From Parcubacteria group bacterium (GTDB lineage: Bacteria > Patescibacteriota > Minisyncoccia > Phycocordibacterales > CALRBT01), in NCBI GenBank assembly GCA_943354475.1, contig CALRBT010000001.1, positions 23,807-87,806 of the forward strand: a DNA stretch of 64,000 bases. Reading direction: 5' to 3'. Below, one piece after another: positions 1 through 64,000 of this stretch. The notes under the pieces are model-generated. The model ran no database searches. It saw only the letters and a list, made by a program, of their open reading frames with translations, and was not told where the DNA came from. How positions within the stretch are numbered: the stretch's first letter is position 1; the number at the start of each line of letters is the position of its first letter. Position numbers and translations under genes: made by a program.

Positions 1-17
1 CGCACTTGTTTTCATAT

Positions 18-92
18 CGCGGGATAGAGCAGCAGTAGCTCGTCAGGCTCATAACCTGAAGGTCGTTGGTGCAAATCCAACTCCCGCAACCA
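18..92 (+). tRNA. tRNA-fMet (initiator, anticodon CAT), CCA encoded
   Basis: Cloverleaf folded by hand: acceptor cgcggga/tcccgca with a C1:A72 mismatch, A11:U24 in the D-stem, anticodon loop ctCATaa, T-loop tgcaaat, discriminator A plus CCA. Confidence 0.8.
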
Positions 93-111
93 AATTGAAG
101 TTTTTTCCAAG

Positions 112-270
112 CGAAGCTGAATTCATATTTTTTGTAAGCGTAGCGATCCATGCAAAAAAGTATGAATTCATGTCGCGGATATCTCGACAGAGATACAAGA
201 CAAGAAGTTACAAAAAAGCTTAAATTTGCGTCGCGGGTGTCCCGATAAGGGATACCAAGACGTAAACTGG
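112..270. repeat. Cluster of degenerate ~55-bp repeats (caaaaaag-N13-gtcgc-hairpin); copy 0 is inverted, copies A and B are direct; a third direct copy lies at 916-975
   Basis: Copy A 152-205, copy B 210-265, copy C 916-975. Hairpin stems differ between copies but stay fully paired: tatctc/gagata, ggtgtccc/gggatacc, ctgtttctc/gagaaacag. Confidence 0.6.
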
Positions 271-281
271 TTTTATGATTG

Positions 282-316
282 AAAAACAAAAACCCCAATT
301 GGGGTTTTTGTTTTTC
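282..316. terminator. Bidirectional rho-independent terminator-like palindrome
   Basis: gaaaaacaaaaacccc-aatt-ggggtttttgttttt is a perfect palindrome with A/T tracts on both sides. Confidence 0.6.
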
Positions 317-670
317 GTGGTTGCGGGAGTAAGAGGATTAAAAACTTTTCATTTGGAATGTATGTTGTAACATTAAGATAAGCAAATAATCCTATTTGCT
401 TGGGTGGAGTCAAGAGAATGTTCGAAGATCCTCCTGTTGCACATGAGGGTGATGATCTGGATCCCTCCAAAGGTATCGTTTGGGCGATTGAAATGTCGCT
501 GGTATTGTACGGAGTACCTTTCTTGTTTTACAGGCTCATTGGAAGCATCCTTTGATGCTGGATCAAAAATAGGGTCGACCGAGGCTATTGCTGAGGTCGA
601 CCCATGTTGTTTCCATACGGGACTCTAGTCATTGAAGGGATTCATTTCTTATGGTATTGTGCACGGTATT

Positions 671-744
671 GTCGGTGTAGCTCAGGTAGTTAGAGCATGG
701 CACTCATAAAGCCAAGGTCGAAGGTGCAAGTCCTTCCACCGACA
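671..744 (+). tRNA. tRNA-Met elongator (anticodon CAT; could instead be tRNA-Ile2 lysidine type)
   Basis: Acceptor gtcggtg/caccgac, D-arm gctc-aggtagtta-gagc, anticodon loop ctCATaa, T-arm gaagg-tgcaagt-ccttc, Y11:R24 (elongator), no CCA encoded. Confidence 0.75.
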
Positions 745-867
745 CAAACGAAGTGCGTGGGGTGGAGCAGTGTGTCTGCACACACTGCACAAGGACTTGC
801 AGGCCGGAGCATGTCGCTTCAGCGACGGCGAGGTGGGGTCGCGACCAGCGAAGCTGAGTTGTGACCA

Positions 868-888
868 AGTCCTTCCACCGACACATGA
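868..888 (+). repeat. Partial direct duplicate of the 3' end of the 671-744 tRNA (T-loop/acceptor, 19-21 nt)
   Basis: caagtccttccaccgacaca occurs at both 726-745 and 869-888, with no matching 5' tRNA portion at the second site. Confidence 0.6.
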
Positions 889-1068
889 ATTTGAGTTTTT
901 TGTGAATGAAATGATCCTTACAAAAAAGCTCAAATTCACGTCGCTGTTTCTCGCATAGAGAAACAGCGACGTGAACTGAAGCGCGCGTGGTGGAGCAGTG
1001 TGTCTGCGCAGTAAGATTTATACACATTTTGGTTAGGTGAATACCCTGTCACGAGATATAATAAATTT

Positions 1069-1740
1069 GTGCCAGTATATAAAAAAGTAAATAAAAAGTT
1101 TTTTAAAATGTGGAGCCAGGAAATGGCATACGTACTTGGTTTTTTTGCTGCGGATGGATATATCACAGTGAACAGAAGGGGTGGACAATTTTGGTGCATA
1201 CAAATTGTTGATAAAACACTTCTCATGCAAATTAAAAAAAATATCGGTTCTGATCATAAAATTAGCGAGCGGAATCGTGGGGGAAACGAAAGCACGATAT
1301 ATCGGCTACAGATTGGCAGTATTGAGATGTGTGACGATTTACGAAAGTTAGGCTTTACCGAGAGAAAAACGAAGAGTCTGGCGGTTCCAAATGTTCCAGG
1401 GGAATATCTGGGAAGCTTCACTCGAGGATATTTTGATGGGGATGGAAATATTTGGCTTGGATATTTACACAAGGAAAGAGGTGTACCAACATTGTCTCTC
1501 CATGTAGCTTTCACTTCAGGTTCAGGAGATTTTTTAAGTACCTTACAGCTTAGATTAAGAGAGATAGGTGTACATGGTGGTAGTTTGGTGAGGCCTAAGG
1601 AAAACTACCATCGATTACAGTATGGTCTTCGTGACTCTTTGAAATTATACGAATTTATGTATAATGGCCTAGATACATCGAAATTATTCCTGAAAAGGAA
1701 AAAAGATGTATTTGAGAAGTATATACGTATGCGGCTGTAG
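1069..1740 (+). CDS. LAGLIDADG homing endonuclease (double-motif type)
   Basis: Two LAGLIDADG-like motifs, LGFFAADGYI and RGYFDGDGNI, separated by about 100 aa; the last 10 nt overlap the tRNA 5' exon at 1731. Confidence 0.8.
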   Translation: MPVYKKVNKKFFKMWSQEMAYVLGFFAADGYITVNRRGGQFWCIQIVDKTLLMQIKKNIGSDHKISERNRGGNESTIYRLQIGSIEMCDDLRKLGFTERKTKSLAVPNVPGEYLGSFTRGYFDGDGNIWLGYLHKERGVPTLSLHVAFTSGSGDFLSTLQLRLREIGVHGGSLVRPKENYHRLQYGLRDSLKLYEFMYNGLDTSKLFLKRKKDVFEKYIRMRL

Positions 1741-2023
1741 CTCAACGGTAGAGCACTCCCCTGTAGATATTGCAGCTTTCTGTCGAAAGGGCAGATTGAA
1801 ACTCTTTGGGATATCGGTGAAGGCTAAACTAGTCGCCAATCTGGTAACTGGCATGCGAATACCGAGGGAACCCCTCCTTACAGGGAGGGGGCGCCGTAGA
1901 GACTAGATACCGAAGCACCTACTTGTACATTCTGTACTTATGGTGAAGATATAGTCCACGCCATTATGAAAATAGTGGATAAGTGCACGGGAGAGGCCGT
2001 GGGGTCAGCACCCATCAGCCGCG
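1731..2023 (+). tRNA. Putative tRNA-Asp(GTC) interrupted in the anticodon loop by a group I intron (exons 1731-1764 and 1986-2023)
   Basis: 5' exon gcggctg-ta-gctc-aacggta-gagc-a-ctccc-ctgt has an ideal acceptor and D-arm. 3' exon cac-gggag-aggcc-gtggg-gtcagca-cccat-cagccgc-g has a 7/7 acceptor complement. The spliced anticodon loop ctGTCac equals the canonical tRNA-Asp loop. The T-loop is non-canonical (G54, G58), which lowers confidence; Ala(TGC) is the alternative splice solution. Confidence 0.45.
1765..1985 (+). ncRNA. Group I self-splicing intron (tRNA-type, IC3-like), no internal ORF
   Basis: R-element-like gtagagactaga and S-element aagatatagtcc (P7 strands) are present. P9 hairpin ccattat-GAAA-atagtgg, terminal omega-G at 1985, a P1 candidate ctgt|agatatt-gcag with a U.G pair at the splice site, and an aaaggg P4-like segment. 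Confidence 0.6.
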
Positions 2024-2330
2024 CAAAATTAAGCCCTTCAACTCAGTAGATCATTCTACTGAATGAGGGGTTTTAATTTTGCGCGGCTGAAGCGAGTAAA
2101 CTGCTTTACTCGCGTTGGGTGCTGACGGACGGAGCTATGTTTTGGTACCAACCAAAACGAGTGAGTCGGGGTAGCGAAATTTTCGAGCGGACGGCGAGAA
2201 AATATTCGTGACCAGCACCCATCAGCCGCGCCAAACAAAAATATCATAGCTTATGCTATGATATTTTTGTTTATGAGCTTGGCCAAAGAAAGTGAAATTT
2301 TTCACTTTCGTCCGATTTGAACAAGCGGAG
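2005..2330. repeat. Dense palindrome/hairpin cluster, including a nested cruciform built on the tRNA 3' acceptor strand and a second copy of cagcacccatcagccgcgc at 2212-2231
   Basis: tcagccgcgcaaaattaa...ttaattttgcgcggctga long-range stem with inner hairpins tcagtaga-tcat-tctactga and gcgagtaaa-ctgc-tttactcgc; also gttttggt-acc-aaccaaaac, the perfect palindrome aaacaaaaatatcatagc-ttat-gctatgatatttttgttt, and gaaagtgaaa-ttt-ttcactttc. Confidence 0.55.
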
Positions 2331-2435
2331 CCAAGTCGCTTTAGCGACAGGCGAGCTCGGGGAGGAAGTTCTTAATGAGCGAAGCGAATTTAGAAACTTG
2401 ACCCTCAAATCCGGTTGGCCGCGCATAGTTTTTAA

Positions 2436-2774
2436 GTGTTATTTAAAGGTACGAAATCCCTTATGGAGTTAGGGACGGAGAACTGGTATAATATATGTAT
2501 ATATATGTTACAAAAACTAGGATTAGAAAGAAACCACTTTTTATTAGCATTGATACCTTGGGCAGCTGGAATAATTTCATTTCCTGTAGTTCTTTTCTTT
2601 GCTTCTCATGTGATGCTGGTTGCAGGGATTATTGTTTTAGTCGTATGTTGGGCTAAAAAAGGAGTTGGATATGCTGGAAAAGTTTTTTTGGCATTTATAA
2701 TACTAAGCATTGTTTGGTACCTGCTTAGTTACATTTTTTCATTGTTAGGATTTGGTTGGAAGGCGCTAGTCTAA
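2436..2774 (+). CDS. Small integral membrane protein (hypothetical)
   Basis: 112-aa ORF with three hydrophobic helices; terminator follows. Confidence 0.5.
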   Translation: MLFKGTKSLMELGTENWYNICIYMLQKLGLERNHFLLALIPWAAGIISFPVVLFFASHVMLVAGIIVLVVCWAKKGVGYAGKVFLAFIILSIVWYLLSYIFSLLGFGWKALV

Positions 2775-2840
2775 TATACACACTAGTATTATTTCTTATC
2801 TCAAATCCAGTTCTAACGTCATCCACTAGTCCGCGCAAAT

Positions 2841-2867
2841 AAAAACCGCCATTGGGCGGTTTTTGTG
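2841..2867 (+). terminator. Rho-independent terminator
   Basis: aaaaaccgcc-attg-ggcggttttt. Confidence 0.7.
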
Positions 2868-3010
2868 TGGCTGAGAAAGGTGTGGGGCACTCTCAAGTTT
2901 TTTACTTGAAGAAATAATGAGTAAAACGTTTAAGTTTACTTTTCTTTCGATTACTGTATATTTCAGCCAGATAGGTATCAGATACTCGGGGAAAACAAGG
3001 AGGATACATA

Positions 3011-3547
3011 ATGTCTGCTCCAAAAGAACTTGCGTCAAATGTTGTAGAAGTAGAATTTTTCTTTATTGATCCATCAAATTTGTCGCTAAAGGAATTTTCT
3101 AGCCAAGCCGTAAACCGGTTAGAAGACGGTGCTCATTTGCAGAAGACGATCAGGTTCTACGATACGCATAGTCTTATTAGCCAACTTGTTGTTAAGTATA
3201 ATGAAGAAAATAACCGTCACGCCCAACTACTTGATAAAATTTTGGCAGTAGGTTTTTGGAGAAGAAAAATTATCTGTTGGCAAGCAGGTAAAAAATTGGA
3301 AGCATGTGTGCAGATACGTGAAAGGCTCCATCGTTTAATTGTATTCCAATTAATGACGGCAATTCGCATCTCGCCAGTCATTGCAATAGAGAGTAATACT
3401 GGTCGGTCGTTTCGGATGATCGAAGGAAATGAATTATACGAATTAGCCACTTCAGTAGAGAAGTCTGTAAGATGTTGGGTCTTTGTATTTCCACCAAACG
3501 ATACTTTACTGTTTGATGGAATTGAAATGCTGGGGTCTGTAATGTAG
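3011..3547 (+). CDS. Hypothetical protein
   Basis: 178-aa ORF preceded by the strong SD aaggagg 7 nt upstream; terminator downstream. Confidence 0.55.
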   Translation: MSAPKELASNVVEVEFFFIDPSNLSLKEFSSQAVNRLEDGAHLQKTIRFYDTHSLISQLVVKYNEENNRHAQLLDKILAVGFWRRKIICWQAGKKLEACVQIRERLHRLIVFQLMTAIRISPVIAIESNTGRSFRMIEGNELYELATSVEKSVRCWVFVFPPNDTLLFDGIEMLGSVM

Positions 3548-3557
3548 GTATTGGTCT

Positions 3558-3596
3558 GCCACCGTTCGCGTAAGCGAACGGTGGCATTGTGGTTTA
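3558..3596 (+). terminator. Rho-independent terminator
   Basis: gccaccgttcgc-gtaa-gcgaacggtggc followed by attgtggttt. Confidence 0.7.
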
Positions 3597-3659
3597 TGGG
3601 TTTAGGGGGGTAAAGAGAACTCGCAAAATATACATTTTTCTGATATTGTTTTTTGGCGA

Positions 3660-3800
3660 CATCCTTGGAGCTGAACTAGGATGCCGTGTGCCGAGTGTGG
3701 GTCGTGGCTAGAGCCAACAAACCCTTGCGGCCGTATCGGTCACCGGAACTCATCTCTCCCTTGACCGATCCCCACCACGACCCACACACCGTCAAACAGC
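3660..3800 (+). ncRNA. Candidate structured RNA (GC-rich ~60% segment with a long-range stem), unclassified
   Basis: gtgtgggtcgtgg ... ccacgacccacac long-range pairing encloses internal hairpins. GC content sits far above the ~38% background, there is no ORF of 60 aa or more, and it lies directly upstream of tRNA-Thr. Confidence 0.3.
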
Positions 3801-3853
3801 TTTTGATCTTTGTTCTAGTACCAGAGGATCATGATTTTTGATCCTCGAATTAG

Positions 3854-3926
3854 CCAATGTAGCTCAGTTGGTAGAGCACGTCCTTGGTAAGGACGAGGTC
3901 TCCGGTTCAATCCCGGACATTGGCTC
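3854..3926 (+). tRNA. tRNA-Thr (anticodon GGT)
   Basis: Acceptor gccaatg/cattggc, D-arm gctc-agttggta-gagc, anticodon stem cgtcc/ggacg with loop ttGGTaa, T-arm tccgg-ttcaatc-ccgga. Confidence 0.85.
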
Positions 3927-3969
3927 CGCAAAAACATACTTAATTTGATTCTGTAGTAGAATAGAGTAA

Positions 3970-5067
3970 ATGCAAACAAGACTTATTCTGTTAGTGATTT
4001 CGTTTGTCTCAATGGTGGTAATTCTGACCAGCGCTTCTTATTTACACGCACATCGTCTTGAAGCTACCTTGATAAACTATAGACAAGCTAATAAAGAAAT
4101 TACACAGCCTCAGCTAAAGAAAGAAAAAATTTCTCAAAACGAAGGGGATATCTCACTTATTGCGGTTGGGGATATTATGTTATCGAGAATTGTTGCAAGT
4201 AAGATAAAGACCAACAAAGATCCTTACTATCCTTTTTTAAACACCACAGATTATTTAAGAGATGCTGACATCACCTTTGGGAATCTTGAAAATCCCATAA
4301 CCGCAGGTCGAGCCATTGAAGTACATGAAATGGTTTTTCATGCCGATCCTGGTATGGAAAAGGTGCTTGGGGACGTTGGGTTTGACGTACTCTCGCTTGC
4401 CAACAACCATTCACCAAACTTTGGAGCAAAAGGATTGATTGATACTTTTAGCTATTTAGACCAGGTTGGTGTTCTGCACCCTGGTGCAGGCAAAACTTCC
4501 AAAGAGGCAAACTCGCCGGTGTACATTACTCGCAAAGGCAAGACCTTTGCATTTCTTGCATATAACGATCCTGATGTAGTACCAAAGGAATATGAAGCGA
4601 CTGAAAAAAGAGCGGGAACGGCTTTTATGAGAAGTGAGAAAATGATTGAATCGGTAAAAGAGGCAAAACAAAAAGCAGATTTTGTTATCGTCTCAATCCA
4701 CTCTGGTAAAGAGTACACAAAGATTCCAAATACATCGCAAACCAATTTTGCACACAAAGCAATCGATGCAGGGGCTGAAATGGTTATCGGACATCACCCT
4801 CACGTTATCCAATCGGTTGAGAAGTATAATGGAAAATATATTTTGTACAGTTTGGGCAATTTTGTTTTTGATCAGAGGTGGGAAGAAACCAAGCTTGGTT
4901 TATCTGCGAAAATATTTTTTAACGAACAAGGGGTTAGAGAGATTTCATTTTTTCCGATTATGATTCGAGATTTTTCTCAACCAGAAATACTGAAAGGGGA
5001 AATTGCAACCAAAACTCTAGAGCGACTAGGTGAGCCGTTTGCACAGGGCTCGATTATTGTTCAGTAA
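3970..5067 (+). CDS. CapA/PGA_cap family metallophosphatase-like protein (poly-gamma-glutamate biosynthesis CapA homolog), N-terminal membrane anchor
   Basis: IAVGDIMLSR, GNLENP, NNHSPNFG and SLGNFVFDQ motifs typical of the CapA/YwtB family. Confidence 0.7.
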   Translation: MQTRLILLVISFVSMVVILTSASYLHAHRLEATLINYRQANKEITQPQLKKEKISQNEGDISLIAVGDIMLSRIVASKIKTNKDPYYPFLNTTDYLRDADITFGNLENPITAGRAIEVHEMVFHADPGMEKVLGDVGFDVLSLANNHSPNFGAKGLIDTFSYLDQVGVLHPGAGKTSKEANSPVYITRKGKTFAFLAYNDPDVVPKEYEATEKRAGTAFMRSEKMIESVKEAKQKADFVIVSIHSGKEYTKIPNTSQTNFAHKAIDAGAEMVIGHHPHVIQSVEKYNGKYILYSLGNFVFDQRWEETKLGLSAKIFFNEQGVREISFFPIMIRDFSQPEILKGEIATKTLERLGEPFAQGSIIVQ

Positions 5068-5156
5068 TAGATTACATAGAAAAAACGAAAAGCACGGATT
5101 CGTTTTCGGCGCGCGCAGAGCGCGCGCCTGAAACGATACCGTGCTCCTAAGTAAAC

Positions 5157-5447
5157 TCAATCGGCGTCGGGAAGTTGATATGGTATGCGTGGTTCGCGCA
5201 TAGCCTGGTCATATTCATCCAATGGATCGGTTCTGCCCGTTTCGGGAGGAACTAGCAGTACCACCTTCTCGCCACCTGTTCCGAGAGAATCCCTCAGGTC
5301 ATCAGACCCGTCTCCACTTGGGCCAACTCCAATTCCACTTGGTGAGACAGGTGATTTTTTGAGAGAATCTCCTGGCTGTTTCCCGCAGACATCGAAACCA
5401 AAACGGTCCATCGTTCGTTTTCTCCACATAGAACTTATCCAGCCCAT
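5157..5447 (-). CDS. Hypothetical protein in a GC-rich island (alternative: the overlapping + strand ORF 5185-5505)
   Basis: GC ~55% segment in which both strands are open. The minus ORF is convergent with capA and shares a hairpin region at 5080-5130; the plus ORF is followed by a hairpin at 5551-5578. Real coding strand unresolved. Confidence 0.25.
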   Translation of the reverse strand: MGWISSMWRKRTMDRFGFDVCGKQPGDSLKKSPVSPSGIGVGPSGDGSDDLRDSLGTGGEKVVLLVPPETGRTDPLDEYDQAMREPRIPYQLPDAD

Positions 5448-5550
5448 CTTCGTCCAATTTGTCCACGACCGGTTCGTGCGACAGATTGTTCGGATGCTGG
5501 TGTAAGGAAACTAATTTTGAGTTTATTTCCTTATATCAGAACCTGAAACT

Positions 5551-5590
5551 AACAAGACCCCATTTTGGTGGGGTCTTGCGGTTTGTGGTG
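5551..5590 (+). terminator. Hairpin terminator candidate
   Basis: caagacccc-attttggt-ggggtcttg followed by cggtttgtggtg. Confidence 0.45.
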
Positions 5591-5800
5591 AAATTTAAGT
5601 TATAAGTTTACCAACGCGCAAGACCCCGACTAAAGTATCGGGTAATCCATACAAAGACGTATGAAATTTGCGCTTGATGTAACATATATATAACTTACTC
5701 TCAGTGTCCGTTGGTGTCAAGTAACCTATGGTGTGGAAAAAAAAGATCAATCTCACAGCTTCCTTTGGGGGTAGAATTTTGATAAGGTGTGTTGGTGTTA

Positions 5801-5873
5801 GCCAGAGTAGCTCAGTTGGCAGAGCATTTCACTCGTAACGAAAAGGTCGGCGGTCCGATTCCGCCCTCTGGCT
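5801..5873 (+). tRNA. tRNA-Thr (anticodon CGT)
   Basis: Acceptor gccagag/ctctggc (7/7), D-arm gctc-agttggca-gagc, anticodon loop ctCGTaa (A31.C39 mismatch), T-arm ggcgg-tccgatt-ccgcc. Confidence 0.75.
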
Positions 5874-5874
5874 C

Positions 5875-6759
5875 ATGGAAAAAGAAAAAATACAAAAACG
5901 AATTACAGAAATCGAGGCGATGATGTCGGAAGGGAATTTCTGGCAGGATAAAGTCTTGGCGCAATCTCTAGTTAGAGAAATCCAAGAACTCAAAGAGCTC
6001 GAATTAACTGGCGGTGAAGGTGGGAAGTATGACAGAGGCGACGCTATTATCACCATCTTCTCAGGCGCAGGTGGGGATGACTCCGAAGATTTTTCTCGCA
6101 TCCTTCTTGAGATGTATCAGAAATACTTTCGCAAGAAGAATTGGGATGTTCGGGTAATCCATAGCAACGAGAATGACCACGGTGGGTATCGCAACATTAC
6201 TATTGAAATCCACGGTCGCGGTGTCTACGGCACAATCAAACACGAGTCTGGAGTGCATCGTCTGGTGCGCATCTCACCCTTTAATGCTAAGAAGCTTCGA
6301 CACACTTCGTTCTCGATGGTCGAGGTTATTCCAAAATTTGAAAAAGTAGATGAGTTCGTTATTCCTGAAGATGAGATTGAGGTAACGATGGCACGCTCGA
6401 GTGGTCCTGGAGGACAAAATGTTAATAAACGCGAGACTGCTGTCCGTATGGTGCATTTGCCAACCAAACTCTCGGTTCATGTCGAATCAGAACGCTCGCA
6501 GGCACAGAACAAAGAGAAAGCGCTTGAAATCCTCGGTGCCAAAATATATCGACTTCAAGAGGACGAGCGAATTGCAAAAGAGAAAGGAATGTATATCAGT
6601 AAAACAACCGACGCAGCGTGGGGAAATCAGATACGCTCCTATGTAACCCATCCGTACAAAATGGTCAAAGATCACCGAACCAATGTTGAGGTGAACAACG
6701 TAGAGAAAGTGTTTGACGGAGAAATCGATGAATTCATCGAAGCAGAAAAAGCTTTATAA
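5875..6759 (+). CDS. prfB: Peptide chain release factor 2 (SPF and GGQ motifs); short N-terminus, no programmed +1 frameshift site
   Basis: SPFNAKK (RF2 tripeptide motif), SGPGGQNVN, and a 'HRLVRISPF' / 'TNVEV' core. The ATG lies 2 nt after the tRNA discriminator, and an in-frame TAA inside the tRNA prevents any upstream extension. Confidence 0.85.
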   Translation: MEKEKIQKRITEIEAMMSEGNFWQDKVLAQSLVREIQELKELELTGGEGGKYDRGDAIITIFSGAGGDDSEDFSRILLEMYQKYFRKKNWDVRVIHSNENDHGGYRNITIEIHGRGVYGTIKHESGVHRLVRISPFNAKKLRHTSFSMVEVIPKFEKVDEFVIPEDEIEVTMARSSGPGGQNVNKRETAVRMVHLPTKLSVHVESERSQAQNKEKALEILGAKIYRLQEDERIAKEKGMYISKTTDAAWGNQIRSYVTHPYKMVKDHRTNVEVNNVEKVFDGEIDEFIEAEKAL

Positions 6760-6813
6760 AGTAAGACAGAAATCAGCTTGTTTTAATGTACGTTACGCTA
6801 TAAAATATAAAGA

Positions 6814-7494
6814 ATGATTTATTATGACAATGTGTCAAAGATCTATAAGGATGACTCCGTTATTCTTGATTCAATCAGTTTTGGTATAGAGCCAAAAGAA
6901 TTTGTTTCAATTGTTGGTCCATCGGGCGCCGGCAAGACAACACTCCTTAAGATGCTCATTGCTGAAGAAAAGCCAACATCAGGTAAGGTGTTTTTTGAAT
7001 CGACCGATGTTCACAACCTTTCTCGCTCAGATATTCCCAGGTATCGTAGACGTGTTGGGATGATATTTCAGGACTTTAGATTGATCCCCAACAAGACGGC
7101 CTATGAGAACATTGCCTTTGCAATGGAGGCAGCTGGACGAAGTGATGAAGAGATTCAGTCTGATGTGCCACACGTTCTTGAGTTGGTTGACCTCGCTGAC
7201 AAGATTTGGCATTTTCCTCATCAGCTCTCGGGAGGTGAGAAACAGCGTGTCGCTATTGCTCGTGCAATCGTTAATCAGCCAGATGTACTCATTGCAGATG
7301 AACCAACGGGGAATCTTGATCCGTTTAATACCTATGACGTGGTTCAAATTTTGCGGAAGATTAACGACCTTGGAACCACAGTTATCCTGACAACACATAA
7401 CAAAGGCATTATCGACTCTCTCGGCAAACGTGTTATCACGATAGAAAAAGGGAGGGTCGTACGAGACGATGCTGAAGGAAAATACGTCTTGTAA
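6814..7494 (+). CDS. ftsE: Cell division ATP-binding protein FtsE (ABC ATPase)
   Basis: Walker A GPSGAGKTT, signature LSGGEKQR, Walker B VLIADEPTGNLD; followed by ftsX. Confidence 0.85.
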   Translation: MIYYDNVSKIYKDDSVILDSISFGIEPKEFVSIVGPSGAGKTTLLKMLIAEEKPTSGKVFFESTDVHNLSRSDIPRYRRRVGMIFQDFRLIPNKTAYENIAFAMEAAGRSDEEIQSDVPHVLELVDLADKIWHFPHQLSGGEKQRVAIARAIVNQPDVLIADEPTGNLDPFNTYDVVQILRKINDLGTTVILTTHNKGIIDSLGKRVITIEKGRVVRDDAEGKYVL

Positions 7495-7524
7495 ATTTAA
7501 TTTTTTATATAATCAAAACTATCC

Positions 7525-8463
7525 ATGTTTAAATTGAGCGCGCAGAGAGTACTAAAAGCAGGATTCGTTAACTTTTGGCGAAACGCCTTCGTCTCTGTTT
7601 CAGCAATGCTTGTGATGACCATAACCCTCTTTACGATGGGTTCTCTTATGTTTCTTGGGGCCGTGCTCAACTCCTCACTTCTCCAGATAAAAGAAAAGGT
7701 AGACATCAACATTTACTTTCTTACGAGTGCTTCTGAATCAAGAATTCTCTCACTTAAGGAAACAATCGATGCGCTTCCACAGGTTGAATCCACCACCTAT
7801 CGTTCAAGAGAAGAGGCTCTGGAGAATTTCAAGAAACGTAACCAAGACGATCAGCTCGTTCTCCAAGCACTCGATGAATTAGGGGGCAATCCACTTGAGG
7901 CGGTGCTTAACGTGAGAGCTAAGGACCCATCTCAGTACGAGGCGATTTATAATTTTCTAAAACCATACATTGTCGGCCCAACTAATGCCACTGAAATCCA
8001 GGGTCAAATCATCGAGAAAGCAAACTTTAACCAGAATAAAACATCAATCGAAACACTCACTAAGGTTATCAATTCATCTCGAACGCTCGGTACTGCAATC
8101 TCCATTATCCTTATCATTATCTCAACTCTAATTGCCTTCAACACCATCCGTTTGGCGATTTACAGCAGTAAAGATGAGATTGCTGTTATGAGGCTTGTCG
8201 GTGCCAGCAATATGTTCATTCGCGGGCCGTTCATTGTGGAGGGTTCGATGTACGGACTATTCTCGGCACTTTTTGTCCTCATCATTTTCTACCCATTACT
8301 CTACTGGATTGGTCCATATAGTGCAGGGTTCTTCGGAGGGCTCAACCTCTTTACCTACTATCTTCATAATTTCCTCGAGCTCTTCGTTATCCTCGTAGGT
8401 TCAGGAGTCATCATTGGTGCTATTTCGAGTTTCCTTGCTGTCCGCAAATACCTCTCTGCTTAA
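7525..8463 (+). CDS. ftsX: Cell division permease FtsX
   Basis: N-terminal TM helix, large periplasmic domain, three C-terminal TM helices with the typical FtsX 'AVMRLVGAS' motif region; adjacent to ftsE. Confidence 0.8.
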   Translation: MFKLSAQRVLKAGFVNFWRNAFVSVSAMLVMTITLFTMGSLMFLGAVLNSSLLQIKEKVDINIYFLTSASESRILSLKETIDALPQVESTTYRSREEALENFKKRNQDDQLVLQALDELGGNPLEAVLNVRAKDPSQYEAIYNFLKPYIVGPTNATEIQGQIIEKANFNQNKTSIETLTKVINSSRTLGTAISIILIIISTLIAFNTIRLAIYSSKDEIAVMRLVGASNMFIRGPFIVEGSMYGLFSALFVLIIFYPLLYWIGPYSAGFFGGLNLFTYYLHNFLELFVILVGSGVIIGAISSFLAVRKYLSA

Positions 8464-8634
8464 AACTGGTATAAGCGGCGCACTTTTTTGTCACTACGTT
8501 GTTCATTTTTTTCGCCGTACGTTTAGTACGTCTACAAAAATAAACTTCCTTGTTCCTCTTTCAGCAGAAAGACCTCTTTGTTAAAAGACCTACTTGGTAC
8601 TGGGTCGAGGTGCATCCACTTATACCAGTTTTAA
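8463..8634. repeat. Dispersed intergenic repeat, copy R1 (inside the terminator-like stem aaactggtataag/cttataccagttt)
   Basis: Shares ttgttcattt-ttcgccgtacgtttagtacgtctaca-aaataaacttcc and the 3' module acctac-tgggtcga-tgcatcca with copies at 47997-48119, 51188-51325 and 38475-38614. Confidence 0.75.
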
Positions 8635-8696
8635 CTAGAACTAAGGGTCGAAGTAATATAGATGGTACCCCCGCACGCTTCGCGTGCGGGGGTTGC

Positions 8697-8725
8697 TTGC
8701 CGAGTAACCCAATACCTCTTATAAT
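8697..8725 (+). promoter_or_regulatory. Sigma70-like promoter candidate for pyrG (TTGCCG-17 bp-TATAAT)
   Basis: -35 ttgccg at 8697-8702, 17-bp spacer, -10 tataat at 8720-8725; preceded by a GC hairpin cccccgcacgc-ttc-gcgtgcggggg. Confidence 0.5.
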
Positions 8726-8779
8726 GGTCTGAAGTTCGACAGTCTCTGTTTGGCGGATGCGCTAGTAATTAATTTTTAG

Positions 8780-10438
8780 ATGAAGAAAAAAAATCATAAA
8801 TATATTTTTGTTTTTGGTGGTGTTATGTCGGGCGTCGGCAAAGGGGTTGCCACCTCCTCAATCGGAAGAATTCTCCAAGCCAAAGGTTTCAAAGTAAATC
8901 CAATCAAAGTAGATCCGTATTTAAATGTTGATGCGGGAACCATGAACCCCACTGAGCACGGTGAGGTTTTTGTTTTACGTTCAGGACTTGAGACTGATCA
9001 AGATATGGGTAACTACGAGCGGTTCTTGGGTCTTGATCTCAAGAGTGAGAATTACATGACCTCCGGTATGGTCTACAAGAGTGTGATTGAACGAGAGAGA
9101 AATCTTGGCTATCGAGGCAAGTGTGTCGAGGCGATTCCACATGTCCGTGACGAGATTATCAGTCGTATCGAAAAATCAGCTGACATCAATGGTTCACAGA
9201 TCTCTGTGGTTGAGATTGGTGGAACCATTGGTGATTTTCAGAACGCACTCTTTATCGAAGCCGCTCGTGTGATGAAGATGAGTCACTTTGATGACGTGCT
9301 CTTCGTGATGGTCTCCTACTTACCAATTCCAAACAAGATTGGTGAAATGAAAACCAAGCCAACCCAAAACGCAGTCCGCCAGCTCAACTCATTTGGTATC
9401 CAACCAGACATTATCATTGCTCGCTCGGAGATTCCGCTCGATAAGAAACGTAAAGAGAAAATTGCTATTTCTTGTTCAGTCAGACCAGAGAATGTTATTT
9501 CGGCACCTGACATTGAGAGTATTTACGAAGTACCCCTTAATTTTGAGAAAGATAAATTAGGAGAAATCATTCTCGGATTCCTCAAATTAAAACCGCAAAC
9601 AAAGACAGATCTGGTCGCTTGGAAATCATTCGTCAATAAATTAAAGAATGCCAAAGAGGAGGTGAACATTGCCATTGTCGGTAAGTACTTTGACACAGGG
9701 GATTTTGTTTTATCGGACGCCTACCTTTCGGTGATTGAAGCGGTCAAGTTTTCAGCATTCCACCTCAATCGAAAACCAAAAATCAGTTGGATCAATTCCA
9801 AAGATTTTGAAAACGGTCATTCCAAAGAAATGCTTTTGGGCCTCAAGAAGTATGACGGCATTATTGTTCCAGGAGGATTTGGAGAGAGCGGTGTTGAAGG
9901 CAAGATTAAAGTCATTCAGTACGCACGTGAGCACAAGATTCCATATTTCGGACTTTGCTATGGAATGCAGCTTGCAACTATCGAGTATTCCCGTCACGTC
10001 CTAGGACTCAAAGACGCAAACACGGTTGAGATCAATCCAAATACAACCCACAAGATTATTGACGTAATACCCGACCAGAAGAAATTAATCGCTGAAGGAC
10101 GCTATGGTGGCACGATGCGTTTGGGTGCATATCTTGCGGTTCTCAAGAAAGGGACGATTGCACACAAAGCTTACGGTAAAGACATTGTCGAAGAACGACA
10201 TCGACATCGCTATGAGGTCAACCCAGAATACATTGAAAAATTGGAGGAAAATGGTATGGTATTCTCTGGTTGCTCGCCAGATGGCACCTTGATGGAAATT
10301 GCGGAATTGCCGCAAAATAAGCACCCATTCTTCTTGGGGGTACAATTTCATCCTGAGCTTCAGGCACGGCCACTTACACCACATCCGTTATTTACGGAAT
10401 TTCTCAAAGCAGCGATAGGACACAAGAAAAGGGGATAA
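8780..10438 (+). CDS. pyrG: CTP synthase
   Basis: N-terminal KYIFVFGGVMSGVGKG synthase domain and a C-terminal glutamine amidotransferase domain (GLCYGMQ, HRHRYEVN). Confidence 0.9.
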   Translation: MKKKNHKYIFVFGGVMSGVGKGVATSSIGRILQAKGFKVNPIKVDPYLNVDAGTMNPTEHGEVFVLRSGLETDQDMGNYERFLGLDLKSENYMTSGMVYKSVIERERNLGYRGKCVEAIPHVRDEIISRIEKSADINGSQISVVEIGGTIGDFQNALFIEAARVMKMSHFDDVLFVMVSYLPIPNKIGEMKTKPTQNAVRQLNSFGIQPDIIIARSEIPLDKKRKEKIAISCSVRPENVISAPDIESIYEVPLNFEKDKLGEIILGFLKLKPQTKTDLVAWKSFVNKLKNAKEEVNIAIVGKYFDTGDFVLSDAYLSVIEAVKFSAFHLNRKPKISWINSKDFENGHSKEMLLGLKKYDGIIVPGGFGESGVEGKIKVIQYAREHKIPYFGLCYGMQLATIEYSRHVLGLKDANTVEINPNTTHKIIDVIPDQKKLIAEGRYGGTMRLGAYLAVLKKGTIAHKAYGKDIVEERHRHRYEVNPEYIEKLEENGMVFSGCSPDGTLMEIAELPQNKHPFFLGVQFHPELQARPLTPHPLFTEFLKAAIGHKKRG

Positions 10439-10552
10439 AGAGAGGGTATAGGGTTTAGCTGATAGGGTATAGGTTTAAAATATTTTGGTTTATAGGCTCT
10501 GCTTTTGGTCTCCTTAACCCCTAAAAGCTATCACCTATAACCTAAATTGAAT

Positions 10553-10575
10553 TGCGGGATCGTCTAATGGTAGGA
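10553..10575 (+). pseudogene. tRNA-Gln 5' fragment (23 nt), followed by an unrelated hairpin
   Basis: tgcgggatcgtctaatggtagga is identical to the first 23 nt of the tRNA-Gln at 10649. Confidence 0.5.
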
Positions 10576-10648
10576 ATGAAAAGCAAACTGCTTTGCTTTT
10601 CATCCGATTACGCGAAGCAGTAAATTGTCGTTATTTTGCGAGTAGGGC

Positions 10649-10719
10649 TGCGGGATCGTCTAATGGTAGGACACATCCCTCTGGAGGATGGTATCTAGGT
10701 TCGAGTCCTAGTCCCGCAG
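10649..10719 (+). tRNA. tRNA-Gln (anticodon CTG)
   Basis: Acceptor tgcggga/tcccgca, 3-bp D-stem gtc/gac, anticodon stem catcc/ggatg with loop ctCTGga, T-arm ctagg-ttcgagt-cctag, discriminator G. Confidence 0.8.
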
Positions 10720-10745
10720 CCGTGGTCACAAAATAGACAATAGGT

Positions 10746-10788
10746 CCCTCTGGAGGATGGTATCTAGGTTCGAGTCCTAGTCCCGCAG
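10746..10788 (+). repeat. Direct duplicate of the tRNA-Gln 3' portion (anticodon loop to 3' end, 43 nt), only ~25 bp downstream of the intact gene
   Basis: ccctctggaggatggtatctaggttcgagtcctagtcccgcag is identical to tRNA positions ~31-72. Confidence 0.7.
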
Positions 10789-10871
10789 CCACCATATGCT
10801 AAGTCAGGAGACTGACACGCATAGGCATCTATTCCGAAAATGGCATACCTGCTGAGAGCAGTATTCAAGAC

Positions 10872-10904
10872 AAAAAAGTCGCCCCGAAATAGGCGACTTT
10901 TTTG
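10872..10904. terminator. Bidirectional terminator hairpin
   Basis: aaaaaagtcgcc-ccgaaatag-gcgactttttt. Confidence 0.6.
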
Positions 10905-11120
10905 TTATTCTATCGTTACCTTTTTATCCTTCAAAAATAGTTTGCTTTGTAAGCATCCCAGCAGTTCGCGCTTCTCAATCAGTGTCCCTTCTCTGAGTAA
11001 ATACTTTGTGTAATTTCTCACATCTACATCGATAGCGATTTTATCTTGCTTGTGTCCCAGAACTCCCGATCTAAGTTTGTTGAATAGTCTTATCTCCTTA
11101 TAAAAGCTACACTTGAGTGT

Positions 11121-11696
11121 ATGAGTCTAACGAGCTTGCGAAAAAGGATAATCAATGCAAAAGAAAATGCTCTTTTTTTGAAGAAAGGATGGCATCCTAT
11201 CTACTCAGTAGATACGTCAGCAAAGATTCTCATTATAGGACAAGCCCCTGGGCGCATCGCACAGGAAACAGGTATCCCATGGAATGATAAAAGTGGTGAT
11301 AATTTGCGTGAGTGGCTAGGAATGTCCAGAGAGCAATTTTATGATAAAAAAATGGTGGCACTAGTTCCAATGGATTTCTATTTTCCTGGTAGCCTTGAAC
11401 GAGGCGACGTACCACCAAGAAAGGGTTTTGCTGAGAAATGGCATCCATCTCTTTTAAAGCAAATGCCGGACATAAAGCTCGTAATTCTGATTGGACAATA
11501 TTCTCAAGAGTACTATTTGGGGACAAAGAGAAAAGCAACCTTGACCCAAACTGTTCGCGCGTTCAAAGAATATTTACCAAAATTTGTTCCCTTGGTACAT
11601 CCGTCTCCACGCAACAATATTTGGTTAAAAAAGAACCCTTGGTTTAAAAAGGAAGTTGTTCCAAAACTCCAGAGCTTGATTAGGGGGTTGCTATAA
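11121..11696 (+). CDS. Uracil-DNA glycosylase superfamily protein (family 4/5-like)
   Basis: Motif A IIGQAPG and motif B LVHPSPRN match the UDG-superfamily GxAPG and HPSP(L/R)N signatures. Confidence 0.55.
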   Translation: MSLTSLRKRIINAKENALFLKKGWHPIYSVDTSAKILIIGQAPGRIAQETGIPWNDKSGDNLREWLGMSREQFYDKKMVALVPMDFYFPGSLERGDVPPRKGFAEKWHPSLLKQMPDIKLVILIGQYSQEYYLGTKRKATLTQTVRAFKEYLPKFVPLVHPSPRNNIWLKKNPWFKKEVVPKLQSLIRGLL

Positions 11697-11890
11697 AAAT
11701 GACAAAGTTCCTAAAAGATAGGTCATTGGGGGAATGGAGGCTATGAGTTGAAATTTGAAGATGAATCCCAAATCGATGCAGTGATGAATCTTGTTCGTCA
11801 AAGTTACGAGTTCAATCGGTAGCCTCTGGTTCGAGTTCAGGTTTTACGACAGTCATATGAGAGGTTCTGGCAACCGAGAGTTAATAAATC

Positions 11891-12448
11891 ATGGACTATT
11901 TACAAATAATTACTTTAACTGGAGCGGGGTCTATACTAGGGACACTTATTACCTTGCTAGTTCAGTATTTGCTAAAGAAAGAGGAAGAAAAAGAAAAATT
12001 AATTCTTGAATCCAAGGGAAATATAAAAAGAAATCTATATCTACTCAGAATGGCATATTATGTACGTTATGAGTGTGAAGTGGTTGCTAATTACTATGAA
12101 GCACTGCATTCAGTTACCGAAGAAAAATTTTTCCACGATCAATTATCTGAGCGTGTAAGTAGGTTGCAAGATTACTCTGATAGAATTTATAAAATATACT
12201 CTGATTTACATTTTGATTGCTCAAAAATTGAAAGACACCTTTCTCCTAAAGACATCGTCGAACTTTCAAAAGTTTTTGATATTGATAATTATCAAACTTT
12301 GATAATCAAAGATTCAAACCTTGTAAAAAGCGAGGACGAAGCATCGGCATATAAGAATCAGGCTCTTGAAGCAGTTAAACATCATGTTAATGTTGAAATG
12401 AAAAATCAATTTGATAATTTTTATAAAAGGATTGCGTCTAAATTATAA
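11891..12448 (+). CDS. Hypothetical protein with an N-terminal TM helix
   Basis: 185-aa ORF, no recognisable motif. Confidence 0.4.
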   Translation: MDYLQIITLTGAGSILGTLITLLVQYLLKKEEEKEKLILESKGNIKRNLYLLRMAYYVRYECEVVANYYEALHSVTEEKFFHDQLSERVSRLQDYSDRIYKIYSDLHFDCSKIERHLSPKDIVELSKVFDIDNYQTLIIKDSNLVKSEDEASAYKNQALEAVKHHVNVEMKNQFDNFYKRIASKL

Positions 12449-12615
12449 TAAAGCAATATAAAGGATCAGGTACCTTCGATTTCTAAACTCTGATTTTGTA
12501 TAGATACTGACACGAAGAAAATAGGGCCAAACACAACTTATCTAAATTAAAATGTTAAACTAATCACATAGTTACATACAACTCGCTGTGGCTTTACCTT
12601 GGCGTCAAAAAGTAA

Positions 12616-13062
12616 TTGTTTATAAAATCTATGGAAGCAAAGAATCAAAACAAAACAGTACCAACAAAAGTTTCTGTAAAAAGTTTCCTTGAATCAGAAA
12701 ACTTTTCTCCAGAAGAGAAGAAATCAGCCAAAGTACTCGTTGAGCTTTTCGAAAAAGTGACCAAGAAAAAATGTGTCATGTGGGGCAAGATTTTTGGTTT
12801 TGGACTGTATCACTATAAAGGTAAAAGCAGGGAGGGTGACTGGATGGCCACAGGGTTTGCCTTGCGTAAAAACGCAATCACTATTTACATAATGTGTGGT
12901 TTGGCATATCAAAAAGATCTCCTGAAAGATTTGGGGAAATATAAACTAAGTGGTGGTTCTTGCCTGTACATTAAGAAATTAGAAGATGTAAAGCTAAACA
13001 TCTTGGAGAAAATTGTAAAAACAGGTCTACAAGAATTGAAGAAAAAAAGTAAAGTAAGTTAG
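12616..13062 (+). CDS. DUF1801 (YdhG/YdeI-like) domain protein
   Basis: KVSVKSFLES...VELFEKV...WGKIFGFG resembles the DUF1801 family. Confidence 0.5.
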   Translation: MFIKSMEAKNQNKTVPTKVSVKSFLESENFSPEEKKSAKVLVELFEKVTKKKCVMWGKIFGFGLYHYKGKSREGDWMATGFALRKNAITIYIMCGLAYQKDLLKDLGKYKLSGGSCLYIKKLEDVKLNILEKIVKTGLQELKKKSKVS

Positions 13063-13072
13063 AAAAAATGTT

Positions 13073-13513
13073 ATGAAAAAAGCTTTTGACCCGCGCTTTA
13101 AACCAGATGTAACGCCAAAAGAAATGCTGGAGCTTGGTGTGTTTGGTGGATTATATTTTTCGGATAAGCCAAAAGAATTCCCAAAGGATTGGTGGGGGAA
13201 TGCCAAATTGTCACCAGATGGAAAACGACACAAGGAGCTGAATTATTTTGGCGTAAACGCGAGTCAATCACTTGCAATGTGGCAAGCCAAGGGCTGGATT
13301 CGTCCACAAGACCCACGTGGATGGTTCGAGTGGTACTGCCGATACTATATGGGGCGCAGAACGAGCGATGACGAACGACAAATTAAAAGATGGTTAGCTA
13401 TGCATAGACACTTAACACAAGTTAAAAATAGTTGTCGGGCGGGTGATATTTTTTGCCGTCCTCGTCAAAGACAAGCACTATTACATTGGGCCTATGACTC
13501 GAGAAAGATTTAA
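13073..13513 (+). CDS. Hypothetical protein (Trp/Arg-rich, conserved-looking)
   Basis: 146-aa ORF with GWFEWYCRYYMGRR; no family recognised. Confidence 0.45.
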   Translation: MKKAFDPRFKPDVTPKEMLELGVFGGLYFSDKPKEFPKDWWGNAKLSPDGKRHKELNYFGVNASQSLAMWQAKGWIRPQDPRGWFEWYCRYYMGRRTSDDERQIKRWLAMHRHLTQVKNSCRAGDIFCRPRQRQALLHWAYDSRKI

Positions 13514-13697
13514 TCTGGGAGGCTCCCGCTCGCACCTCCATCCTTACCGTACAATAAAGACTACTTGTTTTGAGAATGAATTTTTGAGCCGGGGTCGACA
13601 AACACGTTCCTGAGTATATACTGTTCGTGGCAGTTCCGATCGTGGAAGTGCGCCGTTAACCATAGCCGATGCCGAGAGCTAGGCGATTGGAGGATAC

Positions 13698-14348
13698 ATG
13701 AACAATAATCTAGCAGACCGTTTGATGCGTACTTTGCGCACAAACGTCGTCATACGTAGCGCCACAGGTCTAAATGACGAAGGGAACCCCATAAGCCTTA
13801 TCGAACTATTGTGCGCGCAATTCCCCAACGAAAAGCGCGACTGCGTGCCGGCACTTTTACATGTGAGATATGGCATAAGGCTGACCCGACACTCTTCCGA
13901 AAAGGATCCCACAGCAGCCGGAGCCACGCATCTGAATTTTCGTTACACTCTGCATCTTCCACAAGACCCCCACGATGTTTCTTCCGACGTGAAAATAAGA
14001 GAGGGCTTGGAAGAAGCACTGGGTAGGTGGTCAGGCGACATGCCGGAGTTCATTCGCCTTTCCACAGTTAAGCATGTGCTTGAGTGGACCACTATGGCAA
14101 AGGACTTCGTTCACATTCATACATACGCGGACGGACGTTCCGTGCGCACATGGGACCAGGTTGGCGCGTCACTTCTGTTTTTGGGAATGGTCGGTAGCCA
14201 CTTGGGGGAGTTTGTTACGGACTGTCGGAATGTGGGGACGTCAACCGACGACCGATACGCAAAAACTCTTTGGAGTCGGGCGCTAGGGATGCACACCAGG
14301 TACGCGGCTTTCCTGCACAAAGTGGCACAAGGAGTTATTCACGTATAA
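13698..14348 (+). CDS. Hypothetical protein on a GC-rich (~52-55%) island
   Basis: 216-aa ORF; GC far above background; flanked by an AT-rich gap and a terminator at 14414-14445. Confidence 0.45.
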   Translation: MNNNLADRLMRTLRTNVVIRSATGLNDEGNPISLIELLCAQFPNEKRDCVPALLHVRYGIRLTRHSSEKDPTAAGATHLNFRYTLHLPQDPHDVSSDVKIREGLEEALGRWSGDMPEFIRLSTVKHVLEWTTMAKDFVHIHTYADGRSVRTWDQVGASLLFLGMVGSHLGEFVTDCRNVGTSTDDRYAKTLWSRALGMHTRYAAFLHKVAQGVIHV

Positions 14349-14413
14349 GGGGGGCAGGTCCCTAACTAAAACTAACAAGTGCTCCTTAGCTACGAAATAG
14401 ATACCCGACTTTT

Positions 14414-14445
14414 GGCCGCCCTCACTAGGCGGCCTCTTCTTTTAT
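14414..14445 (+). terminator. Rho-independent terminator
   Basis: ggccgcc-ctcacta-ggcggcc followed by tcttcttttat. Confidence 0.65.
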
Positions 14446-14659
14446 CAAAAAAACGATAAAGGATAAGGGGATCAGACACCTTTAACCTTTACCGCAAAGA
14501 AAATAAAGATGGTATATTTGTAATGAGAGTAACTATTAAAGATGAAACACTCTATCTGCTCATTCAAGATACTGATTACGGAAAGCATGCGCTTCGAATC
14601 GTGATACCAAGGGCTGGATTACAAGCATTTACTTTTACATTTGGATAAACAAAAAATAT

Positions 14660-15055
14660 ATGAACGACAACATACCTAAAAACGAAGAAGAGTTTAAGAA
14701 GAGGCTAACTCCAGAACAGTATGACGTCTTGCGACAAAAAGGTACGGAGGCCCCTTTCTCAGGAAAGCTTGTTCACCCTGATAAGGACGGTTTCTATAAA
14801 TGTGCTGCGTGTGGGAACCCACTCTTTAAGGCCGAGGCAAAGTTTGATTCTGGCACTGGTTGGCCGAGCTTTGATGAAGCCTTGCCTGGAGCTGTGAAGA
14901 ATATTGAGGACACATCGCATGGAATGAGGAGAACAGAAACCGTGTGTGGCGTCTGCAACTCTCATCTCGGTCACGTATTTGATGACGGCCCGACACAGAC
15001 AGGTAAAAGGTACTGTATGAACTCGGTGTGTTTTGAGGACTTTAGCGACAAATAA
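14660..15055 (+). CDS. msrB: Peptide-methionine (R)-S-oxide reductase MsrB
   Basis: CAACGNPLF and [16 protein letters not shown] zinc/catalytic motifs. Confidence 0.85.
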
Positions 15056-15057
15056 TT

Positions 15058-15546
15058 ATGAATAAGAAAATAATACTCGCAGGTGGGTGTTTCTGGGGAC
15101 TTGAGGATTTGATCAGGACTCAGCCAGGAGTAGTCGGTACGGAAGTCGGCTATACCGGTGGTAAAAACGATAATCCAACATATGATAACCATCCTGGCCA
15201 CGCTGAAGCTGTGGAGATTGAATACGATCCGACAAAAACGTCCTATAAAAAGCTTCTAGACTTTTTCTTTCAGATTCATAATCCAACTACACTCAATCAA
15301 CAAGGAAATGATCGAGGAACATCTTATCGTTCGGCTGTTTTTTACGGAAATGAGGATGAGAAAAAAGAAGCAGAAGCTTTTATTGAAATTGTGAATAAAT
15401 CAAAACGCTGGAAGGATCCTGTTGTGACAGTGCTTGAACCTCTCGGAATATTTTACAAGGCAGAGGCATACCATCAGGATTATCTTCAGAAAAATCCAAC
15501 AGGCTATACCTGCCACGCTATTTGGTTCGATAGTTATCTGGAGTAA
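15058..15546 (+). CDS. msrA: Peptide-methionine (S)-S-oxide reductase MsrA
   Basis: LAGGCFWG catalytic motif; AEAYHQDYL. Confidence 0.85.
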
Positions 15547-15638
15547 TGGCGGGTGTAACTCCTAGTTAAAAATATTTTTGATCTTGTATTAGGCAGCCAG
15601 TTCTGGTGTTTTTATGCTTTGTGTTGTAGAGTTTTTGC

Positions 15639-16382
15639 ATGTCTCCGTTACCCGCTAACACCTTTTTTGATATCAACAAGCTTCCTCAGGAGAAGGGGTT
15701 GCTTCTGTTTGGTTTGTCCATGAGTAAGCTCTCCAACAGACAAGATGCCGCCCACTGTATGGAGGATATCCATCATCTTGCAACGGACAAAATAAGTAAG
15801 CCTAATGTGGGTCTTAATTTTATCTACAGCGACTTCCTCTACTTGTATAGCGACAAACCAGCGCCAGAGCTAAAGCATTCCCTCATGAGTCAGGTGATAG
15901 ACCATCGGAACAGTATGCAAAAGCTGATTGAGAAAAATCACATGCAATTCCAAATTCAGCACGGCTTTAACTATATGGTCTGGAACCAACTTTATGTTGG
16001 CACAAAAGATTTCCACCGTCGATTTGAGGACCTTAAAAGGATCTATGCAGAGGATGAGAAATTCCAAAAATACCTTGCTGAGGATTGCGCTACATTTGGA
16101 AAAGAGATGGAAGATAATCAAGTTAACTTCTTTTTAGAAGAGGTGCTTATGATGTATTTGTTGAGCAAGAATCAGATTAAACTGCCAAACGAATATATCG
16201 AAGGTAACCAAAAATGGATCTTGTGGTGTTACCCTGGGCGACCCCTCAAAAGCGAAGTGTATATGCATCAACTCAATCCGTTTAAATTAGACTGGCCAGA
16301 AAACCCCTATCAAAACGCCCAATATGACTTAGAGGCAAAACAGCTTATTGATTTTACCAGAGTAGACTTAGAGACTTATTAG
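15639..16382 (+). CDS. Hypothetical protein
   Basis: 247-aa ORF, no recognisable family. Confidence 0.4.
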   Translation: MSPLPANTFFDINKLPQEKGLLLFGLSMSKLSNRQDAAHCMEDIHHLATDKISKPNVGLNFIYSDFLYLYSDKPAPELKHSLMSQVIDHRNSMQKLIEKNHMQFQIQHGFNYMVWNQLYVGTKDFHRRFEDLKRIYAEDEKFQKYLAEDCATFGKEMEDNQVNFFLEEVLMMYLLSKNQIKLPNEYIEGNQKWILWCYPGRPLKSEVYMHQLNPFKLDWPENPYQNAQYDLEAKQLIDFTRVDLETY

Positions 16383-16393
16383 TTAGTCGAGAC

Positions 16394-16891
16394 CTAAAAC
16401 AATCGGCCAATGATTGATCCGATGGCGATGGCACTACCACCGATGAGTACCATTCGCATCACACTCTTCCACACTCTTGTGCCAGAGATTTTTGCATTAA
16501 TCACTCCGAGTACAAATAAAACGAGTAGGGAAACGATCACTGAACCCCAGAATGCGATGTCTTGTGAAAAAATAATATAGGGAAGTAGGGGAATACATCC
16601 CGACAGGAGGTATGAGATGAACATAATGAGAGCATCAAGGTAAGAGCGATTGGTCGGTTTCTCCACATGATTTTCATATGTTTCTGCCGATGATTCAGAA
16701 AGAAAACTACCAGCCCCCATTGAGATTGCTTCAACAAAAATAAGAATAACTCCTGTGGCCAGTACAGTTTTACTATCAACTCCCGCTATAGTAATACCGG
16801 AGAGAAGCCCAACTGTTGAAACAAGACTATCTTCAACACCAAAAACAAAGTTGCGATAGTATGATGCCTTAGCTATTTTCGATGAAATCAT
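16394..16891 (-). CDS. VIT1/CCC1 family (DUF125) membrane protein, putative iron/manganese transporter
   Basis: GVEDSLVSTVGLLSG motif and five TM helices. Confidence 0.6.
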   Translation of the reverse strand: MISSKIAKASYYRNFVFGVEDSLVSTVGLLSGITIAGVDSKTVLATGVILIFVEAISMGAGSFLSESSAETYENHVEKPTNRSYLDALIMFISYLLSGCIPLLPYIIFSQDIAFWGSVIVSLLVLFVLGVINAKISGTRVWKSVMRMVLIGGSAIAIGSIIGRLF

Positions 16892-16964
16892 AGATTAATT
16901 ATACATCACTATCTAACCAAAAGTATCTTCGCCAGAATTTCCATCATTTAAATTACTTGTTATT

Positions 16965-17396
16965 ATGGGTCGTATGAAAAACTTTCTAAAGACAAAAACT
17001 TGGCCGGTGGTAGCGGGATTACTCGTCGCTTTTATTACCATGACTATTTTTGAATATATCAACTCATTCATCTATCCACTACCTATCGATTTGGACACAA
17101 GGAATCCAGAAGCGGTTTGGGCTTTCACTGCGTCACTTCCGTGGACTGCGTACATACTCGTTTTCTTGGGCTGGATAATTGGAGCATTCAAGGCCGGATG
17201 GGTCACTACGTATCTGACTAAGGAAAAGACCTACAAGCTTTCGTTTATGGTAGGAATCATCCTCACTATTCTTGGAGTCATTAATAACATACTGATCGGA
17301 CACCATCTCCTCTTTAATATAGTAGGGTTGCCAATGTTTATCCTGTTTACCTATCTAGGGCATAAATACCTCTCAAGTAGAACTAGAACTCAGTAG
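16965..17396 (+). CDS. Membrane protein (hypothetical, 4 TM helices)
   Basis: 143-aa hydrophobic ORF. Confidence 0.45.
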   Translation: MGRMKNFLKTKTWPVVAGLLVAFITMTIFEYINSFIYPLPIDLDTRNPEAVWAFTASLPWTAYILVFLGWIIGAFKAGWVTTYLTKEKTYKLSFMVGIILTILGVINNILIGHHLLFNIVGLPMFILFTYLGHKYLSSRTRTQ

Positions 17397-17420
17397 GATT
17401 TTAGATGGTATACTTACTTT

Positions 17421-17999
17421 ATGAATTTACGTCAATTTTTTGTAGGTAGGACTATTGGTTTTTTTGGTTTATTGGTAGTGGTGGGTATCGCTCTGGGAAT
17501 TTATTTTCTCATTGGAGGAAAACCTGCAGTAGCTCCCATAGCAGTTACTACTTTTGAAGAATGTGTGGCGGCAGGAAATCCTGTAATGGAGAGTTACCCA
17601 CGTCAGTGTACTTCTAAGGACGGAGCGCACTTTACTGAGAATATTGGCAATACACTTGAAAAAAATAATTTTATTCGTCTCACGAGTCCACTTCCAAATG
17701 CTGGTGTAACAAGTCCTTTGACTATCACCGGCGAGGCTCGTGGTAATTGGTATTTTGAAGCGAGCTTCCCCGTTTTCCTCACCGATTGGGACGGCAAGAT
17801 TATCGCACAGGGTATTGCAACAGCGGAGGGGGAATGGATGACTACCGAGTTTGTTCCATTTAAAGCAGTGCTCACGTTCTCTAAAACTGATATTTCTGGA
17901 CAATACTCAAATAGAGGAACATTAATTTTGAAAAAGGATAATCCATCAGGTTTGCCCGAAAACGACGATGCACTTGAAATTCCTGTAACACTTCGTTAA
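17421..17999 (+). CDS. Secreted/membrane-anchored protein with Gmad2-like Ig-like domain
   Basis: N-terminal TM anchor; TITGEARGNWYFEASFPV...GEW is typical of the Gmad2 Ig-like fold. Confidence 0.45.
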   Translation: MNLRQFFVGRTIGFFGLLVVVGIALGIYFLIGGKPAVAPIAVTTFEECVAAGNPVMESYPRQCTSKDGAHFTENIGNTLEKNNFIRLTSPLPNAGVTSPLTITGEARGNWYFEASFPVFLTDWDGKIIAQGIATAEGEWMTTEFVPFKAVLTFSKTDISGQYSNRGTLILKKDNPSGLPENDDALEIPVTLR

Positions 18000-18060
18000 T
18001 TACCCGATACGCTAAAAGACTTTTATCTAGAGTCTGGTTCGATGTTGCCAAAATGTTAGA

Positions 18061-18480
18061 ATGAAGAAAATGAAAATATTTATTATTTGTAGCAAGGTGT
18101 TTTACGACAAGATTCCCGATATCAAAAAAACCTTGGAAGCGGGTGGTCACCAAATAACACTCCCTAATAGTTATGATGATCCAGCTACTGAGGCAAGATA
18201 CAGAGATCTTGGGACACAAGAGCATGCAAAATGGAAAGCAGGAATGCTAAAGCGTAGTACTGATGTTATTGAAATTAATGATGGAGTACTTGTGTTAAAT
18301 TTTGAGAAAAATGGTATTAAGAATTATATTGGTGGAGCGACGTTTCTCGAGATGTATGACGCCTTTAGATTGAATAAGAAAATATTTTTATACAACGATA
18401 TTCCTGACGGTATTCTAAGGGATGAGATTGTTGGATTCAGTCCTTTAGTGGTTAATGGTGATTTAGATAAGGTCAATTAA
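18061..18480 (+). CDS. Hypothetical protein (possible nucleoside 2-deoxyribosyltransferase-like fold)
   Basis: 139-aa ORF; weak resemblance only. Confidence 0.35.
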   Translation: MKKMKIFIICSKVFYDKIPDIKKTLEAGGHQITLPNSYDDPATEARYRDLGTQEHAKWKAGMLKRSTDVIEINDGVLVLNFEKNGIKNYIGGATFLEMYDAFRLNKKIFLYNDIPDGILRDEIVGFSPLVVNGDLDKVN

Positions 18481-18579
18481 GGTATACTATCTACAATAAC
18501 TGTAGATTTCAAAAAATATTACATGAATATCTAAGCAACAATTTCGGCAGTAGCCCTGCGCTTATTATTAGGATGGTTT

Positions 18580-18990
18580 ATGTTTTTTGCCGGTATTGAG
18601 AAAGTGCTTGACCCAAGCTGGAGCGCAAAAGGATTTCTCTTGAGCGCAAAGACCTTCCCTGCCTTTTATGCGTGGTTTGCGGAGCCGATGAACACGTGGT
18701 GGGTTGATCCACTTAATTCATGGGGAATCACACTGGTTGGAGTCGCTCTACTTCTCGGTATTGCAGTTAGACCTGCATGTCTTGCTGGTGCTATGCTGAT
18801 GATACTTTATTACTTTCCACATAATGTATTTCCAACCGTTCCTCATGGTTTTATTGTCGAGGAACACATTATTTACGCGGCAGCCTTTCTTTTGATAGCG
18901 CTCTTGCCATCAGCACAACAGTTTGGTTTGGGTAGTATCATACGAAAAACATTTATCGGACATATTCCATTTATTGGTAAATTTATTTAA
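18580..18990 (+). CDS. DoxX family membrane protein
   Basis: FFAGIEKVLDP...W(x)F start and four TM helices typical of DoxX. Confidence 0.55.
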   Translation: MFFAGIEKVLDPSWSAKGFLLSAKTFPAFYAWFAEPMNTWWVDPLNSWGITLVGVALLLGIAVRPACLAGAMLMILYYFPHNVFPTVPHGFIVEEHIIYAAAFLLIALLPSAQQFGLGSIIRKTFIGHIPFIGKFI

Positions 18991-19002
18991 AAGTAAAACA
19001 AT

Positions 19003-19398
19003 ATGAAAGGATTCAGTAGTAATATAGAAAAAGAAACACAAGAGAACACAAATTTTCGGAAGGTGTTATATACAGCCAAACACTGCCAACTGGTTCTAAT
19101 GAGTTTAAAACCCGGTGAAGAAATCGGGCTTGAGACTCATAATGACAATGATCAATTTTTTAGGTTTGAATCGGGTAATGGAAAAGTTGTAATTGATGGC
19201 ACTGAACATCTCGTGACTGGTGGGGTGGCAGTTATTATCCCAGCGGGAACTAAGCATAACGTGATTAATACTGGAATTGATGATTTAAAGATGTACACGA
19301 TTTACGCTCCGGCACACCATAAGGACGGTATTATCCGCTCAACAAAAGATGAAGCGATAGCAAACGAAGCCGAGTTTGATGGAGTTACCACCGAATAG
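19003..19398 (+). CDS. Cupin domain protein
   Basis: LETHNDNDQFFRFESGNGKVVIDG...IPAGTKHNVIN cupin motifs. Confidence 0.6.
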   Translation: MKGFSSNIEKETQENTNFRKVLYTAKHCQLVLMSLKPGEEIGLETHNDNDQFFRFESGNGKVVIDGTEHLVTGGVAVIIPAGTKHNVINTGIDDLKMYTIYAPAHHKDGIIRSTKDEAIANEAEFDGVTTE

Positions 19399-19477
19399 GG
19401 TAGATAACAGTACCACACCTTTATCTTTTTGAAAGTTCGTGTTATGGTTTGGTCACCATGCTTTATGAAAGGAGACC

Positions 19478-20242
19478 ATGGTGACGTTCTTTCGAAGTTT
19501 CGTGGCACTGCTGACCTTGATGGTCAGCCTCGCCACACCCTCCGCGCTTCGTGCGGCGGAACCACTGTTACCGTTAATCTCAACGGTGATTCTCGTCCCC
19601 GGTGATCCGGTCGAAGCCAAAAAAGGGAACCATGCGTTAGGGCTCCCAGAATTTGCGCTTCGGACCGGGGCAACCGTGAGGTTGTTCGCAAACAACGACA
19701 ACTGCGCGGAGTACGTCCTCAATCCCGGGAACTATCCCGACGCCGGCTGGGTAATCCCCAATATGGGGCTCTACGGGGCCGACCCAGTCGCACTCTTCCC
19801 GGAAGGTGTTCACAGTCCGACCCGCGGGTCTCTCGTGGCTGGCGATCCTGCCAATCACATGGCCACATACAAGGAGGCAAAATTTGCCTTTGTCAGTATG
19901 GCCAACCGTGTGAAGTTCGAGGAGAATCCAGCCAAGTACGAACTTCCCCTCGGAGGCTACTGTGCCGGGGCGATGGCTCAGGACCGTGTCACCCCAGGTG
20001 ACCCCCGTAACCTGTACTACGTTGCCGAGGTTGGAACATGGGCGGTATTCGGCAGTCCGAATGGCCCCATTGCCTGGGCGGCGAAAACACAGGACCAGCG
20101 TCGCATCGACTTCGCCAAGGCACAAGCCAACTACCTCCGGCGAACAGGTCTCGACCAACAACCTCCCAAGGTTGCCGTGCTTGGAAAGCTCGGCGAACCA
20201 ACGAAGACTGTAAGAATCGCTCTCCGGGAGAAGGCCGGTTGA
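19478..20242 (+). CDS. Secreted hypothetical protein (two YHS-like repeats lacking Cys) on a GC-rich (~58%) island
   Basis: Signal peptide; FEENPAKY resembles the YHS-domain C-terminus; GC far above background; terminator at 20257-20290. Confidence 0.45.
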   Translation: MVTFFRSFVALLTLMVSLATPSALRAAEPLLPLISTVILVPGDPVEAKKGNHALGLPEFALRTGATVRLFANNDNCAEYVLNPGNYPDAGWVIPNMGLYGADPVALFPEGVHSPTRGSLVAGDPANHMATYKEAKFAFVSMANRVKFEENPAKYELPLGGYCAGAMAQDRVTPGDPRNLYYVAEVGTWAVFGSPNGPIAWAAKTQDQRRIDFAKAQANYLRRTGLDQQPPKVAVLGKLGEPTKTVRIALREKAG

Positions 20243-20256
20243 GCGAACAAGAAAGT

Positions 20257-20290
20257 AGGGCGGACCGAGCTGGTCCGCCCTATACTGCTT
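20257..20290 (+). terminator. Rho-independent terminator-like hairpin
   Basis: agggcggacc-gagc-tggtccgccct. Confidence 0.55.
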
Positions 20291-20403
20291 CCGGACTGCT
20301 TTCGGGCTACTTTTGGAGTACCTAACTTGTTGTAATTCTTGACACCTCTCTTTGTAGGACTATTATATAGATATATCCTGCTTTGAGTTAAATTTATCTC
20401 TAC

Positions 20404-23400
20404 ATGAAGTTTTACCCTACAAAGGGAAGTAGCGCAGGAAAACTAACAATGAGCCTCCTGCTCATTTCACTAGCTTTTTCTCCATGGGTAGGGGTATATG
20501 CAGAAGTAAATTCAGCCACTTCTACAACAATCATTGAGGAAGTTAAGTCCTCTAATACACCAGCTAACCCGACTCCAGAAGTAGTTACAGCCGAAACCTC
20601 GACCCCTGTTAGATTAATTGACCCAGTGGTAAGTACTTCAAGTCCAAGTACCCCCTCTCAAAAAGAATCTGAGCAAAAACTTTCACCTCCCGAAGAGTCA
20701 ACAGTAAATATCTCCACAACAACTCCCCAAAGAGAGGTTTTTAAAAAAGAAGTTGAGGAACCTAAAGAGCCAAAAGAAAAAGTAAAATTTAAAAAGGACG
20801 CCAGTAGATCACAAGAAGAAGAGTTGGGGTTGGTCCGTCAACATTTACTTGATCAGGGATTACCACAAACAATCGTTGATCGTTTGGATACTTACGAAAA
20901 AGAACAACGAGCAGGTCCTCCTCAAGAAGGAATCTTTAAAAAGATAGTCAATTTCGTCACGGGTAATACTGAAGCACAGAAAGAAGCACGAGAAGTCGAA
21001 GTTCTGGCCAAGAAACAACCTTTCAAGGTAGAAGGCTTTGAAGGGACTATTAATAAAATTGATGAATCAAGCTACAAGCAGCTTTTTCCTGATAAGAAAG
21101 AACAGACCAATGGATTTTTTGAAAAAGTAAAAACTTTCCTCAAGAGTGGTTCTTCTTTGAATTCAGATTTTGATGGAACTAAAAAAAGTACGCCACTCTC
21201 TTGGCTTTTTGGTGCAAAAGTGACTGCGCAAGTAAGCTCAAATCCAAATGATTATCTTGCTGCTGGAGGAGAGATAGTTTTCTCTAAGGCGATACAGGAT
21301 AAAGCCGTGACTCTCGGAGGTGATCCATTGGCTATGTTGAATTTTGTTCGCAATGATGTCGAATACACCCCTTACTTTGGTTCAAAGAAAGGATCCGATG
21401 CGACACTGGTAGAAAGTGCTGGTAATGACATGGACAAGGCTTCGCTTCTGGTTGCATTGCTACGCAATAGTGGTATTCCCGCAAGGTACAGACATGTCGA
21501 TGCCCAGATGGATATCAGGACAGTTACCGATTTGCTCGGAGTTGACTCTGCCATCGGTGCAGCACAAGTACTTTCTCTCCATAAAATACCTTACATACTC
21601 TATACACAGAACGATGAACCAGTTTTCTTTGTTGTTGAACATACCTATGTTGAAGCATATATGCCGTATGGATATAGTCGTGGTGCGAAATTAAATGACG
21701 GTGGATCCAAGCAATGGGTGCCGATGGACCCAACGATTACTGGGTATTATTACGAAAGACCTGTTGATCTCATCGACGAAATGAATAACTCAGGCTTTGA
21801 TGTTAAAGTATTTTTTGATAAATATCTAAAAGGGGATTATGGTTCTGCCATAGAACCACTTGAAGCTTTTAAAACCCTGGTACAGGGTCACTTGGCATCA
21901 AATCCGCCGGCGTCCTTTCCAGGACTAACCTACGATGATGCACTGATGCGCATGTATCCAAAAAATCAAGATACTGCTTTCATTCCAGCTACTTTGCCAT
22001 ACCAGATTTCTGCAGATCTTAATACGTATGATTACATTCCAGCTTCGCTACGCCATACACTTAAATTTACAGTAAAGAGTGATCAGGATGCCCAGGTACT
22101 TGGACATAGCGCATATCTCTCCGATCTCGCCAATAAAGAATTGCTCATCACCTTTGATGCCGCGACCCCAGTCGATCAGGCTACTATCGACTCCTTTGAC
22201 ACGATTTATGACGTTGTTCCGTTATCTTTGGTGTCGGTTACTACAAAAATAAAAGTAAACGGTGTGAATATTGCAGAAAGTGCGACACCCACCACTCTTG
22301 GAAAATCACAAAAGTATGTGATGGAGTTTGGAATACCAACTCGAGAGATTGGAGGCCCCGTTAACGCACTTGTTGAAGAGACTATCGACAAGAGTATTAT
22401 TGTAGGAAATACGGATGCAATCGGTCTTGATACTGGGCGTGTTGTACCTTCTGGACTTCGACCAAAGGAGGATATAGCAACTTCTAGTTTTGTTTCAGGC
22501 CAGATACTCTATGATACAGCTCAGGATTACCTCTACCGTCTCGAAAATACAGAAGGTGAATTGGCACGGATTATCGGAGCTGATTTTAGTGACGTTGCAA
22601 CGAGAGCAATTATTTTTAATGGAATTGCAGTGACTAATAAGAATGGCCAACCATATTCATTTGATTGGAAAGGACTTCGTATTGATGCATCCGCAAAGGT
22701 GAAGTACTTCAGTAGATTCCATGAAAGTGTTAAAACACACAAAAAAGAGTTCACTGCAGTATTTGGTCTACAAGCATCTCAAGATGAATCAGATGTCTTT
22801 GAAGATAATTTTGACGTCGAATCGGTTGCTACTGTCAAAGGATTAAAGTTGGTATCTGCGAATACTTTTAGTGGTATTACACTGAAAAAAATCAATCAGA
22901 CGAATGAAGGTGATATTGATGGACTTAACGTTACGGCGAGCACAAAAAACGTTTTCCATAGCGCTATTCAAGAAGGAAATACTATCTACACACCAACCGC
23001 TCCTATTACCTATGGTGCTTGGCACGGTCTCTTTTATATCAACATTGACTTTGATGGCGGAGAAGCCAGTTATAGTATCGGCGAAGGGCTCAATGGGGGA
23101 TATACCGTTTGTGGACTTCCAGGAATCACAAGTTTTTGTAATTGGGTTCAAGATCGGGTGGACTACTTAAGAAAAGATACCCCCATTACAAATGCCACAA
23201 TCATCTCTCCTACTAATAACCAAAATTACACAGTAGGCGATTCAATTAACTTTGAAGTTCAATACAAAACTATTGTTAACGGCGCGACCCTTAGTCAGTG
23301 GATAGAAAAGGAAACTATCAAGACTGATAATCTTGGACCAGGGACGAGGACTCTGATAACTAAATATGGAACTGGGGTGAAAGTAAACATCAAACTCAAT

Positions 23401-24192
23401 CCTAAGCCTGATCTGGGCTTGTCACTTAAGATAAACACAGCTACACAGAGTGCTGAGCAGAAATTTATCGAAGGGTTCATGGACGAGATCGCCACAGAAT
23501 ATGGTGTTGAAATCACTAATTTCCTAGCAGGTGTTGGTATCTCTGAAGGTATTCGTATGCTAACTCCTGCGATTGCAAAAAAAGTTGGCCCAACGGCTGC
23601 TGGTAAAATTGTAGCCAGGTTCATTCCAGGGGTTGGTTGGGTGTTGCTCGTCGGCTCTGCCGGAAGTATTGCATACAATGCAGGACCGACTGCTGGCAAA
23701 TGTTTTAGTTTTAGTAGTTCAATGGACGACCTGCTTTTGGAAACAAAATCTCCTTCATATTTCTGTGGCAAACTAACCGCTCAGTCTCTTTTTATTGCCG
23801 CTGGAGTGGGGACAGATAGGTTAGTGGGGAGTAAAATTAGCCATTATTTTGCAAGAAAAATTGGGATAAATACAATTATACGAAGCGCTCTTCAAACTGA
23901 GGTACGGTCATCGTTAGAATTGTACGAATTAAATAACTGGTCAAATGCTGGGAGGAGTAGTGGAACTCATGTTGGAGCGGAGTGGTTTAATAAGATAGAT
24001 TCAAATACAGGTAAAAACTATTTGCCAAACACCACAACTTATAAAGAATACGATGTATATGACAAAATCGAAGGGCAAAATAGAGGCCCACACAGATTTG
24101 TAAAAGGAGAAGATGGATCTATATATTTTACAGATAATCACTATGGTGATCCAACAGTTAATAATAGCCCCCCGTTCGTAAAAGTAGACTAA
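20404..24192 (+). CDS. Secreted polymorphic toxin: signal peptide, S/T/P/E/K-rich linker, transglutaminase-like domain (Cys replaced by Asp), C-terminal barnase-like ribonuclease domain
   Basis: TGase-like core GNDMDKASLLVALLRNSGIPARY, then His in VVEHTYVEAY and Asp in WVPMDPT. The C-terminus aligns to barnase: TYKEYDVYD~READINY, PHRFVKG~SDRIL, IYFTDNHYGDPT~IYKTTDHYQTFT. Confidence 0.7.
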   Translation: MKFYPTKGSSAGKLTMSLLLISLAFSPWVGVYAEVNSATSTTIIEEVKSSNTPANPTPEVVTAETSTPVRLIDPVVSTSSPSTPSQKESEQKLSPPEESTVNISTTTPQREVFKKEVEEPKEPKEKVKFKKDASRSQEEELGLVRQHLLDQGLPQTIVDRLDTYEKEQRAGPPQEGIFKKIVNFVTGNTEAQKEAREVEVLAKKQPFKVEGFEGTINKIDESSYKQLFPDKKEQTNGFFEKVKTFLKSGSSLNSDFDGTKKSTPLSWLFGAKVTAQVSSNPNDYLAAGGEIVFSKAIQDKAVTLGGDPLAMLNFVRNDVEYTPYFGSKKGSDATLVESAGNDMDKASLLVALLRNSGIPARYRHVDAQMDIRTVTDLLGVDSAIGAAQVLSLHKIPYILYTQNDEPVFFVVEHTYVEAYMPYGYSRGAKLNDGGSKQWVPMDPTITGYYYERPVDLIDEMNNSGFDVKVFFDKYLKGDYGSAIEPLEAFKTLVQGHLASNPPASFPGLTYDDALMRMYPKNQDTAFIPATLPYQISADLNTYDYIPASLRHTLKFTVKSDQDAQVLGHSAYLSDLANKELLITFDAATPVDQATIDSFDTIYDVVPLSLVSVTTKIKVNGVNIAESATPTTLGKSQKYVMEFGIPTREIGGPVNALVEETIDKSIIVGNTDAIGLDTGRVVPSGLRPKEDIATSSFVSGQILYDTAQDYLYRLENTEGELARIIGADFSDVATRAIIFNGIAVTNKNGQPYSFDWKGLRIDASAKVKYFSRFHESVKTHKKEFTAVFGLQASQDESDVFEDNFDVESVATVKGLKLVSANTFSGITLKKINQTNEGDIDGLNVTASTKNVFHSAIQEGNTIYTPTAPITYGAWHGLFYINIDFDGGEASYSIGEGLNGGYTVCGLPGITSFCNWVQDRVDYLRKDTPITNATIISPTNNQNYTVGDSINFEVQYKTIVNGATLSQWIEKETIKTDNLGPGTRTLITKYGTGVKVNIKLNPKPDLGLSLKINTATQSAEQKFIEGFMDEIATEYGVEITNFLAGVGISEGIRMLTPAIAKKVGPTAAGKIVARFIPGVGWVLLVGSAGSIAYNAGPTAGKCFSFSSSMDDLLLETKSPSYFCGKLTAQSLFIAAGVGTDRLVGSKISHYFARKIGINTIIRSALQTEVRSSLELYELNNWSNAGRSSGTHVGAEWFNKIDSNTGKNYLPNTTTYKEYDVYDKIEGQNRGPHRFVKGEDGSIYFTDNHYGDPTVNNSPPFVKVD

Positions 24193-24194
24193 AA

Positions 24195-24800
24195 ATGCTT
24201 GAATCAACTTCAAAAATAAAAAAATACCTTCTTGATTTCCAGATGTTGATGGATACTGGAGTAAGTGATGCTAGAATTAGTGAACTAGAAAGTTCTCTGA
24301 ATTTTAAATTTCCAAACGATTTAAGAGATATCCTTAGTAATTTTGTCCCTAGGGGTATAAAAGAGATTAATAATTCTTTCCCAGACTGGAACAATGAATC
24401 AATAGAAAGTCTCCAAAAAAGATTTGACTGGTTTACGGAAGGAGTGTTTTTTGATATAAAAAATAATGGTTTTTGGTATGGAAAATGGGGTGAAGAGCCA
24501 GAAAATATTTCAAAAAAAATTGAAATTGCTAAAGAGAAATTATTACTTGAGCCTAAGCCCATACCAATATGTGGACATAGATGTGTTTTAGGTATTGTAA
24601 ACTGCGACAGCTCTCCTGTCTTATCTATTTGGCAAACTGACATAATTTATTATGGAAGTGATATAATGGAATATTTTGTGAATGAATTTGAGGGATTTAA
24701 ACTAAAAGTTAACACGTCTGATTTAAGATTCAAAAAAGAAAATTTTTGGTCCGATGTTATTGAAGGCAAGGGACTCAAATACTCTGACCCTGTCCCATAA
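24195..24800 (+). CDS. SMI1/KNR4 (SUKH-1) family immunity protein
   Basis: ISELESSLNFKFPNDLRDILSNF and NG(F)WYG motifs typical of SUKH-1; starts 3 nt after the toxin stop. Confidence 0.65.
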   Translation: MLESTSKIKKYLLDFQMLMDTGVSDARISELESSLNFKFPNDLRDILSNFVPRGIKEINNSFPDWNNESIESLQKRFDWFTEGVFFDIKNNGFWYGKWGEEPENISKKIEIAKEKLLLEPKPIPICGHRCVLGIVNCDSSPVLSIWQTDIIYYGSDIMEYFVNEFEGFKLKVNTSDLRFKKENFWSDVIEGKGLKYSDPVP

Positions 24801-24893
24801 TTTATGGAAATGTGGTAAGAAAGGGGACGGCCACCATTGTTTGTTTACGAACTTATCTTTCACGGGTCAATAGCTTTCTGACTACTGGAAATA

Positions 24894-27800
24894 TTGTTAA
24901 TTAATTATATGAAACTAATCAAAGTACAGCAAAATATTTTCCCGAAGATTGTCGTTGTATTTCTAATGGTCAGTCTTTTGGTAACACCCCTAACACCACT
25001 CTCAGCTCAGGGTGTAGACCAATTGGAGCAAAACAAAGCTGTGCAGAGTCTGGTACAGAAACGTCCACTTGCTCAGGTGATAGATATTCCAGAAGTTATT
25101 ATTGGTACAAGCACTGTTGCTAATATTTCTCTGGTTGATTGGGATCAAAAAATAGAAGTTGGTGGAAAAAAAGTTTCGCTCAGTTCTGAAGAAGGACTTG
25201 CTTCAATTGAGCTTTCTCCAGTTATTCAAAAACTTGTAGAAGCATATCATGGAGACATCACTTCAATTGAGAGTGCACTTTTTGCACCCTCTTCTTTAAA
25301 GCTTGAGAAGAAGAAACATGCTACTGAAGCACTTCAGTATGGCATTGCACAGAGTCTTATTGAGGAAGGATTACTCCCTAATGATTACTTCGAGCTATTG
25401 GCACAAGGGTTTATTGAGCCTGCCGACAATCTTATAGACGCAAAGAAAGCTTTTATTAAAAAGCCAGGAGCGATAAAAGCAATGAAAGCCGAGGTTGTTC
25501 CCGAAGTAACTATTGTGGATATTACAACAGTGGAGGGGGGTCAGATTAACAAGAATAAGGAAAAGTCTTCACCTCTTGGATCATTATGGAATACAGTCAC
25601 AGGTATCGTTTCAGATATCGGAGGCTTTGTTGGTAATCAGTTTGCAAAATCCGGAACCGCTTCCAAGACGGCCGAGGTAAGTGGCACTTCTAATGGTATT
25701 ACAGAATCTTCTGCTGCACTGATCTCTGGTAACGCTTCAGCCCAGAGTGCTTTACAGTATCTTGTTAGTCATCAAAACACGGATGGTTCTTGGGGTAGTG
25801 GAAATTCTTTACTTACAACGACGAGTGCAGTACTTGATGCGCTCGACGTCTATGGCGAGATTGGGCCTGAATACCAAAAAGGAATCACTTGGATTGAATC
25901 GTACATTACTGATAACAACGACTATCGTGCTCAACAAGCTAAACGATTGGCACGAGCAGGTAGGACTATAAGTGAGTTGGAGTCGATTGCTAGTACCATA
26001 GACGATTCAACCGGAGGATTTTCATATGATGTTGGTTACCAAGCTGATCCAGCAACAACTGCTAAAGTGCTACAGGCACTCACTGAAGCAGGTTTTGAAG
26101 ATTCCGGGTCTAGTCCACGAGCCACGAGAACGCTTGCTCTCTATTATCTTACACAAACACAGCGGTTCGATAAGGGATGGAGTCTCTTTGATGATGGTGC
26201 TAGTTCTCTACCTGTAACAACGGATGTTATTAACGCACTTTTGCCCTACAAAGGTCAGTCGTTGCTCGGGGTTGGTTCTTCTAAAATCGTCATTGATTCC
26301 ACGATTAAACCTGCTCTGGATTCACTTAAGGCAACACAAATGTCCGATGGTAGCTGGGGTGGTGATCTGCTCAATACAGCAGTTGTTGTGCAGACGTTAA
26401 AGAAAGGAAAGACGGCCGCGACCTATGCACGTGAATCAATTTCGTATTTAGAAAATGCACAAGGGGTTGATGGAAGTTTTGGTGGGGGTGACATCTATCT
26501 AACAGCACAAGTGCTCAAGGCACTCGCCACGCCAGAACCCTCTGTTGGTAATCTCGCAGTTACCGACATTGCATCAACTAACCCCTTACAAACAAGAACT
26601 CCTGCGGGAATCAAGATTACGATAACAAACAGCGGTGACTTAGTGGCTAACAGCGGAATACTCCACCTTGTTGCTGACCACTATCTTATGGGGTCATTCA
26701 ATCTTGCAAGTAGTAGTCTCGTTATTAATCCACACACTTCGGCACAAATTACCGTTAATATTTCAAACACGGCTGGATATGTCGGGGATGTTGCCTTCGA
26801 TGCTTTCATTGAGGGAGTGGGGGATGTAATCTATGCTTCCTCGCGTTACCAGAAAACACTAACCTTTGCCGAAGACCCAACACACCTCCCAGGACTTCCA
26901 ATTTATTTTACTGCTCAGAAACATATTATTGACGGACAACCAGCTCTTAATGTTCGTTGGGGTAAGAAAAGTGATCCTAATCGACTTAATTACCTCATTA
27001 TGTGGCGAGTGGTAGGGGAAACGTCTTGGAATACTTATCCTATCGCCAATGATAAAAATGGTGCTTTCATTTCTCCTTATGTTGAGGATCAACTGTATGA
27101 AGTAACGGTTGGGGCCGTCACAGCGGATGGCACAAAGTATACTTACTATAGCTCTCCGGTTCAGGTAAGAGTAAGTGCTGATGCCAATAAATACACCTCA
27201 GGAACGGTCTCGGGTACGATGAGAGATGTTAATGGTCCGGTTGGAAATATAAGTCTCCTGGCTGGTGGTGATTTTGCAACCGTCGATGCGGATGGAAATT
27301 TCAATCTCACCCACGTTCCTTACGGAAAAGGTTGGGTCAGGGCGTCGAATTTTCGATACGAGGATTATGTTACGACGTTCAAAACTTCTGATAGTACTGT
27401 GATAAACCACAAAGCATACACGAACCTCGTACCGGATATCGCAACCCCAACGATTACTTATTTTGCCATGGCAAACGAAGCCGATTATAAAATGGAGAAT
27501 CTGGAAACGAAGTTCATTCATCTCGGAGTCGCTGACGATATTGGCATAACTGGCACAGGGATTGTTGCCAGTGCGAGTTTCTCCTATTATGATCCTCACG
27601 ATTCAACTTGGCACTCGATTGGGACAATGCAAGGTCCGCTCTCGAGCACTGTTGGATATTCGTGGAATGTTCCAGGCACTTTGTTTGGTCCAGGATACAA
27701 AATCAGAGCAACGATTCGAGATTATAGTGGTAAAGAGTCCGAGCCGACAGAATGGGGGCCATTTGAATTTACTCAAGGAAACGCAACACCAGAATTTGCT

Positions 27801-29534
27801 TTCGTAACCCCGCTATCAGCCACCACAACAGTCGCTGACCTTAGTCATACTATTGTCTGGACTGATAACGATAATGATGACAATGCCAGAATCTTACTTT
27901 CATATGACCCTGATGACACGCTAGATAATGTAAATCATACAAACATCACCACATTGTATGAAGACGATGTCGTTGATCAGTATATCTGGGACACATCAAA
28001 TATTCCCGAAGGCACTTATTATCTTTTCGCACTTGTTAGTGATAACCATAATGCCAATCAGGTGATCCATTCTCCTCAAAGGGTTACTATCACACACAGC
28101 GCACCAACTCCTCCATCCCTCTTACGTGCTGAAGGAAAAACAAATCCAACCAATATTACTGACCCAACTCCAGAATTCTCGGCAGTTTACAATGATCTCA
28201 ATGTAGGGGATGTGGCAAAGAAATATCGTATCCAGGTGGCAACATCGACCACGTTTACGTCAACAAAATGGGATTCAGGAATGGCCCTACTTGCGAGTTC
28301 AACCCCCCGAGGATTCCGTACCAAGGATATATCGTATACAGGTTCTTTGCTTGCGTCGAGTACACCATATTACTGGCGTATCAAGTTCTGGGATACAGCG
28401 GGTAGCGAAGGTTCGTGGAGTACTACGACAGCTTCTTTTTCACTTGCCCCATCAACTAATAGTTCTCCTACACCTCCAACATCACTACAAGTTGAAGGAA
28501 AAGCGAATCCAGTCACTATCACTAATCCACTACCAAAGTTTTCAGCAGTATATAACGATCTTAACTTAGGAGATCAAGCAAAGAAATATCAAATCCAAGT
28601 AGCAACCTCCACCACTTTTGTATCGACAAAATGGGATTCGGGAATGAAAGTTCTTGCAACCTCGACTCCTCGAGGTGGGCGTATTCAAAGCGTTACCTAC
28701 AATGGCTCGTCTCTCGCCTCAAGTACTCAGTATTATTGGCGTATAAAACTATGGGATGCAAATAGTAATGAAGGTGCGTGGAGTACTACGACAGCAAGCT
28801 TCTCTCTAGCTGCCTCTACGAGTAAGCCACCTCTTGCACCAACAGAGCTTCGCACTGAAGGCCTAGTAGACCCAATCAATGTTACCGACTCAACCCCAGA
28901 GTTCTCAGCTGTGTACAACGATCCAAATATTGGGGATATGGCAAAGAAATATCAAATCCAAGTAGCAACCTCTACAACTTTCACTTCTCTTGCATGGAAT
29001 TCAGGCACGGTATTACTTGCAACCTCAACCCCTCGAAGTGGTCGTACATACGCCATTGCATATACCGGATCAACACTTGCATCAAGCACAACCTATTATT
29101 GGCGAATAAGATTGTGGGATACTGCCGGTAACGAAGGTTTGTGGAGCACGACAACTGCTAGTTTCTTGTTATTGCCAAAAAACAATATTCCAACCGCTCC
29201 GACATCACTACAAACCGAAGGGTTGACTAATCCAACCAACATTATCGACTCAACCCCGGATTTCTCTGCAATATATAACGATGTTGATCTTGGTGACCTT
29301 GCAAAACGGTATCGTATCCAAGTATCGACCTCAACAACATTTTCGACTCTAAAATGGGATTCAGGAACCACTCTACTTGCAAGTTTAACGCCGATAGGTT
29401 CGCGTATTACGGACGTTTCCTACAGTGGCTCGTCTCTCGCCTCAAGCACAACCTATTATTGGCGTATTAGATTTTGGGATACTAGAGAGGGTGGTGGCGC
29501 TTGGAGTAGTAGATCGTCATTCTCTCTAAAATGA
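24894..29534 (+). CDS. Very large surface protein: signal/TM anchor, squalene-cyclase/prenyltransferase-like alpha-alpha toroid repeats, CARDB-like and carboxypeptidase-regulatory-like domains, five tandem FN3-like repeats
   Basis: QNTDGSWG, SDGSWGG and GVDGSFGG repeats; NSGDLVANSG (CARDB-like); five ~105-aa repeats each carrying YYWRI(K/R)(F/L)WD...G.WS. Confidence 0.7.
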   Translation: MLINYMKLIKVQQNIFPKIVVVFLMVSLLVTPLTPLSAQGVDQLEQNKAVQSLVQKRPLAQVIDIPEVIIGTSTVANISLVDWDQKIEVGGKKVSLSSEEGLASIELSPVIQKLVEAYHGDITSIESALFAPSSLKLEKKKHATEALQYGIAQSLIEEGLLPNDYFELLAQGFIEPADNLIDAKKAFIKKPGAIKAMKAEVVPEVTIVDITTVEGGQINKNKEKSSPLGSLWNTVTGIVSDIGGFVGNQFAKSGTASKTAEVSGTSNGITESSAALISGNASAQSALQYLVSHQNTDGSWGSGNSLLTTTSAVLDALDVYGEIGPEYQKGITWIESYITDNNDYRAQQAKRLARAGRTISELESIASTIDDSTGGFSYDVGYQADPATTAKVLQALTEAGFEDSGSSPRATRTLALYYLTQTQRFDKGWSLFDDGASSLPVTTDVINALLPYKGQSLLGVGSSKIVIDSTIKPALDSLKATQMSDGSWGGDLLNTAVVVQTLKKGKTAATYARESISYLENAQGVDGSFGGGDIYLTAQVLKALATPEPSVGNLAVTDIASTNPLQTRTPAGIKITITNSGDLVANSGILHLVADHYLMGSFNLASSSLVINPHTSAQITVNISNTAGYVGDVAFDAFIEGVGDVIYASSRYQKTLTFAEDPTHLPGLPIYFTAQKHIIDGQPALNVRWGKKSDPNRLNYLIMWRVVGETSWNTYPIANDKNGAFISPYVEDQLYEVTVGAVTADGTKYTYYSSPVQVRVSADANKYTSGTVSGTMRDVNGPVGNISLLAGGDFATVDADGNFNLTHVPYGKGWVRASNFRYEDYVTTFKTSDSTVINHKAYTNLVPDIATPTITYFAMANEADYKMENLETKFIHLGVADDIGITGTGIVASASFSYYDPHDSTWHSIGTMQGPLSSTVGYSWNVPGTLFGPGYKIRATIRDYSGKESEPTEWGPFEFTQGNATPEFAFVTPLSATTTVADLSHTIVWTDNDNDDNARILLSYDPDDTLDNVNHTNITTLYEDDVVDQYIWDTSNIPEGTYYLFALVSDNHNANQVIHSPQRVTITHSAPTPPSLLRAEGKTNPTNITDPTPEFSAVYNDLNVGDVAKKYRIQVATSTTFTSTKWDSGMALLASSTPRGFRTKDISYTGSLLASSTPYYWRIKFWDTAGSEGSWSTTTASFSLAPSTNSSPTPPTSLQVEGKANPVTITNPLPKFSAVYNDLNLGDQAKKYQIQVATSTTFVSTKWDSGMKVLATSTPRGGRIQSVTYNGSSLASSTQYYWRIKLWDANSNEGAWSTTTASFSLAASTSKPPLAPTELRTEGLVDPINVTDSTPEFSAVYNDPNIGDMAKKYQIQVATSTTFTSLAWNSGTVLLATSTPRSGRTYAIAYTGSTLASSTTYYWRIRLWDTAGNEGLWSTTTASFLLLPKNNIPTAPTSLQTEGLTNPTNIIDSTPDFSAIYNDVDLGDLAKRYRIQVSTSTTFSTLKWDSGTTLLASLTPIGSRITDVSYSGSSLASSTTYYWRIRFWDTREGGGAWSSRSSFSLK
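28090..29530 (+). repeat. Coding tandem repeat (~315-bp unit x ~4.5) encoding the FN3-like modules
   Basis: Recurrent caatccaac...acccc(a/g)gaattctc(g/a)gc...tattggcgtat segments. Confidence 0.7.
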
Positions 29535-29602
29535 GTTACAGGGTACCTATAGAAACAAGGCTGTTTTAAAGTTGCGTTGAATTAAGTTATAATTGAGGCA
29601 CT

Positions 29603-30154
29603 ATGAAAATAAAAAATTTACCATTAGTGGTTGGAATGGCGTTACCACTTGTTTTTATTATTGTTATTTCTATTGTTATCTTTACTCCGTCACTTTTTAT
29701 TAGACCAATGCATGACTTTGTCTATACCGAAGAGCGTGGGGATTATTACAATCGGCAATACCAGAACACCTACAAAGTAGAAAATGATCGCATTGCTTTG
29801 GACCCGATTCCCGTAACGACCAAAGAAGTGATCGTATACGAAAATGGCTCACCAAAAAAGGAGTTAGCGCCAAAACTTTATCGGTATACGGTTAAAACAA
29901 ACTCAGTGCGTCAAATTGATTTTGATGAAGCTAAAAATCTAATGCTCGACCCAGGTCCGTCATCTCCTGATGGCTACACTATCTCGTATCAGTATGGACA
30001 TAGTGGAATATTTGAGTTGTTTGGCTCAAATGGTAACGATAACGGCTATTTTATTTCTAAGGGTAGTGGAAAAAAACGACTGAGCGGTTTAGTAGGTGAT
30101 AACTATCGATACTCCTATCAAGGCAACTTTAAGCTTATTGGTTGGATAAAATAA
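29603..30154 (+). CDS. Membrane-anchored hypothetical protein
   Basis: 183 aa, N-terminal TM helix. Confidence 0.45.
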   Translation: MKIKNLPLVVGMALPLVFIIVISIVIFTPSLFIRPMHDFVYTEERGDYYNRQYQNTYKVENDRIALDPIPVTTKEVIVYENGSPKKELAPKLYRYTVKTNSVRQIDFDEAKNLMLDPGPSSPDGYTISYQYGHSGIFELFGSNGNDNGYFISKGSGKKRLSGLVGDNYRYSYQGNFKLIGWIK

Positions 30155-31167
30155 TTTTTATGGACAAACAACAAATAACTACTTTTATTAAGGAACAAAT
30201 TTCGTCTGGCAAGATCTCCAAAGAAGATTTGCAGATGCTTGTAAACGAAAGCGAGTCCTCTTCAGAGGTAATCCAACCAACCCCTATTAGTAAAGTTCCT
30301 TCAAAAGAAGAATCCTCAAAGCAACTCATTAACACGTTTTATGTTATCGGTGCAATCATTGTTCTTGTTGGCGTGATTATTCTTATTGCCCAAAATTGGA
30401 ATGAGATAGGGTTTATTGGAAGGATGTTGGTTACACTCGGTATTTCTGTTGGTGCGTACCTTTTTGGTTTATCGCTTAGGGGCCCTGAGCATAGAATAAT
30501 CTCTCAAGTAATGTTTGTTGTCTCCGCACTCCTTGCCCCCCTCGGTTCTTTTGTTTTACTCACTGAAGCTAGTGTAACCATTACTTGGGAGGTACAAATA
30601 CTTCTCTCAAGTGTTTTGTTTATTATTTTTGGTTCAGCACTTCTTATTAGTAAAAGGAACGTCTTGAGTTTAATTACGATTGGTTTTGCTACATGGACTT
30701 ACTACACACTTGGTATTAAACTTTTTGGATCAAATTTCTTTGACACAGAGTTTCTAAAATGGGCAACAATGCTTCTAGGAGCCTCTTATATTCTGATTGG
30801 CTATGGATATCAATCGGTTTTGGGAATTTCTGATACACCAGATGGAAAAGAAAAAAGAAGAGTCCAAGAAGTTTTATATCGTTTTGGTGTACTCGCTATT
30901 TTAGGAGCTGGGATATCAATAGGGGGTATTTTCGACCTGTTCTTTATCGCATTCATTTTTGCAGCATTTTATGGAAGTGTGTACCTCAAGAGTAGGACTG
31001 TTCTCGTATTAGGAGCACTCTTTCTTATGGCACACATCATAAAACTAACATCAATATACTTTGCACAATCTATCGGATGGCCAATTGCACTTATTATCGT
31101 CGGATTTTTGGTAATCGCTGTTGGTTATATGACGCTCTATCTTAATAAAAAATACATCTCTTCTTAA
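30142..31167 (+). CDS. Polytopic membrane protein (hypothetical, ~8 TM)
   Basis: 341 aa: hydrophilic N-domain, then multiple TM helices. Confidence 0.5.
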   Translation: MDKIIFMDKQQITTFIKEQISSGKISKEDLQMLVNESESSSEVIQPTPISKVPSKEESSKQLINTFYVIGAIIVLVGVIILIAQNWNEIGFIGRMLVTLGISVGAYLFGLSLRGPEHRIISQVMFVVSALLAPLGSFVLLTEASVTITWEVQILLSSVLFIIFGSALLISKRNVLSLITIGFATWTYYTLGIKLFGSNFFDTEFLKWATMLLGASYILIGYGYQSVLGISDTPDGKEKRRVQEVLYRFGVLAILGAGISIGGIFDLFFIAFIFAAFYGSVYLKSRTVLVLGALFLMAHIIKLTSIYFAQSIGWPIALIIVGFLVIAVGYMTLYLNKKYISS

Positions 31168-31179
31168 CAATTTCCCTTA

Positions 31180-31695
31180 ATGAAAAAGATACTCGGAGTC
31201 GCTTTACTTATTTGTGCAGGAATTTTAATTTTCTGGTTTGTCTCTGGGAATAAAGAGATTTCTCAAGTAAGCGAAGTTGATTATAAAGACATTTCGTACT
31301 CTATTCAGGGGACTCCTACAATGCTTGTAAAAAGCCAGTCAGGGACGGTCACTGCTCCCGGTTCAACCATTACTCAATATTTTGGTAACGAGGTTGCGGG
31401 AGATGTAAACGAAGATGGTTTGCCCGATATTGCATTTTTGATTACTCAAAGCGGGAGTGGTACCGGGACGTTTTATTATGCAGTGGTGGCTCTAAAAACA
31501 GCACAAGGATACAGTGGTAGTAACGGAGTATTTCTCGGTGATAGAATCGCCCCACAAACTATTGAAATAAAGGATGGACAGATTATTGTCAATTACGCTG
31601 ATCGCAAAGCAGGTGAGCCGATGACGACTAACCCATCGGTTGGCGTGAGTAAGTACTTAGAGATGATAGGGGGTGTTTTGGTTGAGATACGCTAG
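31180..31695 (+). CDS. Secreted hypothetical protein
   Basis: 171 aa with an N-terminal TM/signal. Confidence 0.45.
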   Translation: MKKILGVALLICAGILIFWFVSGNKEISQVSEVDYKDISYSIQGTPTMLVKSQSGTVTAPGSTITQYFGNEVAGDVNEDGLPDIAFLITQSGSGTGTFYYAVVALKTAQGYSGSNGVFLGDRIAPQTIEIKDGQIIVNYADRKAGEPMTTNPSVGVSKYLEMIGGVLVEIR

Positions 31696-31743
31696 TCTGG
31701 TATCAATAATAGAATTAATTCGCGAGAATTTTTCCAGGTAAAA

Positions 31744-32190
31744 GTGTTTATGCAAATTAAGGAACTTGGACATGTCGTTTTGTACGTAACGAATCTGACG
31801 CAATCAGCTGATTTTTATGCAGGTACGCTTGGTTTCAAAGAAATTGCACGAGAAAAAGGAGTTGCTGTATTTTCTTCCGGCCGCACCCACCATGAGTTGT
31901 TACTGATAGAGATTGGTGGAAAAGCAGAGAAAGAATCTTTTCCTAAGGCAGGCCTCTATCACATTGGATTTAAAATAGGGGACGGGCCAGAAGCGCTCCA
32001 AGAGGTGTATCGTGAATTGAAAAGCAAGGAAGTCACTATTATCGGCGCGAGCGATCATGGAGTAACCCACAGTCTTTACATCCTTGATCCTGATGGAAAT
32101 GAGCTTGAACTTTATGCCGATATTTCAGATGGATGGAAAACGAACCCGGGGGCAATACTCTCGCAGACCAAGTCACTCAAGTTGGAATAG
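31744..32190 (+). CDS. VOC/glyoxalase family protein
   Basis: LGHVVLYVTNL...FY...LGF...HHELLL...YHIGFKI pattern of the vicinal-oxygen-chelate fold. Confidence 0.6.
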   Translation: MFMQIKELGHVVLYVTNLTQSADFYAGTLGFKEIAREKGVAVFSSGRTHHELLLIEIGGKAEKESFPKAGLYHIGFKIGDGPEALQEVYRELKSKEVTIIGASDHGVTHSLYILDPDGNELELYADISDGWKTNPGAILSQTKSLKLE

Positions 32191-32275
32191 TTTTTTAGGT
32201 GGAACTCTGCTTTATAAAATTATGGCTATATTGTGGTAGAATGAGATACAAGTTAAAACTTAGCAAAGAGTATTC

Positions 32276-33388
32276 ATGTCACAGAAATTGCTACACAGAT
32301 ATACCGAACGCTTTCTAAAGAGGAAAGCTTCTTCTTTTGTCTTAGGCGGTGGCATCGCCTTATTTGTTTTTCTCATGTTTTTTTATATTGTTGCTGGTAA
32401 AGATATTTTTGCAAAACCGTACATCGCAGGTATGGCTAATCTGGAAGAGTCGATCAAGATAAATCCACTAAAACAGATTGATACACTCGGGCCCCTCGAC
32501 ACTGCTCTGTACGATAAAAAAATGATAATCCTTGCTAACTATCCAAGTACGACACCTACGACCACTCCTAGAATTTGGCCAGCTAAAGCGGTCTATCCAA
32601 ATCCAGGCGCCATCCTGCCTTTCAACCGTATTATTGCGTATTATGGAAATTTCTACTCAAAAGCTATGGGGGTTTTGGGAGAATATCCTGAAGATGTGAT
32701 GTTGGCCAAACTCGCAGCTGAAGTAAAAAAGTGGAATCTGGCTGATCCTGAGACTCCCGTTGTCCCCGCTATTAACTATATCGCAGTGACAGCTCAGGGA
32801 TATGCAGGCGACGGTAAGTACCGACTTCGTATGCCAGATAGTCAGATTGATAATGCGGTTCGGTTGGCCAAGCAAATAAATGGTATTGTCATTCTTGATG
32901 TTCAAGTTGGACTCAGTACGCTTCAAATTGAAATCCCACTTCTTGAGAAGTATCTCAAAATGCCAGAAGTCCATTTAGGAATTGATCCAGAGTTCTCTAT
33001 GAAAACTGGGGCAAAGCCAGGTACAGTGATTGGTAGTGTTAACGCAGAGGATGTCAATTTTACGACAAGATATTTAGCAAAATTAGTACAAGAAAATAAT
33101 CTACCACCAAAAGTTTTAATCATACATCGATTTACGGGCAATATGGTTAAGGGGTATCGAGAAATGAAACCACTTCCTGAAGTTCAGATTGTCATGGATA
33201 TGGATGGATGGGGGCCTCCTGCTAAGAAAATAGGGACATACAGGCAAGTGATTATTCCAGAGCCAGTACAGTTTACAGGGTTTAAAATTTTCTATAAAAA
33301 TGACTTGCGTGCTCCAAGTACCAGGATTATGACACCAGCAGAGTTATTATCGCTTAGCCCTAGACCAAGTTTCATTCAGTTTCAATAG
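32276..33388 (+). CDS. Membrane-anchored hypothetical protein
   Basis: 370 aa, N-terminal TM helix. Confidence 0.45.
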   Translation: MSQKLLHRYTERFLKRKASSFVLGGGIALFVFLMFFYIVAGKDIFAKPYIAGMANLEESIKINPLKQIDTLGPLDTALYDKKMIILANYPSTTPTTTPRIWPAKAVYPNPGAILPFNRIIAYYGNFYSKAMGVLGEYPEDVMLAKLAAEVKKWNLADPETPVVPAINYIAVTAQGYAGDGKYRLRMPDSQIDNAVRLAKQINGIVILDVQVGLSTLQIEIPLLEKYLKMPEVHLGIDPEFSMKTGAKPGTVIGSVNAEDVNFTTRYLAKLVQENNLPPKVLIIHRFTGNMVKGYREMKPLPEVQIVMDMDGWGPPAKKIGTYRQVIIPEPVQFTGFKIFYKNDLRAPSTRIMTPAELLSLSPRPSFIQFQ

Positions 33389-33405
33389 ACTATATTTTTT
33401 CGAAT

Positions 33406-33951
33406 ATGTTCGTATTATTTTTAAAGAAAAATTTTCTTTGGATAATCCTTGCGCTTCTTATTGTGTATGTTGTAACCGAGCAACCGACACTCATCTCTGA
33501 CTTGCAGTACAAATATTTTCCCTCGAAAGCCTGTAGTGAGCCTATTGAGTACACTATCGGCACATTTGACACCAGGTTTGGAATCAGTGAAGAAGATTTC
33601 AAAGAGGTAATTAACTCGTCAGCCACTATCTGGGGTAAGGGGATTGGCAAAACCCTCTTTCGCTATAATTCGGAGAATACATCTAGGTCGCTCACCATTA
33701 ATCTCATTTACGACGAACGTCAACGATCAACTCAACAAAACGCACTTCTTCAAGCTAATGTCGATAAAGTGAGCGCGTTGGCAGCTTCAGTAAGGGCTCA
33801 GTACACAACACTCCAAAGCCAGTATCGAATAAGTGAACAGACATATAAAGATCAACTCTCTGCAATTAAGGATATTCAAAGAAAGTATAACGCTGAAGTT
33901 TCTTATTGGAATAGCCGAGGAGGGGCTCCTCGAAGCGAAGATTTGTCCTGA
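33406..33951 (+). CDS. Membrane-anchored hypothetical protein (possibly the 5' part of a frameshifted gene continuing in 33833-34339)
   Basis: 181 aa; 3' end overlaps the next ORF by ~120 nt in another frame. Confidence 0.4.
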   Translation: MFVLFLKKNFLWIILALLIVYVVTEQPTLISDLQYKYFPSKACSEPIEYTIGTFDTRFGISEEDFKEVINSSATIWGKGIGKTLFRYNSENTSRSLTINLIYDERQRSTQQNALLQANVDKVSALAASVRAQYTTLQSQYRISEQTYKDQLSAIKDIQRKYNAEVSYWNSRGGAPRSEDLS

Positions 33952-34339
33952 CGGAAGGGCTATTGGACGCTCTGGCCCCAATTGCGAATTCCCAGCTTGT
34001 CCGGATATTGTAACTGCTCCAAATGAGGAGGTTTCAAAAGATGTTGTCTTTAAGGTGGGGGATCGTGTTGATATTGCCAATCTCACTGTAACACTTAATA
34101 AGGTACTGCAAGATAGTCGTTGCCCGATTGATGTTGTTTGTATCCAAGCCGGATCCGTTACTGTAGAAGTAGTACTCACAAACTCAACTCGAAGGGAGAC
34201 GATAACCTTATCGACTGATGCAACCCCACATCTATTTGATGGTTACTATATTTCAATCTTATCAGTTACTCCATCTCCAATGAGTAAAAAAGAAATCAAA
34301 CCAAGTGACTATCGGGTCACGCTCCATGTTGTAAAATAG
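33833..34339 (+). CDS. Cys-rich hypothetical protein (conserved part likely begins ~33900)
   Basis: ICPDGRAIGRSGPNCEFPACPD...CPIDVVC; overlaps the previous ORF. Confidence 0.35.
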   Translation: MNRHIKINSLQLRIFKESITLKFLIGIAEEGLLEAKICPDGRAIGRSGPNCEFPACPDIVTAPNEEVSKDVVFKVGDRVDIANLTVTLNKVLQDSRCPIDVVCIQAGSVTVEVVLTNSTRRETITLSTDATPHLFDGYYISILSVTPSPMSKKEIKPSDYRVTLHVVK

Positions 34340-34344
34340 TTCGA

Positions 34345-34650
34345 GTGTCACTCATGCAAAACAGAAATCAATTTTCATTTTCTGCAGATGTTTGGCGATG
34401 GCCAGGCGCTAGTGGATGGCACTTTGTGAACATAGACAAAGCCTTGTCGGAGAAGGTTCGTAAGCAAAGTAAACCCTACGGAGCCGGATTTGTAAAAGTA
34501 AGGGTGACTTTAGGGAGCAGTACTTGGATTACGGCACTCTTTCCACAAAAAATTTCATCGTCATACATTTTGTCGATAAAAAAGAGTATTCGTCAGAAAG
34601 AGGATGTTTGGGAAGGTAATCATACTAAGCTCTCATTTACCTTGGTTTAA
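34345..34650 (+). CDS. DUF1905 domain protein
   Basis: FSADVWRWPGASGWHFVNI resembles DUF1905. Confidence 0.45.
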   Translation: MSLMQNRNQFSFSADVWRWPGASGWHFVNIDKALSEKVRKQSKPYGAGFVKVRVTLGSSTWITALFPQKISSSYILSIKKSIRQKEDVWEGNHTKLSFTLV

Positions 34651-34680
34651 GGAACGATCTCAGTTAACTGTGATAAAATA

Positions 34681-35568
34681 GTGAACATGGATAATAAACT
34701 AAAAATAGCAGTAATACTTCTTGCAGCAGGTGGGTTAGTACTTTCTCTACTCATTACTAATAACGTACGAAATCTTTCGAACACGAACGCCACAACAACG
34801 CCTACTATTGTACAAAGCAATGTTCCATACTTTTGCCGTGAAGGAAAAAGTCTAACTGTTACCTATACGGAAAATCAGGTCGCGTTATCGCTGTCTGACG
34901 GACGATCGATAAAATTACCACAAGCAATCTCTGCATCCGGTACTCGTTATGCTGAGGGTGATATAGAGTTCTGGAATAAGGGTCTCGACGCATTCATTGT
35001 TGAGAAGGGGAAAAACACATACGATAATTGCACAACTGGTTCTATAACAGGAGACACCACATTACAAACATTTACCGATGGTGGTAAGTTGTTCAGTTTC
35101 AGCTACCCAACCGAGCTACTTATTTCAGGTGGCGGGGTTGGATTCTCGGATAATTGGCTAAACAATGCAACAACCTCAGGTAAGGTTCTCGTGACACTTT
35201 TAGTACCCAAGACGATAGAGCCAAACACTAACTTCTCTGAAAGTAAATTTATCGTTGGTGCCAGTGACCACCCAGAAGCGGTTGTTTCCTGTCTAACCCC
35301 ACCTATAGGTAACGGCGTTGCTAAGAAAGAAACGATTATTAATGGAGTTCCCTTTACGATGATCACCTATAGTGATGCAGGTGCTGGTAACTTCTATGAG
35401 ACGACAAGTTATCGAACGGTTAAGAACAATCAGTGTTATGCACTTGAGTACACAACCCACTCAACTAATATTGGCAACTACTCACCTAGTCAAGGAATTA
35501 AAGAGTTTAACAGGATTAAGATTCAAAAGATTCTTGATGAAGTGGTCAACAGTTTCAAATTTCTCTAA
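34681..35568 (+). CDS. Secreted/lipoprotein-like hypothetical protein
   Basis: 295 aa, N-terminal TM/signal. Confidence 0.45.
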   Translation: MNMDNKLKIAVILLAAGGLVLSLLITNNVRNLSNTNATTTPTIVQSNVPYFCREGKSLTVTYTENQVALSLSDGRSIKLPQAISASGTRYAEGDIEFWNKGLDAFIVEKGKNTYDNCTTGSITGDTTLQTFTDGGKLFSFSYPTELLISGGGVGFSDNWLNNATTSGKVLVTLLVPKTIEPNTNFSESKFIVGASDHPEAVVSCLTPPIGNGVAKKETIINGVPFTMITYSDAGAGNFYETTSYRTVKNNQCYALEYTTHSTNIGNYSPSQGIKEFNRIKIQKILDEVVNSFKFL

Positions 35569-35583
35569 AAACTGACGATCAAA

Positions 35584-36294
35584 ATGAGCAAGGTTGTTCA
35601 TAGAGCAAGTGAGCGAGGGGTAGGGCAGTATGGTTGGTTAACAACCAGGTACAGTTTTAGCTTTGCTGATTGGTTCGAGCCGAGCAGAATGGGTTTTAGA
35701 AAACTCCGAGTAATCAATGACGACATTGTTGCTCCAGCTTCAGGGTTTGGCGAACATAGTCACTGTGATATGGAGATTATCACTATTGTTATGAAAGGTG
35801 CGGTGACCCACCGCGATAGCGTCGGTGGTGAAGGCATCGTCCGTGCAGGCGAAGTACAAGTAATGTCAGCAGGCTCTGGCGTGACACACTCCGAATATAA
35901 TAAATCAAAAACAGAACCGCTTGAGTTGTTCCAAATTTGGATTGAAACGAGGGATCGTGGCATCACTCCTCGCTATGGACAACGCTCGTTCTCCGAGTGC
36001 CAAGATAACAACAAGTTACAGTATTTGGTTAGTCCAGATGTGGAGAATCTAGATGGAACACTCACGATCGCACAGGACGCCTACATTGCGCGCGCTAACC
36101 TTGCAGGAGAGAATCTTCGTTATGTTGTAAAACATCAAAATAATGGCGTGTATATTTTTATTATCGATGGTGAGGCTGAGGTCTTGGGTGAGACTTTGGG
36201 TAAACGCGATGCGATTGGTGTTACTAAAACTGATGAAATTGTAATTTCGACTAAAAAAGAAGGGAGCGTCTTGATTATCGAGGTTTCTGCGTAA
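35584..36294 (+). CDS. Pirin family protein
   Basis: GFGEHSHCDMEIITIVMKG, cupin His ligands and two-cupin architecture. Confidence 0.75.
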   Translation: MSKVVHRASERGVGQYGWLTTRYSFSFADWFEPSRMGFRKLRVINDDIVAPASGFGEHSHCDMEIITIVMKGAVTHRDSVGGEGIVRAGEVQVMSAGSGVTHSEYNKSKTEPLELFQIWIETRDRGITPRYGQRSFSECQDNNKLQYLVSPDVENLDGTLTIAQDAYIARANLAGENLRYVVKHQNNGVYIFIIDGEAEVLGETLGKRDAIGVTKTDEIVISTKKEGSVLIIEVSA

Positions 36295-36342
36295 TAAAGA
36301 CTGAATTACTACTCGTGATTTTAGAATGGAAATCATAATGCT

Positions 36343-36978
36343 ATGAAAAGTAAAAAACACATTATATTTGATTTTGATGGGGTAATCATTGATTCATTTC
36401 AAACAGCGCTTTCAGTTGAGCAGATTACTGTGCCAGAGTTAGATGATGAGACCTATCGAATATTATTTGAGGGAAATATCAACAAAGTTGAAGGTTACCA
36501 GAATGAGTCTCTCAAGAAAATTAAACACGATGAAGTGTTTTGGAGTGAGTATACAAAAAGAGTTTTAAGAGATGCCCAACTGTTTCCGAAGATGCAGGAC
36601 GTCATAACTCAATTATCGAACCAATATTCCTTATCTGTAATTTCATCGAGTATTTCAAGTTTGATTTCAGATATGTTGAGTAGGGAACATTTGGAGCAGT
36701 ATTTTGAGGAAATTTTAGGTAATGATGTTCACCCAAGTAAGATAGAAAAAATAAAAATGATATTTGATAAATACGATCTTTCACCAGAGGATTGCGTTTT
36801 TGTTACCGACACTCTCGGTGATATACGGGAGGGAAACCAGGTTGGCGTTGGTAGCATTGGGGTGACGTGGGGATTTCATTCCGTGGAGGTTTTGGCACAA
36901 GGTAATCCGTTTAGGCTCATAAATCACCCAGACCAACTCATTGAGACCATCTCTGACTATTTTGTGGTCAAAAAGTAA
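36343..36978 (+). CDS. HAD family hydrolase
   Basis: N-terminal IIFDFDGVIIDS (DxD motif) and C-terminal TDTLGDI. Confidence 0.7.
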   Translation: MKSKKHIIFDFDGVIIDSFQTALSVEQITVPELDDETYRILFEGNINKVEGYQNESLKKIKHDEVFWSEYTKRVLRDAQLFPKMQDVITQLSNQYSLSVISSSISSLISDMLSREHLEQYFEEILGNDVHPSKIEKIKMIFDKYDLSPEDCVFVTDTLGDIREGNQVGVGSIGVTWGFHSVEVLAQGNPFRLINHPDQLIETISDYFVVKK

Positions 36979-37027
36979 TCTTGTGGGTAAATTTTAATCA
37001 AAAGGTTCTTTCTGCTATACTATTTTT

Positions 37028-37873
37028 ATGAATTGGTACGACGATAAGATAAAGACAAATCCAAACTATCTCTCTAAAGGCAAGATTTCTAGCCTAGATC
37101 TCCTCTATCCAGGTTTTGTTTTTCCACTTCTTAAATTATTTGTCCAGGCTCGCAAAGAAAATCTGTCCATCTATGTCTTTGAAACCTATCGGTCACAAGA
37201 ACGCCAGCTTGAGCTTTTTAACAAAGGAACAAGTATGCTAAAGAAAAATGGTATGCACCATTTTGGTATCGCTTCTGACGTTGTCTTTCTCGACGGGGCG
37301 GGAAACCCTAGTTGGTCTGGAAGTTTCAATTGGGCACGTCTCGGGGCTATCGGCCTATCGCATGGGCTTGAGTGGGGTGGAAATTGGAAAAACTTTGTAG
37401 ACAAGCCACATTTCCAGCTCATTCCTGCAACATTTAGTGATCAGGCAAAAATTGTCGCCAAAAATTATCCTCCTTACGATAGTGCTATCGACGGAAAACT
37501 TTCTAAGGCCATAACTTGTTTTGAAAGTGCCAAAGCCGCTCACTTCTCAAGTCCTACTATCACAGCACTCGATCAAGCACTTTCAGATCAAGCGCCACAG
37601 CCAAAACCACCACTGTTTACCAGAGATCTACTACTCAACTCCACTGGTCCTGATGTGAAGTTATTACAGCAGTTATTGAATACAGACAATGCTACCAAGA
37701 TTGCGGTGAGTGGAGTTGGCTCTCCTGGACATGAGACTGGGTATTTTGGTGAAATGACAAAATTGGCAGTAGGGAAATTTCAGCTCAAACACGGTGTCAC
37801 GACACCAATTGGTCCTGGATATGGTAGAGTTGGGCCTAAGACTCGCGCCAAACTGCAAGAATTATTTGGATAG
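37028..37873 (+). CDS. Peptidase M15 family (D-Ala-D-Ala carboxypeptidase/endolysin-like) with C-terminal peptidoglycan-binding domain
   Basis: HHFGIASDVVF (zinc-binding) and HGLEWGGNW; the C-terminus matches the PG_binding_1-like LLQQLLNTDN...GYFGEMTKLAVGKFQ. Confidence 0.65.
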   Translation: MNWYDDKIKTNPNYLSKGKISSLDLLYPGFVFPLLKLFVQARKENLSIYVFETYRSQERQLELFNKGTSMLKKNGMHHFGIASDVVFLDGAGNPSWSGSFNWARLGAIGLSHGLEWGGNWKNFVDKPHFQLIPATFSDQAKIVAKNYPPYDSAIDGKLSKAITCFESAKAAHFSSPTITALDQALSDQAPQPKPPLFTRDLLLNSTGPDVKLLQQLLNTDNATKIAVSGVGSPGHETGYFGEMTKLAVGKFQLKHGVTTPIGPGYGRVGPKTRAKLQELFG

Positions 37874-37874
37874 T

Positions 37875-38474
37875 ATGATGAGATTAAAAGAACTATATCG
37901 GCTCATCTTGCCTCAAACACATCTCAATCGTAGTTTGCGTATTTTGATTAGTGTTAATACAGGGATGGTGTTTGTCGTTGGAATATTCGCTCCATTCTAC
38001 GCCGTGTTTGTTCAAAACATTGGGGGGAGTATTGCTTGGATTGGATTTTCTTGGGCACTCCTTTCGATTGTCTCTGGTGTATTGATATTACTCTTCACGA
38101 ACCTTGAGATGAAAGTGAGAGAACAGGAGTTACTCTTAGCTCTGGGTTATTTTTTACGCGGAATCGTATTTCTTAGCTATGCTTTTATGACCAACCTCAC
38201 CGAACTCATTTTTGCTCAAATACTTTGGGGTATAGCTGCTGCTATCGGTGTGCCCGCTTTCGATGCAGTCTATCAAGCGCATACAACAAATGAGGATGCT
38301 ATCGTTCAGTGGGGTGGGTGGGAAGGAATCGCATCGATTGCAACAGGAGTCGCTGCTCTTATTGGAGGATTCGTAATTGAAGGATTTGGCTACCAAGCCG
38401 TCTTCTTGATTATGTCGGCGATTTGTTTTGGGTTGGGTTTCTATGTCTGGCGATTACCACGAGAAGTATTATAA
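37875..38474 (+). CDS. Half-size MFS-like membrane protein (C-terminal 6-TM half only); possible truncated transporter
   Basis: 199 aa from MMRLKEL with 6 TM helices; the ORF-track start 37794 overlaps the upstream gene, and ATG 37875 follows its stop. Confidence 0.4.
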   Translation: MMRLKELYRLILPQTHLNRSLRILISVNTGMVFVVGIFAPFYAVFVQNIGGSIAWIGFSWALLSIVSGVLILLFTNLEMKVREQELLLALGYFLRGIVFLSYAFMTNLTELIFAQILWGIAAAIGVPAFDAVYQAHTTNEDAIVQWGGWEGIASIATGVAALIGGFVIEGFGYQAVFLIMSAICFGLGFYVWRLPREVL

Positions 38475-38614
38475 CTTATATATTTGGTGAACTTCTTTGT
38501 TGAAATCGTCGGTTTCTCCTTCATCATACGTTCAAGTATGACTCAGTCGCAACCTCGATTTCGCCTCATTGAGCACAATGACCTACTGGGTCGAACTCCA
38601 CTCAAATCTATAAG
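38475..38614. repeat. Dispersed intergenic repeat, diverged copy R4 (flanked by cttatatatttgg/caaatctataag)
   Basis: Contains acttctttgttg, catcatacgttcaagtatgactcag and tcgcctcattgagcacaatgacctactgggtcgaa, all shared with copy R3. Confidence 0.65.
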
Positions 38615-38637
38615 TTCTAAGCAGAAGTAAAAATTAT

Positions 38638-39279
38638 ATGAAAATCACAAAATTAGGGCACTGCTGTCTACTCATTGAAACGAAGAATAAAAGGATTTTG
38701 ACCGATCCGGGAACCTTCTCAACCGTGCAGGATGGTTTGAAGGATATTGATATTGTACTGATTACTCACGAACACGCTGATCATTTCCACCTTGATTCTC
38801 TAAACCGAATACTTACCTTAAACCCACAAGTGGCGATTGTAACCAACAGCGCTGTTGGCGCGCTACTCACCAAAGAAGAAATACCGTTTATTCTGCTAGA
38901 GGGAATAGATTCGGCAATCGTTTCTGAACTTCCTTTTGAAGCATTCGACTCTAAGCATGAGGAGATATTTGAAGAGATTGGTCAGGTTCAGAATACTGGT
39001 TATTTTATTGACGGACGTTTGTTTTATCCAGGAGATTCGTTTGCTGATCCCAAAAAGCAGGTAGAAATTCTAGCGCTTCCTATTGCGGGGCCATGGTGCA
39101 AACTCGCAGATAGTATTCGCTATGCGCTCAAGATAAAACCCACCAAGGCATTCCCTGTCCATGATGGGATGATTCAAGAAGATAAACTGAGCTCAAGTCA
39201 TGGAATTGCAGGGATGGTTCTGGGACAAAGGAATACAGAATTTACACAACTCAAGGCCGGAGAAACTGTTGAATACTAA
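38638..39279 (+). CDS. MBL-fold metallo-hydrolase
   Basis: ITHEHADH motif. Confidence 0.65.
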   Translation: MKITKLGHCCLLIETKNKRILTDPGTFSTVQDGLKDIDIVLITHEHADHFHLDSLNRILTLNPQVAIVTNSAVGALLTKEEIPFILLEGIDSAIVSELPFEAFDSKHEEIFEEIGQVQNTGYFIDGRLFYPGDSFADPKKQVEILALPIAGPWCKLADSIRYALKIKPTKAFPVHDGMIQEDKLSSSHGIAGMVLGQRNTEFTQLKAGETVEY

Positions 39280-39348
39280 GGTTTTTTGTTACTATTACTG
39301 AGACCAGTTTTGTGATTTAATAGGGGGGAATTAATTTAATTAACATTT

Positions 39349-40077
39349 ATGGACGAGAAACCAATTTCAAAAAGTAATTTACTCATTCCGTTCTCAATCA
39401 TTTTTGCTGGGTTGATTATCGGCGGTGCTGTGTACTTTAGTAACAATCGTAGTGGTGGAGCAGCGGTTCCTGGGGCCAAGGTTCCAGCTGTTGCTGCGGA
39501 CATCTCAAAGGTGGTTACTGACGGAAGGCCGTTTATAGGAAATCCAAATGCAAAAGTTACTATTGCGTATTGGTTTGATTATCAATGTCCGTACTGTAAA
39601 CTCAATGAGCAAAAGAATATCTCACAGATTGTTGCACAGTACGTACAGACAGGAAAAGTAAAAATCGTATTCAAGGACTATCAGTTCTTGGGCATGTATT
39701 CAAAAGATCAGGGAAGGGATGACTCAATGTCCGCAGCACTTATGGCAAGGGCTGTTTGGGAGGTATCCCCTGAAAAATTCTACGATTGGCATAGTGCGGT
39801 AATGAATAAGCAAGATGATGAAAATGCTGGTTGGGGGAGTGAAGCAGATCTCCTTGCGCTGACCAAGACAATTCCTGGAGTTGATGCGGTCAAAGTCCAA
39901 GGGTTGATGGTTTCTAAGAAGGCTGTCTATGAGAAAATGATTAATGAAGACAGGACCGAGGGTGCTTCGTTTGGTATTGAAGGCACTCCAGCGATGATTG
40001 TTGGTAAAGAGGTTCTTGGAGGCTATATTCAAGATTTTCCAAAGATTTCAGGACCAATTGATGCATTACTAAAATAG
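39349..40077 (+). CDS. DsbA-family thiol:disulfide oxidoreductase (CPYC)
   Basis: N-terminal TM anchor; WFDYQCPYCK. Confidence 0.7.
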   Translation: MDEKPISKSNLLIPFSIIFAGLIIGGAVYFSNNRSGGAAVPGAKVPAVAADISKVVTDGRPFIGNPNAKVTIAYWFDYQCPYCKLNEQKNISQIVAQYVQTGKVKIVFKDYQFLGMYSKDQGRDDSMSAALMARAVWEVSPEKFYDWHSAVMNKQDDENAGWGSEADLLALTKTIPGVDAVKVQGLMVSKKAVYEKMINEDRTEGASFGIEGTPAMIVGKEVLGGYIQDFPKISGPIDALLK

Positions 40078-40086
40078 AGGTTAGTT

Positions 40087-40136
40087 ACAAAAACAAAACA
40101 CCGGCAAGCTTTGCTTGCCGGTGTTTTGTTTTTGTA
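40087..40136 (+). terminator. Rho-independent terminator (long palindrome)
   Basis: acaaaaacaaaacaccggcaagc-tttg-cttgccggtgttttgtttttgt. Confidence 0.7.
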
Positions 40137-40536
40137 ATTTATCAATAGTTCACCCTATAAATCAACAACACCCCAAACCGGAGTGCGATTAAGGGTGGAA
40201 TGGTGTAGCACAAAATGTGCTTAGTATAAAAAAGAACAAAAGCGATGTTCGTCGCCGTCGGGACAGGCCCGACGGCTTCGAATTCGATGACCTCGAACCA
40301 GGTCAGCCGACGGCACCGACGTAGCCACTGGCCGTGGTCGAGTCGTGCGCCGTGACGAGGCGCCGATGAACCGTTGCCAGGTGACGGGCCATTGCGATCG
40401 TCGCGGCGTCTTGATCGATACTGAACCGTTTTTTTGTCAACTAATTAAACTGTTGATAATCGCAGTGCGTTTTTCGGATCCTGGAAGCATAAACATGTTT
40501 GTTTTGTTCGCCTAAAACTTTGTTATACTCAACACA

Positions 40537-41124
40537 ATGAAAGAAGCTCCGATTACAAAACTACTAATGATTGATGATAAACAGATTGAGTATTCACTGC
40601 GCCCGAGCCGTAAGGCTCGGGCGCTACGCCTTAGCGTCTATCCAGATAAGAGAATTGTAGTGAGTGCGTCTCTTGGATACTCAATTTCGACAATTGAGAA
40701 TTTTATCAAAAGTAAATCAGAGTGGATTCTCGATAAGCTCAGATATTTTAGTAAGTTTGCAGAGGTCACTACTTTACGTGGAGGCAGGCGTGAGTATTTA
40801 AAATACAAAGAAGTGGCGAGGAGTATTGTTCATGAACGTTTAAGACACTTTAATCAATTTTATAATTTTGATTATGGAAATATTACCATTCGTAACCAAA
40901 AGAGTCGGTGGGGAAGTTGTTCAAAGCGAGGTAACCTTAACTTCAATTTTAAAATAGCTCAGATTGATGCTGAACTAGCTGACTACATTATTGTCCACGA
41001 ACTTTGCCACACTAAAGAATTCAATCACGGTAAAGCCTTTTGGCAGTTAGTAGAGAAAACCATTCCAAATTACAAAGATTTGCGAGGTAGATTAAAGAGA
41101 GGGGCATTAGTCACTGCTCAATAG
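40537..41124 (+). CDS. YgjP-like (DUF45/M48-related) metallopeptidase
   Basis: HELCHTKE (HExxH) near the C-terminus and overall DUF45 layout. Confidence 0.6.
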   Translation: MKEAPITKLLMIDDKQIEYSLRPSRKARALRLSVYPDKRIVVSASLGYSISTIENFIKSKSEWILDKLRYFSKFAEVTTLRGGRREYLKYKEVARSIVHERLRHFNQFYNFDYGNITIRNQKSRWGSCSKRGNLNFNFKIAQIDAELADYIIVHELCHTKEFNHGKAFWQLVEKTIPNYKDLRGRLKRGALVTAQ

Positions 41125-41298
41125 AGAATTAGGAGAGGTGGAGCATAAGTGTTCGTTTCAACCCCCTTACCGGACCCAGACCAGGAGGGTATACTCAAGA
41201 GTATGAGTGTTCCCTCAAGTGTTCACTTCGTTCCCTATACCCACAGGGCATAAGGTACACTCCTTATCCTCCAGAGGATAAGTGTTCACTTCGTTCCC

Positions 41299-43020
41299 TT
41301 ACATCTTCTCAAGGGTCGTGATTCCAAGTAGGTGAAGACCGTTTTTCATAACGGTAGTGAAGTTTGAAGTAAGTTGTAGGCGATAACCCGATTCTGGATT
41401 CTCTTTGTCGATAATTTTATTTTGCGCGTAGAAAGAATTGAATACTGAGGCAAGTTCAATAAGATAGGTGACGATATAACTCGGTGCAAGTTCATTATAG
41501 GAGAGCGTCACCACTTCTGGGAAACGATAGAGTAGTTTTTCCAAATCATAGATGCTCTCTTCGTGGGTTACTCCACTTAGCTTTATTCCCTCTGTCTTTG
41601 CTTTCTCTAGTACCGAGAGCGCTCTGGTATAGGAATATTGGAGATAGGGGCCAGAGTCACCTTCAAACGAAATTGATTTTTCTGGATCAAAGATAATGTC
41701 TTTACCAGGGGATTGTCTGAGGATGGTGTACTTGATGGCACCGACCGCAACCACCTCGGCAATCGTTTTCTTATCTCCCTCATCCAATTCTCGGTTACTA
41801 ATTTTCTCTAGCGCCAATTCTTCGGTGCTGGTGAGGAGTGATTCACCAGTAATAACGTTACCCAGACGCGAGGACATTTTGCCCGTGGTGAGACGCAAGA
41901 ATCCATGACTCACATTAACCGTTTTTTTGGCTTCAGGACGAATTAGGCTAAATGCCTTATGGACTACTTTGAAATACTCTTTTGTTTCAACTGCCGTAGT
42001 GATAATTGATTGGTCAAAATCTTTTACGGTTTCAATTTTAAGTTCGCACAGACCAAGATCTTTCGCCTCATAAGTGGTAAGTCCTTCTGAGTTTATAAAG
42101 ACGCGAGTGTGGAGACCGTGTTTTTCACCAGCAAAAACGATAGCCCCATCACTTTTTTCAAAAATGCCATCTGCAATATGATTTTCTACAAGTGCTTTTC
42201 CCGCTCTCCACGTTTGGCTTTCAAAAAAGTAATAGTCAAATTTGGTCCCTAATTTTTTGTAGATTGTTTCAAAATGATCGAGCGATAACTTCCTCCCGAT
42301 CACATAGATTTTGTTCACCCGCTCGTCAGACTCTTCGTATACCTGTTTATTTATCAACACGATTTCTTTTTTTGAAGACTCGTCTTCTTCATAAGCGGCA
42401 TTTCCGGCAACATAGCACTCTCCCATGAATTTTATAGACTCCTCTAGAGAGTGTGAGTCATCAAATAGATATTCCGAATCTTTGTGTAAGATGCCCCAGA
42501 TACATTTTGCAACATGTAATCCAACATCTCCTTGATAGTTTGCTCGAACGACCTCTGCTCCAGAGAATTCAATAACTCTAGAGAGTGATTCGCCAACTGC
42601 ATTACTCATCAAATGCCCTATGTGGAATTGTTTGAACGGGTTTGGTTGGGTGTACTCAATGAGAACTTTGGTCCCTTTTAGCAGCTTTGATTTCCCAAAA
42701 TCTTCTTCTTCGTTATCAATAATTTCTGTACTCTGCGAGAAAAACTTTTTTGAAAGGTGAAAATTAATAAAGCCAGGTTTTACTGCTTCAACCCGCTCTA
42801 TCTCTTCTTCTAAATCCTTAGATATTTCATGAGCAATAACCTCTGCCAACTCGAGAGGATTTTTGCCTGCCCCTTTGGCGAGCGCCATAGCAACATTACT
42901 TGAGTAATCACCAAAAACGAGCTCTGTTGGGTGTTCAAGTTTAATCTCCCCAGCTGGTAGCCCTAAGGTTTGGAGCGTAGAGGCAATCTTTATTTTGATG
43001 GTTTCAGTAATTGGTAGCAT
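41299..43020 (-). CDS. argS: Arginine--tRNA ligase
   Basis: Class I HIGH motif (FHIGHLMSNAVGES) and a KMSSR-like motif (GKMSSRLGNVI); length 573 aa. Confidence 0.9.
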   Translation of the reverse strand: MLPITETIKIKIASTLQTLGLPAGEIKLEHPTELVFGDYSSNVAMALAKGAGKNPLELAEVIAHEISKDLEEEIERVEAVKPGFINFHLSKKFFSQSTEIIDNEEEDFGKSKLLKGTKVLIEYTQPNPFKQFHIGHLMSNAVGESLSRVIEFSGAEVVRANYQGDVGLHVAKCIWGILHKDSEYLFDDSHSLEESIKFMGECYVAGNAAYEEDESSKKEIVLINKQVYEESDERVNKIYVIGRKLSLDHFETIYKKLGTKFDYYFFESQTWRAGKALVENHIADGIFEKSDGAIVFAGEKHGLHTRVFINSEGLTTYEAKDLGLCELKIETVKDFDQSIITTAVETKEYFKVVHKAFSLIRPEAKKTVNVSHGFLRLTTGKMSSRLGNVITGESLLTSTEELALEKISNRELDEGDKKTIAEVVAVGAIKYTILRQSPGKDIIFDPEKSISFEGDSGPYLQYSYTRALSVLEKAKTEGIKLSGVTHEESIYDLEKLLYRFPEVVTLSYNELAPSYIVTYLIELASVFNSFYAQNKIIDKENPESGYRLQLTSNFTTVMKNGLHLLGITTLEKM

Positions 43021-43111
43021 TACAGACTAATAGTACTGAAAATAGAGTGAATTACAAATATAAGGAGCTGTGATAAAATACAAGGAACGTTACTAATACC
43101 TAACTTTATTT

Positions 43112-43837
43112 ATGGAAATAGAAAAACATAGAAATCTGTATGCTTCAGGAGCCTTAGGTATAGCGATTGTTCTCTCAACAATCATTGGCGCCTGGACACA
43201 TTATTCGGTTCGGGCTCTTGACTTTGCGCTGAGTGTTACAGGCTCGGCCAAACAGCAAGTCACTTCAGATCAAGCTAAGTGGGTGACAACTACTTCTCGT
43301 ACAACTAGGGAGTCGCAAGTTAAGGCTGGTTACCAACAGATGAGTCAGGACCTTGCGATCGTTAAGAAGTTTTTTAAGGCAGAAGGAATTGATGAAAAAG
43401 ATCTCACCATTTCTCCCATCTTTATGGATCAAGTCTACAAGCAAAATGATGGAGGTGAAAAAGAGTTCAGTCTACGTCAAACTATTGAATATAATAGTAC
43501 TGACGTAGCCAAGGTAACCGCCATGAGTAAATTAGTTTCAAACATTATTGATCAAGGAGTTCTTATTTCAACGCAGTCGCTTGAGTACTCATACTCTAAA
43601 TTAGCCGAGCTCAGAGTCAGCCTTCTCTCTAATGCAGTGAAGGATGCTAAAGAACGTGCGCAGTCAATCGCCAAAGAGACGGGGCGTGGTGTCGGAGCAT
43701 TGCGTTCAGCCGCCAGTGGAGTGGTGCAAGTATTACCACTTAACTCGGTTGATGTATCCGACTATGGTATGTATGACACAGGGAGTATAGAGAAGGTAGT
43801 GATGGTCACCGTCAAAGCTTCTTTTGCAGTAAAATAA
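43112..43837 (+). CDS. SIMPL (DUF541) domain protein
   Basis: N-terminal TM helix; the C-terminal VKASFAV is typical of SIMPL / 26-kDa periplasmic immunogenic protein. Confidence 0.55.
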   Translation: MEIEKHRNLYASGALGIAIVLSTIIGAWTHYSVRALDFALSVTGSAKQQVTSDQAKWVTTTSRTTRESQVKAGYQQMSQDLAIVKKFFKAEGIDEKDLTISPIFMDQVYKQNDGGEKEFSLRQTIEYNSTDVAKVTAMSKLVSNIIDQGVLISTQSLEYSYSKLAELRVSLLSNAVKDAKERAQSIAKETGRGVGALRSAASGVVQVLPLNSVDVSDYGMYDTGSIEKVVMVTVKASFAVK

Positions 43838-43840
43838 ATT

Positions 43841-44665
43841 ATGACAATACTCCTTGATGGTAAAAAAGCGGCAGAGGAACTCGAGGAACACTGCAGGAAG
43901 GCGCTCGGACAGTTATCCTATAAACCGATATTGGTTATTATCCAAGTTGGCAATCGCGAAGAGTCTTCGGTGTATGTAAAACAAAAAATGAAAGCAGGTG
44001 AGCGTATTGGGATTGAAGTTCGTCATGTGACATTACCTGAAGACGTTTCAATGGCCGATGCACTGAAAGCAATTGCTGAGAGTAATGAAGACGTATCTAT
44101 TTCAGGAATTATTTTACAATTACCTGTCCCAGAGCACTTGGATAGCGACTTTCTCATTGATGCAATTCTTCCTGCTAAAGATGTTGATGGGATGACTGCG
44201 GTTAACGTGAAGCTTTTGGTTAACGGTACTCATCTGGGAGTTTTGCCAGCAACGACAAGAGGGATCATGTTCCTGCTCAATTTTTACCGAATCACCATTG
44301 AAAGTAAGCGCGTACTTATCGTTGGTCGTTCAAAGTTGGTTGGCAAACCAACAGCGCTGGAGTTTTTAAGCCATGGGGCTACGGTGACGATTGCACATAG
44401 GAGTACTCAAGACTTGCTTGAAGAGGTAAAACGAGCAGATATTGTTGTTACTGCCATAGGCGCGCCACACTTTTTTACCAGAGATTACTTTAGAGAAGGA
44501 CAGGTGGTCATCGATGTCGGTATTAATCGACAAGCTGGTAAACTTGTTGGTGATGTTGATTTTCCAAATGTTCAGGACTTGGTCGCGGCAATCACGCCAG
44601 TTCCTGGAGGTGTTGGACCGATGACGGTAGCGGCATTGTTCGCTAATCTTGTCGATACATTATAA
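43841..44665 (+). CDS. folD: Bifunctional methylenetetrahydrofolate dehydrogenase/cyclohydrolase FolD
   Basis: ILDGKK N-terminus, YVKQKMKA, ILQLPVP, GVGPMTVA. Confidence 0.85.
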   Translation: MTILLDGKKAAEELEEHCRKALGQLSYKPILVIIQVGNREESSVYVKQKMKAGERIGIEVRHVTLPEDVSMADALKAIAESNEDVSISGIILQLPVPEHLDSDFLIDAILPAKDVDGMTAVNVKLLVNGTHLGVLPATTRGIMFLLNFYRITIESKRVLIVGRSKLVGKPTALEFLSHGATVTIAHRSTQDLLEEVKRADIVVTAIGAPHFFTRDYFREGQVVIDVGINRQAGKLVGDVDFPNVQDLVAAITPVPGGVGPMTVAALFANLVDTL

Positions 44666-44690
44666 ACGCTAAAAATCATAACTTTCAGAT

Positions 44691-45863
44691 ATGAATTACG
44701 ACCAAAGAGCGATAGCGATGCATAAGAAGTTTAAAGGCAAACTCGAAGTACGCAGTAAGGTATTGGTGAGGAATAAAGAAGATCTCTCACTTGCTTACAC
44801 ACCAGGTGTTGCCGCAGTATCAAAATTGATTGCCAAGGACAAACGAAACGTTTTTACTCATACACTTCGTGGTAATACTGTTGCTGTCGTCTCTGATGGC
44901 TCCGCCATTTTAGGATTAGGGAACCTCGGTCCAGAAGCTGCGATGCCAGTAATGGAAGGGAAGGCCGTACTCTTCAAAGAATTTGGTAATGTTGATGCCT
45001 TTCCAATCTGTCTGGCAACGCAGAACACCGAGGAAATAATACAGGCAGTGAAAATGATTGCACCAAGTTTTGGTGGAATTAATCTTGAAGATATTGCCGC
45101 TCCTCGTTGTTTTGAAATTGAAGAGAGATTAAAGAAAGAGCTCGATATCCCTGTCTTTCATGATGATCAACATGGAACAGCGATCGTGGTGCTCGCCGCG
45201 CTTATCAACGCGCTCAAGGTTGTAAAGAAAGATATCGCAAAAATAAAAGTGGTGATCAATGGTGCGGGGGCCGCCGCCACCGCCACAGCAAAACTATTTA
45301 TAAAGGCTGGTGTAAAACGTGGTTCGATATTAATCCTTGATAGTAGGGGAATCATCACGGTCGACCGGAAGGATTTAAATGAAGCAAAAGCAGAACTTGC
45401 ACTCCTTACTAATAGTAAGAAAGTAGGTGGTAATTTGGGTGAAGCACTTATCGATGCTGATGTATTCGTCGGTGTTTCAGCACCGAATGTACTAAAAGGA
45501 GAGTGGGTGAAGTTGATGGCAAATGACCCAATTGTTTTTGCGATGGCAAATCCGAATCCTGAGATTACCTATGAGGACGCAAAAAAAACAAAAATCAAAG
45601 TGTTTGGTACAGGACGCTCTGACTATCCAAATCAAATCAATAACGTACTTGTGTTTCCAGGAATTTTCCGTGGTGCGCTCGACGCAGGTGCAAAAGCGAT
45701 AACTGATGAAATGAAACTTGAAGCTGCTAAGGCGATTGCATCAATTGTGACTAAAAAGGAACTAAAACCAGAGTACGTTATACCGCGACCATTTGATAAG
45801 CGAGTAGCGAAGGTTGTTGCAAATGCAGTGAGGAAAGCGGTGAAAAAGGGGGCTAGGAAGTAG
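44691..45863 (+). CDS. NAD(P)-dependent malic enzyme (short bacterial type)
   Basis: LSLAYTPGVA, VSDGSAILGLGNLG, FHDDQHGTAIV, NGAGAAA. Confidence 0.85.
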   Translation: MNYDQRAIAMHKKFKGKLEVRSKVLVRNKEDLSLAYTPGVAAVSKLIAKDKRNVFTHTLRGNTVAVVSDGSAILGLGNLGPEAAMPVMEGKAVLFKEFGNVDAFPICLATQNTEEIIQAVKMIAPSFGGINLEDIAAPRCFEIEERLKKELDIPVFHDDQHGTAIVVLAALINALKVVKKDIAKIKVVINGAGAAATATAKLFIKAGVKRGSILILDSRGIITVDRKDLNEAKAELALLTNSKKVGGNLGEALIDADVFVGVSAPNVLKGEWVKLMANDPIVFAMANPNPEITYEDAKKTKIKVFGTGRSDYPNQINNVLVFPGIFRGALDAGAKAITDEMKLEAAKAIASIVTKKELKPEYVIPRPFDKRVAKVVANAVRKAVKKGARK

Positions 45864-45895
45864 TAATTTAAGAACAAATTAGGATGAAAATGTGA

Positions 45896-45928
45896 AGCCC
45901 CCGCCGACTACGTCGGCGGGGTGCTCTG
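45896..45928 (+). terminator. GC-rich hairpin terminator candidate
   Basis: gcccccgccgac-tac-gtcggcggggtgc with a weak U-tract. Confidence 0.45.
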
Positions 45929-46292
45929 CTTCAGTGCAGTAACCCTCTCATTCTGGGTGGAATCGTCAGAACGCATCCACATGTTCGGCAACTCCAACTC
46001 CCGGGAAGATTTCCCAGATGTCCTGCCTTTGCGCAGGCTGCTTGGATTGCGATATAGTCTGTTACGCTAATAGAGGTTGGGGAATCCGGATCCCCCTCTT
46101 CGAATTCCATCGTGATGATTCCACCAGATTCTCGCATGTTCAACCCCTTCATTTGAGTAACGTCATCGCCAACGCGATGATGACCTGTTTCAATAATGAC
46201 ATTTTAAATAGATATAGTCAATGTCGTTCCTGTTTGCTGAAAAAAAGGTATACTTTACTTAAATATTTTTAGATAAAGAAAATTTATTCATC

Positions 46293-47330
46293 ATGAAAAA
46301 AATTAAAGTCGGAATTAATGGATTTGGACGAATCGGCAGAGCCTTTCTTAAGGTCGCTGAAAGTAGACCTGAACTTGAGGTTGTTGCGGTCAATGACTTA
46401 GGTGACGTTGATAATCTGGCATATCTTCTCAAATACGACACTGCCTATGGACACAGTGATTTTGAAATCGGAGTAAAGAAGGATTCATCGCCAACACTCG
46501 TTGTTAATGGACGTGATATTGCATTCCTCAGCGAAAAGGAGCCTGCTCATCTGCCTTGGGGTACGATGGGTGTTGATGTTGTTGTTGAGTCGACAGGGTT
46601 TTTTGAAACGTACGAAAAAGCTAAACTTCATATCGAAGGCGGTGCTAAACGTGTGGTGATCTCAGCACCAATGAAAGGGGATGAAGTAAATGGAGATGGG
46701 GTGACCGTACTTCTTGGTATTAACGAAGAAAAACTTGAACATTCTCAGGTAAGTTCAAATGCGTCTTGTACGACAAATGCAGGCTCACCACTTATGGCAA
46801 TTCTGCACGAAGCAATCGGTATTGAGAAAGCTCTCCTTAGTACGGTACATGGCTACACTGCAACACAGAGTATTGTGGATTCGCCCGCAAAAGGTGATTG
46901 GCGCCGTGGCCGTGCCGCAGCGCAGAACATCGTACCATCTTCTACCGGTGCTGCCATTGCGGTAACCAAAGCCCTCCCAGATCTCGCTGGACTCTTTGAT
47001 GGTATTGCTATCCGTGTACCTGTTATTACAGGATCTCTTGTGGACGTCACCTTTATTGCAAAGCGTGACACTTCGGTTGAGGAGATTAATGCAACGCTTA
47101 GACAAGCGGCACTTAATCCAAGATGGTCTGAAACGTTTGCAGTAACCGAGGAGCAACTTGTTTCTTCGGACATTATTGGGGATTCGCATGCATCGATTGC
47201 AGACCTTGCCATGACTCGTGTCGTTGGTGGTAATCTGGTTAAAGTTCTTGCTTGGTACGATAACGAAATGGGATACACACATGCGCTAGTGGGACATGTG
47301 ATTAAGGCAGGGAATTATATTGAGCGATAA
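46293..47330 (+). CDS. gap: Glyceraldehyde-3-phosphate dehydrogenase (type I)
   Basis: NGFGRIGR Rossmann motif and catalytic SNASCTTN. Confidence 0.9.
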   Translation: MKKIKVGINGFGRIGRAFLKVAESRPELEVVAVNDLGDVDNLAYLLKYDTAYGHSDFEIGVKKDSSPTLVVNGRDIAFLSEKEPAHLPWGTMGVDVVVESTGFFETYEKAKLHIEGGAKRVVISAPMKGDEVNGDGVTVLLGINEEKLEHSQVSSNASCTTNAGSPLMAILHEAIGIEKALLSTVHGYTATQSIVDSPAKGDWRRGRAAAQNIVPSSTGAAIAVTKALPDLAGLFDGIAIRVPVITGSLVDVTFIAKRDTSVEEINATLRQAALNPRWSETFAVTEEQLVSSDIIGDSHASIADLAMTRVVGGNLVKVLAWYDNEMGYTHALVGHVIKAGNYIER

Positions 47331-47536
47331 TGAATTTAGTTATAAAAATAGTTTCTATAATTGTTTTTGTTTATGTATTGATCGGGATATTTCAAGCGGT
47401 TACTTGGTCAGTCTCATATGATCCAGCTAGAGAGTCAGCTCCGAACAATCTCTCATCCTTCATACTAAACACTTTGTTGTGGCCGATGTAGTTAGTCTAC
47501 TATTATTTTGGAAGCGTTAATTATTGAAAAGAATGT

Positions 47537-47995
47537 ATGAAAATATTTCTCGCGTCAGATCACGCAGGGCTCGAACTTAAAGGAAAGGTTGTTGAGTATT
47601 TGAAAGGACTTCATTTTGAAGTTGAAGATTTAGGCGCACATGTCTTAAATGAAGAGGATGATTATCCAGACTACATCTCACTCGTTGCTGCCGAAGTCTT
47701 TGTCAATCCAAGTGAGAACCGAGGAATCATCTTTGGTGGTTCAGGACAAGGTGAAGCAATTACCGCCAATCGCTTTAAACACGTTAGAGCTTGTCTCTAT
47801 TATGGTGGTGATATTGAGATTGTTAGACTTGCCCGTGAACACAATGACTCCAACGTTCTCTCGATTGGTGCACGCTTTGTTGGCCCTAAAGAAGCGCTAC
47901 AAGCTGTTGATTTATGGATCACAACACAATTTTCAAATGAAGAGAGGCATAAGCGTCGTATTGCCAAGATTGACCACTTAAATACTAACCAATGA
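47537..47995 (+). CDS. rpiB: Ribose-5-phosphate isomerase B
   Basis: MKIFLASDHAG...GGSGQGEAI...ANRF pattern; uses TGA as its stop codon. Confidence 0.85.
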   Translation: MKIFLASDHAGLELKGKVVEYLKGLHFEVEDLGAHVLNEEDDYPDYISLVAAEVFVNPSENRGIIFGGSGQGEAITANRFKHVRACLYYGGDIEIVRLAREHNDSNVLSIGARFVGPKEALQAVDLWITTQFSNEERHKRRIAKIDHLNTNQ

Positions 47996-47996
47996 G

Positions 47997-48119
47997 AAAA
48001 CTTCCAAAGTTAGCGAATTTCTTTGTTGTGTCGTTGCTGATTTCTTTCGTCGTACGTTCAGTACGTCTACAGAAATCAGCTTCCTAACGCCGCGAACTTC
48101 ATCTAGCTTTGAAAGTTTT
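47997..48119. repeat. Dispersed intergenic repeat, copy R2 (inside stem aaaacttccaaag/ctttgaaagtttt); lacks the 3' module
   Basis: ctttgttg...ttcgtcgtacgttcagtacgtctacagaaatcagcttcc is homologous to R1 and R3. Confidence 0.7.
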
Positions 48120-48130
48120 AACAAAAAATT

Positions 48131-48847
48131 ATGAGAGAATTAGAAATTGAAATTATTCCAGCAATTGGACCAAAGAATTTTGAAGATCTCAAAGCGCATC
48201 TTTCACGTCTCCGAGATATTGTTCGAATGGTGCAGATTGATGTCTGTGACGGTATTTTTGTCTCATCAAAAACCTGGCCTTATGGTAAGGATGGAGACAC
48301 TGTCTTTAAAAGCATTCTCGCGGGCGATGTCGGTTTGCCGTTTTGGGAGGATTTTGATTTTGAAGTTGACCTTATGGTTTCAAATCCGGTTGAGGCGATT
48401 GAGGATTGGATTACGGTCGGGGCATCCCGGATTATTATTCACGAAGCGAGTATTGAAGATAAAGATGAATTGGCGCACCTTATTTCAAAGATGAAAACAG
48501 AAGGGAGGGTGGATGTTGGGCTGGCAGTCACTTCAGAGACCGACCTTGATACTCTCGACCCATACGTCTCTGACCTCGACTTTATTCAGTGTATGGGTAT
48601 TAAACGTATTGGATTTTCAGGAGAGCCGTTTGATCAAGCCATCTTATCAACCATTTCAAAGTTGAGAGAACGATATCCAGAGCTTATACTAAGTGTTGAT
48701 GGTGGAGTAACGCTTGAGTCCGCGCCCCATCTCATTAATGCAGGAGCTAGTCGACTTGCTTCGACTTCAACCATTTTCAAATCAAATGACATTTCTGAAA
48801 CGATTGAGCTACTGAAGGGTGGCGTTGATTATGATTACGACGAATAA
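48131..48847 (+). CDS. rpe: Ribulose-phosphate 3-epimerase-like (RPE family TIM barrel)
   Basis: VQIDVCDG, MVSNP, VDGGV motifs in RPE order; located between rpiB and transketolase. Confidence 0.65.
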   Translation: MRELEIEIIPAIGPKNFEDLKAHLSRLRDIVRMVQIDVCDGIFVSSKTWPYGKDGDTVFKSILAGDVGLPFWEDFDFEVDLMVSNPVEAIEDWITVGASRIIIHEASIEDKDELAHLISKMKTEGRVDVGLAVTSETDLDTLDPYVSDLDFIQCMGIKRIGFSGEPFDQAILSTISKLRERYPELILSVDGGVTLESAPHLINAGASRLASTSTIFKSNDISETIELLKGGVDYDYDE

Positions 48848-48907
48848 ATTTTCAAACCTGAACTCAAAGTCAATTCTTACTCCAAATTCAAAGATATATT
48901 TAATGTA

Positions 48908-49780
48908 ATGATTGATATAAATAGAACAAATGAACTAGCGCAGGTTGCTAATAACATAAGGCAGTCAATTATTGAGATGCTTCTTCAAGCTGGTTCAGGA
49001 CACACGGCAGGACCACTTGGAATGGCGGATGTATTCACTGCGCTCTACTTTGAAATTCTACACCATGACCCAAAGCGACCTGATTGGACGGATCGAGATA
49101 GATTGGTCCTCTCCAATGGACACATCAACCCAGTTCTTTATGCGACAATGGCACACGCAGGCTATTTTCCAGTTGAGGAGTTGAAGACTCTTCGTAAATT
49201 TGGCTCTAGGCTCCAAGGTCACCCGCATCGTGAATGGCTTCCAGTTCTCGAGAATAGTTCGGGACCACTTGGCTCTGGGTTATCTCAAGCAGTTGGTATG
49301 ACACTCGCTGATAGAATGGATAAGAGTGTTACTTCAAATAGGTTTTTCTATTGTTTGCTTGGTGATGGGGAACTTGATGAAGGGCAAAACTGGGAGGCGA
49401 TGATGCTTGCCGGTAAAGAGCGGTTGCACAACCTGATTGCAATCGTTGATCGCAACAACATTCAGATTGATGGCTACACTGAGGATGTGATGCCACTTGA
49501 GTCACTCCGGGCAAAATGGGAAGCATTCAACTGGCATGTAATGGAGATTGATGGACATAATTTTAGTGAAATTATTTCAGCAGTTGAACAGGGGAAAGCG
49601 GTGTTTAATAAACCGTCAGTGATTATTGCTCACACAATCCCTGGTAAAGGTGTTGCTGAATTTGAACGAAAGTTTGAGTGGCACGGCAAGGCACCAAATA
49701 AAGAGGAAGCCGCAATGGCGCTTTCTGAACTAAGGAATCTAAGAACTTTCGGTGGTAAGATAACAGGTGAGCATGAATAA
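48908..49780 (+). CDS. Transketolase, N-terminal (TPP-binding) subunit
   Basis: GSGHTAGPLGMADVF, SNGH, GDGELDEGQNWEA. Confidence 0.85.
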   Translation: MIDINRTNELAQVANNIRQSIIEMLLQAGSGHTAGPLGMADVFTALYFEILHHDPKRPDWTDRDRLVLSNGHINPVLYATMAHAGYFPVEELKTLRKFGSRLQGHPHREWLPVLENSSGPLGSGLSQAVGMTLADRMDKSVTSNRFFYCLLGDGELDEGQNWEAMMLAGKERLHNLIAIVDRNNIQIDGYTEDVMPLESLRAKWEAFNWHVMEIDGHNFSEIISAVEQGKAVFNKPSVIIAHTIPGKGVAEFERKFEWHGKAPNKEEAAMALSELRNLRTFGGKITGEHE

Positions 49781-50204
49781 AATTATATTTAAAAAAATTT
49801 ATCACGCATTTGTTGTTATCTACTTATTCCTTTTATGGGTACCACTTTTTGGTAACAAACTTTTTTATAGTTGTGGTTTTGTCTATCCATATGGAGCTGA
49901 CACGGATCGTATATATTCCTTAAAAGAAATGTTTGACGCGAGGGTGTGTACTTTTCGATTTGGTTCAGGACTTGAGAATATATACGATACCTTTTTCAGA
50001 TCTCTTTTTGGAGTTGGGAATTTTTATATTTTCGTCAGTATCCTCTCTGGAGTACTCGTGATTTCCAGTATTCTTTTGATAAAAAGTAGGTACATATTAC
50101 CGACAAAACCGTTTTATAGGTCGTTAGATTTTTATCTGATCGTTGTCTCGTCTGTGTTACTCGTTTTCGTCCTGCTAGGTTATTTTTTAATTTTGAAAAA
50201 ATGA
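49767..50204 (+). CDS. Small membrane protein (hypothetical) wedged between the two transketolase subunit genes
   Basis: 145 aa, 3-4 TM helices; overlaps the tkt-N stop by 14 nt and the tkt-C start by 4 nt. Confidence 0.45.
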   Translation: MSMNKIIFKKIYHAFVVIYLFLLWVPLFGNKLFYSCGFVYPYGADTDRIYSLKEMFDARVCTFRFGSGLENIYDTFFRSLFGVGNFYIFVSILSGVLVISSILLIKSRYILPTKPFYRSLDFYLIVVSSVLLVFVLLGYFLILKK

Positions 50205-51184
50205 TCCCTCTAAACCCAAAACTTTTTGATAAAGACGTGGAGCAAGTACCAATCCGTAAAGGATTTGGTGAAGGATTAGTGCTTGCGGCAGAAAACGATG
50301 AGAGGGTTGTTGGACTTTGTGCCGACCTTACTGATTCAACTGTAATGAACCTCTTTAAGAGTAAGTTTCCAGATCGATTTATTCAGATGGGAGTTGCGGA
50401 ACAAAATCTTGCTTCCGTTGCATCGGGAATGGCAGCAATGGGTAAGATTCCATTTATAACCTCCTACGCAATGTTTTCCCCTGGGCGGAACTGGGAGCAG
50501 ATTCGTACCACTATTTGTTATAACGATAGACCGGTCAAGATTGCAGGTTCACACGCTGGTGTTTCGGTTGGTCCTGATGGCGGCACACACCAAGCAATAG
50601 AGGATATTGCACTAACACGAGTAATTCCGAGAATGGTAGTGCTCTCACCTTGTGATGCAATCGAAGCCAAAAAAGCGACTAGACTTGCAGCACTCACAAA
50701 TACCCCTGTTTATATTCGGCTTGCTCGAGAGAAAACTCCGGTAATAACTACAGATGAGACCCCTTTCCAAATTGGCAAAGCACAAATCTTTTATGAACCT
50801 AAAAAAGGCAAGGTGCAAGTTGGAATCATTGCAACAGGCGCACTCGTCTACAATGCAATTGTGGCAGCCAAGGAGTTAGAAGAGGAGGGGATTAAGGTCA
50901 AAGTGATGAACCTCGCGACGATTAAACCACTCGATAATGAGGCGATTATTGAGTTAGCAAAAGAATGTAAACGAATCGTTGCTGTAGAGGAACATCAAAT
51001 TGCAGGTGGAATGGGTTCTGCGGTGGCGGAGTGTTTAGCACAGCAATATCCAGTTCCCCAAGAATTTATCGGAGTTCGGGATGAGTTTGGTCAGTCAGGA
51101 ACACCATCTGAGCTTATCGAACATTATGGGATGGGAATCCGTTCAATTAAAGAAGCTGTCAAAAAAGTTTTAGCAAGAAAGTAG
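50201..51184 (+). CDS. Transketolase, C-terminal (pyrimidine-binding) subunit
   Basis: GEGLVLAAEND, MGVAEQN, GPDGGTHQAIEDIA. Confidence 0.85.
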   Translation: MIPLNPKLFDKDVEQVPIRKGFGEGLVLAAENDERVVGLCADLTDSTVMNLFKSKFPDRFIQMGVAEQNLASVASGMAAMGKIPFITSYAMFSPGRNWEQIRTTICYNDRPVKIAGSHAGVSVGPDGGTHQAIEDIALTRVIPRMVVLSPCDAIEAKKATRLAALTNTPVYIRLAREKTPVITTDETPFQIGKAQIFYEPKKGKVQVGIIATGALVYNAIVAAKELEEEGIKVKVMNLATIKPLDNEAIIELAKECKRIVAVEEHQIAGGMGSAVAECLAQQYPVPQEFIGVRDEFGQSGTPSELIEHYGMGIRSIKEAVKKVLARK

Positions 51185-51187
51185 AAC

Positions 51188-51325
51188 CAACGTTTTCGGC
51201 ACACTTCTTTGTTGCTTCGTTGTTCATTTCTTCCGCCGTACGTTTAGTACGTCTACAGAAATAAACTTCCTCGCACCTCATTGAGCACAATGACCTACTG
51301 GGTCGAATTGCATCCAAAAACGTTG
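51188..51325. repeat. Dispersed intergenic repeat, copy R3 (inside stem caacgttttcgg/ccaaaaacgttg), full length
   Basis: cacttctttgttgcttcgttgttcatttcttccgccgtacgtttagtacgtctacagaaataaacttcctcgcacctcattgagcacaatgacctactgggtcgaattgcatcca. Confidence 0.75.
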
Positions 51326-51343
51326 ATTCCAGTAATATATATT

Positions 51344-51568
51344 ATGGATATTAAAATAGGGGGAATATACGAACACGTTAAGACAGGAAATAAGTACAAG
51401 ATTATTGCTCTTGCCAAGGACTCCAAAACACTTGAGGACCTCGTGGTCTACGAGGCACTTTATCAAAATGATGTTTCTAAAATCTGGGTTAGACCCAAGG
51501 CGAGTTTTCTTGGATCCGCACTGAGCCCCGACGGTACCAAACATCCACGATTTCGAATCTGTGTATAA
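51344..51568 (+). CDS. DUF1653 domain protein
   Basis: GGIYEHVKTGNKYKI...LVVYEALY...IWVRP matches DUF1653. The ORF-track start (51281, TTG) lies inside repeat R3; ATG 51344 is preferred. Confidence 0.55.
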   Translation: MDIKIGGIYEHVKTGNKYKIIALAKDSKTLEDLVVYEALYQNDVSKIWVRPKASFLGSALSPDGTKHPRFRICV

Positions 51569-51668
51569 CACCCTTGCACTCATGTGTTTTACATTGTATC
51601 GTTAATTCATTATCAAAATGTCGTAATATAAAGCGTGTTTTACGCGTGGGATTCTCTATATATTATCT

Positions 51669-54600
51669 ATGAAATTACTCAAATCACTTGGTTTTACATT
51701 AGTCTTTACACTCGCTGTTTCTTTTGGAACCGGGACTTCCTTGGTTCACGCGGAAAATACTGATGCCGTAAGCCAGCTCAAGGCACAAATTCAAGAGCTG
51801 ATGCTCAAATTACAGGCGATGCAGAGTGGGGGTGGTAATCAGAATACCGGAGGATCAGGTAAACCGGATACTTCTGTAACAAAAAGTTACTACTGCCCAT
51901 CTTTGAATTCGGTTTCACTTTCTCGTGGACCAAGGGATGGAGGTGAGAGGGGGGGAAGTGAGGTTAGTGAGTTACAGAAATTCCTCGCAAGTTACTTTAA
52001 TCTCGACCAGGAAGAAATTGTCACTGGTTACTTTGGTACGATTACCAAAGGATATGTTGCCAGATTTCAGAAAGAAAATAACGTTAAGGCAACAGGTACT
52101 ATCGGTGAACTTACTCGAGCTGCAATTGCAAAGCACTGTGGTGGAACGCAGGGTAGTGGATTGCTTAAATTCATCTATCCAAATCCTAATGTAAAAGACG
52201 CCACTATATCATTATCCTCACTTCCAGTTACTGTAAAGTGGTCATCAATTAGTCAAGAAGTTCAGAATAAGTTTCCAAATGGTTGGATTGAGCTTTCAAT
52301 CGTTGATTATAATGGAGTGACTGTGGCCAATTTTGCTAAAGGATATCGTCTATATGAGACATCAGCAACTATAAATTCAATTGCTGACTTAACTCTTGCA
52401 CAGCCAGTATCATATAGACCTACTCCTGGAATGAAGTACAAGATTCGAGCGATACTGGAGAGTGAGTCTACAGGCGAAGCTAAAAGAGAGGTAAGTGAAA
52501 GCCAGTGGGTAACCTATATTGCTGGCGTGATTCCATCTACGACTTCTTTCTCCGCAACACCAACTTCAGGTAGTGCGCCACTTACGGTAACCTTCAAGAT
52601 CTCTACGGCGAGTGCTGGTGGCGATAACTTTGATTTTGGCGATGGATTTAATGCTTGTAGTATCCAAGGTGCTGTAATGGATGAAGGCGGTTGTACGGCA
52701 CCAATAAGTACACCATTTACACACACATATACAAAGCCTGGCACTTACAAAGTGACACATTCAAGAAGTCTGCCGTCAACAATATTGGGCACTTCACTTA
52801 TTACAGTTACTGACAACTCAGCTCCGTATCTAACCGAGCAAGTTAAATGTGTTTTCGGTGGAGCAACAACAGAGCAGAGATGCTATGCAGTTGTTGCGCC
52901 AGGTAGCACGAGTGGTGAATACGGATGTTCAGGAGTTGGGTCATGTACAATGACGGTTGGTGGCCAAAAAGGCAAAACAATTGAGTGGAAAAGTAGCTGT
53001 GGTACAAACGCCCGTACTATGGTTGACGGCACTGACAAATACGCAAACTTTAGTTGTTCAACACAAAACACAGGAAATGTATCACTGTCGTTTACAACCG
53101 ACAAAACGACTTATAGTTCTGGCGACAATATAATCTTCAATGTTAATGTAAAAAATAACACAAGCAGTAACATAACCTATCAAGTAAGTAGTTGTGGAGC
53201 CACCAATCCATTTTACGTTTACTTTAACAATGGCAATTATAAACTTTCTTTCCAACAACCTGGTTGTACAAATGTTATCCAAAAAACAGTTTCTTTGGTC
53301 CCTTCGCAATCCGCAACTTACGGCTTCACTGGAAAAGTTTTGGATTATAGTAATTCTTTAAACTCAAATTCCGTCTCTCTCGGTATGGACTTGGAAACCA
53401 GTGTTGGTAAGATTACGGCAACTAAAAATGTATTGATTAAATCGTCTACAGTCAATGCAACCCCAACCGCCACTATTGACCAGAGTTCGCTCAAAGACTT
53501 TGCTACCTACCCAACTTTCACTGGCTCGGCAACAGGAGTGACAAGTATTCGACTCGAGATTAGTCAAATATCAGGTACAACCTTGATTCAACCTAGGTCT
53601 GTTCCTGTCATTAACGGAAAATGGTCATTCAAAGCTGGAACAGAAGCACCAAGGGGAAGCTATAGGGTTATTGTGTTCGAGGATATCGGGCCTCACGATA
53701 ATATGTTGGCGCAAGCTGTCTATACCGCCACAACCCCAACCGCCACCATAGATCAGAGTTCGCTTGTTGCATACACACATCATCCAATTATCACCGGAAC
53801 CTCAAAAAATGGCACTGTTGCTGTTGCGGTTAAGTCAAACGGAGTAATTCGTTGCGGAGATCAACTCAATGGTGTCAATGTGGTAAATGGTCGCTGGTCA
53901 TTTGACGCATGTCCTGCCCCCGCCTTTGAAGGTCTAGGAAACGGCGAATATCAAGTGGTTGTACACGATGCATACCGGGGAGATTTAATAGTATCTGGTT
54001 CGTTAACCGTGAAAGAAGCTCCAACACAGACTCCAACCGCCATCATTGACCAGAGTTCACTCTATCAATCAAAAGGATTGTTCAATGTCACCGGCTCTGC
54101 TTCGAACGCAAAATCTTTGCAGATAATCATGGTGACTGGAAACTACAGTGGCGCAACGGATTGGAATAGTGCAAACGCTGCAGTAAAGGCAAACTCTATA
54201 TATAACGTAAACTCTACTGCGCGAGTAGAAAATGGTCGCTGGAGTGGAGTATTTGGTAACTCAAATGCCACTGGAGGAGTGCCAAACGGAACATATACAC
54301 TTTTGGTGTACGATTTATCAAATGATACGGTTACACCAAGGATCTTGCCAAAACTTCTAACCAGAGCAACACTGACTGTAAAGAAACCCGCTCCTGCAAT
54401 ATTTAGCATCACTCCATCTTCAGGTCCCGTCGGTACAGAGGTGATTATTCGTGGCATAGGGTTCACGGGACAGGATATCATTCGTTTCGGTAGTGGCGGC
54501 AAGCGGATAGCCAACACGAGCGGCGATGGTACGACTATTAGATACACTATTCCGTATTATGTTTCGTCATGTGACCTCTGGGACAGTATTACGACACCCT

Positions 54601-54818
54601 GCCCACAAGGATTAGGTGCCACCCTAGTGTGGCCGTCGTCTTACTCCATTTCTGTCTCGAATACAAATGGGACGAGTGCCGAAGCGGTATTTGTTGTTAC
54701 GGCGTCAACGACTACAAGCACCAGCACTCCAGTATCAGCACTTGATCAGCAGAGAATCGATCAGCTGAGCTCGGCAATCAGTGCGCTTAAGAAATTGATT
54801 GATAATTTTGGAAGATAA
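51669..54818 (+). CDS. Large secreted protein: signal peptide, peptidoglycan-binding domain, Ig-like repeats with three TPTATIDQSSL modules, C-terminal IPT/TIG-like domain
   Basis: PG_binding_1-like LQKFLASYFNL...GYFGTITKGYVARFQ; repeated (A/T)TPTA(T/I)IDQSSL; FSITPSSGPVGTEVIIRGIGF. Confidence 0.6.
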   Translation: MKLLKSLGFTLVFTLAVSFGTGTSLVHAENTDAVSQLKAQIQELMLKLQAMQSGGGNQNTGGSGKPDTSVTKSYYCPSLNSVSLSRGPRDGGERGGSEVSELQKFLASYFNLDQEEIVTGYFGTITKGYVARFQKENNVKATGTIGELTRAAIAKHCGGTQGSGLLKFIYPNPNVKDATISLSSLPVTVKWSSISQEVQNKFPNGWIELSIVDYNGVTVANFAKGYRLYETSATINSIADLTLAQPVSYRPTPGMKYKIRAILESESTGEAKREVSESQWVTYIAGVIPSTTSFSATPTSGSAPLTVTFKISTASAGGDNFDFGDGFNACSIQGAVMDEGGCTAPISTPFTHTYTKPGTYKVTHSRSLPSTILGTSLITVTDNSAPYLTEQVKCVFGGATTEQRCYAVVAPGSTSGEYGCSGVGSCTMTVGGQKGKTIEWKSSCGTNARTMVDGTDKYANFSCSTQNTGNVSLSFTTDKTTYSSGDNIIFNVNVKNNTSSNITYQVSSCGATNPFYVYFNNGNYKLSFQQPGCTNVIQKTVSLVPSQSATYGFTGKVLDYSNSLNSNSVSLGMDLETSVGKITATKNVLIKSSTVNATPTATIDQSSLKDFATYPTFTGSATGVTSIRLEISQISGTTLIQPRSVPVINGKWSFKAGTEAPRGSYRVIVFEDIGPHDNMLAQAVYTATTPTATIDQSSLVAYTHHPIITGTSKNGTVAVAVKSNGVIRCGDQLNGVNVVNGRWSFDACPAPAFEGLGNGEYQVVVHDAYRGDLIVSGSLTVKEAPTQTPTAIIDQSSLYQSKGLFNVTGSASNAKSLQIIMVTGNYSGATDWNSANAAVKANSIYNVNSTARVENGRWSGVFGNSNATGGVPNGTYTLLVYDLSNDTVTPRILPKLLTRATLTVKKPAPAIFSITPSSGPVGTEVIIRGIGFTGQDIIRFGSGGKRIANTSGDGTTIRYTIPYYVSSCDLWDSITTPCPQGLGATLVWPSSYSISVSNTNGTSAEAVFVVTASTTTSTSTPVSALDQQRIDQLSSAISALKKLIDNFGR

Positions 54819-54837
54819 TAAATTTCCACAGGTAGAT

Positions 54838-54872
54838 TAAACAAACGGCTCCTTACGGAGCCGTTTGTTGTG
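54838..54872. terminator. Bidirectional terminator between convergent genes
   Basis: aaacaaacggctcc-ttac-ggagccgtttgtt. Confidence 0.7.
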
Positions 54873-54887
54873 TGTAATCCAGATCAA

Positions 54888-55898
54888 TTAGATTTCCATC
54901 GTGCTCACCTTATAACCTTCAGGCGCTTCGTTTAAATACTTTTCAAGTGAGGCTCGATCAAGGAGACCTTTTTGAGCACCTACATATTGGACTACAGACA
55001 TTGAGTTGATTGGTCCCCAAAGGAGAGCTTCAGCGAGGCTTTTACCGAGTGCTAACGCTACTGTAACAGTTGAAGCAAAGGCATCCCCGGCACCAGTTCT
55101 TTCATAGGGCGGTTTTGGATCATGGTAAATTGGTACTTGTAAACCAACCACTCCGTCGTAAGCATAAGCACCTTTTGGACCATCAGTAATAACAACAATT
55201 TTTGGACCAAGATCGCGTACCGCCTTAAGAAGGAGGCCAACATTCTGTTCAGTACTATCGAGGATTCTTCGTGCCTCATCAGTATTACAGAAAAAGATTT
55301 CGGTGCGCTCATAAAGTTCTTTCAGTTGATCATATCCTTGCTTCATTTGAAAGGTTCCTGGCTGGAAAGCTAGTTTTATTTCTGGATTTGCTTTTAGATA
55401 AGCAACCAAGTCATCGCGTTGATAGTGTAGTGAGTTTTCAGCAAGCGAGCTGAGGTACATCCATTTTGGAGCTTCTGCGATGGCTGGTAACTTGTATTCG
55501 TACAATTGGTGTTTGACCAATATGGTCCGTTCATCTTCATACCAAAGGACGTAGTGGTAGTTAGTTTCCCTACCATCGTTTACTTCCATGAATTGTGTTC
55601 CTACATTATTTTTCTCAAGTGTCTCGAGGCATTCTTTACCATTTATGTCACTTCCAACATTAGCGATGAGCGCGCTTTTTAGCCCTAATCTTGCTGCAGA
55701 GACAGTAGCATTTGCACTATTACCAACGGCACGAATTACCTCAACGAATTCGTAGGGGATTTTGTCGCCAAATTTTACGCAGAGCTGGCAACTCTCATGA
55801 TTCATATCGCAGGTTACCTTGGCCTCTTTGATGCGAATGAATGCATCAGTGGTGATGTCGCCGATACCGATGAAGTCTAACTTGTTTGAATCTTCCAT
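54888..55898 (-). CDS. PfkB-family carbohydrate/nucleoside kinase (ribokinase-like)
   Basis: The C-terminal TGAGDAF motif and overall ribokinase-fold order. Confidence 0.7.
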   Translation of the reverse strand: MEDSNKLDFIGIGDITTDAFIRIKEAKVTCDMNHESCQLCVKFGDKIPYEFVEVIRAVGNSANATVSAARLGLKSALIANVGSDINGKECLETLEKNNVGTQFMEVNDGRETNYHYVLWYEDERTILVKHQLYEYKLPAIAEAPKWMYLSSLAENSLHYQRDDLVAYLKANPEIKLAFQPGTFQMKQGYDQLKELYERTEIFFCNTDEARRILDSTEQNVGLLLKAVRDLGPKIVVITDGPKGAYAYDGVVGLQVPIYHDPKPPYERTGAGDAFASTVTVALALGKSLAEALLWGPINSMSVVQYVGAQKGLLDRASLEKYLNEAPEGYKVSTMEI

Positions 55899-55976
55899 AT
55901 CTTTTCAGACTTATATTTTAGGAATAATAGTATGCTAGAATAATACCATACATAATCGTAATTATAATCAGCTACT

Positions 55977-56843
55977 ATGAAGAAATTGATTGAATACGTT
56001 CGCGAAGCGGAAGAGAAAAAGGTAGCTATTGGACACTTTAATATTTCAAACCTTGAAGGCTTGTGGGGGATTTTTAATGCAGCACGAAAGCTTAATGTTC
56101 CGGTGATTATTGGTGTTTCAGAAGGGGAGCGTGATTTTATTGGGATTAAGCAAGTTCGGGCGCTCGTGACCAGTCTTCAACAGGAATTTGATTACCCAAT
56201 TTTCCTCAACGCAGATCATTCGTACTCACTCGATCGAGTGAAAACTGTTGTGGATGCGGGTTTTGATGCGGCCATCTTTGATGGGGCTAAGCTTGGAACT
56301 GAGGAGAATATCGCGATTACTAAACAATGTGTGGAGTACGCCAAGTCTAAGAACCCAGAAATTCTAATAGAAGCAGAACTCGGTTATATTGGCACCTCGT
56401 CTAAAATCCTCGACAAGCTCCCCGAAGGAGTGACCCTCGATCCTGAGAGTCTTACCAAGCCTGAACAAGCCAAACACTTTGTGGAAGAGACAGGTGTCGA
56501 CTTATTTGCGCCGTCAGTTGGAAATGTGCACGGTATGTTCGTTGGAGGTGATCCAAATCTCGACATTCCTCGTATTAAAGCAATTCGCGAGGCTTGTGGC
56601 GTGCCGATGGTTCTCCATGGTGGCTCAGGTACCTCGGACGCTGACTTCCGCGCTGCAATTGAAGCCGGAATCGCTATTGTCCATATCAACACTGAGATTC
56701 GTGTCGCGTTTAGAGATGGAGTAAAGCAAGCCCTTGCTGAGCATCCAGACGAAGTAGCACCCTACAAGCTGATGAAGCCCGCACTCGAAGCTGTCGAAGC
56801 ACAGGTTTTGAAGCGTCTAAAATTGTTTAGTGGAATGGAATAA
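55977..56843 (+). CDS. fba: Class II fructose-bisphosphate aldolase (FBA/tagatose-BP aldolase family)
   Basis: VAIGHFN, NADHS, VLHGGSGTSD. Confidence 0.8.
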   Translation: MKKLIEYVREAEEKKVAIGHFNISNLEGLWGIFNAARKLNVPVIIGVSEGERDFIGIKQVRALVTSLQQEFDYPIFLNADHSYSLDRVKTVVDAGFDAAIFDGAKLGTEENIAITKQCVEYAKSKNPEILIEAELGYIGTSSKILDKLPEGVTLDPESLTKPEQAKHFVEETGVDLFAPSVGNVHGMFVGGDPNLDIPRIKAIREACGVPMVLHGGSGTSDADFRAAIEAGIAIVHINTEIRVAFRDGVKQALAEHPDEVAPYKLMKPALEAVEAQVLKRLKLFSGME

Positions 56844-56913
56844 GAATGTGATTTTATATACAAATATAAACAAAGTTGACCGTAATTTATGAAATCAAAG
56901 AAGAAAGGATTAT

Positions 56914-57810
56914 TTGATTATTAGAATTAAAATATTTAGAAATAAAAATAGTTTTATGGAAGAGTCAACGTACAGAGAAAAATTCAACCTTTTAAACCTG
57001 ATTCTAATTGCTGTTGTAAGTGTTGTTGTGGGAAATCTTATCTTCGCGTCAATTTTTGGTCACTATTTTAACCGTAGTCTCCCAGAAGATTCCACTCTGG
57101 AAGAGCTTGAAGATTGCTCAGTTATTGGTATTAGTTTACGTGGAGTATTGCTAACCTACATTCCCGATCATAGTGAAAATGATTCATCCTTTGATCATAA
57201 TGTTGTGGCGAGTGAAAGTATCATTCAGTCGATAAAACAAGCAAATCAAGATGAGAAAATTAAGGCAATTGTTGTTGAAGTAGATTCAAGCGGAGGACTT
57301 CCTGTGGCAGGAGAAGAAATAGCCACCGCCATAGGCAACAGCGATAAGCCAGTTGTGGCGCTTATAAGACAGATAGGGGCTTCTGCCTCATATTGGGCAA
57401 TAAGTAGTGCAGACAGAATATTTGCATCAAAAAATTCTGACGTAGGGAGTATTGGGGTAACAAGCTCTTACTTAAGTGGTGAAGAGAAGAATAAAAAAGA
57501 TGGATATACTTACGAACAACTAAGCGTTGGGAAATTCAAAGATTCAGGAAGTCCTGACAAGACCCTCACAAAAGAAGAAAAATCCTTGTTTTTAAGAGAT
57601 ATTAATATTGTCTACAATAATTTTATTGAAACAGTTTCAAAGAACCGTAGAATTTCAATAGATGAGGTTAAGAGTTTTGCTGACGGATCAACCGTTCTTG
57701 GGGAAAGAGCAAAATCACTTGGTTTGATTGATGAAATTGGTGGAATAGGTGACGTTGAAAGGTATATTGAGGGGAAAATAGGAGAAAAACCTGAAATCTG
57801 TTGGTACTAG
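56914..57810 (+). CDS. sppA: Signal peptide peptidase SppA (S49, 36K type); an alternative start is ATG 56956
   Basis: VVEVDSSGG, ASGGYWIS-like GASASYWAISSADRIFA, and an N-terminal TM helix. Confidence 0.7.
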   Translation: MIIRIKIFRNKNSFMEESTYREKFNLLNLILIAVVSVVVGNLIFASIFGHYFNRSLPEDSTLEELEDCSVIGISLRGVLLTYIPDHSENDSSFDHNVVASESIIQSIKQANQDEKIKAIVVEVDSSGGLPVAGEEIATAIGNSDKPVVALIRQIGASASYWAISSADRIFASKNSDVGSIGVTSSYLSGEEKNKKDGYTYEQLSVGKFKDSGSPDKTLTKEEKSLFLRDINIVYNNFIETVSKNRRISIDEVKSFADGSTVLGERAKSLGLIDEIGGIGDVERYIEGKIGEKPEICWY

Positions 57811-57876
57811 TCCTTATGAGTTAGCACTTAGAGTAAGTTTTGACTCAAAACTCCATCTGAGCTATACTACGTACCT

Positions 57877-58518
57877 ATGTTAGAACTTGTTATTGAAAAG
57901 CGAGAAGTTGGGGTAAACCTTAATCAGATGCGAAAGGAGGGTAAAATCCCTGCTGTTTTCTATGGTCCAAAGGAAGCATCTACTCCTATTTGGGTTACCA
58001 CCAGTGATTTTACCCGTCTTTGGAAAAAAGCAGGTGAATCTTCAATGGTTACCCTGAAGGGTGTCGGAGAGACACTCGATGCTCTTATCCAAGATGTTGA
58101 TTTTGACCCAATCACCAATGTTATCCGTCATGCTGATTTTTATGTGGTGGAAAAAGGTAAGAAAGTACAGGTTAATGTACCGATTGAGTTCGAAGGTGTC
58201 TCAGGGGCAGTTAAAAACCTCGGCGCTATTCTTGTGAAAGTGCTCCACGAAGTAGAAATTGAAGCGATGCCAAAAGATCTTCCTCATGAGATTATCGTGG
58301 ATATTAGCGCTCTTGAGAATTTTGACTCACAAATCCTAGCTTCCGACCTCAAGCTTCCACAGGGTGTCGTTCTGCTTTCCAATCCTGAAGAAGTGATTGT
58401 CCTTGTGACAGAGCCAAGGGATGAAGAGGTTGAAGATGGAAGCCCTACTGACATTAGCGCCATTGAACTTTCAACCAAGAAAGGAAAGAAAGAGGAGGAA
58501 CCTGAGTCGGCTGAGTAA
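57877..58518 (+). CDS. rplY: 50S ribosomal protein L25 / general stress protein Ctc
   Basis: RKEGKIPAVFYG, HADFY, and a C-terminal acidic extension. Confidence 0.8.
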   Translation: MLELVIEKREVGVNLNQMRKEGKIPAVFYGPKEASTPIWVTTSDFTRLWKKAGESSMVTLKGVGETLDALIQDVDFDPITNVIRHADFYVVEKGKKVQVNVPIEFEGVSGAVKNLGAILVKVLHEVEIEAMPKDLPHEIIVDISALENFDSQILASDLKLPQGVVLLSNPEEVIVLVTEPRDEEVEDGSPTDISAIELSTKKGKKEEEPESAE

Positions 58519-58632
58519 AACTCCTCCATCTAATCTTCAAGTTACATCTTGGCCTAAGAGCCCCATAGAGATTCTCCGATTTGCACCGATAGATAGAGAT
58601 TCTCCGTAGTAATACTGTCAGGTTTTTGTATT

Positions 58633-60069
58633 ATGCACCTCTCATTTTTAAAAAAAATACCACAAAAACAAAAAGATTTTCCCCATCTACCCACTACGAT
58701 TCTATCTTCAATCTTTTCATATAAACTAGTCGTTTTTGCGACCTTATTTTTTGTAGCCTCGCTTCTGTTTTTGAGTGCCCCCTTCCAAACTCTGGCGCAA
58801 TCCCTTACTCCAGAACGTAGAGCACAGCTTGAACAAGAATTGGCACAAACAGAGGCCGAAATAAATGCCCAGAAAATAATACTCAGTGACCGACAAAAGC
58901 AGTCAGTGTCGCTCGAGCGTGATATTGCTATTCTGAACGCAAATATAAGCAAATCAAAACTCAATATCAAGGCCAAAGACACTCAAATTGCCATTCTTAA
59001 TGATGATATTGGGGGCAAGGTAAAAACCATCGGTTCACTTTCAGAGAAAATCAATCGTGAACGAGAATCTATTGCACAACTCCTACGAAAGTCAGAGCAA
59101 ATTTCATCAACCTCTCTTCCTGAAGTTTTGTTCTCGGGTAAAAACCTTTCAGAGTTTTTGGTTGATGTTGACGCATACAGTTCTATCCAAGTATCTCTTC
59201 AAAACTCAACAAAAATAGTTAAAGATGCACGCTCTGATACAGAGGATCAGAAGCTATCCCTCGAGGGAAAGCGTGACAAAGTTATCGACTTACGAAAACA
59301 ACAAGAGGTACTCAAACGTAGTATTGAACAGCAAGAACGCGATAAACAAAAAATCCTAACACAATCGCGAGGTCTTGAGAAAGAGTATAAGAAAGTTTTG
59401 GCTGAAAAAGAAAAACGCGTTGGTGCGATTCGAGCTGAACTCTTCCCGCTACGTGACTCAGGGGAGATTAAGTTTGGTCAAGCACTTGATTATGCAAACA
59501 AGGTGTCGGCCCAAACAGGAATTCGTCCTGCGTTCCTTCTCGCTATTTTTATGCAAGAATCAAGTTTTGGTAAAAATCAAGGCTCCTGTTTACTTAAGGA
59601 TGGTAGTACAGGCTCAGGTATTTCCAAACGTACCGGTAATAGCATTGCTCGGATAATGAAGCCGGATCGTGACGTCGTGCCATTCCTTCGAATCACCGCG
59701 GCGGTTGGTAGAGATCCTTACAATACCCTCGTTTCTTGTCCGCAAGAAGTTGGATGGGGAGGGGCTATGGGTGCTGCACAATTTATTCCATCAACTTGGG
59801 TGCTCTATGAAGCAAGACTTGAATCAGCCCTCGGAGTTAAGGCAGCCGATCCGTGGCGTCCATCGGACGCATTTATGGCCGCAGGACTTTACCTAGCTGA
59901 CCTTGGTGCAGGCTCTCAATCTTATTCAAACGAGCGAAACGCAGCCTGTCGTTACTTCTCTGGTTCAAAGTGTGCCAACTCAACTTGGGCGACAACCTAT
60001 GGGGATCAGGTTATGAAAAAGGCAGCCTCAATCCAGGAAACGATGATTAACCCCATCGAGAATCGCTAA
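58633..60069 (+). CDS. Coiled-coil protein with C-terminal MltB-like lytic transglycosylase domain
   Basis: N-terminal TM helix plus a long coiled coil; the C-terminal GAMGAAQFIPSTW and QESSFG resemble the MltB/Slt35 catalytic domain. Confidence 0.6.
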   Translation: MHLSFLKKIPQKQKDFPHLPTTILSSIFSYKLVVFATLFFVASLLFLSAPFQTLAQSLTPERRAQLEQELAQTEAEINAQKIILSDRQKQSVSLERDIAILNANISKSKLNIKAKDTQIAILNDDIGGKVKTIGSLSEKINRERESIAQLLRKSEQISSTSLPEVLFSGKNLSEFLVDVDAYSSIQVSLQNSTKIVKDARSDTEDQKLSLEGKRDKVIDLRKQQEVLKRSIEQQERDKQKILTQSRGLEKEYKKVLAEKEKRVGAIRAELFPLRDSGEIKFGQALDYANKVSAQTGIRPAFLLAIFMQESSFGKNQGSCLLKDGSTGSGISKRTGNSIARIMKPDRDVVPFLRITAAVGRDPYNTLVSCPQEVGWGGAMGAAQFIPSTWVLYEARLESALGVKAADPWRPSDAFMAAGLYLADLGAGSQSYSNERNAACRYFSGSKCANSTWATTYGDQVMKKAASIQETMINPIENR

Positions 60070-60091
60070 CCCAAGACTTGATTTAAGGTAT

Positions 60092-60119
60092 TTGCAATAC
60101 CCATAATTTCTGGTAGAAT
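60092..60119 (+). promoter_or_regulatory. Sigma70-like promoter candidate for rpmE (TTGCAA-16 bp-TAGAAT), giving a ~4-nt leader
   Basis: -35 at 60092-60097, -10 at 60114-60119, ATG at 60130. Confidence 0.45.
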
Positions 60120-60129
60120 GTCTCCATCT

Positions 60130-60360
60130 ATGAAAATTGATATTCACCCCCAATACAATACCGAAGCCAAGGTTACGTGTGCTTGTGGCAACACCTTCAC
60201 AACAGGCTCAACCAGGAAGGAACTTTCTGTTGAAATTTGTAGTGTTTGCCATCCATTTTATACTGGTGCTACCAGAACACTCGACACTGCCGGACGAGTG
60301 GAGAAATTCAAAGCTCGCGCCTCAAAGGTGGTAGCTCCAAAAGAGAAATCAAAGAAATAA
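60130..60360 (+). CDS. rpmE: 50S ribosomal protein L31
   Basis: [10 protein letters not shown]-terminus, CxCG...CxxCHPFYTG zinc ribbon. Confidence 0.85.
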
Positions 60361-60372
60361 CGGTACAGCAAA

Positions 60373-60412
60373 GCAAAGCCTGAAATCCTCTGATTTTAGG
60401 CTTTGCTTTTTG
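60373..60412 (+). terminator. Rho-independent terminator
   Basis: gcaaagcctgaaatc-ctct-gattttaggctttgc followed by tttttg. Confidence 0.75.
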
Positions 60413-60456
60413 CTTGTCACTGTATTTTTCGTTAAGCTTACTATGTATCCAATTTT

Positions 60457-61437
60457 ATGGCTGTTATCGACTTAGAAATTTACAAAAAAAATCACAAGAC
60501 GCAGTATTTAGCCGAAAGTTTTGAGCGTCTGCTTAAAGAGCGCGTCCAGATAGAAACTGAACTTGCCAAAGATCCTGAATTCAAAGAATTAGCCGAAGAA
60601 GAATTTAAAAATATTGACGCACAACTAACAGCTCTTGAGGGTCAGATGGCTAAGATTATTGAAGAAGACAAAGAGGAAGAGGACTTTCCAAATGAAATTG
60701 TCCTTGAAGTCAGGGCTGGTACTGGTGGAGAAGAAGCGGCCTTTTTTGCTGAGAAATTGGCGGAGATGTACCAACGTTTCGCTGAATCCAAGGGTTGGCA
60801 ATGGAAGACGATGTATGAATCACGCAGTGCCCTTGGAGGATTCAAGGAGGCATCCTTTGAGTTTCGTGGCAAAGACATTTATCGCAAACTCCGCTTTGAG
60901 ACAGGGGTGCATCGTATCCAACGAATTCCCGCAACCGAGAAATCTGGCAGAGTTCACACGTCGACCGCTTCAGTTGCTATTTTGCCCATTAGGATAAAAA
61001 GCAAAATTGAGATTAATCCATCAGACATTGAAATGGAGTTTTCTCGCTCAGGTGGTGCTGGCGGACAGAATGTGAACAAGGTTGAAACTGCAGTACGTCT
61101 CATTCACAAACCGACAGGAATTGATGTTCGTTCGACCGCAGAGCGTAGCCAGCAGAAGAACCGGGAAAAGGCGATGGGAATTTTGATAGCAAAGCTAGAA
61201 GTTCTTAAAGAGGAAGAAGAAGCCAAAAAACACGCCTCAAATCGGAAAAGTCAGATTGGTACTGCAGATCGATCAGAGAAAATCCGCACCTATAATGTAT
61301 TGCAAGACCGCGTCACCGATCACCGCATTAGAGAATCTTGGCATAACATCGAAGGTATTTTTGCAGGGGATATTGAAGATATTGTCGAGAAACTGAACAG
61401 TGCCGATGAATTCAGCGAAGAGTCTTCAGAGGAGTAA
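60457..61437 (+). CDS. prfA: Peptide chain release factor 1
   Basis: PAT tripeptide motif (RIPATE), GGQ ([10 protein letters not shown]), RSQQKN. Confidence 0.85.
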
Positions 61438-61503
61438 TTTTCACCTCTAAAAATCAGAGATAATGATTAATTGAGCGGTAGTGGAAGGGGTACTCCCGTA
61501 GGG

Positions 61504-61532
61504 TTGCCTAGTTTGGCTTAATTTGCTATGCT
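61504..61532 (+). promoter_or_regulatory. Sigma70-like promoter candidate for rpsB (TTGCCT-17 bp-TATGCT), near-leaderless
   Basis: -35 at 61504-61509, -10 at 61527-61532, ATG at 61542. Confidence 0.4.
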
Positions 61533-61541
61533 CTTTAGGTC

Positions 61542-62279
61542 ATGCAAAACACAGAAAATCTATTAGAAAATCAGGTTATTAGCAAAAATCTTGAAGAACT
61601 GTTCAAGGTTGGTGCTCATTATGCTTATGGTAAGAGCCGTCGCCACGCCTCAGCAAAACCCTTTATATTCGGCACCAAAAATCGAACCGAAATATTTGAT
61701 CTTGAGAAGACAAGTCAGTCACTAGAGATTGCACTTGATTTCGTTCGAACACTTGCCGGTGAAGGCAAAACAATCCTCCTCGCTTCTAGTAAGCCAGAAG
61801 CCAAGGAAACTATCACTATGGCGGGTGAATCACTCGGTCTCCCTTATGTTGCTGGTCGCTGGATTGGTGGAACTTTCACCAATACATCAGAGATAAAAAA
61901 ACGCGTTGCAATCCTTGTTGATTTAACTGATAAGAAGGCTAAGGGAGAATTGGTAAAGTACACTAAAAAGGAACGTCTCTTGATCGATCGAAAAATTGCC
62001 AAGCTTGAGAAGATGTACTCAGGGCTTCTAGAAATGAAAGTTCCGCCAGCAGCACTGTTTGTGGTTGATTCAAGAGAAGAGTCTATCGCAGTTGTTGAGG
62101 CTCATCAGATGAATATTCCAGTTATCAGTCTTTCAAACTCTGACTGTAACCTTAAGGAGTTGGATTATGCAATCCCAGGAAACGACAGTGCTAAGGCAAG
62201 TATTACTTTTTTTGTTGGTAAGATTGCAGATGCTTATCGAGAAGGTTTGAAATTGCGAGTAGAAAAAGCAGCTCTCTAA
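61542..62279 (+). CDS. rpsB: 30S ribosomal protein S2
   Basis: VGAHYAYG...KPFIFG...EIFDLEKT and LFVVD motifs; followed by tsf. Confidence 0.85.
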   Translation: MQNTENLLENQVISKNLEELFKVGAHYAYGKSRRHASAKPFIFGTKNRTEIFDLEKTSQSLEIALDFVRTLAGEGKTILLASSKPEAKETITMAGESLGLPYVAGRWIGGTFTNTSEIKKRVAILVDLTDKKAKGELVKYTKKERLLIDRKIAKLEKMYSGLLEMKVPPAALFVVDSREESIAVVEAHQMNIPVISLSNSDCNLKELDYAIPGNDSAKASITFFVGKIADAYREGLKLRVEKAAL

Positions 62280-62346
62280 AGCAATAAGGATTGGTTTTGG
62301 TATCTAGTGTTTTTGATTTTTACATAAGCTTAAATTTTACTTTTAT

Positions 62347-62934
62347 ATGGCATCAATGGATCAAATTAAAGAACTTCGAGACCGAACGGGTATCTCTGTT
62401 ATGCAGTGCGGTAAGGCGCTTGAGGAAGCAGGTGGAGACATGGAGAAGGCTATTATCATTTTGCAAAAAAAAGGGTCAGAAGCTGCTTCTAAAAAACAAG
62501 ATCGAGAATTGGGTGCTGGTGTCGTGAAGTCTTATGTGCACAGTACAGGTACCGTCGGAACACTCGTAGAACTCCACTGTGAGACCGATTTTGTGTCTAA
62601 GAATCCAGAATTTGCCACACTAGCCTATGACATCGCAATGCATATTGCCGCTGCTAGACCAACGTTCCTACAAAAAGGAGATATTTCAGAGGAAGCCAAA
62701 AATCTAGCAAAAGAAGTGTTTATTAAGGAGGTAGAAGGTAAACCAGAAGAGATGAAGGAGAAAATCCTCCAAGGTAAGCTTGACTCATACTTTGCAGACA
62801 AGGTTCTTCTTGATCAGGCTTTTATTAAAAATCCTGACATGACGATTCAGAATCTTATTGATGCTGCAATCCAGAAATTTGGCGAGAAGATTCAGGTAGG
62901 GAAGTTCGTTCGCTTTGATGTCGGTGGTAAATAA
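62347..62934 (+). CDS. tsf: Elongation factor Ts
   Basis: IKELRDRTGISVMQCGKAL N-terminal UBA-like motif and VELHCETDFV. Confidence 0.85.
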   Translation: MASMDQIKELRDRTGISVMQCGKALEEAGGDMEKAIIILQKKGSEAASKKQDRELGAGVVKSYVHSTGTVGTLVELHCETDFVSKNPEFATLAYDIAMHIAAARPTFLQKGDISEEAKNLAKEVFIKEVEGKPEEMKEKILQGKLDSYFADKVLLDQAFIKNPDMTIQNLIDAAIQKFGEKIQVGKFVRFDVGGK

Positions 62935-62937
62935 TAT

Positions 62938-63342
62938 ATGTTAATTGTATTTTTTGTAACACTTTTTTACGTCTCACTTGTTGGGATTTTCTTGTTATTT
63001 TTATTAAAGTATCTTGAGCTAAAGACGGGAAAGAGTATTGTTCCAGAGAATTTTGTTTTAGTAATGGAGAAATTAGCTTTACGGTTTTTCTTAAAGGTTG
63101 CACACCTTAGATTATATCTAACTAAGGAAAATTTGGTACGTGTAACGGGGCCACTACGACAAAAAATAGTAAGGGTTCTTTTGGTTCTGCAGGTCAAGTT
63201 CAATCTTTATTTTTCAAAGATTGTCGACATGGTTCGTGGACAAGGTACGTTAATTAAGCGAGGTAAGTCTTCTAATTTCCTCAACAATGTTGGAGAGTAC
63301 AAGAATCTCGACAAAGGTGAGGGTAGTCACAAGTTTCTTTAA
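62938..63342 (+). CDS. Hypothetical small membrane protein
   Basis: 134-aa ORF with one TM helix, Lys/Arg-rich. Confidence 0.35.
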   Translation: MLIVFFVTLFYVSLVGIFLLFLLKYLELKTGKSIVPENFVLVMEKLALRFFLKVAHLRLYLTKENLVRVTGPLRQKIVRVLLVLQVKFNLYFSKIVDMVRGQGTLIKRGKSSNFLNNVGEYKNLDKGEGSHKFL

Positions 63343-63384
63343 TCACTTTTGTTTTTTAGGATTTTAATGTATGTTGTTTTAGTT

Positions 63385-63457
63385 GCCGCCTTAGCTCAGT
63401 TGGTAGAGCAACGGTTTTGTAAACCGTAGGTCCCCAGTTCAAGCCTGGGAGGCGGCT
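63385..63457 (+). tRNA. tRNA-Thr (anticodon TGT)
   Basis: Acceptor gccgcct/aggcggc, D-arm gctc-agttggta-gagc, anticodon stem acggt/accgt with loop ttTGTaa, T-arm cccag-ttcaagc-ctggg. Confidence 0.85.
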
Positions 63458-63469
63458 CCGTAATAAGGG

Positions 63470-63525
63470 GAAAAATAGAAAACACCCTTGATGTTAGTGT
63501 TCAACATCAAGGGTGTTTTCTATTG
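63470..63525. terminator. Bidirectional terminator (long palindrome)
   Basis: aaatagaaaacacccttgatgtt-agtg-ttcaacatcaagggtgttttctatt. Confidence 0.75.
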
Positions 63526-63528
63526 AGC

Positions 63529-63990
63529 TTAGTTCACATTCTTTTTTGTGGTTGTTGATTTAGTACTGGTGGCACTTTCAAGCAAGGCTTTTTCTTTTTT
63601 GAACTTAGCTATCTCTGGAATGAGCTTTTCCATATCCTCAATACTCTTGAAGCCATAGGTCGCCTTACCACCTATGATGAGGGCAGGTAGGTCAGATTTA
63701 AGGCTGTAGATTGATGCCAGTGTTTTAACGGCAGAGAGGTCAATTTGACTATCAAATGAGTAAATCCTGAGTTGTGGATATTCTGCTCGTAGATAAGTGA
63801 GTACATAGCCTTCTTTTTCACAGAGTGGACAATCACCGGAATTAGAATAGAAGTAAAAGATGACTACAGGTTTCAGGCCGCACTGCTCACTTATTTTCTT
63901 AGTCAAAAGATAGTCTTTGATTTCAAGAAGAGAATAGTAGCGCTTGAGGAAGAGAAGTTCACTGTCATTCTGAGGACGCTCCTTTTCCAT
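63529..63990 (-). CDS. Thioredoxin-fold protein (CPLC motif), hypothetical
   Basis: 153-aa ORF with a CPLC redox-type motif; starts 10 nt from the window edge. Confidence 0.45.
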   Translation of the reverse strand: MEKERPQNDSELLFLKRYYSLLEIKDYLLTKKISEQCGLKPVVIFYFYSNSGDCPLCEKEGYVLTYLRAEYPQLRIYSFDSQIDLSAVKTLASIYSLKSDLPALIIGGKATYGFKSIEDMEKLIPEIAKFKKEKALLESATSTKSTTTKKNVN

Positions 63991-64000
63991 GTAGGTGAGC

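Follow-up and report, generated by a model that had tools for sequence, protein, structure and literature searches.

tRNA genes with repeated ends and adjoining elements

The window analyzed here, a stretch of 64,000 nt from a Parcubacteria group bacterium, contains several tRNA genes whose ends recur nearby (Table 1). All four sets of repeats listed by the original prediction, which was made from the sequence alone, are present with small shifts in coordinates. At tRNA-Met2, the 20-mer CAAGTCCTTCCACCGACACA (727-746) is repeated at 866-885, not at 869-888 as first read, and an 11-nt inverted copy of the same 3′ end lies at 791-801. The 19-mer of the tRNA-Asp 3′ end (2006-2024) is found again at 2213-2231 (first given as 2212-2231) with 19 of 19 positions identical, together with an inverted copy in two parts (2078-2090 and 2116-2126); the host gene, previously only a putative tRNA-Asp, is a real tRNA gene split by a group I intron. 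The duplicated 3′ part of tRNA-Gln proved longer than the 43 nt noted at 10746-10788, as 46 nt (10676-10721, tRNA positions 28-73) recur at 10745-10790 after a spacer of 23 nt. The 23-nt 5′ fragment of this gene lies exactly where it had been placed, at 10553-10575, and is identical in all 23 positions. The inverted end of tRNA-Met1 (a tRNA-fMet in the original prediction, with 12 nt at 320-331) comprises its last 13 nt at 318-330, directly 3′ of a perfect 18-bp hairpin (281-316). The three tRNA-Thr genes of the window are without any such 3′-end copies. Exact matches of at least 19 nt are expected by chance at an estimated frequency of only ~4e-5 in 64 kb on both strands, and background matches of tRNA segments to the rest of the window were no longer than 10-13 nt.

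Three copies of a structured element, designated Y, are located in the window: Y1 follows tRNA-Met2, and Y2 and Y3 lie in series after the intron-containing tRNA-Asp. Y elements form a widespread family, are 100-190 nt long, and occur just 3′ of tRNA and tmRNA genes in Patescibacteria. A covariance model (R1) built from metagenomic copies alone recovered the two known window elements plus a third (E = 7.5e-12, 3.9e-10, and 6e-8, respectively). This third element, Y3, had been passed over by the original prediction; its terminal fragment (2405-2425) differs from the present-day tRNA-Asp, which has a non-canonical T loop (GTCAGCA), and its helices Pa and Pb, read from the sequences, closely resemble those of an element at positions 4118-4221 of the related locus L005. 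The arms of hairpin X in Y2 extend into the acceptor 3′ strand of the tRNA on one side and into the antisense copy on the other. The partial second copy of the Y1 5′ part (978-1010) consists of the antisense-acceptor segment and half of the CTGC hairpin, and breaks off at the start of the LAGLIDADG gene region. R1 gave no match in the tRNA-Gln repeats, where the 12-bp CTGC hairpin is followed at about 10604-10615 by the tRNA 5′ end in degenerate antisense form, and found no Y core at the inverted tRNA-Met1 copy (318-330). We infer that Y1, Y2, and the older Y3 are miniature versions that lack cargo, and that the tRNA-Gln repeats and the inverted tRNA-Met1 copy represent related events or core-less remnants.

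Table 1 Positions of tRNA genes, Y elements, and related repeats in the window.
Feature	Position	Strand	Basis and remarks
tRNA-Met1 (CAT), CCA gene-encoded	18-92	+	ARAGORN; Rfam tRNA 62.2 bits
Perfect 18-bp hairpin, just 5′ of inverted tRNA-Met1 end	281-316	+	Inverted repeat
13-nt inverted tRNA-Met1 3′ end including CCA	318-330	+	Resembles antisense-acceptor part of element
tRNA-Met2 (CAT)	671-745	+	ARAGORN; Rfam
Y1 antisense acceptor 3′ strand, imperfect (GTGGGGTGGA)	757-766	+	Read from sequence; predicted fold pairs with 875-884
Y1 9-bp hairpin, CTGC loop	767-788	+	Hairpin scan; predicted fold
Y1 antisense T loop and T-stem 3′ strand (AAGGACTTGCA)	791-801	+	Inverted 11-mer
Y1 conserved core: P2, GGAG/CGA internal loop, Pa, GGGG, Pb, terminal GTGAC	802-865	+	R1 match 791-877, 46.1 bits, E=7.5e-12; fold energy z = -4.3
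Y1 sense copy of tRNA-Met2 3′ end, C56 onward	866-885	+	20/20 identical to 727-746
Partial second copy of Y1 5′ part	978-1010	+	Direct repeat, 88% identical to 750-782
tRNA-Asp (GTC) with group I intron	1733-2023	+	Exon 1 1733-1766, intron 1767-1985, exon 2 1986-2023; Rfam Intron_gpI 1769-1978, E=2e-8; exons read from sequence
Y2 hairpin X	2024-2077	+	Inverted repeat, 36-nt arms 2015-2050 and 2055-2090, 81% complementary
Y2 antisense acceptor 3′ strand, discriminator base, trailer	2078-2090	+	Inverted 13-mer
Y2 9-bp hairpin, CTGC loop (GCGAGTAAACTGCTTTACTCGC)	2092-2113	+	Hairpin scan; predicted fold
Y2 antisense T loop and T-stem 3′ strand	2116-2128	+	Inverted 11-mer 2116-2126
Y2 conserved core	2129-2212	+	R1 match 2116-2224, 40.2 bits, E=3.9e-10; fold energy z = -7.5
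Y2 sense copy of tRNA-Asp 3′ end, C56 onward	2213-2231	+	19/19 identical to 2006-2024
Y3, older element	2288-2404	+	Hairpin 2288-2309; antisense T segment 2311-2321; core subfamily GGGGAGGAAG...CTTGACC; R1 match 2311-2417, 32.7 bits, E=6e-8
Y3 fragment TCAAATCCGGTTGGCCGCGCA, Asp-like tRNA 3′ end, canonical T loop	2405-2425	+	2311-2321 complementary to fragment
Copy of tRNA-Gln first 23 nt	10553-10575	+	23/23 identical
12-bp hairpin, CTGC loop, beside tRNA-Gln 5′ fragment	10576-10603	+	Hairpin scan
tRNA-Gln (CTG)	10649-10721	+	ARAGORN; Rfam
Copy of tRNA-Gln positions 28-73	10745-10790	+	46/46 identical; 23-nt spacer

The original prediction had also named assembly artefacts as a possible source of the repeats. 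Reads mis-joined at tRNA genes could produce them, and one Logan contig (L002) does end at window position 10705, inside the tRNA-Gln repeat. However, window positions 1-8547 and 284-3886 are 100% identical in two more assemblies from other samples (L229, ERZ27280259; L230, Logan ERR3719150), tRNA-Met2, Y1, the LAGLIDADG gene, tRNA-Asp, Y2, and Y3 being 100% identical throughout the three assemblies, and dozens of unrelated MAGs and contigs show this architecture as well. The identity of three independent assemblies thus makes an artefact extremely improbable.

As the original prediction had stated, no integrase gene was found in the window: integrase, transposase, and reverse transcriptase domains were not recorded for the called genes at about 1-20 kb and 26-64 kb, and homologues of large serine recombinases were absent from the window. 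A neighboring gene product of 178 aa is an orphan, and in a search for close relatives of the source genome the next CapA homologue was just 60% identical.

Architecture and fold of the Y elements

On the tRNA strand, an intact tRNA gene is followed by hairpin X, the tRNA end in antisense orientation, the core, and the tRNA end in sense orientation. This architecture was shared by 21 tRNA/fragment pairs, taken from the window and from 16 related MAG loci. The antisense copy corresponds to the last about 12-25 nt of the tRNA, is often interrupted at the boundary of T stem and acceptor stem by a hairpin with a CTGC loop, and beyond the tRNA matches the genomic trailer, not a mature CCA end. The core comprises ~65-100 nt, is conserved, forms three helices, and has the terminal motif ...CGTGAC. 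The sense copy begins at C56 in the T loop and covers the rest of the tRNA; some copies continue into the trailer, and a hairpin often lies 3′ of the fragment. In about 45 cases the register was fixed, with the antisense copy ending opposite T54 and the sense copy beginning at C56; the sense repeat, being without T54 and T55, has an incomplete T loop. Besides C56, starting points of sense copies lie close to the 3′ end or, in the case of tRNA-Gln, at position 28, and the direct repeat measures from about 3 to more than 35 nt.

The core is a covarying fold that is conserved on the tRNA strand. In its helices 97.4% of the alignment cells were paired, and the covariation score was 0.34 compared with 0.096 for shuffled alignments (0 of 500 reached the observed value) and 0.02-0.05 for slid controls. 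An unbiased count for one P2 pair found 87 of 91 copies paired, with all four Watson-Crick types in use. Purines of the junction and internal loop (GGAG/CGA, GGGG) are conserved, and a manual count of the non-invariant positions on the tRNA strand gave roughly 14 G-U pairs versus 7 A-C mismatches. The outer helix, the branch hairpin, and the T-stem-like helix form as predicted in the folds of Y1 and Y2. Many copies are without the antisense-acceptor part, and in about 25-30 copies (type b) the flanking repeat is almost absent and the minihelix missing; a closing helix in type b did not exceed the permuted control (3.6 vs 3.1 pairs). Sense fragment and antisense copy decay alike, with 69 and 53 differences, respectively, over 470 positions. 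An apparently better conservation of the antisense copy disappeared once strict Watson-Crick pairs alone were counted. A second, unrelated core (class 2) has the same flanks.

The Y family is without a match in Rfam, and a full-text search of the literature found no description of such elements. Neither core class was matched by Rfam 15, which includes self-cleaving ribozymes, omega RNAs, retron RNAs, Y RNA, and tmRNA; even with E values up to 1 or 5 allowed, the output consisted of tRNA and group I intron only. The group I intron matches are confined to the intron in the anticodon loop of tRNA-Asp, whereas Y follows a complete tRNA. By-eye comparison of the core with the hammerhead, group II domain 5, and k-turn consensus gave no fit. 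The CTGC hairpin is not a REP-like dispersed palindrome either, as it occurs three times in 64 kb, always within these elements, and 16 times in 1.34 Mb.

Distribution across genomes and tRNA types

A core pattern scan of metagenomes yielded at least 120 loci. Among the matches listed, a tRNA on the same strand was located upstream in 80 of 126 instances, 70 of these 80 having the tRNA end 66-131 nt from the CGAG motif of the core, and none of the 126 had an opposite-strand tRNA only. At least about 37 anticodons, representing essentially all amino acids, were found beside Y copies among these matches, and four further instances were preceded by tmRNA-like 3′ ends as judged by eye. When 80 related loci were searched with R1, 13 of the 19 matches lay directly 3′ of a tRNA. 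The distribution of Y copies is sporadic. Asp-associated copies were present in about nine related genomes, a pattern that a useful RNA passed on by vertical descent would also fit. Cores that are 94-98% identical occur beside different tRNAs (e.g. Ala/Glu and Asp/Gly). In viral contigs, a 14-nt core pattern produced 23 matches, all of them chance hits inside unrelated sequence.

Possible mobility and association with cargo

The related loci L076 and L081 form a filled/empty pair: their flanks are 89-100% identical, L076 contains an insertion of 138 nt including a 20-nt duplication, and L081 has a single copy. The "empty" site keeps exactly one repeat unit. Inserted DNA is enclosed by a direct repeat, of which the sense copy forms one arm. 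At three loci with an identical tRNA-Gln, one (L079) has the full element, one (L081) the left part only, and one (L076) none. Nested and tandem arrays carry decayed copies distal to the tRNA, as is also the case for Y2 and Y3 in the window.

The module of core and fragment also closes islands with 2-10 kb of cargo, in which it lies 2.2-9.7 kb away from its own tRNA. Cargo consisted of an AAA_21 (putative AbiEii-type) ATPase, a RelB/ParE pair, a radical SAM gene, or a large serine recombinase together with a helicase. This recombinase, with Resolvase, Recombinase, and Zn_ribbon domains, was found in one Y-core-ended island (L180), and homologues of it adjoin tRNA-Gln in L076 and L009, with no tRNA fragments alongside. 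In the island ORFs scanned there was no tyrosine integrase (PF00589), and the ORFs scanned in the islands L145, L021, and L203 had no recombinase domain. Based on ORF clustering within 4 kb of 120 copies, no recombinase, transposase, reverse transcriptase, or nuclease was enriched among the matches listed, the top clusters being housekeeping genes and one antisense artefact. LAGLIDADG homologues were located near ~6 of 120 copies among these matches; because they are rare and inconsistent in position and strand, we treat the endonuclease gene of the window as a separate element.

The filled/empty pair, the nested decayed copies, the near-identical cores, and the versions with cargo point to mobile elements that target tRNA genes and preserve the tRNA by duplicating its 3′ end. 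We therefore favor, with a probability of roughly 0.55, the reading that the tRNA fragments are flanks of small non-autonomous mobile elements, Y, which insert in the 3′ part of tRNA and tmRNA genes of Patescibacteria and do not inactivate them. The original prediction had likewise taken the fragments as marks of insertions at the 3′ part of tRNA genes, which agrees with these data. Its suggestion of small tRNA-targeting elements is partly supported by the filled/empty pair, the nested and tandem copies, the cargo versions, and the occurrence at nearly every tRNA type and at tmRNA-like ends; the tRNA-Gln repeats are without a Y core.

Other observations speak against mobility. Recombinases, transposases, and reverse transcriptases were neither enriched near the copies listed nor recorded for the window genes, and type b copies have hardly any flanking repeat. 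Both flanks, antisense and sense, agree with the local tRNA in every case, even where its T loop is odd, as in the tRNA-Asp of the window and the tRNA-Thr of L076. A pre-formed element is therefore insufficient unless its flanks are copied anew at each site or it carries the tRNA along. Both the tRNA-Asp of the window and the Y2 fragment have the new 3′ end, which is not predicted by a single Campbell-type crossover with an older allele. Moreover, the tRNA of L076 is strongly unlike that of L081, so allele replacement and not simple insertion may explain this pair. An excised form of Y was not observed.

Alternative explanations

The main reading of the original prediction was that tyrosine-integrase islands or prophages had inserted at the tRNA genes and were later deleted, leaving displaced 3′ fragments and junk DNA behind. 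Direct repeats of tRNA 3′ ends are consistent with such footprints, as are the tandem arrays known from these islands and the resemblance of the registers to known tDNA subsites (PMC4383910). The best-fitting case is tRNA-Gln with its 23-nt spacer and no core, and only there does the duplicate run from the anticodon loop to the 3′ end, as had been claimed more generally; the dominant register begins at C56 in the T loop. However, what lies between the repeats is an entire element, conserved, uniform in size, and with covarying helices, at no fewer than 120 loci. The sense repeat omits T54 and T55, and neither was a tyrosine integrase domain recorded in the window genes or scanned island ORFs nor a recombinase family enriched near the copies listed. 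An antisense copy of the tRNA end is absent from att scars, and because such scars do not predict it, this model is disfavored; for tRNA-Met2 and tRNA-Asp it is largely refuted, and as a general account we rate it as very unlikely. Another alternative is that the repeats are neutral products of replication errors, in which hairpins by the structured tRNA genes would cause template switching and thereby a direct-inverted-direct triplication of the 3′ end, with the core as a hitch-hiker or locally conserved sequence. The order sense-hairpin-antisense-sense is what two template switches would yield, the tRNA end, hairpin X, and the antisense copy together form long near-perfect palindromes, both copies follow the local tRNA exactly, and mirror versions exist on the 5′ side at tRNA-Gln. 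Against this stand the recurrence of the same core sequence and fold at all tRNA types in the whole set of 120 or more loci, the T54/C56 register, which is invariant even for non-palindromic T loops, and the near-identical cores beside different tRNAs, which leave replication error a low probability.

A resident, non-mobile small RNA beside tRNA genes is the alternative that we take most seriously, although we consider it rather doubtful. Its closing helix would mimic the acceptor and T stems of the neighboring tRNA and end in a tRNA-like minihelix (acceptor strand, discriminator base, CA). Such an RNA could be matured by RNase P, RNase Z, and the CCA-adding enzyme or be excised by RNase III, and the hairpin that is often present 3′ of the fragment could set the transcript end. 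Gene conversion between repeats 120-200 bp apart would maintain the sense copy, and selection for pairing the antisense strand. The strong conservation and covariation of the core, the excess of non-invariant G-U over A-C on the tRNA strand (roughly 14 to 7), the formation of the predicted outer helix, branch hairpin, and T-stem-like helix in Y1 and Y2, and the Asp-associated copies in many related genomes are all in line with this possibility. On the other hand, the distribution is sporadic and includes a filled/empty pair and decayed nested copies, the fragment decays about as fast as the antisense copy (69 versus 53 differences over 470 positions), and many copies are without the antisense-acceptor part or, in type b, without the minihelix. 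The same flanks on two unrelated cores, the use of the module as the end of cargo islands, and an antisense copy that tracks the genomic trailer instead of the mature CCA end also argue against a resident RNA.

Comparison with known systems and possible mechanism

tRNA genes are classic landing pads for mobile DNA, and the known systems that target them depend, to our knowledge, on a protein integrase carried by the element. Islander-type tDNA islands share with Y the targeting of the 3′ part of tRNA and tmRNA genes, an intact gene, a direct 3′ fragment at the distal boundary of the insert, and cargo of toxin-antitoxin and defence-like type, and the registers seen here (anticodon loop, T loop, and 3′ end) resemble theirs. 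Their known crossover subsites are the anticodon loop, the T loop, and the T/acceptor junction, and tandem arrays and rare 5′ fragments, both also seen here, occur among them (PMC4383910). Y differs from these islands in being mostly 100-190 nt long and gene-free, in having no tyrosine integrase in cis in the ORFs scanned, in the covarying fold beside the fragment, in carrying the tRNA end in antisense as well, and in the presence of one core family at essentially every tRNA type. MITEs are likewise small, gene-free, and present in many copies, with inverted repeats at their ends and flanking direct repeats. Unlike in MITEs, the "terminal inverted repeats" of Y are derived from the target and different at each site, a long direct repeat of variable size (3 to >35 nt) takes the place of a fixed target-site duplication, and position and orientation relative to tRNA genes are strict. 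As the inverted segments are the local tRNA end and the repeat length is this variable, we rejected a classification of Y as a MITE or classical DNA transposon.

Guide-RNA-bearing mobile elements include IS110 with its bridge RNA and the IS200/IS605 elements with the omega RNAs of TnpB and IscB. These elements and Y have in common a structured non-coding end module of ~100-200 nt in which a constant scaffold is combined with variable target-matching segments, and Y joins one core to flanks for at least about 37 anticodon classes and tmRNA-like ends. TnpB right-end RNAs also have a segment of ~20 nt identical to the target 3′ of the scaffold. In contrast to bridge and omega RNA elements, Y adjoins no IS110, TnpB, or IscB gene (no neighbor family was enriched among the matches listed) and has no Rfam omega-RNA match, its two segments that match the target are complementary to one another and represent both strands of one site, and the target is duplicated. 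Folded single-stranded attachment sites are used by the CTX phage (attP(+), recombined by XerCD) and by integrons (attC). As in Y, inverted repeats give the single strand a duplex site in these systems, and structure is kept more than sequence; their recombinase acts in trans, as we infer for Y. They target dif or attI instead of tRNA genes and are without a conserved multi-helix core of 65-100 nt, and a single-stranded DNA stage of Y is a proposal only. R2, LINEs, and other non-LTR retrotransposons use target-primed reverse transcription for insertion. They resemble Y in site-specific insertion in a structural RNA gene, in the target sequence at the 3′ end of the element RNA, and in a target duplication with one fixed end (by the element 3′ end) and one variable end, but Y is tiny, has no linked reverse transcriptase among the matches listed, and contains an antisense copy that such a mechanism leaves unaccounted for. 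Priming by mature tRNA, in analogy to retroviral primer-binding sites, is unlikely because the antisense copy runs into the genomic trailer and not into CCA.

If Y elements are mobile, they may integrate and excise through the tRNA-like segment in the way of tDNA-integrating islands. Integration would regenerate the gene, and the sense fragment would remain as the other arm of the direct repeat, either as the displaced original 3′ end or as a copy made at insertion. By pairing of the antisense with the sense copy, a single-stranded form (RNA or ssDNA) could present the attachment segment as a duplex beside the folded core, and an enzyme acting in trans may use this core as its recognition or guide module. 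A more speculative version, which we put forward tentatively and consider unlikely on balance, is that the core is a programmable guide scaffold whose flanks pair with both strands of the gene from the T loop to the 3′ end, resulting in RNA-guided homing of islands to tRNA and tmRNA genes. A trans-acting recombinase, a reverse transcriptase, or an RNA-catalyzed reaction would then insert the element and duplicate the 3′ end of the gene. Homing of this kind would differ from CRISPR-associated transposons, IS110 bridge RNAs, and TnpB omega RNAs.

The combination of one folded core with antisense and sense images of each host gene has the hallmarks of a guide-like recognition module that can be retargeted. 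If this is confirmed, Y would represent a structured RNA (or folded DNA) of a new class and offer Patescibacteria, with their small genomes, a new way to gain and lose defence and toxin-antitoxin islands, and it might provide a compact programmable targeting module. Y elements also generate pseudo-tRNA fragments and break short-read assemblies at tRNA loci. In addition, they can overwrite the 3′ ends of tRNAs, for which the odd T loop of the tRNA-Asp in the window may be an example.

Repeats of tRNA gene ends in the window

Every tRNA repeat listed in the original prediction was found, with positions differing by a few bases, and the putative tRNA-Asp proved to be a genuine tRNA-Asp(GTC) gene whose anticodon loop is interrupted by a group I intron. 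Matches to tRNA segments elsewhere in the 64 kb were background of no more than 10-13 nt, and no such copies were found for the three tRNA-Thr genes of the window. Two further assemblies, obtained from different samples, match the region at 100% identity, which argues against assembly artefacts, an origin of the repeats that we therefore consider unlikely.

Coordinates of tRNA repeats, Y elements and neighboring features in the window and in related loci (L-numbers, MAG or metagenome loci)
Feature	Position	Second copy	Details
Palindromic repeat family	107-262; 886-982		Units 150-176, 208-234, 918-944; hairpins 118-170, 883-941, 928-982
tRNA-Met1, last 13 nt		318-330	Inverted
tRNA-Met2 3' end, last 20 nt	727-746	866-885	
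Y1	791-877	978-1010	R1, E = 7.5e-12; second copy of 5' part, truncated
LAGLIDADG endonuclease ORF	1124-1740		205 aa; weak PF14528 match
tRNA-Asp	1733-2023		T arm 1999-2015
tRNA-Asp 3' end, 19 nt	2006-2024	2213-2231	Inverted copy, split: 2078-2090 + 2116-2126
Y2	2116-2224		R1, E = 3.9e-10
Y3	2311-2417		R1, E = 6e-8
Y3 tRNA fragment	2405-2425		TCAAATCCGGTTGGCCGCGCA
tRNA-Thr(CGT)	5801-5874		
ORF labelled prfB	5875-6759		PCRF/RF-1 release-factor domains
tRNA-Gln positions 1-23		10553-10575	
tRNA-Gln positions 28-73 (46 nt)		10745-10790	
Large ORF	20404-24192		1262 aa
Large ORF	24894-29534		1546 aa
Second release-factor gene	60457-61437		
Insert in L145			2.9 kb; AAA_21 (putative AbiEii-type) ATPase
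Insert in L021			3.5 kb; inositol monophosphatase, radical SAM/SPASM protein
Insert in L203			2.2 kb; RelB/ParE toxin-antitoxin pair
Insert in L180			9.7 kb; large serine recombinase abutting tRNA-Glu, helicase
Large serine recombinase, L180	86-1645		Resolvase, Recombinase, Zn_ribbon domains; beside tRNA-Glu
Large serine recombinase, L076	7001-8281		Near pyrG
Large serine recombinase, L009	6287-7390		Near pyrG
Region upstream of tRNA-Thr(CGT)	L015 6782-6865; L021 6566-6629; L023 1632-1710		Contains copy of the first 16-24 nt of this tRNA
GTTC|TAAC sequence, L005	3970-4050		Upstream of Y core

Architecture of the Y elements

We searched 80 syntenic loci from related MAGs for exact tRNA copies of at least 14 nt at a distance of at most 1 kb. 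Many genomes show a direct repeat of the terminal 15-24 nt of the tRNA (approximately positions 54-75) 110-200 nt downstream of Met, Asp, Gln and Thr genes, and the spacers between tRNA and fragment are clearly homologous when set side by side. Comparison with related genomes at the same tRNA genes, a check proposed with the original prediction, repeatedly revealed homologs of these structures, which we named Y elements (Y1 follows tRNA-Met2; Y2 and the older Y3 follow tRNA-Asp in series). In order, the spacer comprises a hairpin X and a segment antisense to the acceptor 3' strand; frequently a CTGC-loop hairpin (consensus GCGAGnAAACTGCTTTnCTCGC); a segment antisense to the T loop and the 3' strand of the T stem; the conserved core RRS-CGGAG, hairpin Pa, CGAG-NN-GGGG-TCG, hairpin Pb, CGTGAC; and then the tRNA fragment from C56 onward. 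A second core class (ACCTTGTGAG, hairpin, CACAAGGTGTACTGA, hairpin with TGTAA loop), unrelated to the first, is flanked by the same kinds of segments in four loci (L007, L029, L031, L073).

The flanks occur in two registers. In type a (~45 cases), the antisense segment stops opposite T54 and a 17-26-nt sense copy starts at C56, sometimes extending into the trailer. In type b (~25-30 cases), a long hairpin, often tipped by a CTGC loop, arises from pairing of the antisense segment with the trailer and the final ~5 nt of the tRNA, and after the core only ‘CAC(A)’ is repeated; a cis closing helix was without support when tested in these copies. The antisense copy matches the genomic trailer and not the CCA tail, which indicates that its partner is the gene or primary transcript rather than the mature tRNA. 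Per 470 positions, the sense copy shows 69 differences and the antisense copy 53, similar rates that are expected if both were copied from the tRNA at element formation and then drifted.

Fold and covariation of the core

The predicted folds of Y1 and Y2 share one shape, with an outer helix (antisense-acceptor and fragment), a branch hairpin, an inner helix (antisense T and fragment) and a three-way core, at energies far below those of shuffled sequences (z = −4.3 and −7.5). For 56 diverse copies, RNAalifold predicted helix P2, the base of Pa and the long Pb helix. In these copies 97.4% of the cells in core helices were paired (84.8% in shuffles), with 130 cells showing double (compensatory) changes compared to 31 in shuffles. 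The covariation score was 0.34 versus 0.096 in shuffles, none of 500 reaching 0.34, and 0.02-0.05 with slid partners. Because the original sequence selection had demanded P2 pairing, this helix was recounted with unambiguous anchors and without filtering for pairing, and 87 of 91 copies formed its central pair (CG 29, GC 24, AT 22, TA 9). The core is a real fold. Neither core class matched Rfam 15 even with E-values up to 5 allowed, and a full-text literature search retrieved no description of such elements.

Distribution

A covariance model of the core (R1), built from metagenomic copies alone, recovered Y1, Y2 and a third window element, Y3. Across the 80 related loci it gave 19 matches, 13 of them 22-252 nt 3' of a tRNA (7 Asp, 3 Met, 2 Thr, 1 Gln). 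In metagenome contigs, at least 120 loci contained the pattern CGAGNNGGGGTCGAG, a 25-55-nt gap and CTCGTGAC. Among the matches listed, a same-strand tRNA lay upstream in 80 of 126 instances, its end being 66-131 nt from the CGAG motif of the core in 70 of these 80, and none of the 126 had an opposite-strand tRNA alone. At least ~37 anticodon classes adjoin cores, covering essentially all amino acids. The 46 instances without a detected tRNA among the matches listed include 16 at contig ends, at least four with tmRNA-like 3' ends upstream as judged by eye, one after an intron-containing tRNA and one chance match. A scan of viral contigs with the core pattern yielded chance matches only. The window finding extends to a large family absent from Rfam and from the literature searched.

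Upstream of Y cores in L005, L221, L213 and L126 we observed GTTC|TAAC...TCCAC... sequences that are not normal tRNAs. These may be tRNA/tmRNA 3' regions with another insertion right after the T-loop GTTC, or decayed genes.

Probable insertion and movement, and the matching flanks

Around the tRNA-Thr pair, L076 and L081 are 89-100% identical. L081 has tRNA-Thr(GGT), 7 nt and tRNA-Thr(CGT), whereas L076 is longer by 138 nt; this extra DNA holds a hairpin, a perfect 12-nt antisense T segment and a core, and with them the 20-mer TCCCATCGACGGCTCAAAAA for a second time. An identical tRNA-Gln is followed by a full element in L079, by the left part only in L081 and by none in L076. Arrays of successive elements and increasingly decayed fragments follow single tRNAs (L159, L123, L139, L110), as do the Y2/Y3 pair and the truncated Y1 copy in the window. 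On separate contigs, cores that are 94-98% identical adjoin tRNAs of different types, such as Ala/Glu and Asp/Gly, and the core plus fragment module also closes larger inserts in four loci (Table). No protein family was enriched within 4 kb of the copies.

We favor, with a probability of about 0.55, the reading that these are a family of non-autonomous mobile elements of miniature size, together with related small islands, which integrate at the T loop or 3' end of tRNA and tmRNA genes while restoring the target gene. In that case the other arm of the flanking direct repeat would be the sense fragment, and the folded core with the antisense/sense duplex would be the recognition module for a putative trans-acting enzyme. 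Y elements follow the same logic as tDNA-integrating islands (PMC4383910) but differ in their size, the lack of an integrase, the antisense copy, the covarying core and the occupation of all tRNA types. The original prediction is partly supported: its small tRNA-targeting elements are retained, whereas its tyrosine-integrase scars are not. In line with its statement that no integrase lies in the window, the genes called there at roughly 1-20 kb and 26-64 kb include no recognisable recombinase, transposase or reverse transcriptase. Plain integrase scars are unlikely, and so are neutral replication errors.

The main puzzle is that both flanks always match the local tRNA, even where that tRNA is unusual. 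A pre-formed element cannot do so unless template switching or gene conversion re-copies the flanks where they lie, unless the flanks are guides that are re-programmed occasionally, or unless the tRNA travels together with the element. There are hints of the last possibility in the tRNA-Thr(GGT) alleles, which differ greatly between L076 and L081, and in the arrangement at the window tRNA-Gln, a ‘tRNA within a tRNA’. A guide-directed system homing to tRNA genes, RNA-guided or RNA-catalysed, is a possible though rather improbable reading. The main rival to mobile elements, possible although rather improbable, is a resident small RNA whose closing helix imitates the acceptor/T minihelix of its neighbor and is kept identical by gene conversion.

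tRNA-Gln and tRNA-Asp loci

The tRNA-Gln repeats in the window contain no core and may stem from another event, simpler but broadly similar in kind; 5' versions in mirror image occur at tRNA-Gln in L029 and L082. Serine-recombinase homologs adjoin tRNA-Gln in several related genomes (just downstream in L076 and L009) without tRNA fragments, so the L180 enzyme may belong to a separate island that inserted itself next to the tRNA, ahead of an older Y element. Such genes lie near pyrG in many related Patescibacteria (also L051, L019, L023, L028, L061). L076 has ~7.7 kb extra after tRNA-Gln relative to L079, its far end being without a tRNA fragment. Within this clade, tRNA-Gln appears to act as a hot spot for islands. 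The 5' copies upstream of tRNA-Thr(CGT) in three loci are followed by AGCCGACGGCTCATTCGTGAC, which resembles the 3' end of a tRNA-Thr(GGT)-type gene joined to a CGTGAC terminus like that of Y elements, and may be left over from recombination involving the two adjacent tRNA-Thr genes and an element.

The Y3 fragment has an Asp-like 3' end with the canonical T loop TTCAAAT, whereas the present tRNA-Asp and the Y2 flanks have the odd T loop GTCAGCA instead of TTCRANY. Conversion from an element copy may have overwritten the 3' part of tRNA-Asp; alternatively, this part may have come with the intron and endonuclease allele. The intron is without an ORF of its own. The LAGLIDADG gene region starts where the partial Y1 copy ends (1010), and its stop TAG forms tRNA-Asp positions 8-10; few other Y loci have similar genes nearby, and these are in no fixed arrangement. 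Anticodon-loop inserts of 180-260 nt, called introns by ARAGORN and missed without its intron option, are common in several tRNA species of related genomes (tRNA-Arg GCG in L003, L005, L007; tRNA-Thr GGT in L016, L032; tRNA-Asp in L006, L031, L081; also L143), and for the L031 tRNA-Asp insert the group I intron model of Rfam gives a match (E = 2.6e-6).

Genomic surroundings

The window is a cellular genome segment of a Patescibacteria (Paceibacteria/Parcubacteria-type) bacterium, and NCBI assembly GCA_943357905.1 contains the same DNA. The CTP synthase of the window reaches no more than 77% identity with its counterparts in MAGs labelled Saccharibacteria, Paceibacteria or Kaiserbacteria, which share the gene order tRNA-Met, tRNA-Met, tRNA-Asp, tRNA-Thr, tRNA-Thr, prfB, ftsE, ftsX, pyrG, tRNA-Gln. 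A separate palindromic family (unit TTACAAAAAAGCTyAAATTyrCGTCGC), unrelated to the Y core, occurs twice after tRNA-Met1 and once after the Y1 fragment and forms long hairpins. No Pfam annotation is recorded for either very large ORF, and the NCBI MAG contig begins within the 1546-aa one. The first ATG of the ORF that we labelled prfB abuts the last base of tRNA-Thr(CGT) with a spacer of 0, and its start differs between assemblies, a 278-aa gene call beginning later than the 294-aa call.

Follow-up and report, generated by a model that had tools for sequence, protein, structure and literature searches.

Group I introns between anticodon positions 35 and 36 have been described in the tRNA-Asp, tRNA-Asn and tRNA-Tyr genes of Patescibacteria, and their self-splicing has been shown (Nakagawa, Amikura, Omae and Suzuki, 2026, mSystems; PMC13011429). 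One of these, a tRNA-Asp 35/36 intron from Microgenomatia, splices itself precisely in vitro without protein, and three tRNA-Asp cases were reported in 95 complete genomes. The authors looked for endonuclease genes only within the introns, concluded that such introns mostly lack them and hence move little, and inferred limited horizontal transfer (PMC13011429). Collaborative or trans homing is known from phages, for F-CphI and the psbA intron of cyanophage S-PM2 and for mobE and the nrdB intron of T4, which carries a defunct I-TevIII (PMC3984707, PMC2988022, PMC2790892, PMC6083498). In the model for these pairs, the intron interrupts the cleavage site and protects the donor, and both elements are co-inherited. 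Three further T4 precedents bear on what follows (PMC2988022). The operator of I-TevI resembles its homing site, with 15 of 20 positions in common, and overlaps its own promoter; SegB, a free-standing homing endonuclease gene between tRNA genes, targets a tRNA gene region; and several free-standing endonuclease genes carry promoters for downstream host genes, which favours their retention.

The locus described here lies in a 64-kb stretch of DNA, the whole of which we call the window. All features given below are on its forward (+) strand. The genome is a Patescibacteria (Paceibacteria) chromosome. A phage origin, suggested by the tRNA-rich window and the homing endonuclease, was rejected because the window encodes prfB, ftsE, ftsX, pyrG and uracil-DNA glycosylase; a phage collection searched with the window gave no meaningful match.

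The tRNA-Asp(GUC) gene is split into two exons. The 5′ exon (1731–1764) supplies the 5′ acceptor strand, the D-arm, the 5′ strand of the anticodon stem and loop positions C32 to U35. The 3′ exon (1986–2023) supplies C36-A37-C38, the 3′ strand of the anticodon stem, the variable loop, the T-arm, the 3′ acceptor strand and the discriminator G; CCA is not encoded. The acceptor strand gcggctg is complementary to cagccgc, and ctccc pairs with gggag in the anticodon stem. When the two halves were spliced in silico (1731–1764 with 1986–2023, the latter joined as 1986–2024), ARAGORN at default settings called tRNA-Asp(gtc), and the same treatment yields tRNA-Asp at 40 related loci. The initial annotation, made from the letters alone, had placed complementary tRNA halves at exactly these positions and predicted tRNA-Asp(GUC) on splicing, and both points held. 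The intron-aware ARAGORN run that it had proposed found nothing: the unspliced gene was not called with or without intron mode, and the joined halves were needed.

The T-loop of the 3′ exon, GUCAGCA, is non-canonical, having G54 and G58 and lacking T54 and A58. From this the initial annotation had suspected a defective tRNA and, as a fallback, a decayed pseudogene with a good copy elsewhere. The loss of T54 and A58 and the failure of ARAGORN on the unspliced gene speak for such decay, but the G54/G58 T-loop and a matching short D-loop are common to 15 species loci, both intron-bearing and intronless. The window gene has a D-loop that we call type A, and the type-A 5′ exon pattern matched 120 metagenome loci, of which 91 were scored as intronless or as having a type-A 3′ exon. 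Among these, the type-A T-loop again occurs with and without an intron, and all stems are intact, with compensatory changes. The intron core is also intact, and a search of the 64-kb window for a second tRNA-Asp found none. Moreover, the locus is the syntenic position of tRNA-Asp: relatives have an intronless tRNA-Asp at the same locus, and in one of them (L003) the order tRNA-Met, tRNA-Met, ORF, tRNA-Asp, tRNA-Thr, tRNA-Thr, prfB is that of the window. By these comparisons, the odd T-loop is a lineage trait and no mark of decay; the suspicion of a defective tRNA did not survive, and we regard a pseudogene as extremely improbable. A repeat of the tRNA 3′ end (2006–2028 and 2213–2235) was considered as a cassette end or integrase att site and rejected as part of the system, because a like repeat with a structured element also comes after tRNA-Met, tRNA-Thr and tRNA-Asp genes without a neighbouring endonuclease gene.

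Between U35 and C36 lies a 221-nt group I intron with no ORF (1765–1985). The covariance search that the initial annotation had suggested, with Rfam Intron_gpI (RF00028), matched 1769–1978 over the full model (1–253) at 40.9 bits (E = 1.2e-8) and, together with covariation, bore out its proposal of an ORF-less intron at this place. The score is under the curated gathering cut-off of 50 bits, so that the intron is absent from a gathering-threshold scan, although by its E-value the match is far beyond chance. Its homologues in relatives reach 49.5 and 49.3 bits, also under 50, and the intron is missed by annotation because the whole lineage falls just under this cut-off. P1 pairs 1761–1765 with 1771–1775 as CUGU(A)/(U)GCAG. 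Core segments GTAGAGACTAGA and AAGATATAGTCC occur at 1896–1907 and 1946–1957, followed by a P9 hairpin with a GAAA loop (1961–1978) and the terminal G (1985). Aligning 38 homologous introns showed that 28 of the 46 pairs predicted by RNAalifold stay paired through two-sided changes. Helices P2, P3, P5, P6 and P8 are supported by covariation, and neither P7 strand, AGACUA or UAGUC, varies. The U.G pair of P1 at the 5′ splice site is present in 38/38 introns, the neighbouring P1 pair shows four compensatory changes from A-U to C-G, and the 3′-terminal G never varies. By analogy with the published introns, the window intron would be expected to splice itself out and so restore a functional tRNA. 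An intron of this kind is already known, and the novelty of the locus is not in the intron: those of PMC13011429 occupy the same site (U35|C36) in the same tRNA and were likewise missed by standard annotators. The window intron belongs to the family of the published Paceibacteria tRNA-Asp intron of GCA_023898525.1, with which it has the core strings GTAGAGACTAGATACC and AAGATATAGTCCACGCC in common. At only 221 nt, it is too short to encode the endonuclease.

The endonuclease gene stands outside the intron and upstream of the tRNA, at 1069–1740. It is a free-standing, two-motif LAGLIDADG gene of 223 codons with a GTG start, recognised by Pfam (LAGLIDADG_3, PF14528: 51.6 bits against a cut-off of 22.5, E = 1.1e-13), by its predicted fold and by its distribution. 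Its two motifs read FAADG and FDGDG. The start at 1069 is supported because an N-terminal stretch, PVYKKVNK..FFK.W, is kept in homologues. The stop codon TAG (1738–1740) is U8-A9-G10 of the tRNA, giving the 10-nt overlap with the 5′ exon that had been claimed for a double-motif ORF at these coordinates, and the intron starts 24 nt beyond the end of the ORF. An AlphaFold model of the product (pLDDT 79.6, pTM 0.75) placed I-Tsp061I, I-AniI and I-DmoI at the top of a Foldseek search of the PDB (E = 5e-10 to 4e-7), and the bI3 maturase is also structurally similar; a sequence-only PDB search with the product gave nothing at E ≤ 0.01. The catalytic aspartate of each motif is retained in 97–98 of 98 homologues, whether the genome bears an intron or not. 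On this model and these residues, it is plausible that the product is an active endonuclease. A repeat (D1) at 750–782 and 978–1010 raised the idea that a second intron, or some other split RNA, encloses the ORF itself, but this found no support.

The distribution of the ORF is broad across one bacterial group and tied to one site. We collected 2403 homologues, all those with a source name being from Patescibacteria, and at least 494 species representatives encode one. tRNA-Asp directly follows the ORF in 80/80 classifiable species loci; the two overlap in 72 of the 80, by 10 nt in 49. An intron is present in 40 of these loci and absent from the other 40. A further 96 metagenome loci were chosen by the type-A tRNA 5′-exon pattern alone, blind to the ORF. 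Here 55 have no ORF, 31 have it at full length or nearly so, and the remaining 10 of the 41 ORF-containing loci retain just C-terminal remnants; promoter-only remnants exist too. Presence and absence vary among closely similar type-A tRNA loci. The ORF therefore behaves as a selfish mobile gene: at one conserved site it is present in some loci, decayed in others and lost from the rest.

These figures bear on whether the protein might instead be domesticated, serving the intron as a maturase or acting on tRNA-Asp in regulation or processing. Its strong conservation (62% mean column identity over 25 ORF sequences), its fixed position beside one tRNA and its structural likeness to I-AniI and the bI3 maturase would suit such a role, and a tRNA-like block upstream of its start, described below, could serve as a regulatory binding site. 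A splicing factor is nevertheless hard to reconcile with the 40 species loci where the ORF has no intron beside it, and any host function with the type-A loci, most of which keep tRNA-Asp and have no ORF, or with decay to remnants. No protein is needed for the self-splicing of a related tRNA-Asp 35/36 intron. The catalytic acidic residues, often lost in maturases, are retained here. We consider domestication very unlikely.

Intron and ORF are strongly associated. Counting loci, which are not independent evolutionary events, both are present in 24 of the 96 type-A loci, the ORF alone in 17, the intron alone in 5 and neither in 50 (odds ratio 14, p = 2e-7); de-replicated, the counts become 21, 16, 5 and 43 (odds ratio 11, p = 9e-6). 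Two of the five loci with the intron alone still hold ORF remnants. Type-A alleles with the ORF but no intron are common (17/41).

Such an association could also arise by shared ancestry, if the ORF and intron were inserted long ago in an ancestor of the Paceibacteria, were lost piecemeal and are now immobile. Conserved synteny, ligA-gatC-gatA-hypothetical-tRNA-Met ×2-ORF-tRNA-Asp, in the source genome and in three relatives (L001, L003 and L004) shows that much of the inheritance could be vertical. The remnants and losses, and the limited horizontal transfer of tRNA introns inferred by Nakagawa et al. (PMC13011429), point the same way. Against an immobile relic, the ORF is better conserved than an essential gene between the same genomes (65–77% identity, compared with 57–61% for GatA and 34–48% for the neighbouring hypothetical protein), and its catalytic residues are intact nearly everywhere. 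Its neighbour-joining tree is star-like with long tips, and we used it for sister-pair contrasts only; tRNA types are intermixed across it. ORF presence differs between closely similar type-A loci, and between sister ORFs the intron state flips in step with the integrity of the site described next. We judge this alternative unlikely.

Just upstream of the endonuclease start codon, at 1031–1052, is a 22-bp block, GGTTAG-gtgaatac-CCTGTCAC, that mimics a canonical tRNA-Asp gene from about position 18 to 38, that is, from D-loop to anticodon loop. In its general form, GGTTAG-N8-CCTGTCAC, all 14 of the 14 outer positions match tRNA-Asp at exact spacing, and the central 8 bp differ. Of 74 distinct upstream regions, 19 have the block at the fixed position exactly, 17 with one mismatch and 8 with two. 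Because both its flanks and its central 8 bp vary between loci, the block is under clear selection. In an independent metagenome sample, it was present in 18/25 loci with a full-length ORF, 1/10 with an ORF fragment and 0/53 with no ORF. It stays GGTTAG in type-A genomes, not following the resident tRNA type. One sub-variant has TGTATAAT as the centre of the block, with an ATG following directly. Single-chain LAGLIDADG enzymes usually have targets of about this size, 22 bp.

The block suggested a target within tRNA-Asp itself. The resident copy in the window is broken by the intron: its left 19 bp, CGGTAG-AGCACTCC-CCTGT, are at 1746–1764, and the last 3 bp, CAC, are split off to 1986–1988. Among ORF-bearing species, and hence among loci selected for having the ORF, with loci again the unit counted, tRNAs with a perfect site number 25 with the intron and 2 without, and those with an imperfect site 10 with and 38 without (odds ratio 47.5, p = 9e-10). 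Put otherwise, a perfect-site tRNA-Asp is intron-split in 25/27 cases, and intronless alleles are mutated at the site in 38/40. With type A left out, the perfect class holds 26 with and 2 without the intron, and the imperfect class 2 and 32. Sister pairs in the ORF tree, a test of 10 contrasts only, agree: in 7 of the 10 discordant pairs, the intron-bearing member has the perfect site and the intronless member does not, and the reverse was seen in none. The perfect site is present in tRNA-Asp of all 5426 E. coli genomes searched, and it is the ordinary, nearly universal bacterial state.

Two features of the site temper this picture. The intron replaces just the last 3 of the proposed 22 bp (CAC to AGA), and its protection is for that reason not assured; the real footprint of the enzyme may extend further 3′, given that the mimic agrees with the tRNA at G39 and G41 as well. 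In addition, the rule that a perfect site means cleavage does not cover the lineage of the window, whose type-A tRNA departs from the site at two positions (left hexamer CGGTAG for GGTTAG) and yet has both intron and ORF.

A different target would place the cut at the junction of the tRNA 5′ edge with the DNA before it, where the ORF itself is inserted. The intron, 35 bp away, would then be a co-converted passenger, and GGTTAG-N8-CCTGTCAC the fossil of a tRNA half that was duplicated when the ORF first inserted and was later reused as a promoter. The ORF always abuts the tRNA 5′ end, it and the intron co-occur yet are separable, as expected of co-conversion tracts, the likeness of block to tRNA runs past the anticodon loop to G39 and G41, in fossil-like fashion, and the block remains GGTTAG in type-A genomes. 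Half of such a target would be arbitrary, however, since naive tRNA-Asp genes have no conserved DNA in front of them. In a neutral fossil, 14 loop-derived positions would not stay at zero or one mismatch in 36 of 74 lineages while the centre and the upstream sequence vary. It would also be left unexplained why, in ORF-bearing genomes, intronless alleles carry mutations in the D-loop portion of the site. We think a junction target rather unlikely.

Both genes have candidate promoters. A TATAAT box at 1057–1062, 6 nt before the GTG, could be the −10 element of a leaderless endonuclease mRNA and falls within a consensus that recurs across loci, ...CCTGTCAcg.g.TAtAAT-N6-[A/G]TGCC. A second candidate, for tRNA-Asp, is TTGAAA-N15-TATAAT inside the ORF (1639–1665), 65 nt upstream of the tRNA, where it encodes L-K-L-Y-E-F-M-Y-N. 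Its leucine codon is TTG in 49/53 ORFs, as against 20% for other leucines of the same ORFs; its tyrosine codon is TAT in 54/54 and its asparagine codon AAT in 53/54. Synonymous sites in this motif thus appear constrained. The motif alone survives in six ORF-less loci, exactly 8 nt upstream of tRNA-Asp. A generic scan for sigma-70 promoters and terminators did not exceed shuffled sequence in its number of hits and called neither candidate, the first because it has no good −35 element and the second because of its 15-nt spacer. The promoter proposals are based on conservation and codon bias.

On balance, we lean towards a reading in which the free-standing enzyme is a homing endonuclease directed at the tRNA-Asp gene. 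Immunity would come from the intron or from site mutations, as in collaborative homing, and autorepression is probable. Two cooperating selfish elements, intron and endonuclease gene, would occupy the tRNA-Asp(GUC) gene, the latter inserted flush at the tRNA 5′ end and reading in to the TAG of U8-A9-G10. The enzyme would recognise about 22 bp of intronless tRNA-Asp, from D-loop to anticodon loop and across the intron site. A naive allele would be cut and repaired from an occupied one, and ORF and intron would be copied together; the presumed cut has the endonuclease gene about 27 bp on its left and the intron about 8 bp on its right. The genome's own tRNA-Asp would be shielded either by the intron, which splits the site, or by mutations in the D-loop part. 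The site copy at the ORF promoter, with its AT-rich and presumably uncleavable centre, would serve for self-repression, as in I-TevI. As the ORF 3′ end would supply the tRNA promoter, clean deletion would be costly. More speculatively, RNase P processing of a co-transcript would remove the stop codon and further limit endonuclease expression. The analogy with collaborative homing had been drawn in the initial annotation, and it fits what we found: co-occurrence of intron and ORF, the tRNA mimic in the promoter region, and an intron that tracks the intact site.

An endonuclease gene beside an intron-split tRNA-Asp appears to be unreported. A larger claim can be put forward tentatively, at somewhat less than an even chance: that the locus is a three-way arrangement, of a sort that would be undescribed in a cellular organism, combining a universally conserved 22-bp tRNA-Asp target, self-repression through a non-cleavable promoter decoy, and deletion made hard by the tRNA promoter and the borrowed U8-A9-G10 stop. 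If that larger claim is true, endonuclease pressure is behind both how the tRNA-Asp D-loop evolves and how tRNA introns spread across Paceibacteria. The locus would carry collaborative homing beyond phages, to bacteria with very small genomes, whether free-living or symbiotic. It would explain how an intron is tolerated in an essential, apparently single-copy tRNA gene, and would suggest that a selfish nuclease shapes tRNA sequence, with D-loop variants as resistance alleles. The prediction is concrete and names the protein (223 aa), its target (22 bp) and a decoy site. A diverse LAGLIDADG family with more than 2000 members and a defined candidate target would be useful for meganuclease engineering. 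Because the intron and its tRNA are missed by standard annotation, apparent genome completeness is lowered.

Set beside the published tRNA introns, the locus differs in where the endonuclease gene is found. Judged from this locus and about 200 related ones, the gene is next door to tRNA-Asp rather than within the intron, and its presence predicts the intron; the upstream LAGLIDADG gene goes unmentioned in PMC13011429. Intron-bearing loci number about 70 here (40 species loci and 29 metagenome loci), against the three tRNA-Asp cases there. An intron-encoded PD-(D/E)XK homing endonuclease targets the anticodon region of an intron-bearing bacterial tRNA gene, as is proposed here, but it is encoded inside its intron, whereas the LAGLIDADG gene of the window lies outside. 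Among enzymes of its own fold, I-Tsp061I, I-DmoI, I-AniI and I-OnuI have the same predicted two-domain architecture (Foldseek probability 1.00, TM about 0.6–0.7), with two LAGLIDADG helices and a catalytic aspartate in each, as in the ORF product. Their identity to it is only 12–23%, and they are encoded within introns or inteins, whereas the window ORF is free-standing.

The phage precedents resemble the locus more closely in arrangement than in parts. Like the window ORF, F-CphI and mobE adjoin a group I intron without a working endonuclease gene of its own, the intron having either no ORF or a defunct one. Their targets coincide with the intron insertion site, while here target and immunity are proposed from comparison. 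Their hosts are phages and their targets protein genes, in contrast to a cellular bacterium with a reduced genome and a proposed tRNA target, and their catalytic motifs are of the Endo VII type (F-CphI) and HNH (mobE) instead of LAGLIDADG. Unlike either, the window ORF overlaps the gene it would target, and the two elements flank a 34-bp exon. SegB, a GIY-YIG enzyme, belongs to a phage tRNA cluster and has no intron, whereas the window system is intron-linked. The embedded TTGAAA-N15-TATAAT would act as do the downstream promoters carried by other T4 free-standing endonuclease genes. As with I-TevI, the candidate promoter immediately before the ORF is overlapped by a copy of the proposed homing site, which agrees at 14/14 outer positions but not in its centre. 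I-TevI, a GIY-YIG enzyme, binds and cuts with domains that can be separated. A LAGLIDADG enzyme would need altered central base pairs in order to bind and not cut, which is what we propose for the decoy.

The initial annotation of a split tRNA-Asp(GUC) gene with a LAGLIDADG gene directly upstream was borne out, and its coordinates were exact. The tRNA 5′ half (positions 1731–1764) comprises the acceptor 5′ strand, the D-arm, an anticodon-stem strand and CUGU, and the 3′ half (1986–2023) contributes CAC, the complementary stem strand, the variable loop, the T-arm and the complementary acceptor strand. After removal of 1765–1985, ARAGORN calls tRNA-Asp(gtc); on the unspliced gene, with or without intron mode, it returns no tRNA-Asp call. 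At the exon–intron junction the split allele reads CCTGT followed by AGATAT; the canonical intronless gene, for comparison, is GGTTAGAGCACCCGCCTGTCACGCGGG. The non-canonical T-loop, GGGG-UCAGCA-CCC, had raised the suspicion of a defective tRNA. It is always accompanied by a short D-loop, AACGGUA, a combination here termed type A (hexamer CGGTAG), which occurs in 15 species loci, intron-bearing as well as intronless; the type-A 5′ exon, used as a search pattern, matched 120 metagenome loci. As the same T-loop recurs in relatives, every stem of type-A tRNA-Asp is intact, and the gene shares its syntenic position with intronless tRNA-Asp genes, among them that of L003, a locus fetched from a relative, the tRNA is not defective. 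Unusual T-loops also occur in both tRNA-Met genes of the window (18–92 and 671–745; UGCAAAU and UGCAAGU, with G at position 55) and in tRNA-Thr(CGU) at 5801–5874 (UCCGAUU), although under the Rfam tRNA model each gene still scores ~62 bits. Taken with tRNA-Asp's GUCAGCA loop, they suggest that T-loop rules are relaxed or altered in the source lineage.

The intervening sequence is a group I intron, as had been proposed: the Rfam model matches 1769–1978 end to end (40.9 bits, E = 1.2e-8). This score lies below the curated threshold of 50 bits, so the intron is invisible in a standard Rfam scan, and since the introns of two relatives reach 49.5 and 49.3 bits, the whole lineage sits slightly under the cut-off. 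RNAalifold, run on an alignment of 38 distinct homologues of the intron plus 12 nt of exon on either side, recovered the tRNA anticodon stem, P1, P2, P3, a P5-region hairpin, P6 and P8, with 28 of 46 pairs changed on both sides and pairing kept. P1 is CUGUA/UGCAG; its U.G pair, located at the splice site, is invariant. Three of the aligned introns (loci L044, L073 and L079) form a divergent sub-type that differs in the P3–P6 region, with TTCAGAGACTAT replacing CGTAGAGACTAG and an additional hairpin after P7; their divergence points to two or more intron lineages sharing one tRNA-Asp site.

Nakagawa et al. (PMC13011429) reported that annotators overlook these tRNA introns and showed precise in vitro self-splicing for a Microgenomatia tRNA-Asp intron; their Table S3 includes a Paceibacteria tRNA-Asp of GCA_023898525.1 whose intron, judged by sequence, plainly belongs to the same family as that in the window. 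Comparison of that table with 1765–1985 places the window's intron lineage, recognised by identical core strings, at 35/36 of tRNA-Asn(GUU), tRNA-Asp(GUC) and tRNA-Tyr(GUA) in different Patescibacteria, the 5′ exon ending in CUGU in all. As every host loop begins with CUGU, which pairs with the intron's GCAG guide, the distribution would fit occasional jumps of the intron between G34-U35 tRNAs. Those tRNA-Asn introns in the table that have an endonuclease gene carry the HNH type, not LAGLIDADG. Endonuclease genes were sought in that study only within introns, and its authors concluded that such genes are absent from most tRNA introns and that the introns undergo limited horizontal transfer. 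The intron is thus already known; the endonuclease arrangement appears unreported, since a free-standing or adjacent LAGLIDADG gene is mentioned neither in the text of PMC13011429 nor in anything found by further full-text literature searches.

The endonuclease gene (ORF, 1069–1740) passes Pfam LAGLIDADG_3, in line with its first assignment, and its product, a protein of 223 aa encoded by 1069–1737, is predicted to adopt a single-chain, two-domain LAGLIDADG fold (pLDDT 79.6), with I-Tsp061I, I-AniI and I-DmoI as the closest known structures. The GTG start at 1069 is supported by an N-terminal stretch, PVYKKVNK..FFK.W, kept among homologues, and the stop codon is formed by U8-A9-G10 of the tRNA. 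We found 2403 homologues of the protein, and a homologue is encoded by at least 494 GTDB species representatives; the named homologues are all from Patescibacteria (CPR), mostly Paceibacteria. Both motifs retain their catalytic Asp in 97–98 of 98 full-length ORFs, irrespective of whether the genome has the intron. Of 85 loci fetched via the protein, 80 could be classified, and every one of these has tRNA-Asp(GUC) immediately downstream of the ORF. The two genes overlap at 72 loci, most often by 10 nt (49 loci); the remaining overlaps include 15, 21 or 23 nt, through other stop codons within the tRNA. Half of the 80 tRNA genes are intronless, and the other 40 carry an insert of 194–260 nt, in every case exactly at 35/36.

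The locus lies in a bacterial chromosome segment (~42% GC), with genes for RF2, FtsE, FtsX, CTP synthase and uracil-DNA glycosylase just downstream and other tRNA genes (Met, Met, Thr, Thr, Gln, Thr) scattered through the window. The identical protein is present in ENA assemblies ERZ27280257 and ERZ27280259, and metagenome contigs that encode it have the order ligA-gatC-gatA-hypothetical-(tRNA-Met x2)-ORF-...-prfB-ftsE-ftsX. The prfB (RF2) ORF, at 5875–6759, begins at the very next base after tRNA-Thr(CGU). Its 294-aa product is N-terminally short relative to typical RF2, as judged from its length and from a Pfam PCRF match that starts at profile position 95; a homologue of 293 aa occupies the same place in L003.

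To gauge linkage between ORF and intron in a sample independent of the ORF, we used the 120 metagenome loci matched by the type-A 5′ exon, of which 96 were informative. Fifty had neither element, 24 had both, 17 had the ORF only and 5 the intron only, an odds ratio of 14 (p = 2e-7) in which the units are loci, not independent evolutionary events. With near-identical loci collapsed, the counts were 43, 21, 16 and 5 (odds ratio 11, p = 9e-6). Only C-terminal fragments remain beside the tRNA in 10 of the 41 loci scored as ORF-bearing, and C-terminal remnants persist in two of the five scored as intron only. Comparing the source genome with L001 and L003, both loci from relatives, gives identities of 77% and 65% for the ORF product, 59% and 61% for GatA, and 48% and 35% for the adjacent hypothetical protein. 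In the ORF tree, which is star-like, tRNA types are intermixed. Intron linkage, remnants, identity above that of GatA and the mixed tree together argue for a homing endonuclease gene in invasion, decay and loss, and not for a housekeeping gene.

In most loci the start codon is directly preceded by tGGTTAG-N8-CCTGTCAC-N3-4-TATAAT-N6-[A/G]TG; in the window a 22-bp block occupies 1031–1052, TATAAT 1057–1062 and the start 1069. The block, GGTTAG-N8-CCTGTCAC, reproduces with exact spacing the canonical tRNA-Asp stretch from D-loop to anticodon loop, GGTTAG AGCACCCG CCTGTCAC, and its length is that of a LAGLIDADG target. Among 74 distinct upstream regions, its 14 specified positions show no mismatch in 19, one in 17 and two in 8, and its distance to the ORF is nearly always constant; its 8 central positions are either AT-rich or similar to a -10 box, and DNA farther upstream is unconserved. 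In the independent metagenome set, the block accompanies 18 of 25 full-length ORFs and 1 of 10 ORF fragments, and none of the 53 loci that lack an ORF has it; nor does it track the resident tRNA type. Conservation at a fixed distance and near-confinement to full-length-ORF loci mark the block as a component of the endonuclease cassette that is under selection; read most simply, it is a putative site at which the endonuclease binds and which overlaps the enzyme's promoter. A 33-nt direct repeat (750–782 and 978–1010) lies just upstream of the cassette.

If the enzyme recognises this 22-mer, genomes that encode the enzyme must lack an intact copy in their tRNA-Asp gene. Perfect sites, scored in the mature tRNA, in ORF-bearing species are split by the intron in 25 of 27 distinct sequences, and imperfect sites are intronless in 38 of 48 (odds ratio 47.5, p = 9e-10, for ORF-selected loci, which are not independent evolutionary events); without type A, the table reads 26, 2, 2 and 32. 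The imperfections are varied: an extra T (GGTTAG-T-AGC, giving a spacing of 9), GGTTAA.., GGCTAG.. or TGGTAG.. D-loops, and C32U. Of ten sister pairs in the ORF tree that are discordant for the intron, seven have a perfect site in the intron-bearing member and an imperfect one in the intronless member, and none has the reverse. A perfect site is the ordinary bacterial condition: every one of the 5426 E. coli genomes searched has it in tRNA-Asp. In the 22-mer as drawn, the intron changes just the final 3 bp, and type-A alleles, including the window's own, depart from the simple site-immunity rule.

A candidate promoter, TTGAAA-N15-TATAAT, is embedded near the ORF C-terminus (1639–1665; codons L-K-L-Y-x-F-M-Y-N). 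Of 53 ORFs, 49 use TTG for its Leu codon, although TTG accounts for 20% of Leu codons in the rest of these ORFs, and TAT-AAT is essentially invariant, with the spacer Tyr codon unconstrained (TAC 28, TAT 24). Six ORF-less loci retain only the motif, exactly 8 nt upstream of tRNA-Asp. This survival and the codon bias suggest that the element supplies the tRNA-Asp promoter.

Several repeats accompany the tRNA genes. Structured elements of ~110–270 nt lie downstream of tRNA genes (Met, Asp, Thr), in the window at 750–885 and 2081–2231, the latter preceded by a long hairpin (2015–2090), and likewise in relatives (loci L011, L049, L057, L062, L065, L069, L072, L088, L117, L118, L130, L177 and L199). 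Each ends in an exact copy of the last 15–26 nt of the preceding tRNA (3′ part of the T-loop, 3′ strands of T-stem and acceptor) and starts with the complement of that copy, which is interrupted by a conserved CUGC-loop hairpin (..AAACUGCUUU..). Two hairpins lie within the extended 'T stem' and carry conserved motifs (CCGGAG.., GGGGUCGCG.. and UGUGACC, or, as a second variant, GGGUACUGAA..). Compared with shuffled sequence, the elements fold with far greater stability (z = -9.0 and -3.7), and an Rfam search of the elements gave no match. In the fetched loci, the last 16 nt recur within 450 nt downstream for 19 of 548 tRNAs. The elements could be tRNA-like minihelix RNAs, attenuator-like devices or tRNA-targeting mobile elements. 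In the 33-nt repeat, the beginning of the element downstream of tRNA-Met occurs a second time, and palindromic units (AAAAAAGCTYAAATTYRCGTCGC-hairpin-GACGTRAACTG) recur between tRNA genes at 160–270 and 883–982. Different in kind is a partial duplication at tRNA-Gln(CUG) (10649–10721): after a 22-nt spacer comes a direct copy of the tRNA's 3′ ~45 nt, from anticodon stem to 3′ end (~70 nt downstream in all), which may be an integration or recombination scar.

The collaborative-homing reading offered initially is supported, at the level of sequence, by the ORF–intron linkage, the decoy block and the immunity pattern. The enzyme would cut intronless tRNA-Asp genes within about positions 18–41, and repair from the occupied allele would copy both elements, the ORF to one side of the cut and the intron to its other side. 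The host's own tRNA-Asp copy would be protected by the intron or by D-loop mutations, the block would mediate autorepression, and tRNA transcription would be driven from the ORF. More speculatively, an RNase P cut of the co-transcript at 1730/1731 would remove the stop codon and limit endonuclease translation. The putative decoy has the same arrangement as in I-TevI, for which a binding site overlapping its own promoter has been demonstrated (PMC2988022). Free-standing endonuclease genes of T4 likewise contain promoters for the gene downstream, a feature thought to favour their retention (PMC2988022), as we propose for the ORF. Collaborative homing itself is a known principle; a flanking endonuclease, a decoy site and an immunity pattern would together constitute a new form of it, located at a tRNA gene of a cellular organism.

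Follow-up and report, generated by a model that had tools for sequence, protein, structure and literature searches.

Excision of an abutting tRNA-Thr(CGT) may generate a leaderless mRNA for a short release factor 2 in Paceibacteria: a putative bacterial variant of tRNA punctuation

Our analysis of a 64-kb stretch of DNA from a bacterium of the Parcubacteria with a tiny genome (henceforth the window) and of related loci suggests that tRNA-Thr(CGT) and prfB, the gene for release factor 2 (RF2), are probably co-transcribed and that 3' processing of the tRNA yields a leaderless prfB mRNA. A preliminary description of this DNA had proposed that tRNA processing leaves such a leaderless message in a punctuation-like manner, and the comparison with relatives supports the idea without proving it. 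The reading has become considerably likelier because leaderless starts appear to be in wide use in the clade, relatives carry -10 boxes at their prfB genes, GGCU-C-AUG junctions recur and the tRNA shows compensatory changes. If true, this would be a bacterial mRNA rendered translatable through tRNA excision. The gene affected encodes an essential translation factor, and the abutment is met with repeatedly in a large uncultivated lineage (roughly one in nine related species). In the literature on bacterial tRNA punctuation we found no report of tRNA excision making a bacterial mRNA translatable, and nothing relevant turned up on leaderless translation in CPR, Patescibacteria or Parcubacteria or on RF2 in Patescibacteria.

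The tRNA occupies positions 5801-5873 of the forward strand (Rfam RF00005, 62.6 bits, E 4e-12) and is called by ARAGORN as tRNA-Thr(CGT) at 5801-5874; its discriminator is U5873 and no CCA is encoded. A single spacer C follows (5874, tRNA position 74), and behind it the prfB ATG (5875-5877) opens an intact frame on the same strand (5875-6759, TAA stop at 6757-6759) for a short-form RF2. Thus, prfB does begin right behind the tRNA and does encode 294 aa, as first described, with the adjustment that exactly one nucleotide (C5874) separates discriminator and ATG. The nearest in-frame upstream stop, a TAA within the anticodon loop (5836-5838, forward strand), bears out the earlier view that the tRNA itself blocks any start upstream of 5875, which is therefore excluded. 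Similarly, the claim that there is neither a Shine-Dalgarno (SD) motif nor room for a promoter agrees with the 20 nt preceding the ATG (CCGATTCCGCCCTCTGGCTC, 5855-5874), where none of GGAG, GAGG, AGGA or TANNNT occurs, and with a tRNA-prfB junction too tight for a promoter or a terminator. A promoter inside the tRNA gene was rejected, TANNNT being missing from the last 20 nt. At Rfam's permissive threshold, the locus returned tRNAs and sub-threshold noise, nothing else, and among the six tRNAs of the window this is the one that adjoins a gene; the five others have no ATG directly 3'.

The preliminary description had been wary of an assembly error between 5640 and 5875. None was found: an independent ENA assembly (L085) has the identical junction sequence, and a relative whose RF2 is 87% identical (L081) has a related one, GGCT-CA-ATG, in four JGI samples. 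With independent assemblies, an intact ORF, recurrence and compensatory tRNA changes at hand, the notion that the locus is chimeric, an artefact of assembly or a pseudogene in decay is refuted and deserves practically no credence. Relative to L081, the compensatory changes fall in the acceptor and anticodon stems, and across 14 abutting loci they affect 16 of the 21 tRNA stem pairs; this covariation supports tRNA-Thr(CGT) as genuine.

The same tRNA abuts prfB in 9/80 species-representative GTDB genomes and in 9/74 metagenome loci, where it occupies the place of the prfB promoter of relatives; a recurrence of this kind goes beyond chance. Among 17 parsed abutting loci, 13 share the junction U-C-AUG, usually in the form GGCU-C-AUG; a C after the discriminator is also present in 57/58 non-abutting tRNA-Thr(CGT) genes. 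One locus (L036) has an encoded CCA that shares its A with the AUG. Elsewhere, the ATG of an intervening gene may abut the tRNA instead, at a distance of 0 nt (L019), 2 nt (L015), 3 nt (L060) or 6 nt (L065), and in L073 an ATG comes 6 nt after a tRNA-Asp. The RF2s of abutting species are 60-77% identical and lie scattered on a neighbour-joining (NJ) tree, albeit a weak one, on the strength of which a single origin (monophyly) of the abutment was rejected; repeated origin and repeated loss suit the pattern alike.

As for where translation of prfB starts, the first ATG (5875) is favoured over M17 by the comparison of homologues. Residues 4-41 correspond by homology to the first helix retained from long RF2s, and in 66/81 loci the N-terminus lies 19-23 codons before an invariant FW motif. 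A true start at Met16 or Met17 (5920/5923), which would shorten the protein to 278-279 aa and turn the 45-48 nt 3' of the tRNA into a 5' UTR, strikes us as improbable, even though M17 is conserved in 80/81 loci, a GAGG (5913-5916) lies 3-6 nt 5' of these codons in the window and public calls for this gene include one of 278 aa (P0002) next to those of 294 and 320 aa, the longest of which reads through the tRNA. Against it speaks that the codons before M17 are constrained at the amino-acid level while varying synonymously: over 81 loci we find E in 80 (GAA 50, GAG 30), I in 68 and K or R, spread over several codons, in 65. Moreover, these codons have their counterparts in residues 27-39 of long RF2s, where an internal Met occupies the same position, the GAGG is made up of Glu-Ala codons and reads GAGTCC in the 87% relative, and in relatives it is the first ATG, rather than M17, that the -10 boxes precede by 6-8 nt. 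The geometry of the junction, its conservation and the translated N-terminus can be read from the loci directly.

The protein scores best as RF2 (TIGR00020, 332.2 bits vs 221 for RF1 and 90 for prfH). That 332.2 bits fall short of the curated full-length cut-off (370 bits) is because profile positions 1-98 are unmatched: residues 38-290 cover positions 99-350 of 353, and the Pfam PCRF match, too, is limited to positions 95-194 of 194, so domain 1 is incomplete. RF-H (prfH), an RF2-like protein of about 200 aa that has no domain 1 and is linked to rtcB, was considered and rejected, given a TIGR03072 score of 90 bits under a cut-off of 166.65 and neighbours that are ftsE and ftsX, not rtcB. The AF2 model matches RF2 structure 1gqe (TM 0.77), the best Foldseek matches are RF2 structures, and an alignment of 36 homologues shows no variation in the stop-codon recognition tripeptide SPF (134-136) or in the catalytic motif GGQ (179-181). 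On the same strand, ftsE (6814-7494; NCBIfam FtsE, 270.6 bits, above cut-off) and ftsX (7525-8463; FtsX_Gpos, 197.7 bits) complete the prfB-ftsE-ftsX synteny as conserved downstream neighbours. A -10-like TAAAAT (6801-6806) plus 7 nt leads up to the ftsE ATG (6801-6813, forward strand), which matches the 6-7 nt at which TANNNT peaks in the clade, and a leaderless promoter of its own is probable for ftsE.

The earlier estimate that domain 1 is some 70 aa short holds, but the shortening comprises two separate losses and is clade-wide. In comparison to solved RF2 structures, residues 4-41 correspond to 27-64 (of 9fy1, 366 aa) and those from ~45 onward to ~115 onward, and the alignment leaves out residues 1-23 and ~65-112; judged by it, the ~70 aa are made up of ~23 aa lost at the N-terminus and ~45-50 aa deleted within domain 1. 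The remnant (5875-6009, forward strand) is predicted by AF2 to form two helices (residues 2-17 and 26-45). Aligning homologues, as the preliminary description had advised, shows the short form to be common across the clade, with hundreds of homologues measuring 290-300 aa. The ~23 missing N-terminal residues equal the part that canonical prfB encodes 5' of its frameshift site. An upstream exon or a frameshifted N-terminal segment in homologues, which had been named as potential refutation, was not found: in each of the 154 homologous loci that could be analysed, the ORF runs in a single frame and its N-terminus is the same. For the gene at hand it was rejected as well, since the three frames 5' of prfB contain the tRNA and short non-RF2 ORFs and nothing else, CTTTGA occurs nowhere across 5400-6800 and promoters in homologues sit directly before the same ATG. 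The lack of a CUU-UGA-C frameshift window, noted at the outset for this locus, is hence a trait of the clade. As this short RF2 is without the pre-frameshift segment, frameshift autoregulation is absent. Both class-I release factors here have a reduced domain 1, a feature that bears on termination and on release factor recycling on the reduced CPR ribosomes.

How could an mRNA of this kind be translated? Paceibacteria appear to depend on leaderless initiation to a great extent and to make little use of Shine-Dalgarno pairing. In about 40% of clade genes, a -10 box lies 5-9 nt before the ATG with a peak at 6 nt. Among 298 genes, TANNNT was found within these 5-9 nt in 137 cases vs 31 at a control offset and in 24% at exactly 6 nt (the clade-wide peak being 6-7 nt), while SD 4-mers occurred in 23 genes vs 20 at the control offset. 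Leaving out prfB and restricting the upstream gap to 40 nt or more, TANNNT amounts to 71/181 vs 31 and the extended -10 box to 31 vs 5 at the control, and within the window a -10 box precedes 22/53 genes and an SD 5/53. Together, -10 boxes at 5-9 nt and the rarity of SD motifs therefore indicate leaderless mRNAs, which in Paceibacteria also affects gene calling. In most relatives prfB itself follows suit, with an extended -10 box (TGnTAnnnT) 6-8 nt before the same ATG; loci without abutment have the variant TGnTATAnT, again at 6-8 nt, and our script flagged a prfB -10 box in 34/74 metagenome loci. This -10-to-ATG spacing pattern, too, is a matter of observation. At prfB of the window, a promoter-type -10 hexamer 6-7 nt before the ATG was not found (5855-5874), and with no -10 box there, the 5' end would therefore stem from RNA processing and bear a monophosphate rather than a triphosphate.

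From these data, we infer co-transcription, the position of the cut, the kind of nuclease and leaderless translation itself. In the scheme we propose, tRNA-Thr(CGT) and prfB would be made as one RNA from a promoter just 5' of the tRNA. Candidate elements lie at 5772-5788 (forward strand), where TAGAAT (5772-5777) is followed by an extended -10-like TGATAAGGT (5780-5788) whose end is 12 nt 5' of the tRNA start. Their assignment to the tRNA-prfB transcript is weak: a strict two-hexamer sigma-70 scan of the forward strand (5000-7600) gave no promoter, so that the extended -10-type candidate alone remains. The TTTTGATAnnGT block is kept in the 87% relative (L081) as TGATACTGT, and -10-like boxes are found similarly 5' of the tRNA or tRNA pair at other abutting loci. 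RNase P would then remove the short 5' leader, and an endonucleolytic cut just before or after C5874, that is either behind U5873 in the manner of RNase Z or behind C5874, would free a prfB mRNA that starts (C)AUG with a 5' phosphate. This mRNA would be translated via the leaderless 5'-terminal-AUG route that appears to serve a large share of the organism's genes, and prfB output would be tied to the tRNA promoter and to tRNA processing. If the cut is made after U5873, one extra 5' nucleotide would stay on the prfB mRNA; in E. coli, extra 5' nucleotides reduce leaderless translation.

Excision need not be invoked if prfB were translated by internal initiation from a precursor that is uncleaved or processed at its 5' end only; the tRNA would then stabilise the 5' end instead of signalling where to process. 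Here, loading of the 30S subunit would take place at the A-rich unstructured start or, in some relatives, at a GAGG of the melted acceptor strand. Indeed, the predicted fold has the cloverleaf arms and leaves ~60 nt 3' of the AUG, which are A-rich, unpaired in its centroid structure, 5' structures do shield mRNAs from RNase J-type decay and GGAG/GAGG occurs in the last 12 nt of the tRNA, 6-7 nt from the ATG, in 10/17 abutting loci. Such an SD-like acceptor strand is missing, however, from the window tRNA and from L028, L097, L109, L132, L144 and L153, and at 10/17 abutting vs 23/58 non-abutting genes it is not clearly enriched, which is why an SD concealed in the acceptor strand was rejected for the window. 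In addition, an acceptor stem that stays folded just 1 nt before the AUG could presumably not enter the mRNA channel, SD is rarely used in the clade and the strict 1-nt spacing is left unexplained. To our minds, internal initiation is unlikely to account for the arrangement, albeit an SD-type route on an unfolded precursor is possible in those species whose 3' acceptor strand bears GAGG.

Which nuclease may perform the excision we favour? The 64-kb window yielded no RNase Z; its sole HxHxDH protein (38638-39279), a 213-aa Lactamase_B_3, was set aside as unconvincing in that role. The core RNases kept by CPR genomes reportedly include RNase J, RNase III and PNPase (PMC12641178), and a processed prfB mRNA with a 5' monophosphate would therefore be an RNase J substrate. 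If instead tRNA 3' maturation were exonucleolytic, following a cut further downstream, that cut would fall inside prfB. One may then envisage either-or processing, whereby each transcript becomes a mature tRNA (through a cut inside prfB and trimming) or a prfB mRNA (with the cut placed at the junction or within the tRNA) and the abutment acts as a competitive switch between the two outputs. The set of core RNases and the lack of an RNase Z in the window would suit this option, as would L036, whose products cannot both keep the shared base because the A of CCA is the A of AUG. We nevertheless regard such a switch as rather improbable, for exactly C74 lies between the products at 13/17 junctions, where one cut can serve both, and CCA, not being encoded, has to be added in any case.

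Returning to excision as the preferred mode, the arrangement would amount to a new bacterial variant of tRNA punctuation, as we infer from its genomic context. More tentatively still - and here we would not claim better than even chances - Paceibacteria might possess a bacterial counterpart of mitochondrial punctuation, in which the cut at tRNA 73/74 is the obligatory activation of an untranslatable precursor, reused for prfB (~11-12% of species) and for other genes behind the same tRNA, and in which this control functionally replaces the ancestral frameshift autoregulation of RF2, the coding segment for which would have disappeared precisely as far as the new start.

In mitochondria, the textbook cleavages of tRNA punctuation are made by RNase P and RNase Z/ELAC2, a system reportedly put forward by Ojala, Montoya and Attardi (1981). 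Alike are the tRNA placed directly against a coding sequence (0-3 nt after a genuine tRNA in the mitochondrial type, 1 nt at prfB), the mRNA 5' end expected from tRNA 3' excision, the expected leader of 0-1 nt and a translation system that already handles leaderless mRNAs. Unlike mitochondria, the host is a free-living or episymbiotic bacterial lineage and cleavage is predicted from sequence; there is one punctuated junction in the 64-kb window, whereas in the mitochondrial type most or all genes of a transcription unit are punctuated, most leaderless 5' ends in the clade appear to be promoter-made, and no tRNA bounds the 3' end of prfB. The E. coli thrU-tyrU-glyT-thrT-tufB operon, where tRNA genes are co-transcribed with a translation-factor gene, resembles our locus in having a tRNA-Thr directly 5' of an essential translation factor whose synthesis is tied to a stable-RNA promoter, but its tufB spacer is ~100 nt, the Shine-Dalgarno is normal and the mRNA is not leaderless. 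Promoter-derived leaderless mRNAs, of which lambda cI is an example, share with prfB the lack of an SD and an AUG predicted to be at or next to the 5' end, as well as the clade's -10 box 6-7 nt before the ATG, found at most relatives' prfB, yet the window prfB is without that box and its 5' end is predicted to be processed. Such mRNAs are documented in the transcriptomes of Actinobacteria and Deinococcus (PMC4633059, PMC4681348). Canonical prfB, finally, involves a programmed +1 frameshift at an in-frame UGA (codon 26 in E. coli; 10.1101/2024.09.24.614795), the loss of which is already known for several phyla. The window gene is its ortholog, judged by the best-scoring model, by the SPF and GGQ motifs and by the prfB-ftsE-ftsX synteny; in contrast to it, however, the window prfB is without ORF0, internal SD, CUU-UGA-C and frameshift, and its product begins at about the point from which the canonical protein continues past the shift, with ~45-50 more residues deleted from domain 1.

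The prfB gene of the window begins directly behind a tRNA gene. Rfam places the tRNA at 5801-5873 (62.6 bits, E 4e-12), ARAGORN identifies it as tRNA-Thr(CGT) (5801-5874), and by reading of the forward strand the acceptor 3' strand (CTCTGGC) runs up to 5872, followed by the discriminator T5873, a lone C5874 and the prfB ATG (5875-5877); tRNA end and ATG are as in the preliminary description. Its further claims also hold, namely a 294-aa RF2 (ORF 5875-6759, + strand), an in-frame TAA inside the tRNA which blocks any upstream start (the nearest such stop, 5836-5838, + strand, lies within the anticodon loop) and the lack of an SD and of room for a promoter; the 20 nt preceding the ATG are free of SD-like tetramers and TANNNT boxes. 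This tRNA does not encode CCA. The same sequence is present in an independent ENA assembly (L085), and a relative with 87% identical RF2 (L081), seen in four or more JGI samples (L081-L084), likewise has its tRNA next to prfB, two bases apart (GGCT-CA-ATG), with compensatory changes in the acceptor (G-C to A-T) and anticodon stems of its tRNA. Taken together, the identical assembly and the related samples rule out an artefact at the junction. Upstream of the tRNA lie a perfect 10-bp hairpin (5553-5562/5569-5578), which can alternatively pair with 5612-5634 (23 nt, 78%), and an AT-rich palindrome (5679-5698); the blocks CCAACnCGCAAGACCCC and ACATATATATAAnTTACTC of these regions (5553-5634, 5679-5705) are kept in L081, and the elements might serve to terminate transcription of the preceding gene or might encode a small RNA.

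Where prfB starts is less uniform in public records, in which the gene itself and its counterpart in the close relative are called from the first ATG (P0001, 294 aa), from Met17 (P0002, 278 aa) or from further upstream (P0003, 320 aa). The last, from the L081 relative, translates through the tRNA (N-terminus ...AQLVEH...GGPIPPFGS) and is an artefact. A start at Met17 deserves more thought given that this residue is nearly invariant and is where P0002 begins. Against it, over 81 loci the preceding codons vary synonymously with the encoded residues conserved, including Glu in 80 (GAA 50, GAG 30), Ile in 68 (three codons used) and Lys or Arg in 65 (several different codons); they correspond by homology to a helix inside long RF2s, which likewise have Met at this position, and the first start codon lies 19-23 codons ahead of the invariant FW motif in 66 of the 81. 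Conservation, homology and spacing therefore put the start at the first ATG, 5875.

The product is RF2, based on TIGR00020 as best model (332 bits vs 221 for RF1 and 90 for prfH), SPF and GGQ motifs that are invariant among homologues, the ftsE and ftsX genes downstream and an AlphaFold model (pLDDT 77.5) that matches RF2 crystal structures (1gqe, TM 0.77). That the TIGR00020 score stays under the curated cut-off is due to a reduced domain 1, of which the model retains a two-helix remnant (residues 2-17 and 26-45) and Pfam PCRF matches only profile positions 95-194. The previously proposed deficit of about 70 aa stands but is made up of two losses: residues 4-41 align with 27-64 of a solved 366-aa RF2 (9fy1) and those from ~45 onward with ~115 onward, so that ~23 N-terminal and ~45-50 internal residues are missing. 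Of 8000 database homologues, the best 120 are nearly all 290-300 aa long and stem from Paceibacteria, Parcubacteria or Patescibacteria records. Since RF1 (prfA, 60457-61437, + strand) is similarly short (326 aa; its alignment to the RF1 model begins at profile position 41 and scores 358 bits vs a cut-off of 400), domain 1 is reduced in both class-I release factors of the organism. The CUU-UGA-C frameshift site is indeed absent, with no CTTTGA across 5400-6800. In E. coli, this site is an in-frame UGA at codon 26 (10.1101/2024.09.24.614795); the missing N-terminal piece corresponds to the part that canonical prfB encodes before it, and absence of frameshifting thus belongs to the same truncation. 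Short RF2 and frameshift loss together are a clade-wide trait. Such loss is already documented in several phyla and has been linked to high UGA usage (10.1101/2024.09.24.614795), a trend our small sample of 63 predicted window genes runs against, with stops at TAA (40), TAG (16) and, for the RF2-specific codon, TGA (7), a low use even though the frameshift is missing.

The sequence ahead of prfB in relatives was compared over 80 GTDB and 74 analysable metagenome loci. Most have a strong extended -10 (such as tgatatactgaaaatATG, tgctataatctctagcatATG and tggtatacttgcatatATG) 6-8 nt ahead of the same prfB ATG (flagged by script in 34 of the 74 metagenome loci), so that prfB as a rule heads a leaderless transcript. 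Going upstream on the same strand, the first tRNA is tRNA-Thr(CGT) in 54 of the 80 GTDB loci (55 with L038, where the contig end cuts the tRNA), and the linkage can be taken as old from this gene order. Direct abutment, with the promoter absent, occurs in nine GTDB (L001, L014, L028, L030, L036, L038, L039, L055, L066) and nine metagenome loci (L087, L090, L092, L097, L109, L119, L132, L144, L153; L092 and L014 are apparently one organism), while 11 further loci have spacers of 2-12 nt and no SD. The junction reads U-C-AUG in 13 of the 17 that could be parsed, the others being U-CA-AUG, U-CC-AUG (CCA overlapping AUG), U-CCA-AUG and U-U-AUG. RF2s of the abutting species are only 60-77% identical and scattered on an NJ tree, and their tRNAs differ at many stem positions with pairing kept (compensatory changes in 16 of 21 pairs). 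Of 58 non-abutting tRNA-Thr(CGT) genes, 57 likewise have C right after the discriminator; the tRNA gene effectively extends to C74 with the ATG directly after. Where another gene is inserted between tRNA-Thr(CGT) and prfB, its own ATG may come 0 nt (L019, 2229-2305), 2 nt (L015, 177-257), 3 nt (L060, 2464-2543) or 6 nt (L065, 1203-1287) after the tRNA, and in L073 an ATG follows tRNA-Asp at 6 nt (1018-1101); abutment is therefore not prfB-specific.

Some features of the tRNA genes may be added here. Among the six in the window (18-92, 671-745, 3853-3925, 5801-5873, 10649-10719, 63385-63459), a full CCA is encoded only by the first tRNA-Met, the other five having C or CC after the discriminator and then an unrelated base; of 58 tRNA-Thr(CGT) genes in the clade, 19 have CCA and 27 C-A-N as trailer. 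The final pair of the anticodon stem (31-39) is an A-C mismatch in four of 14 aligned tRNA-Thr(CGT) genes, among them the window's. tRNA-Thr(GGT) adjoins tRNA-Thr(CGT) in L001, L009, L011, L028, L144 and L153; in the window the two are ~1.9 kb apart (3853-5873), separated by a PGA_cap-family gene (3970-5067) and a region at 5157-5505, a stretch that looks like an insertion. Rfam matches just after tRNA-Gln (10827-10975, both strands; Thr_leader 27 bits, STnc230 31 bits, sraL, RcsR1) are all far below gathering scores and so probably compositional noise.

Initiation signals of other genes fit a leaderless pattern. SD-like tetramers at proper spacing precede five of 53 ATG-start window genes, with clear GGAGG at only a few (3011, 13698, 19478), and TANNNT ends 5-9 nt before the ATG in 22 (10 at a control offset). 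TATAAT-like boxes, often TGnTAnnnT, lie 6-9 nt before an ATG without SD at 3951-3969, 6801-6813, 17404-17420, 37012-37027, 40520-40536, 57859-57876 and 61523-61541 (+ strand) and at 16892-16908 and 43021-43038 (- strand), and genes with a box include PGA_cap-like (3970), ftsE (6814), L25 (57877), rpsB (61542) and argS (43020, - strand). Over the 80 species-representative loci TANNNT occurs at this distance in 137 of 298 genes (31 in the control), peaking at a spacer of exactly 6 nt (24%), which lets the A of ATG fall at +1, and SD tetramers are at background (23 vs 20). When prfB is excluded and genes with an upstream gap under 40 nt are dropped, 71 of 181 genes have TANNNT (control, 31) and 31 have the extended box (control, 5). 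As far as sequence can tell, this suggests leaderless mRNAs are a major expression mode in the lineage. Two very large window ORFs, one with a transglutaminase-like core (20404-24192, 1262 aa), the other with four Ig_Rha78A_N repeats and a weak squalene-hopene-cyclase-like stretch (24894-29534, 1546 aa), resemble giant surface proteins common in CPR genomes.

For the window's prfB, we envisage that an extended -10-type promoter a short way ahead of the tRNA drives transcription, that RNase P trims a short 5' leader and that an endonuclease cuts at tRNA position 73 or 74, releasing an mRNA that would start (C)AUG and be translated by the leaderless route. The candidate promoter, TGATAAGGT at 5780-5788, is kept as TGATACTGT in L081 and similar boxes occur at other abutting loci; a strict scan found nothing there, which makes its assignment weak. 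The cut at 73/74 would be required anyway, CCA not being part of the gene. Less likely rivals are either-or processing of the tRNA-prfB transcript and translation of prfB from the uncleaved precursor. In 10 of 17 abutting tRNAs the 3' acceptor strand contains GAGG at 6-7 nt from the ATG, a share not clearly higher than in non-abutting ones (23 of 58); the window's tRNA has none. Structure prediction retains the arms of the cloverleaf, with ~60 A-rich nt after the AUG unpaired, and we infer that an acceptor stem folded 1 nt from the AUG should bar the precursor from the mRNA channel, so that cleavage would be an activation step. CCA-less precursors are cut by RNase Z behind the discriminator, so that the trailer carries a 5' phosphate, and such a phosphate is a requirement of leaderless translation in E. 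coli. No RNase Z was found within the 64-kb window; RNase J, RNase III and PNPase are the conserved RNases named by a CPR-wide study (PMC12641178). A 5'-monophosphate prfB mRNA would be exposed to RNase J. Recurrence, junction and the leaderless pattern of the clade thus support, short of proof, the initial proposal of a leaderless prfB mRNA made by tRNA processing; the abutment itself, with a fixed 1-nt junction, recurs in ~11-12% of related species.

In literature searches of incomplete coverage, neither leaderless translation in CPR bacteria nor tRNA-punctuated leaderless mRNAs in bacteria came up, so to our minds a tRNA-abutted prfB rendered leaderless by processing would be new in bacteria, albeit of a kind of mechanism already known. 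It would work like mitochondrial tRNA punctuation, yet the latter is general whereas just one of six window tRNAs abuts a gene. It also resembles bacterial leaderless expression in its working, but the window's prfB lacks the defining -10-to-ATG geometry. Finally, E. coli thrT-tufB sees a tRNA-Thr co-transcribed with a translation-factor gene, as we propose for tRNA-Thr and prfB, the difference being that the window's pair has neither spacer nor SD.
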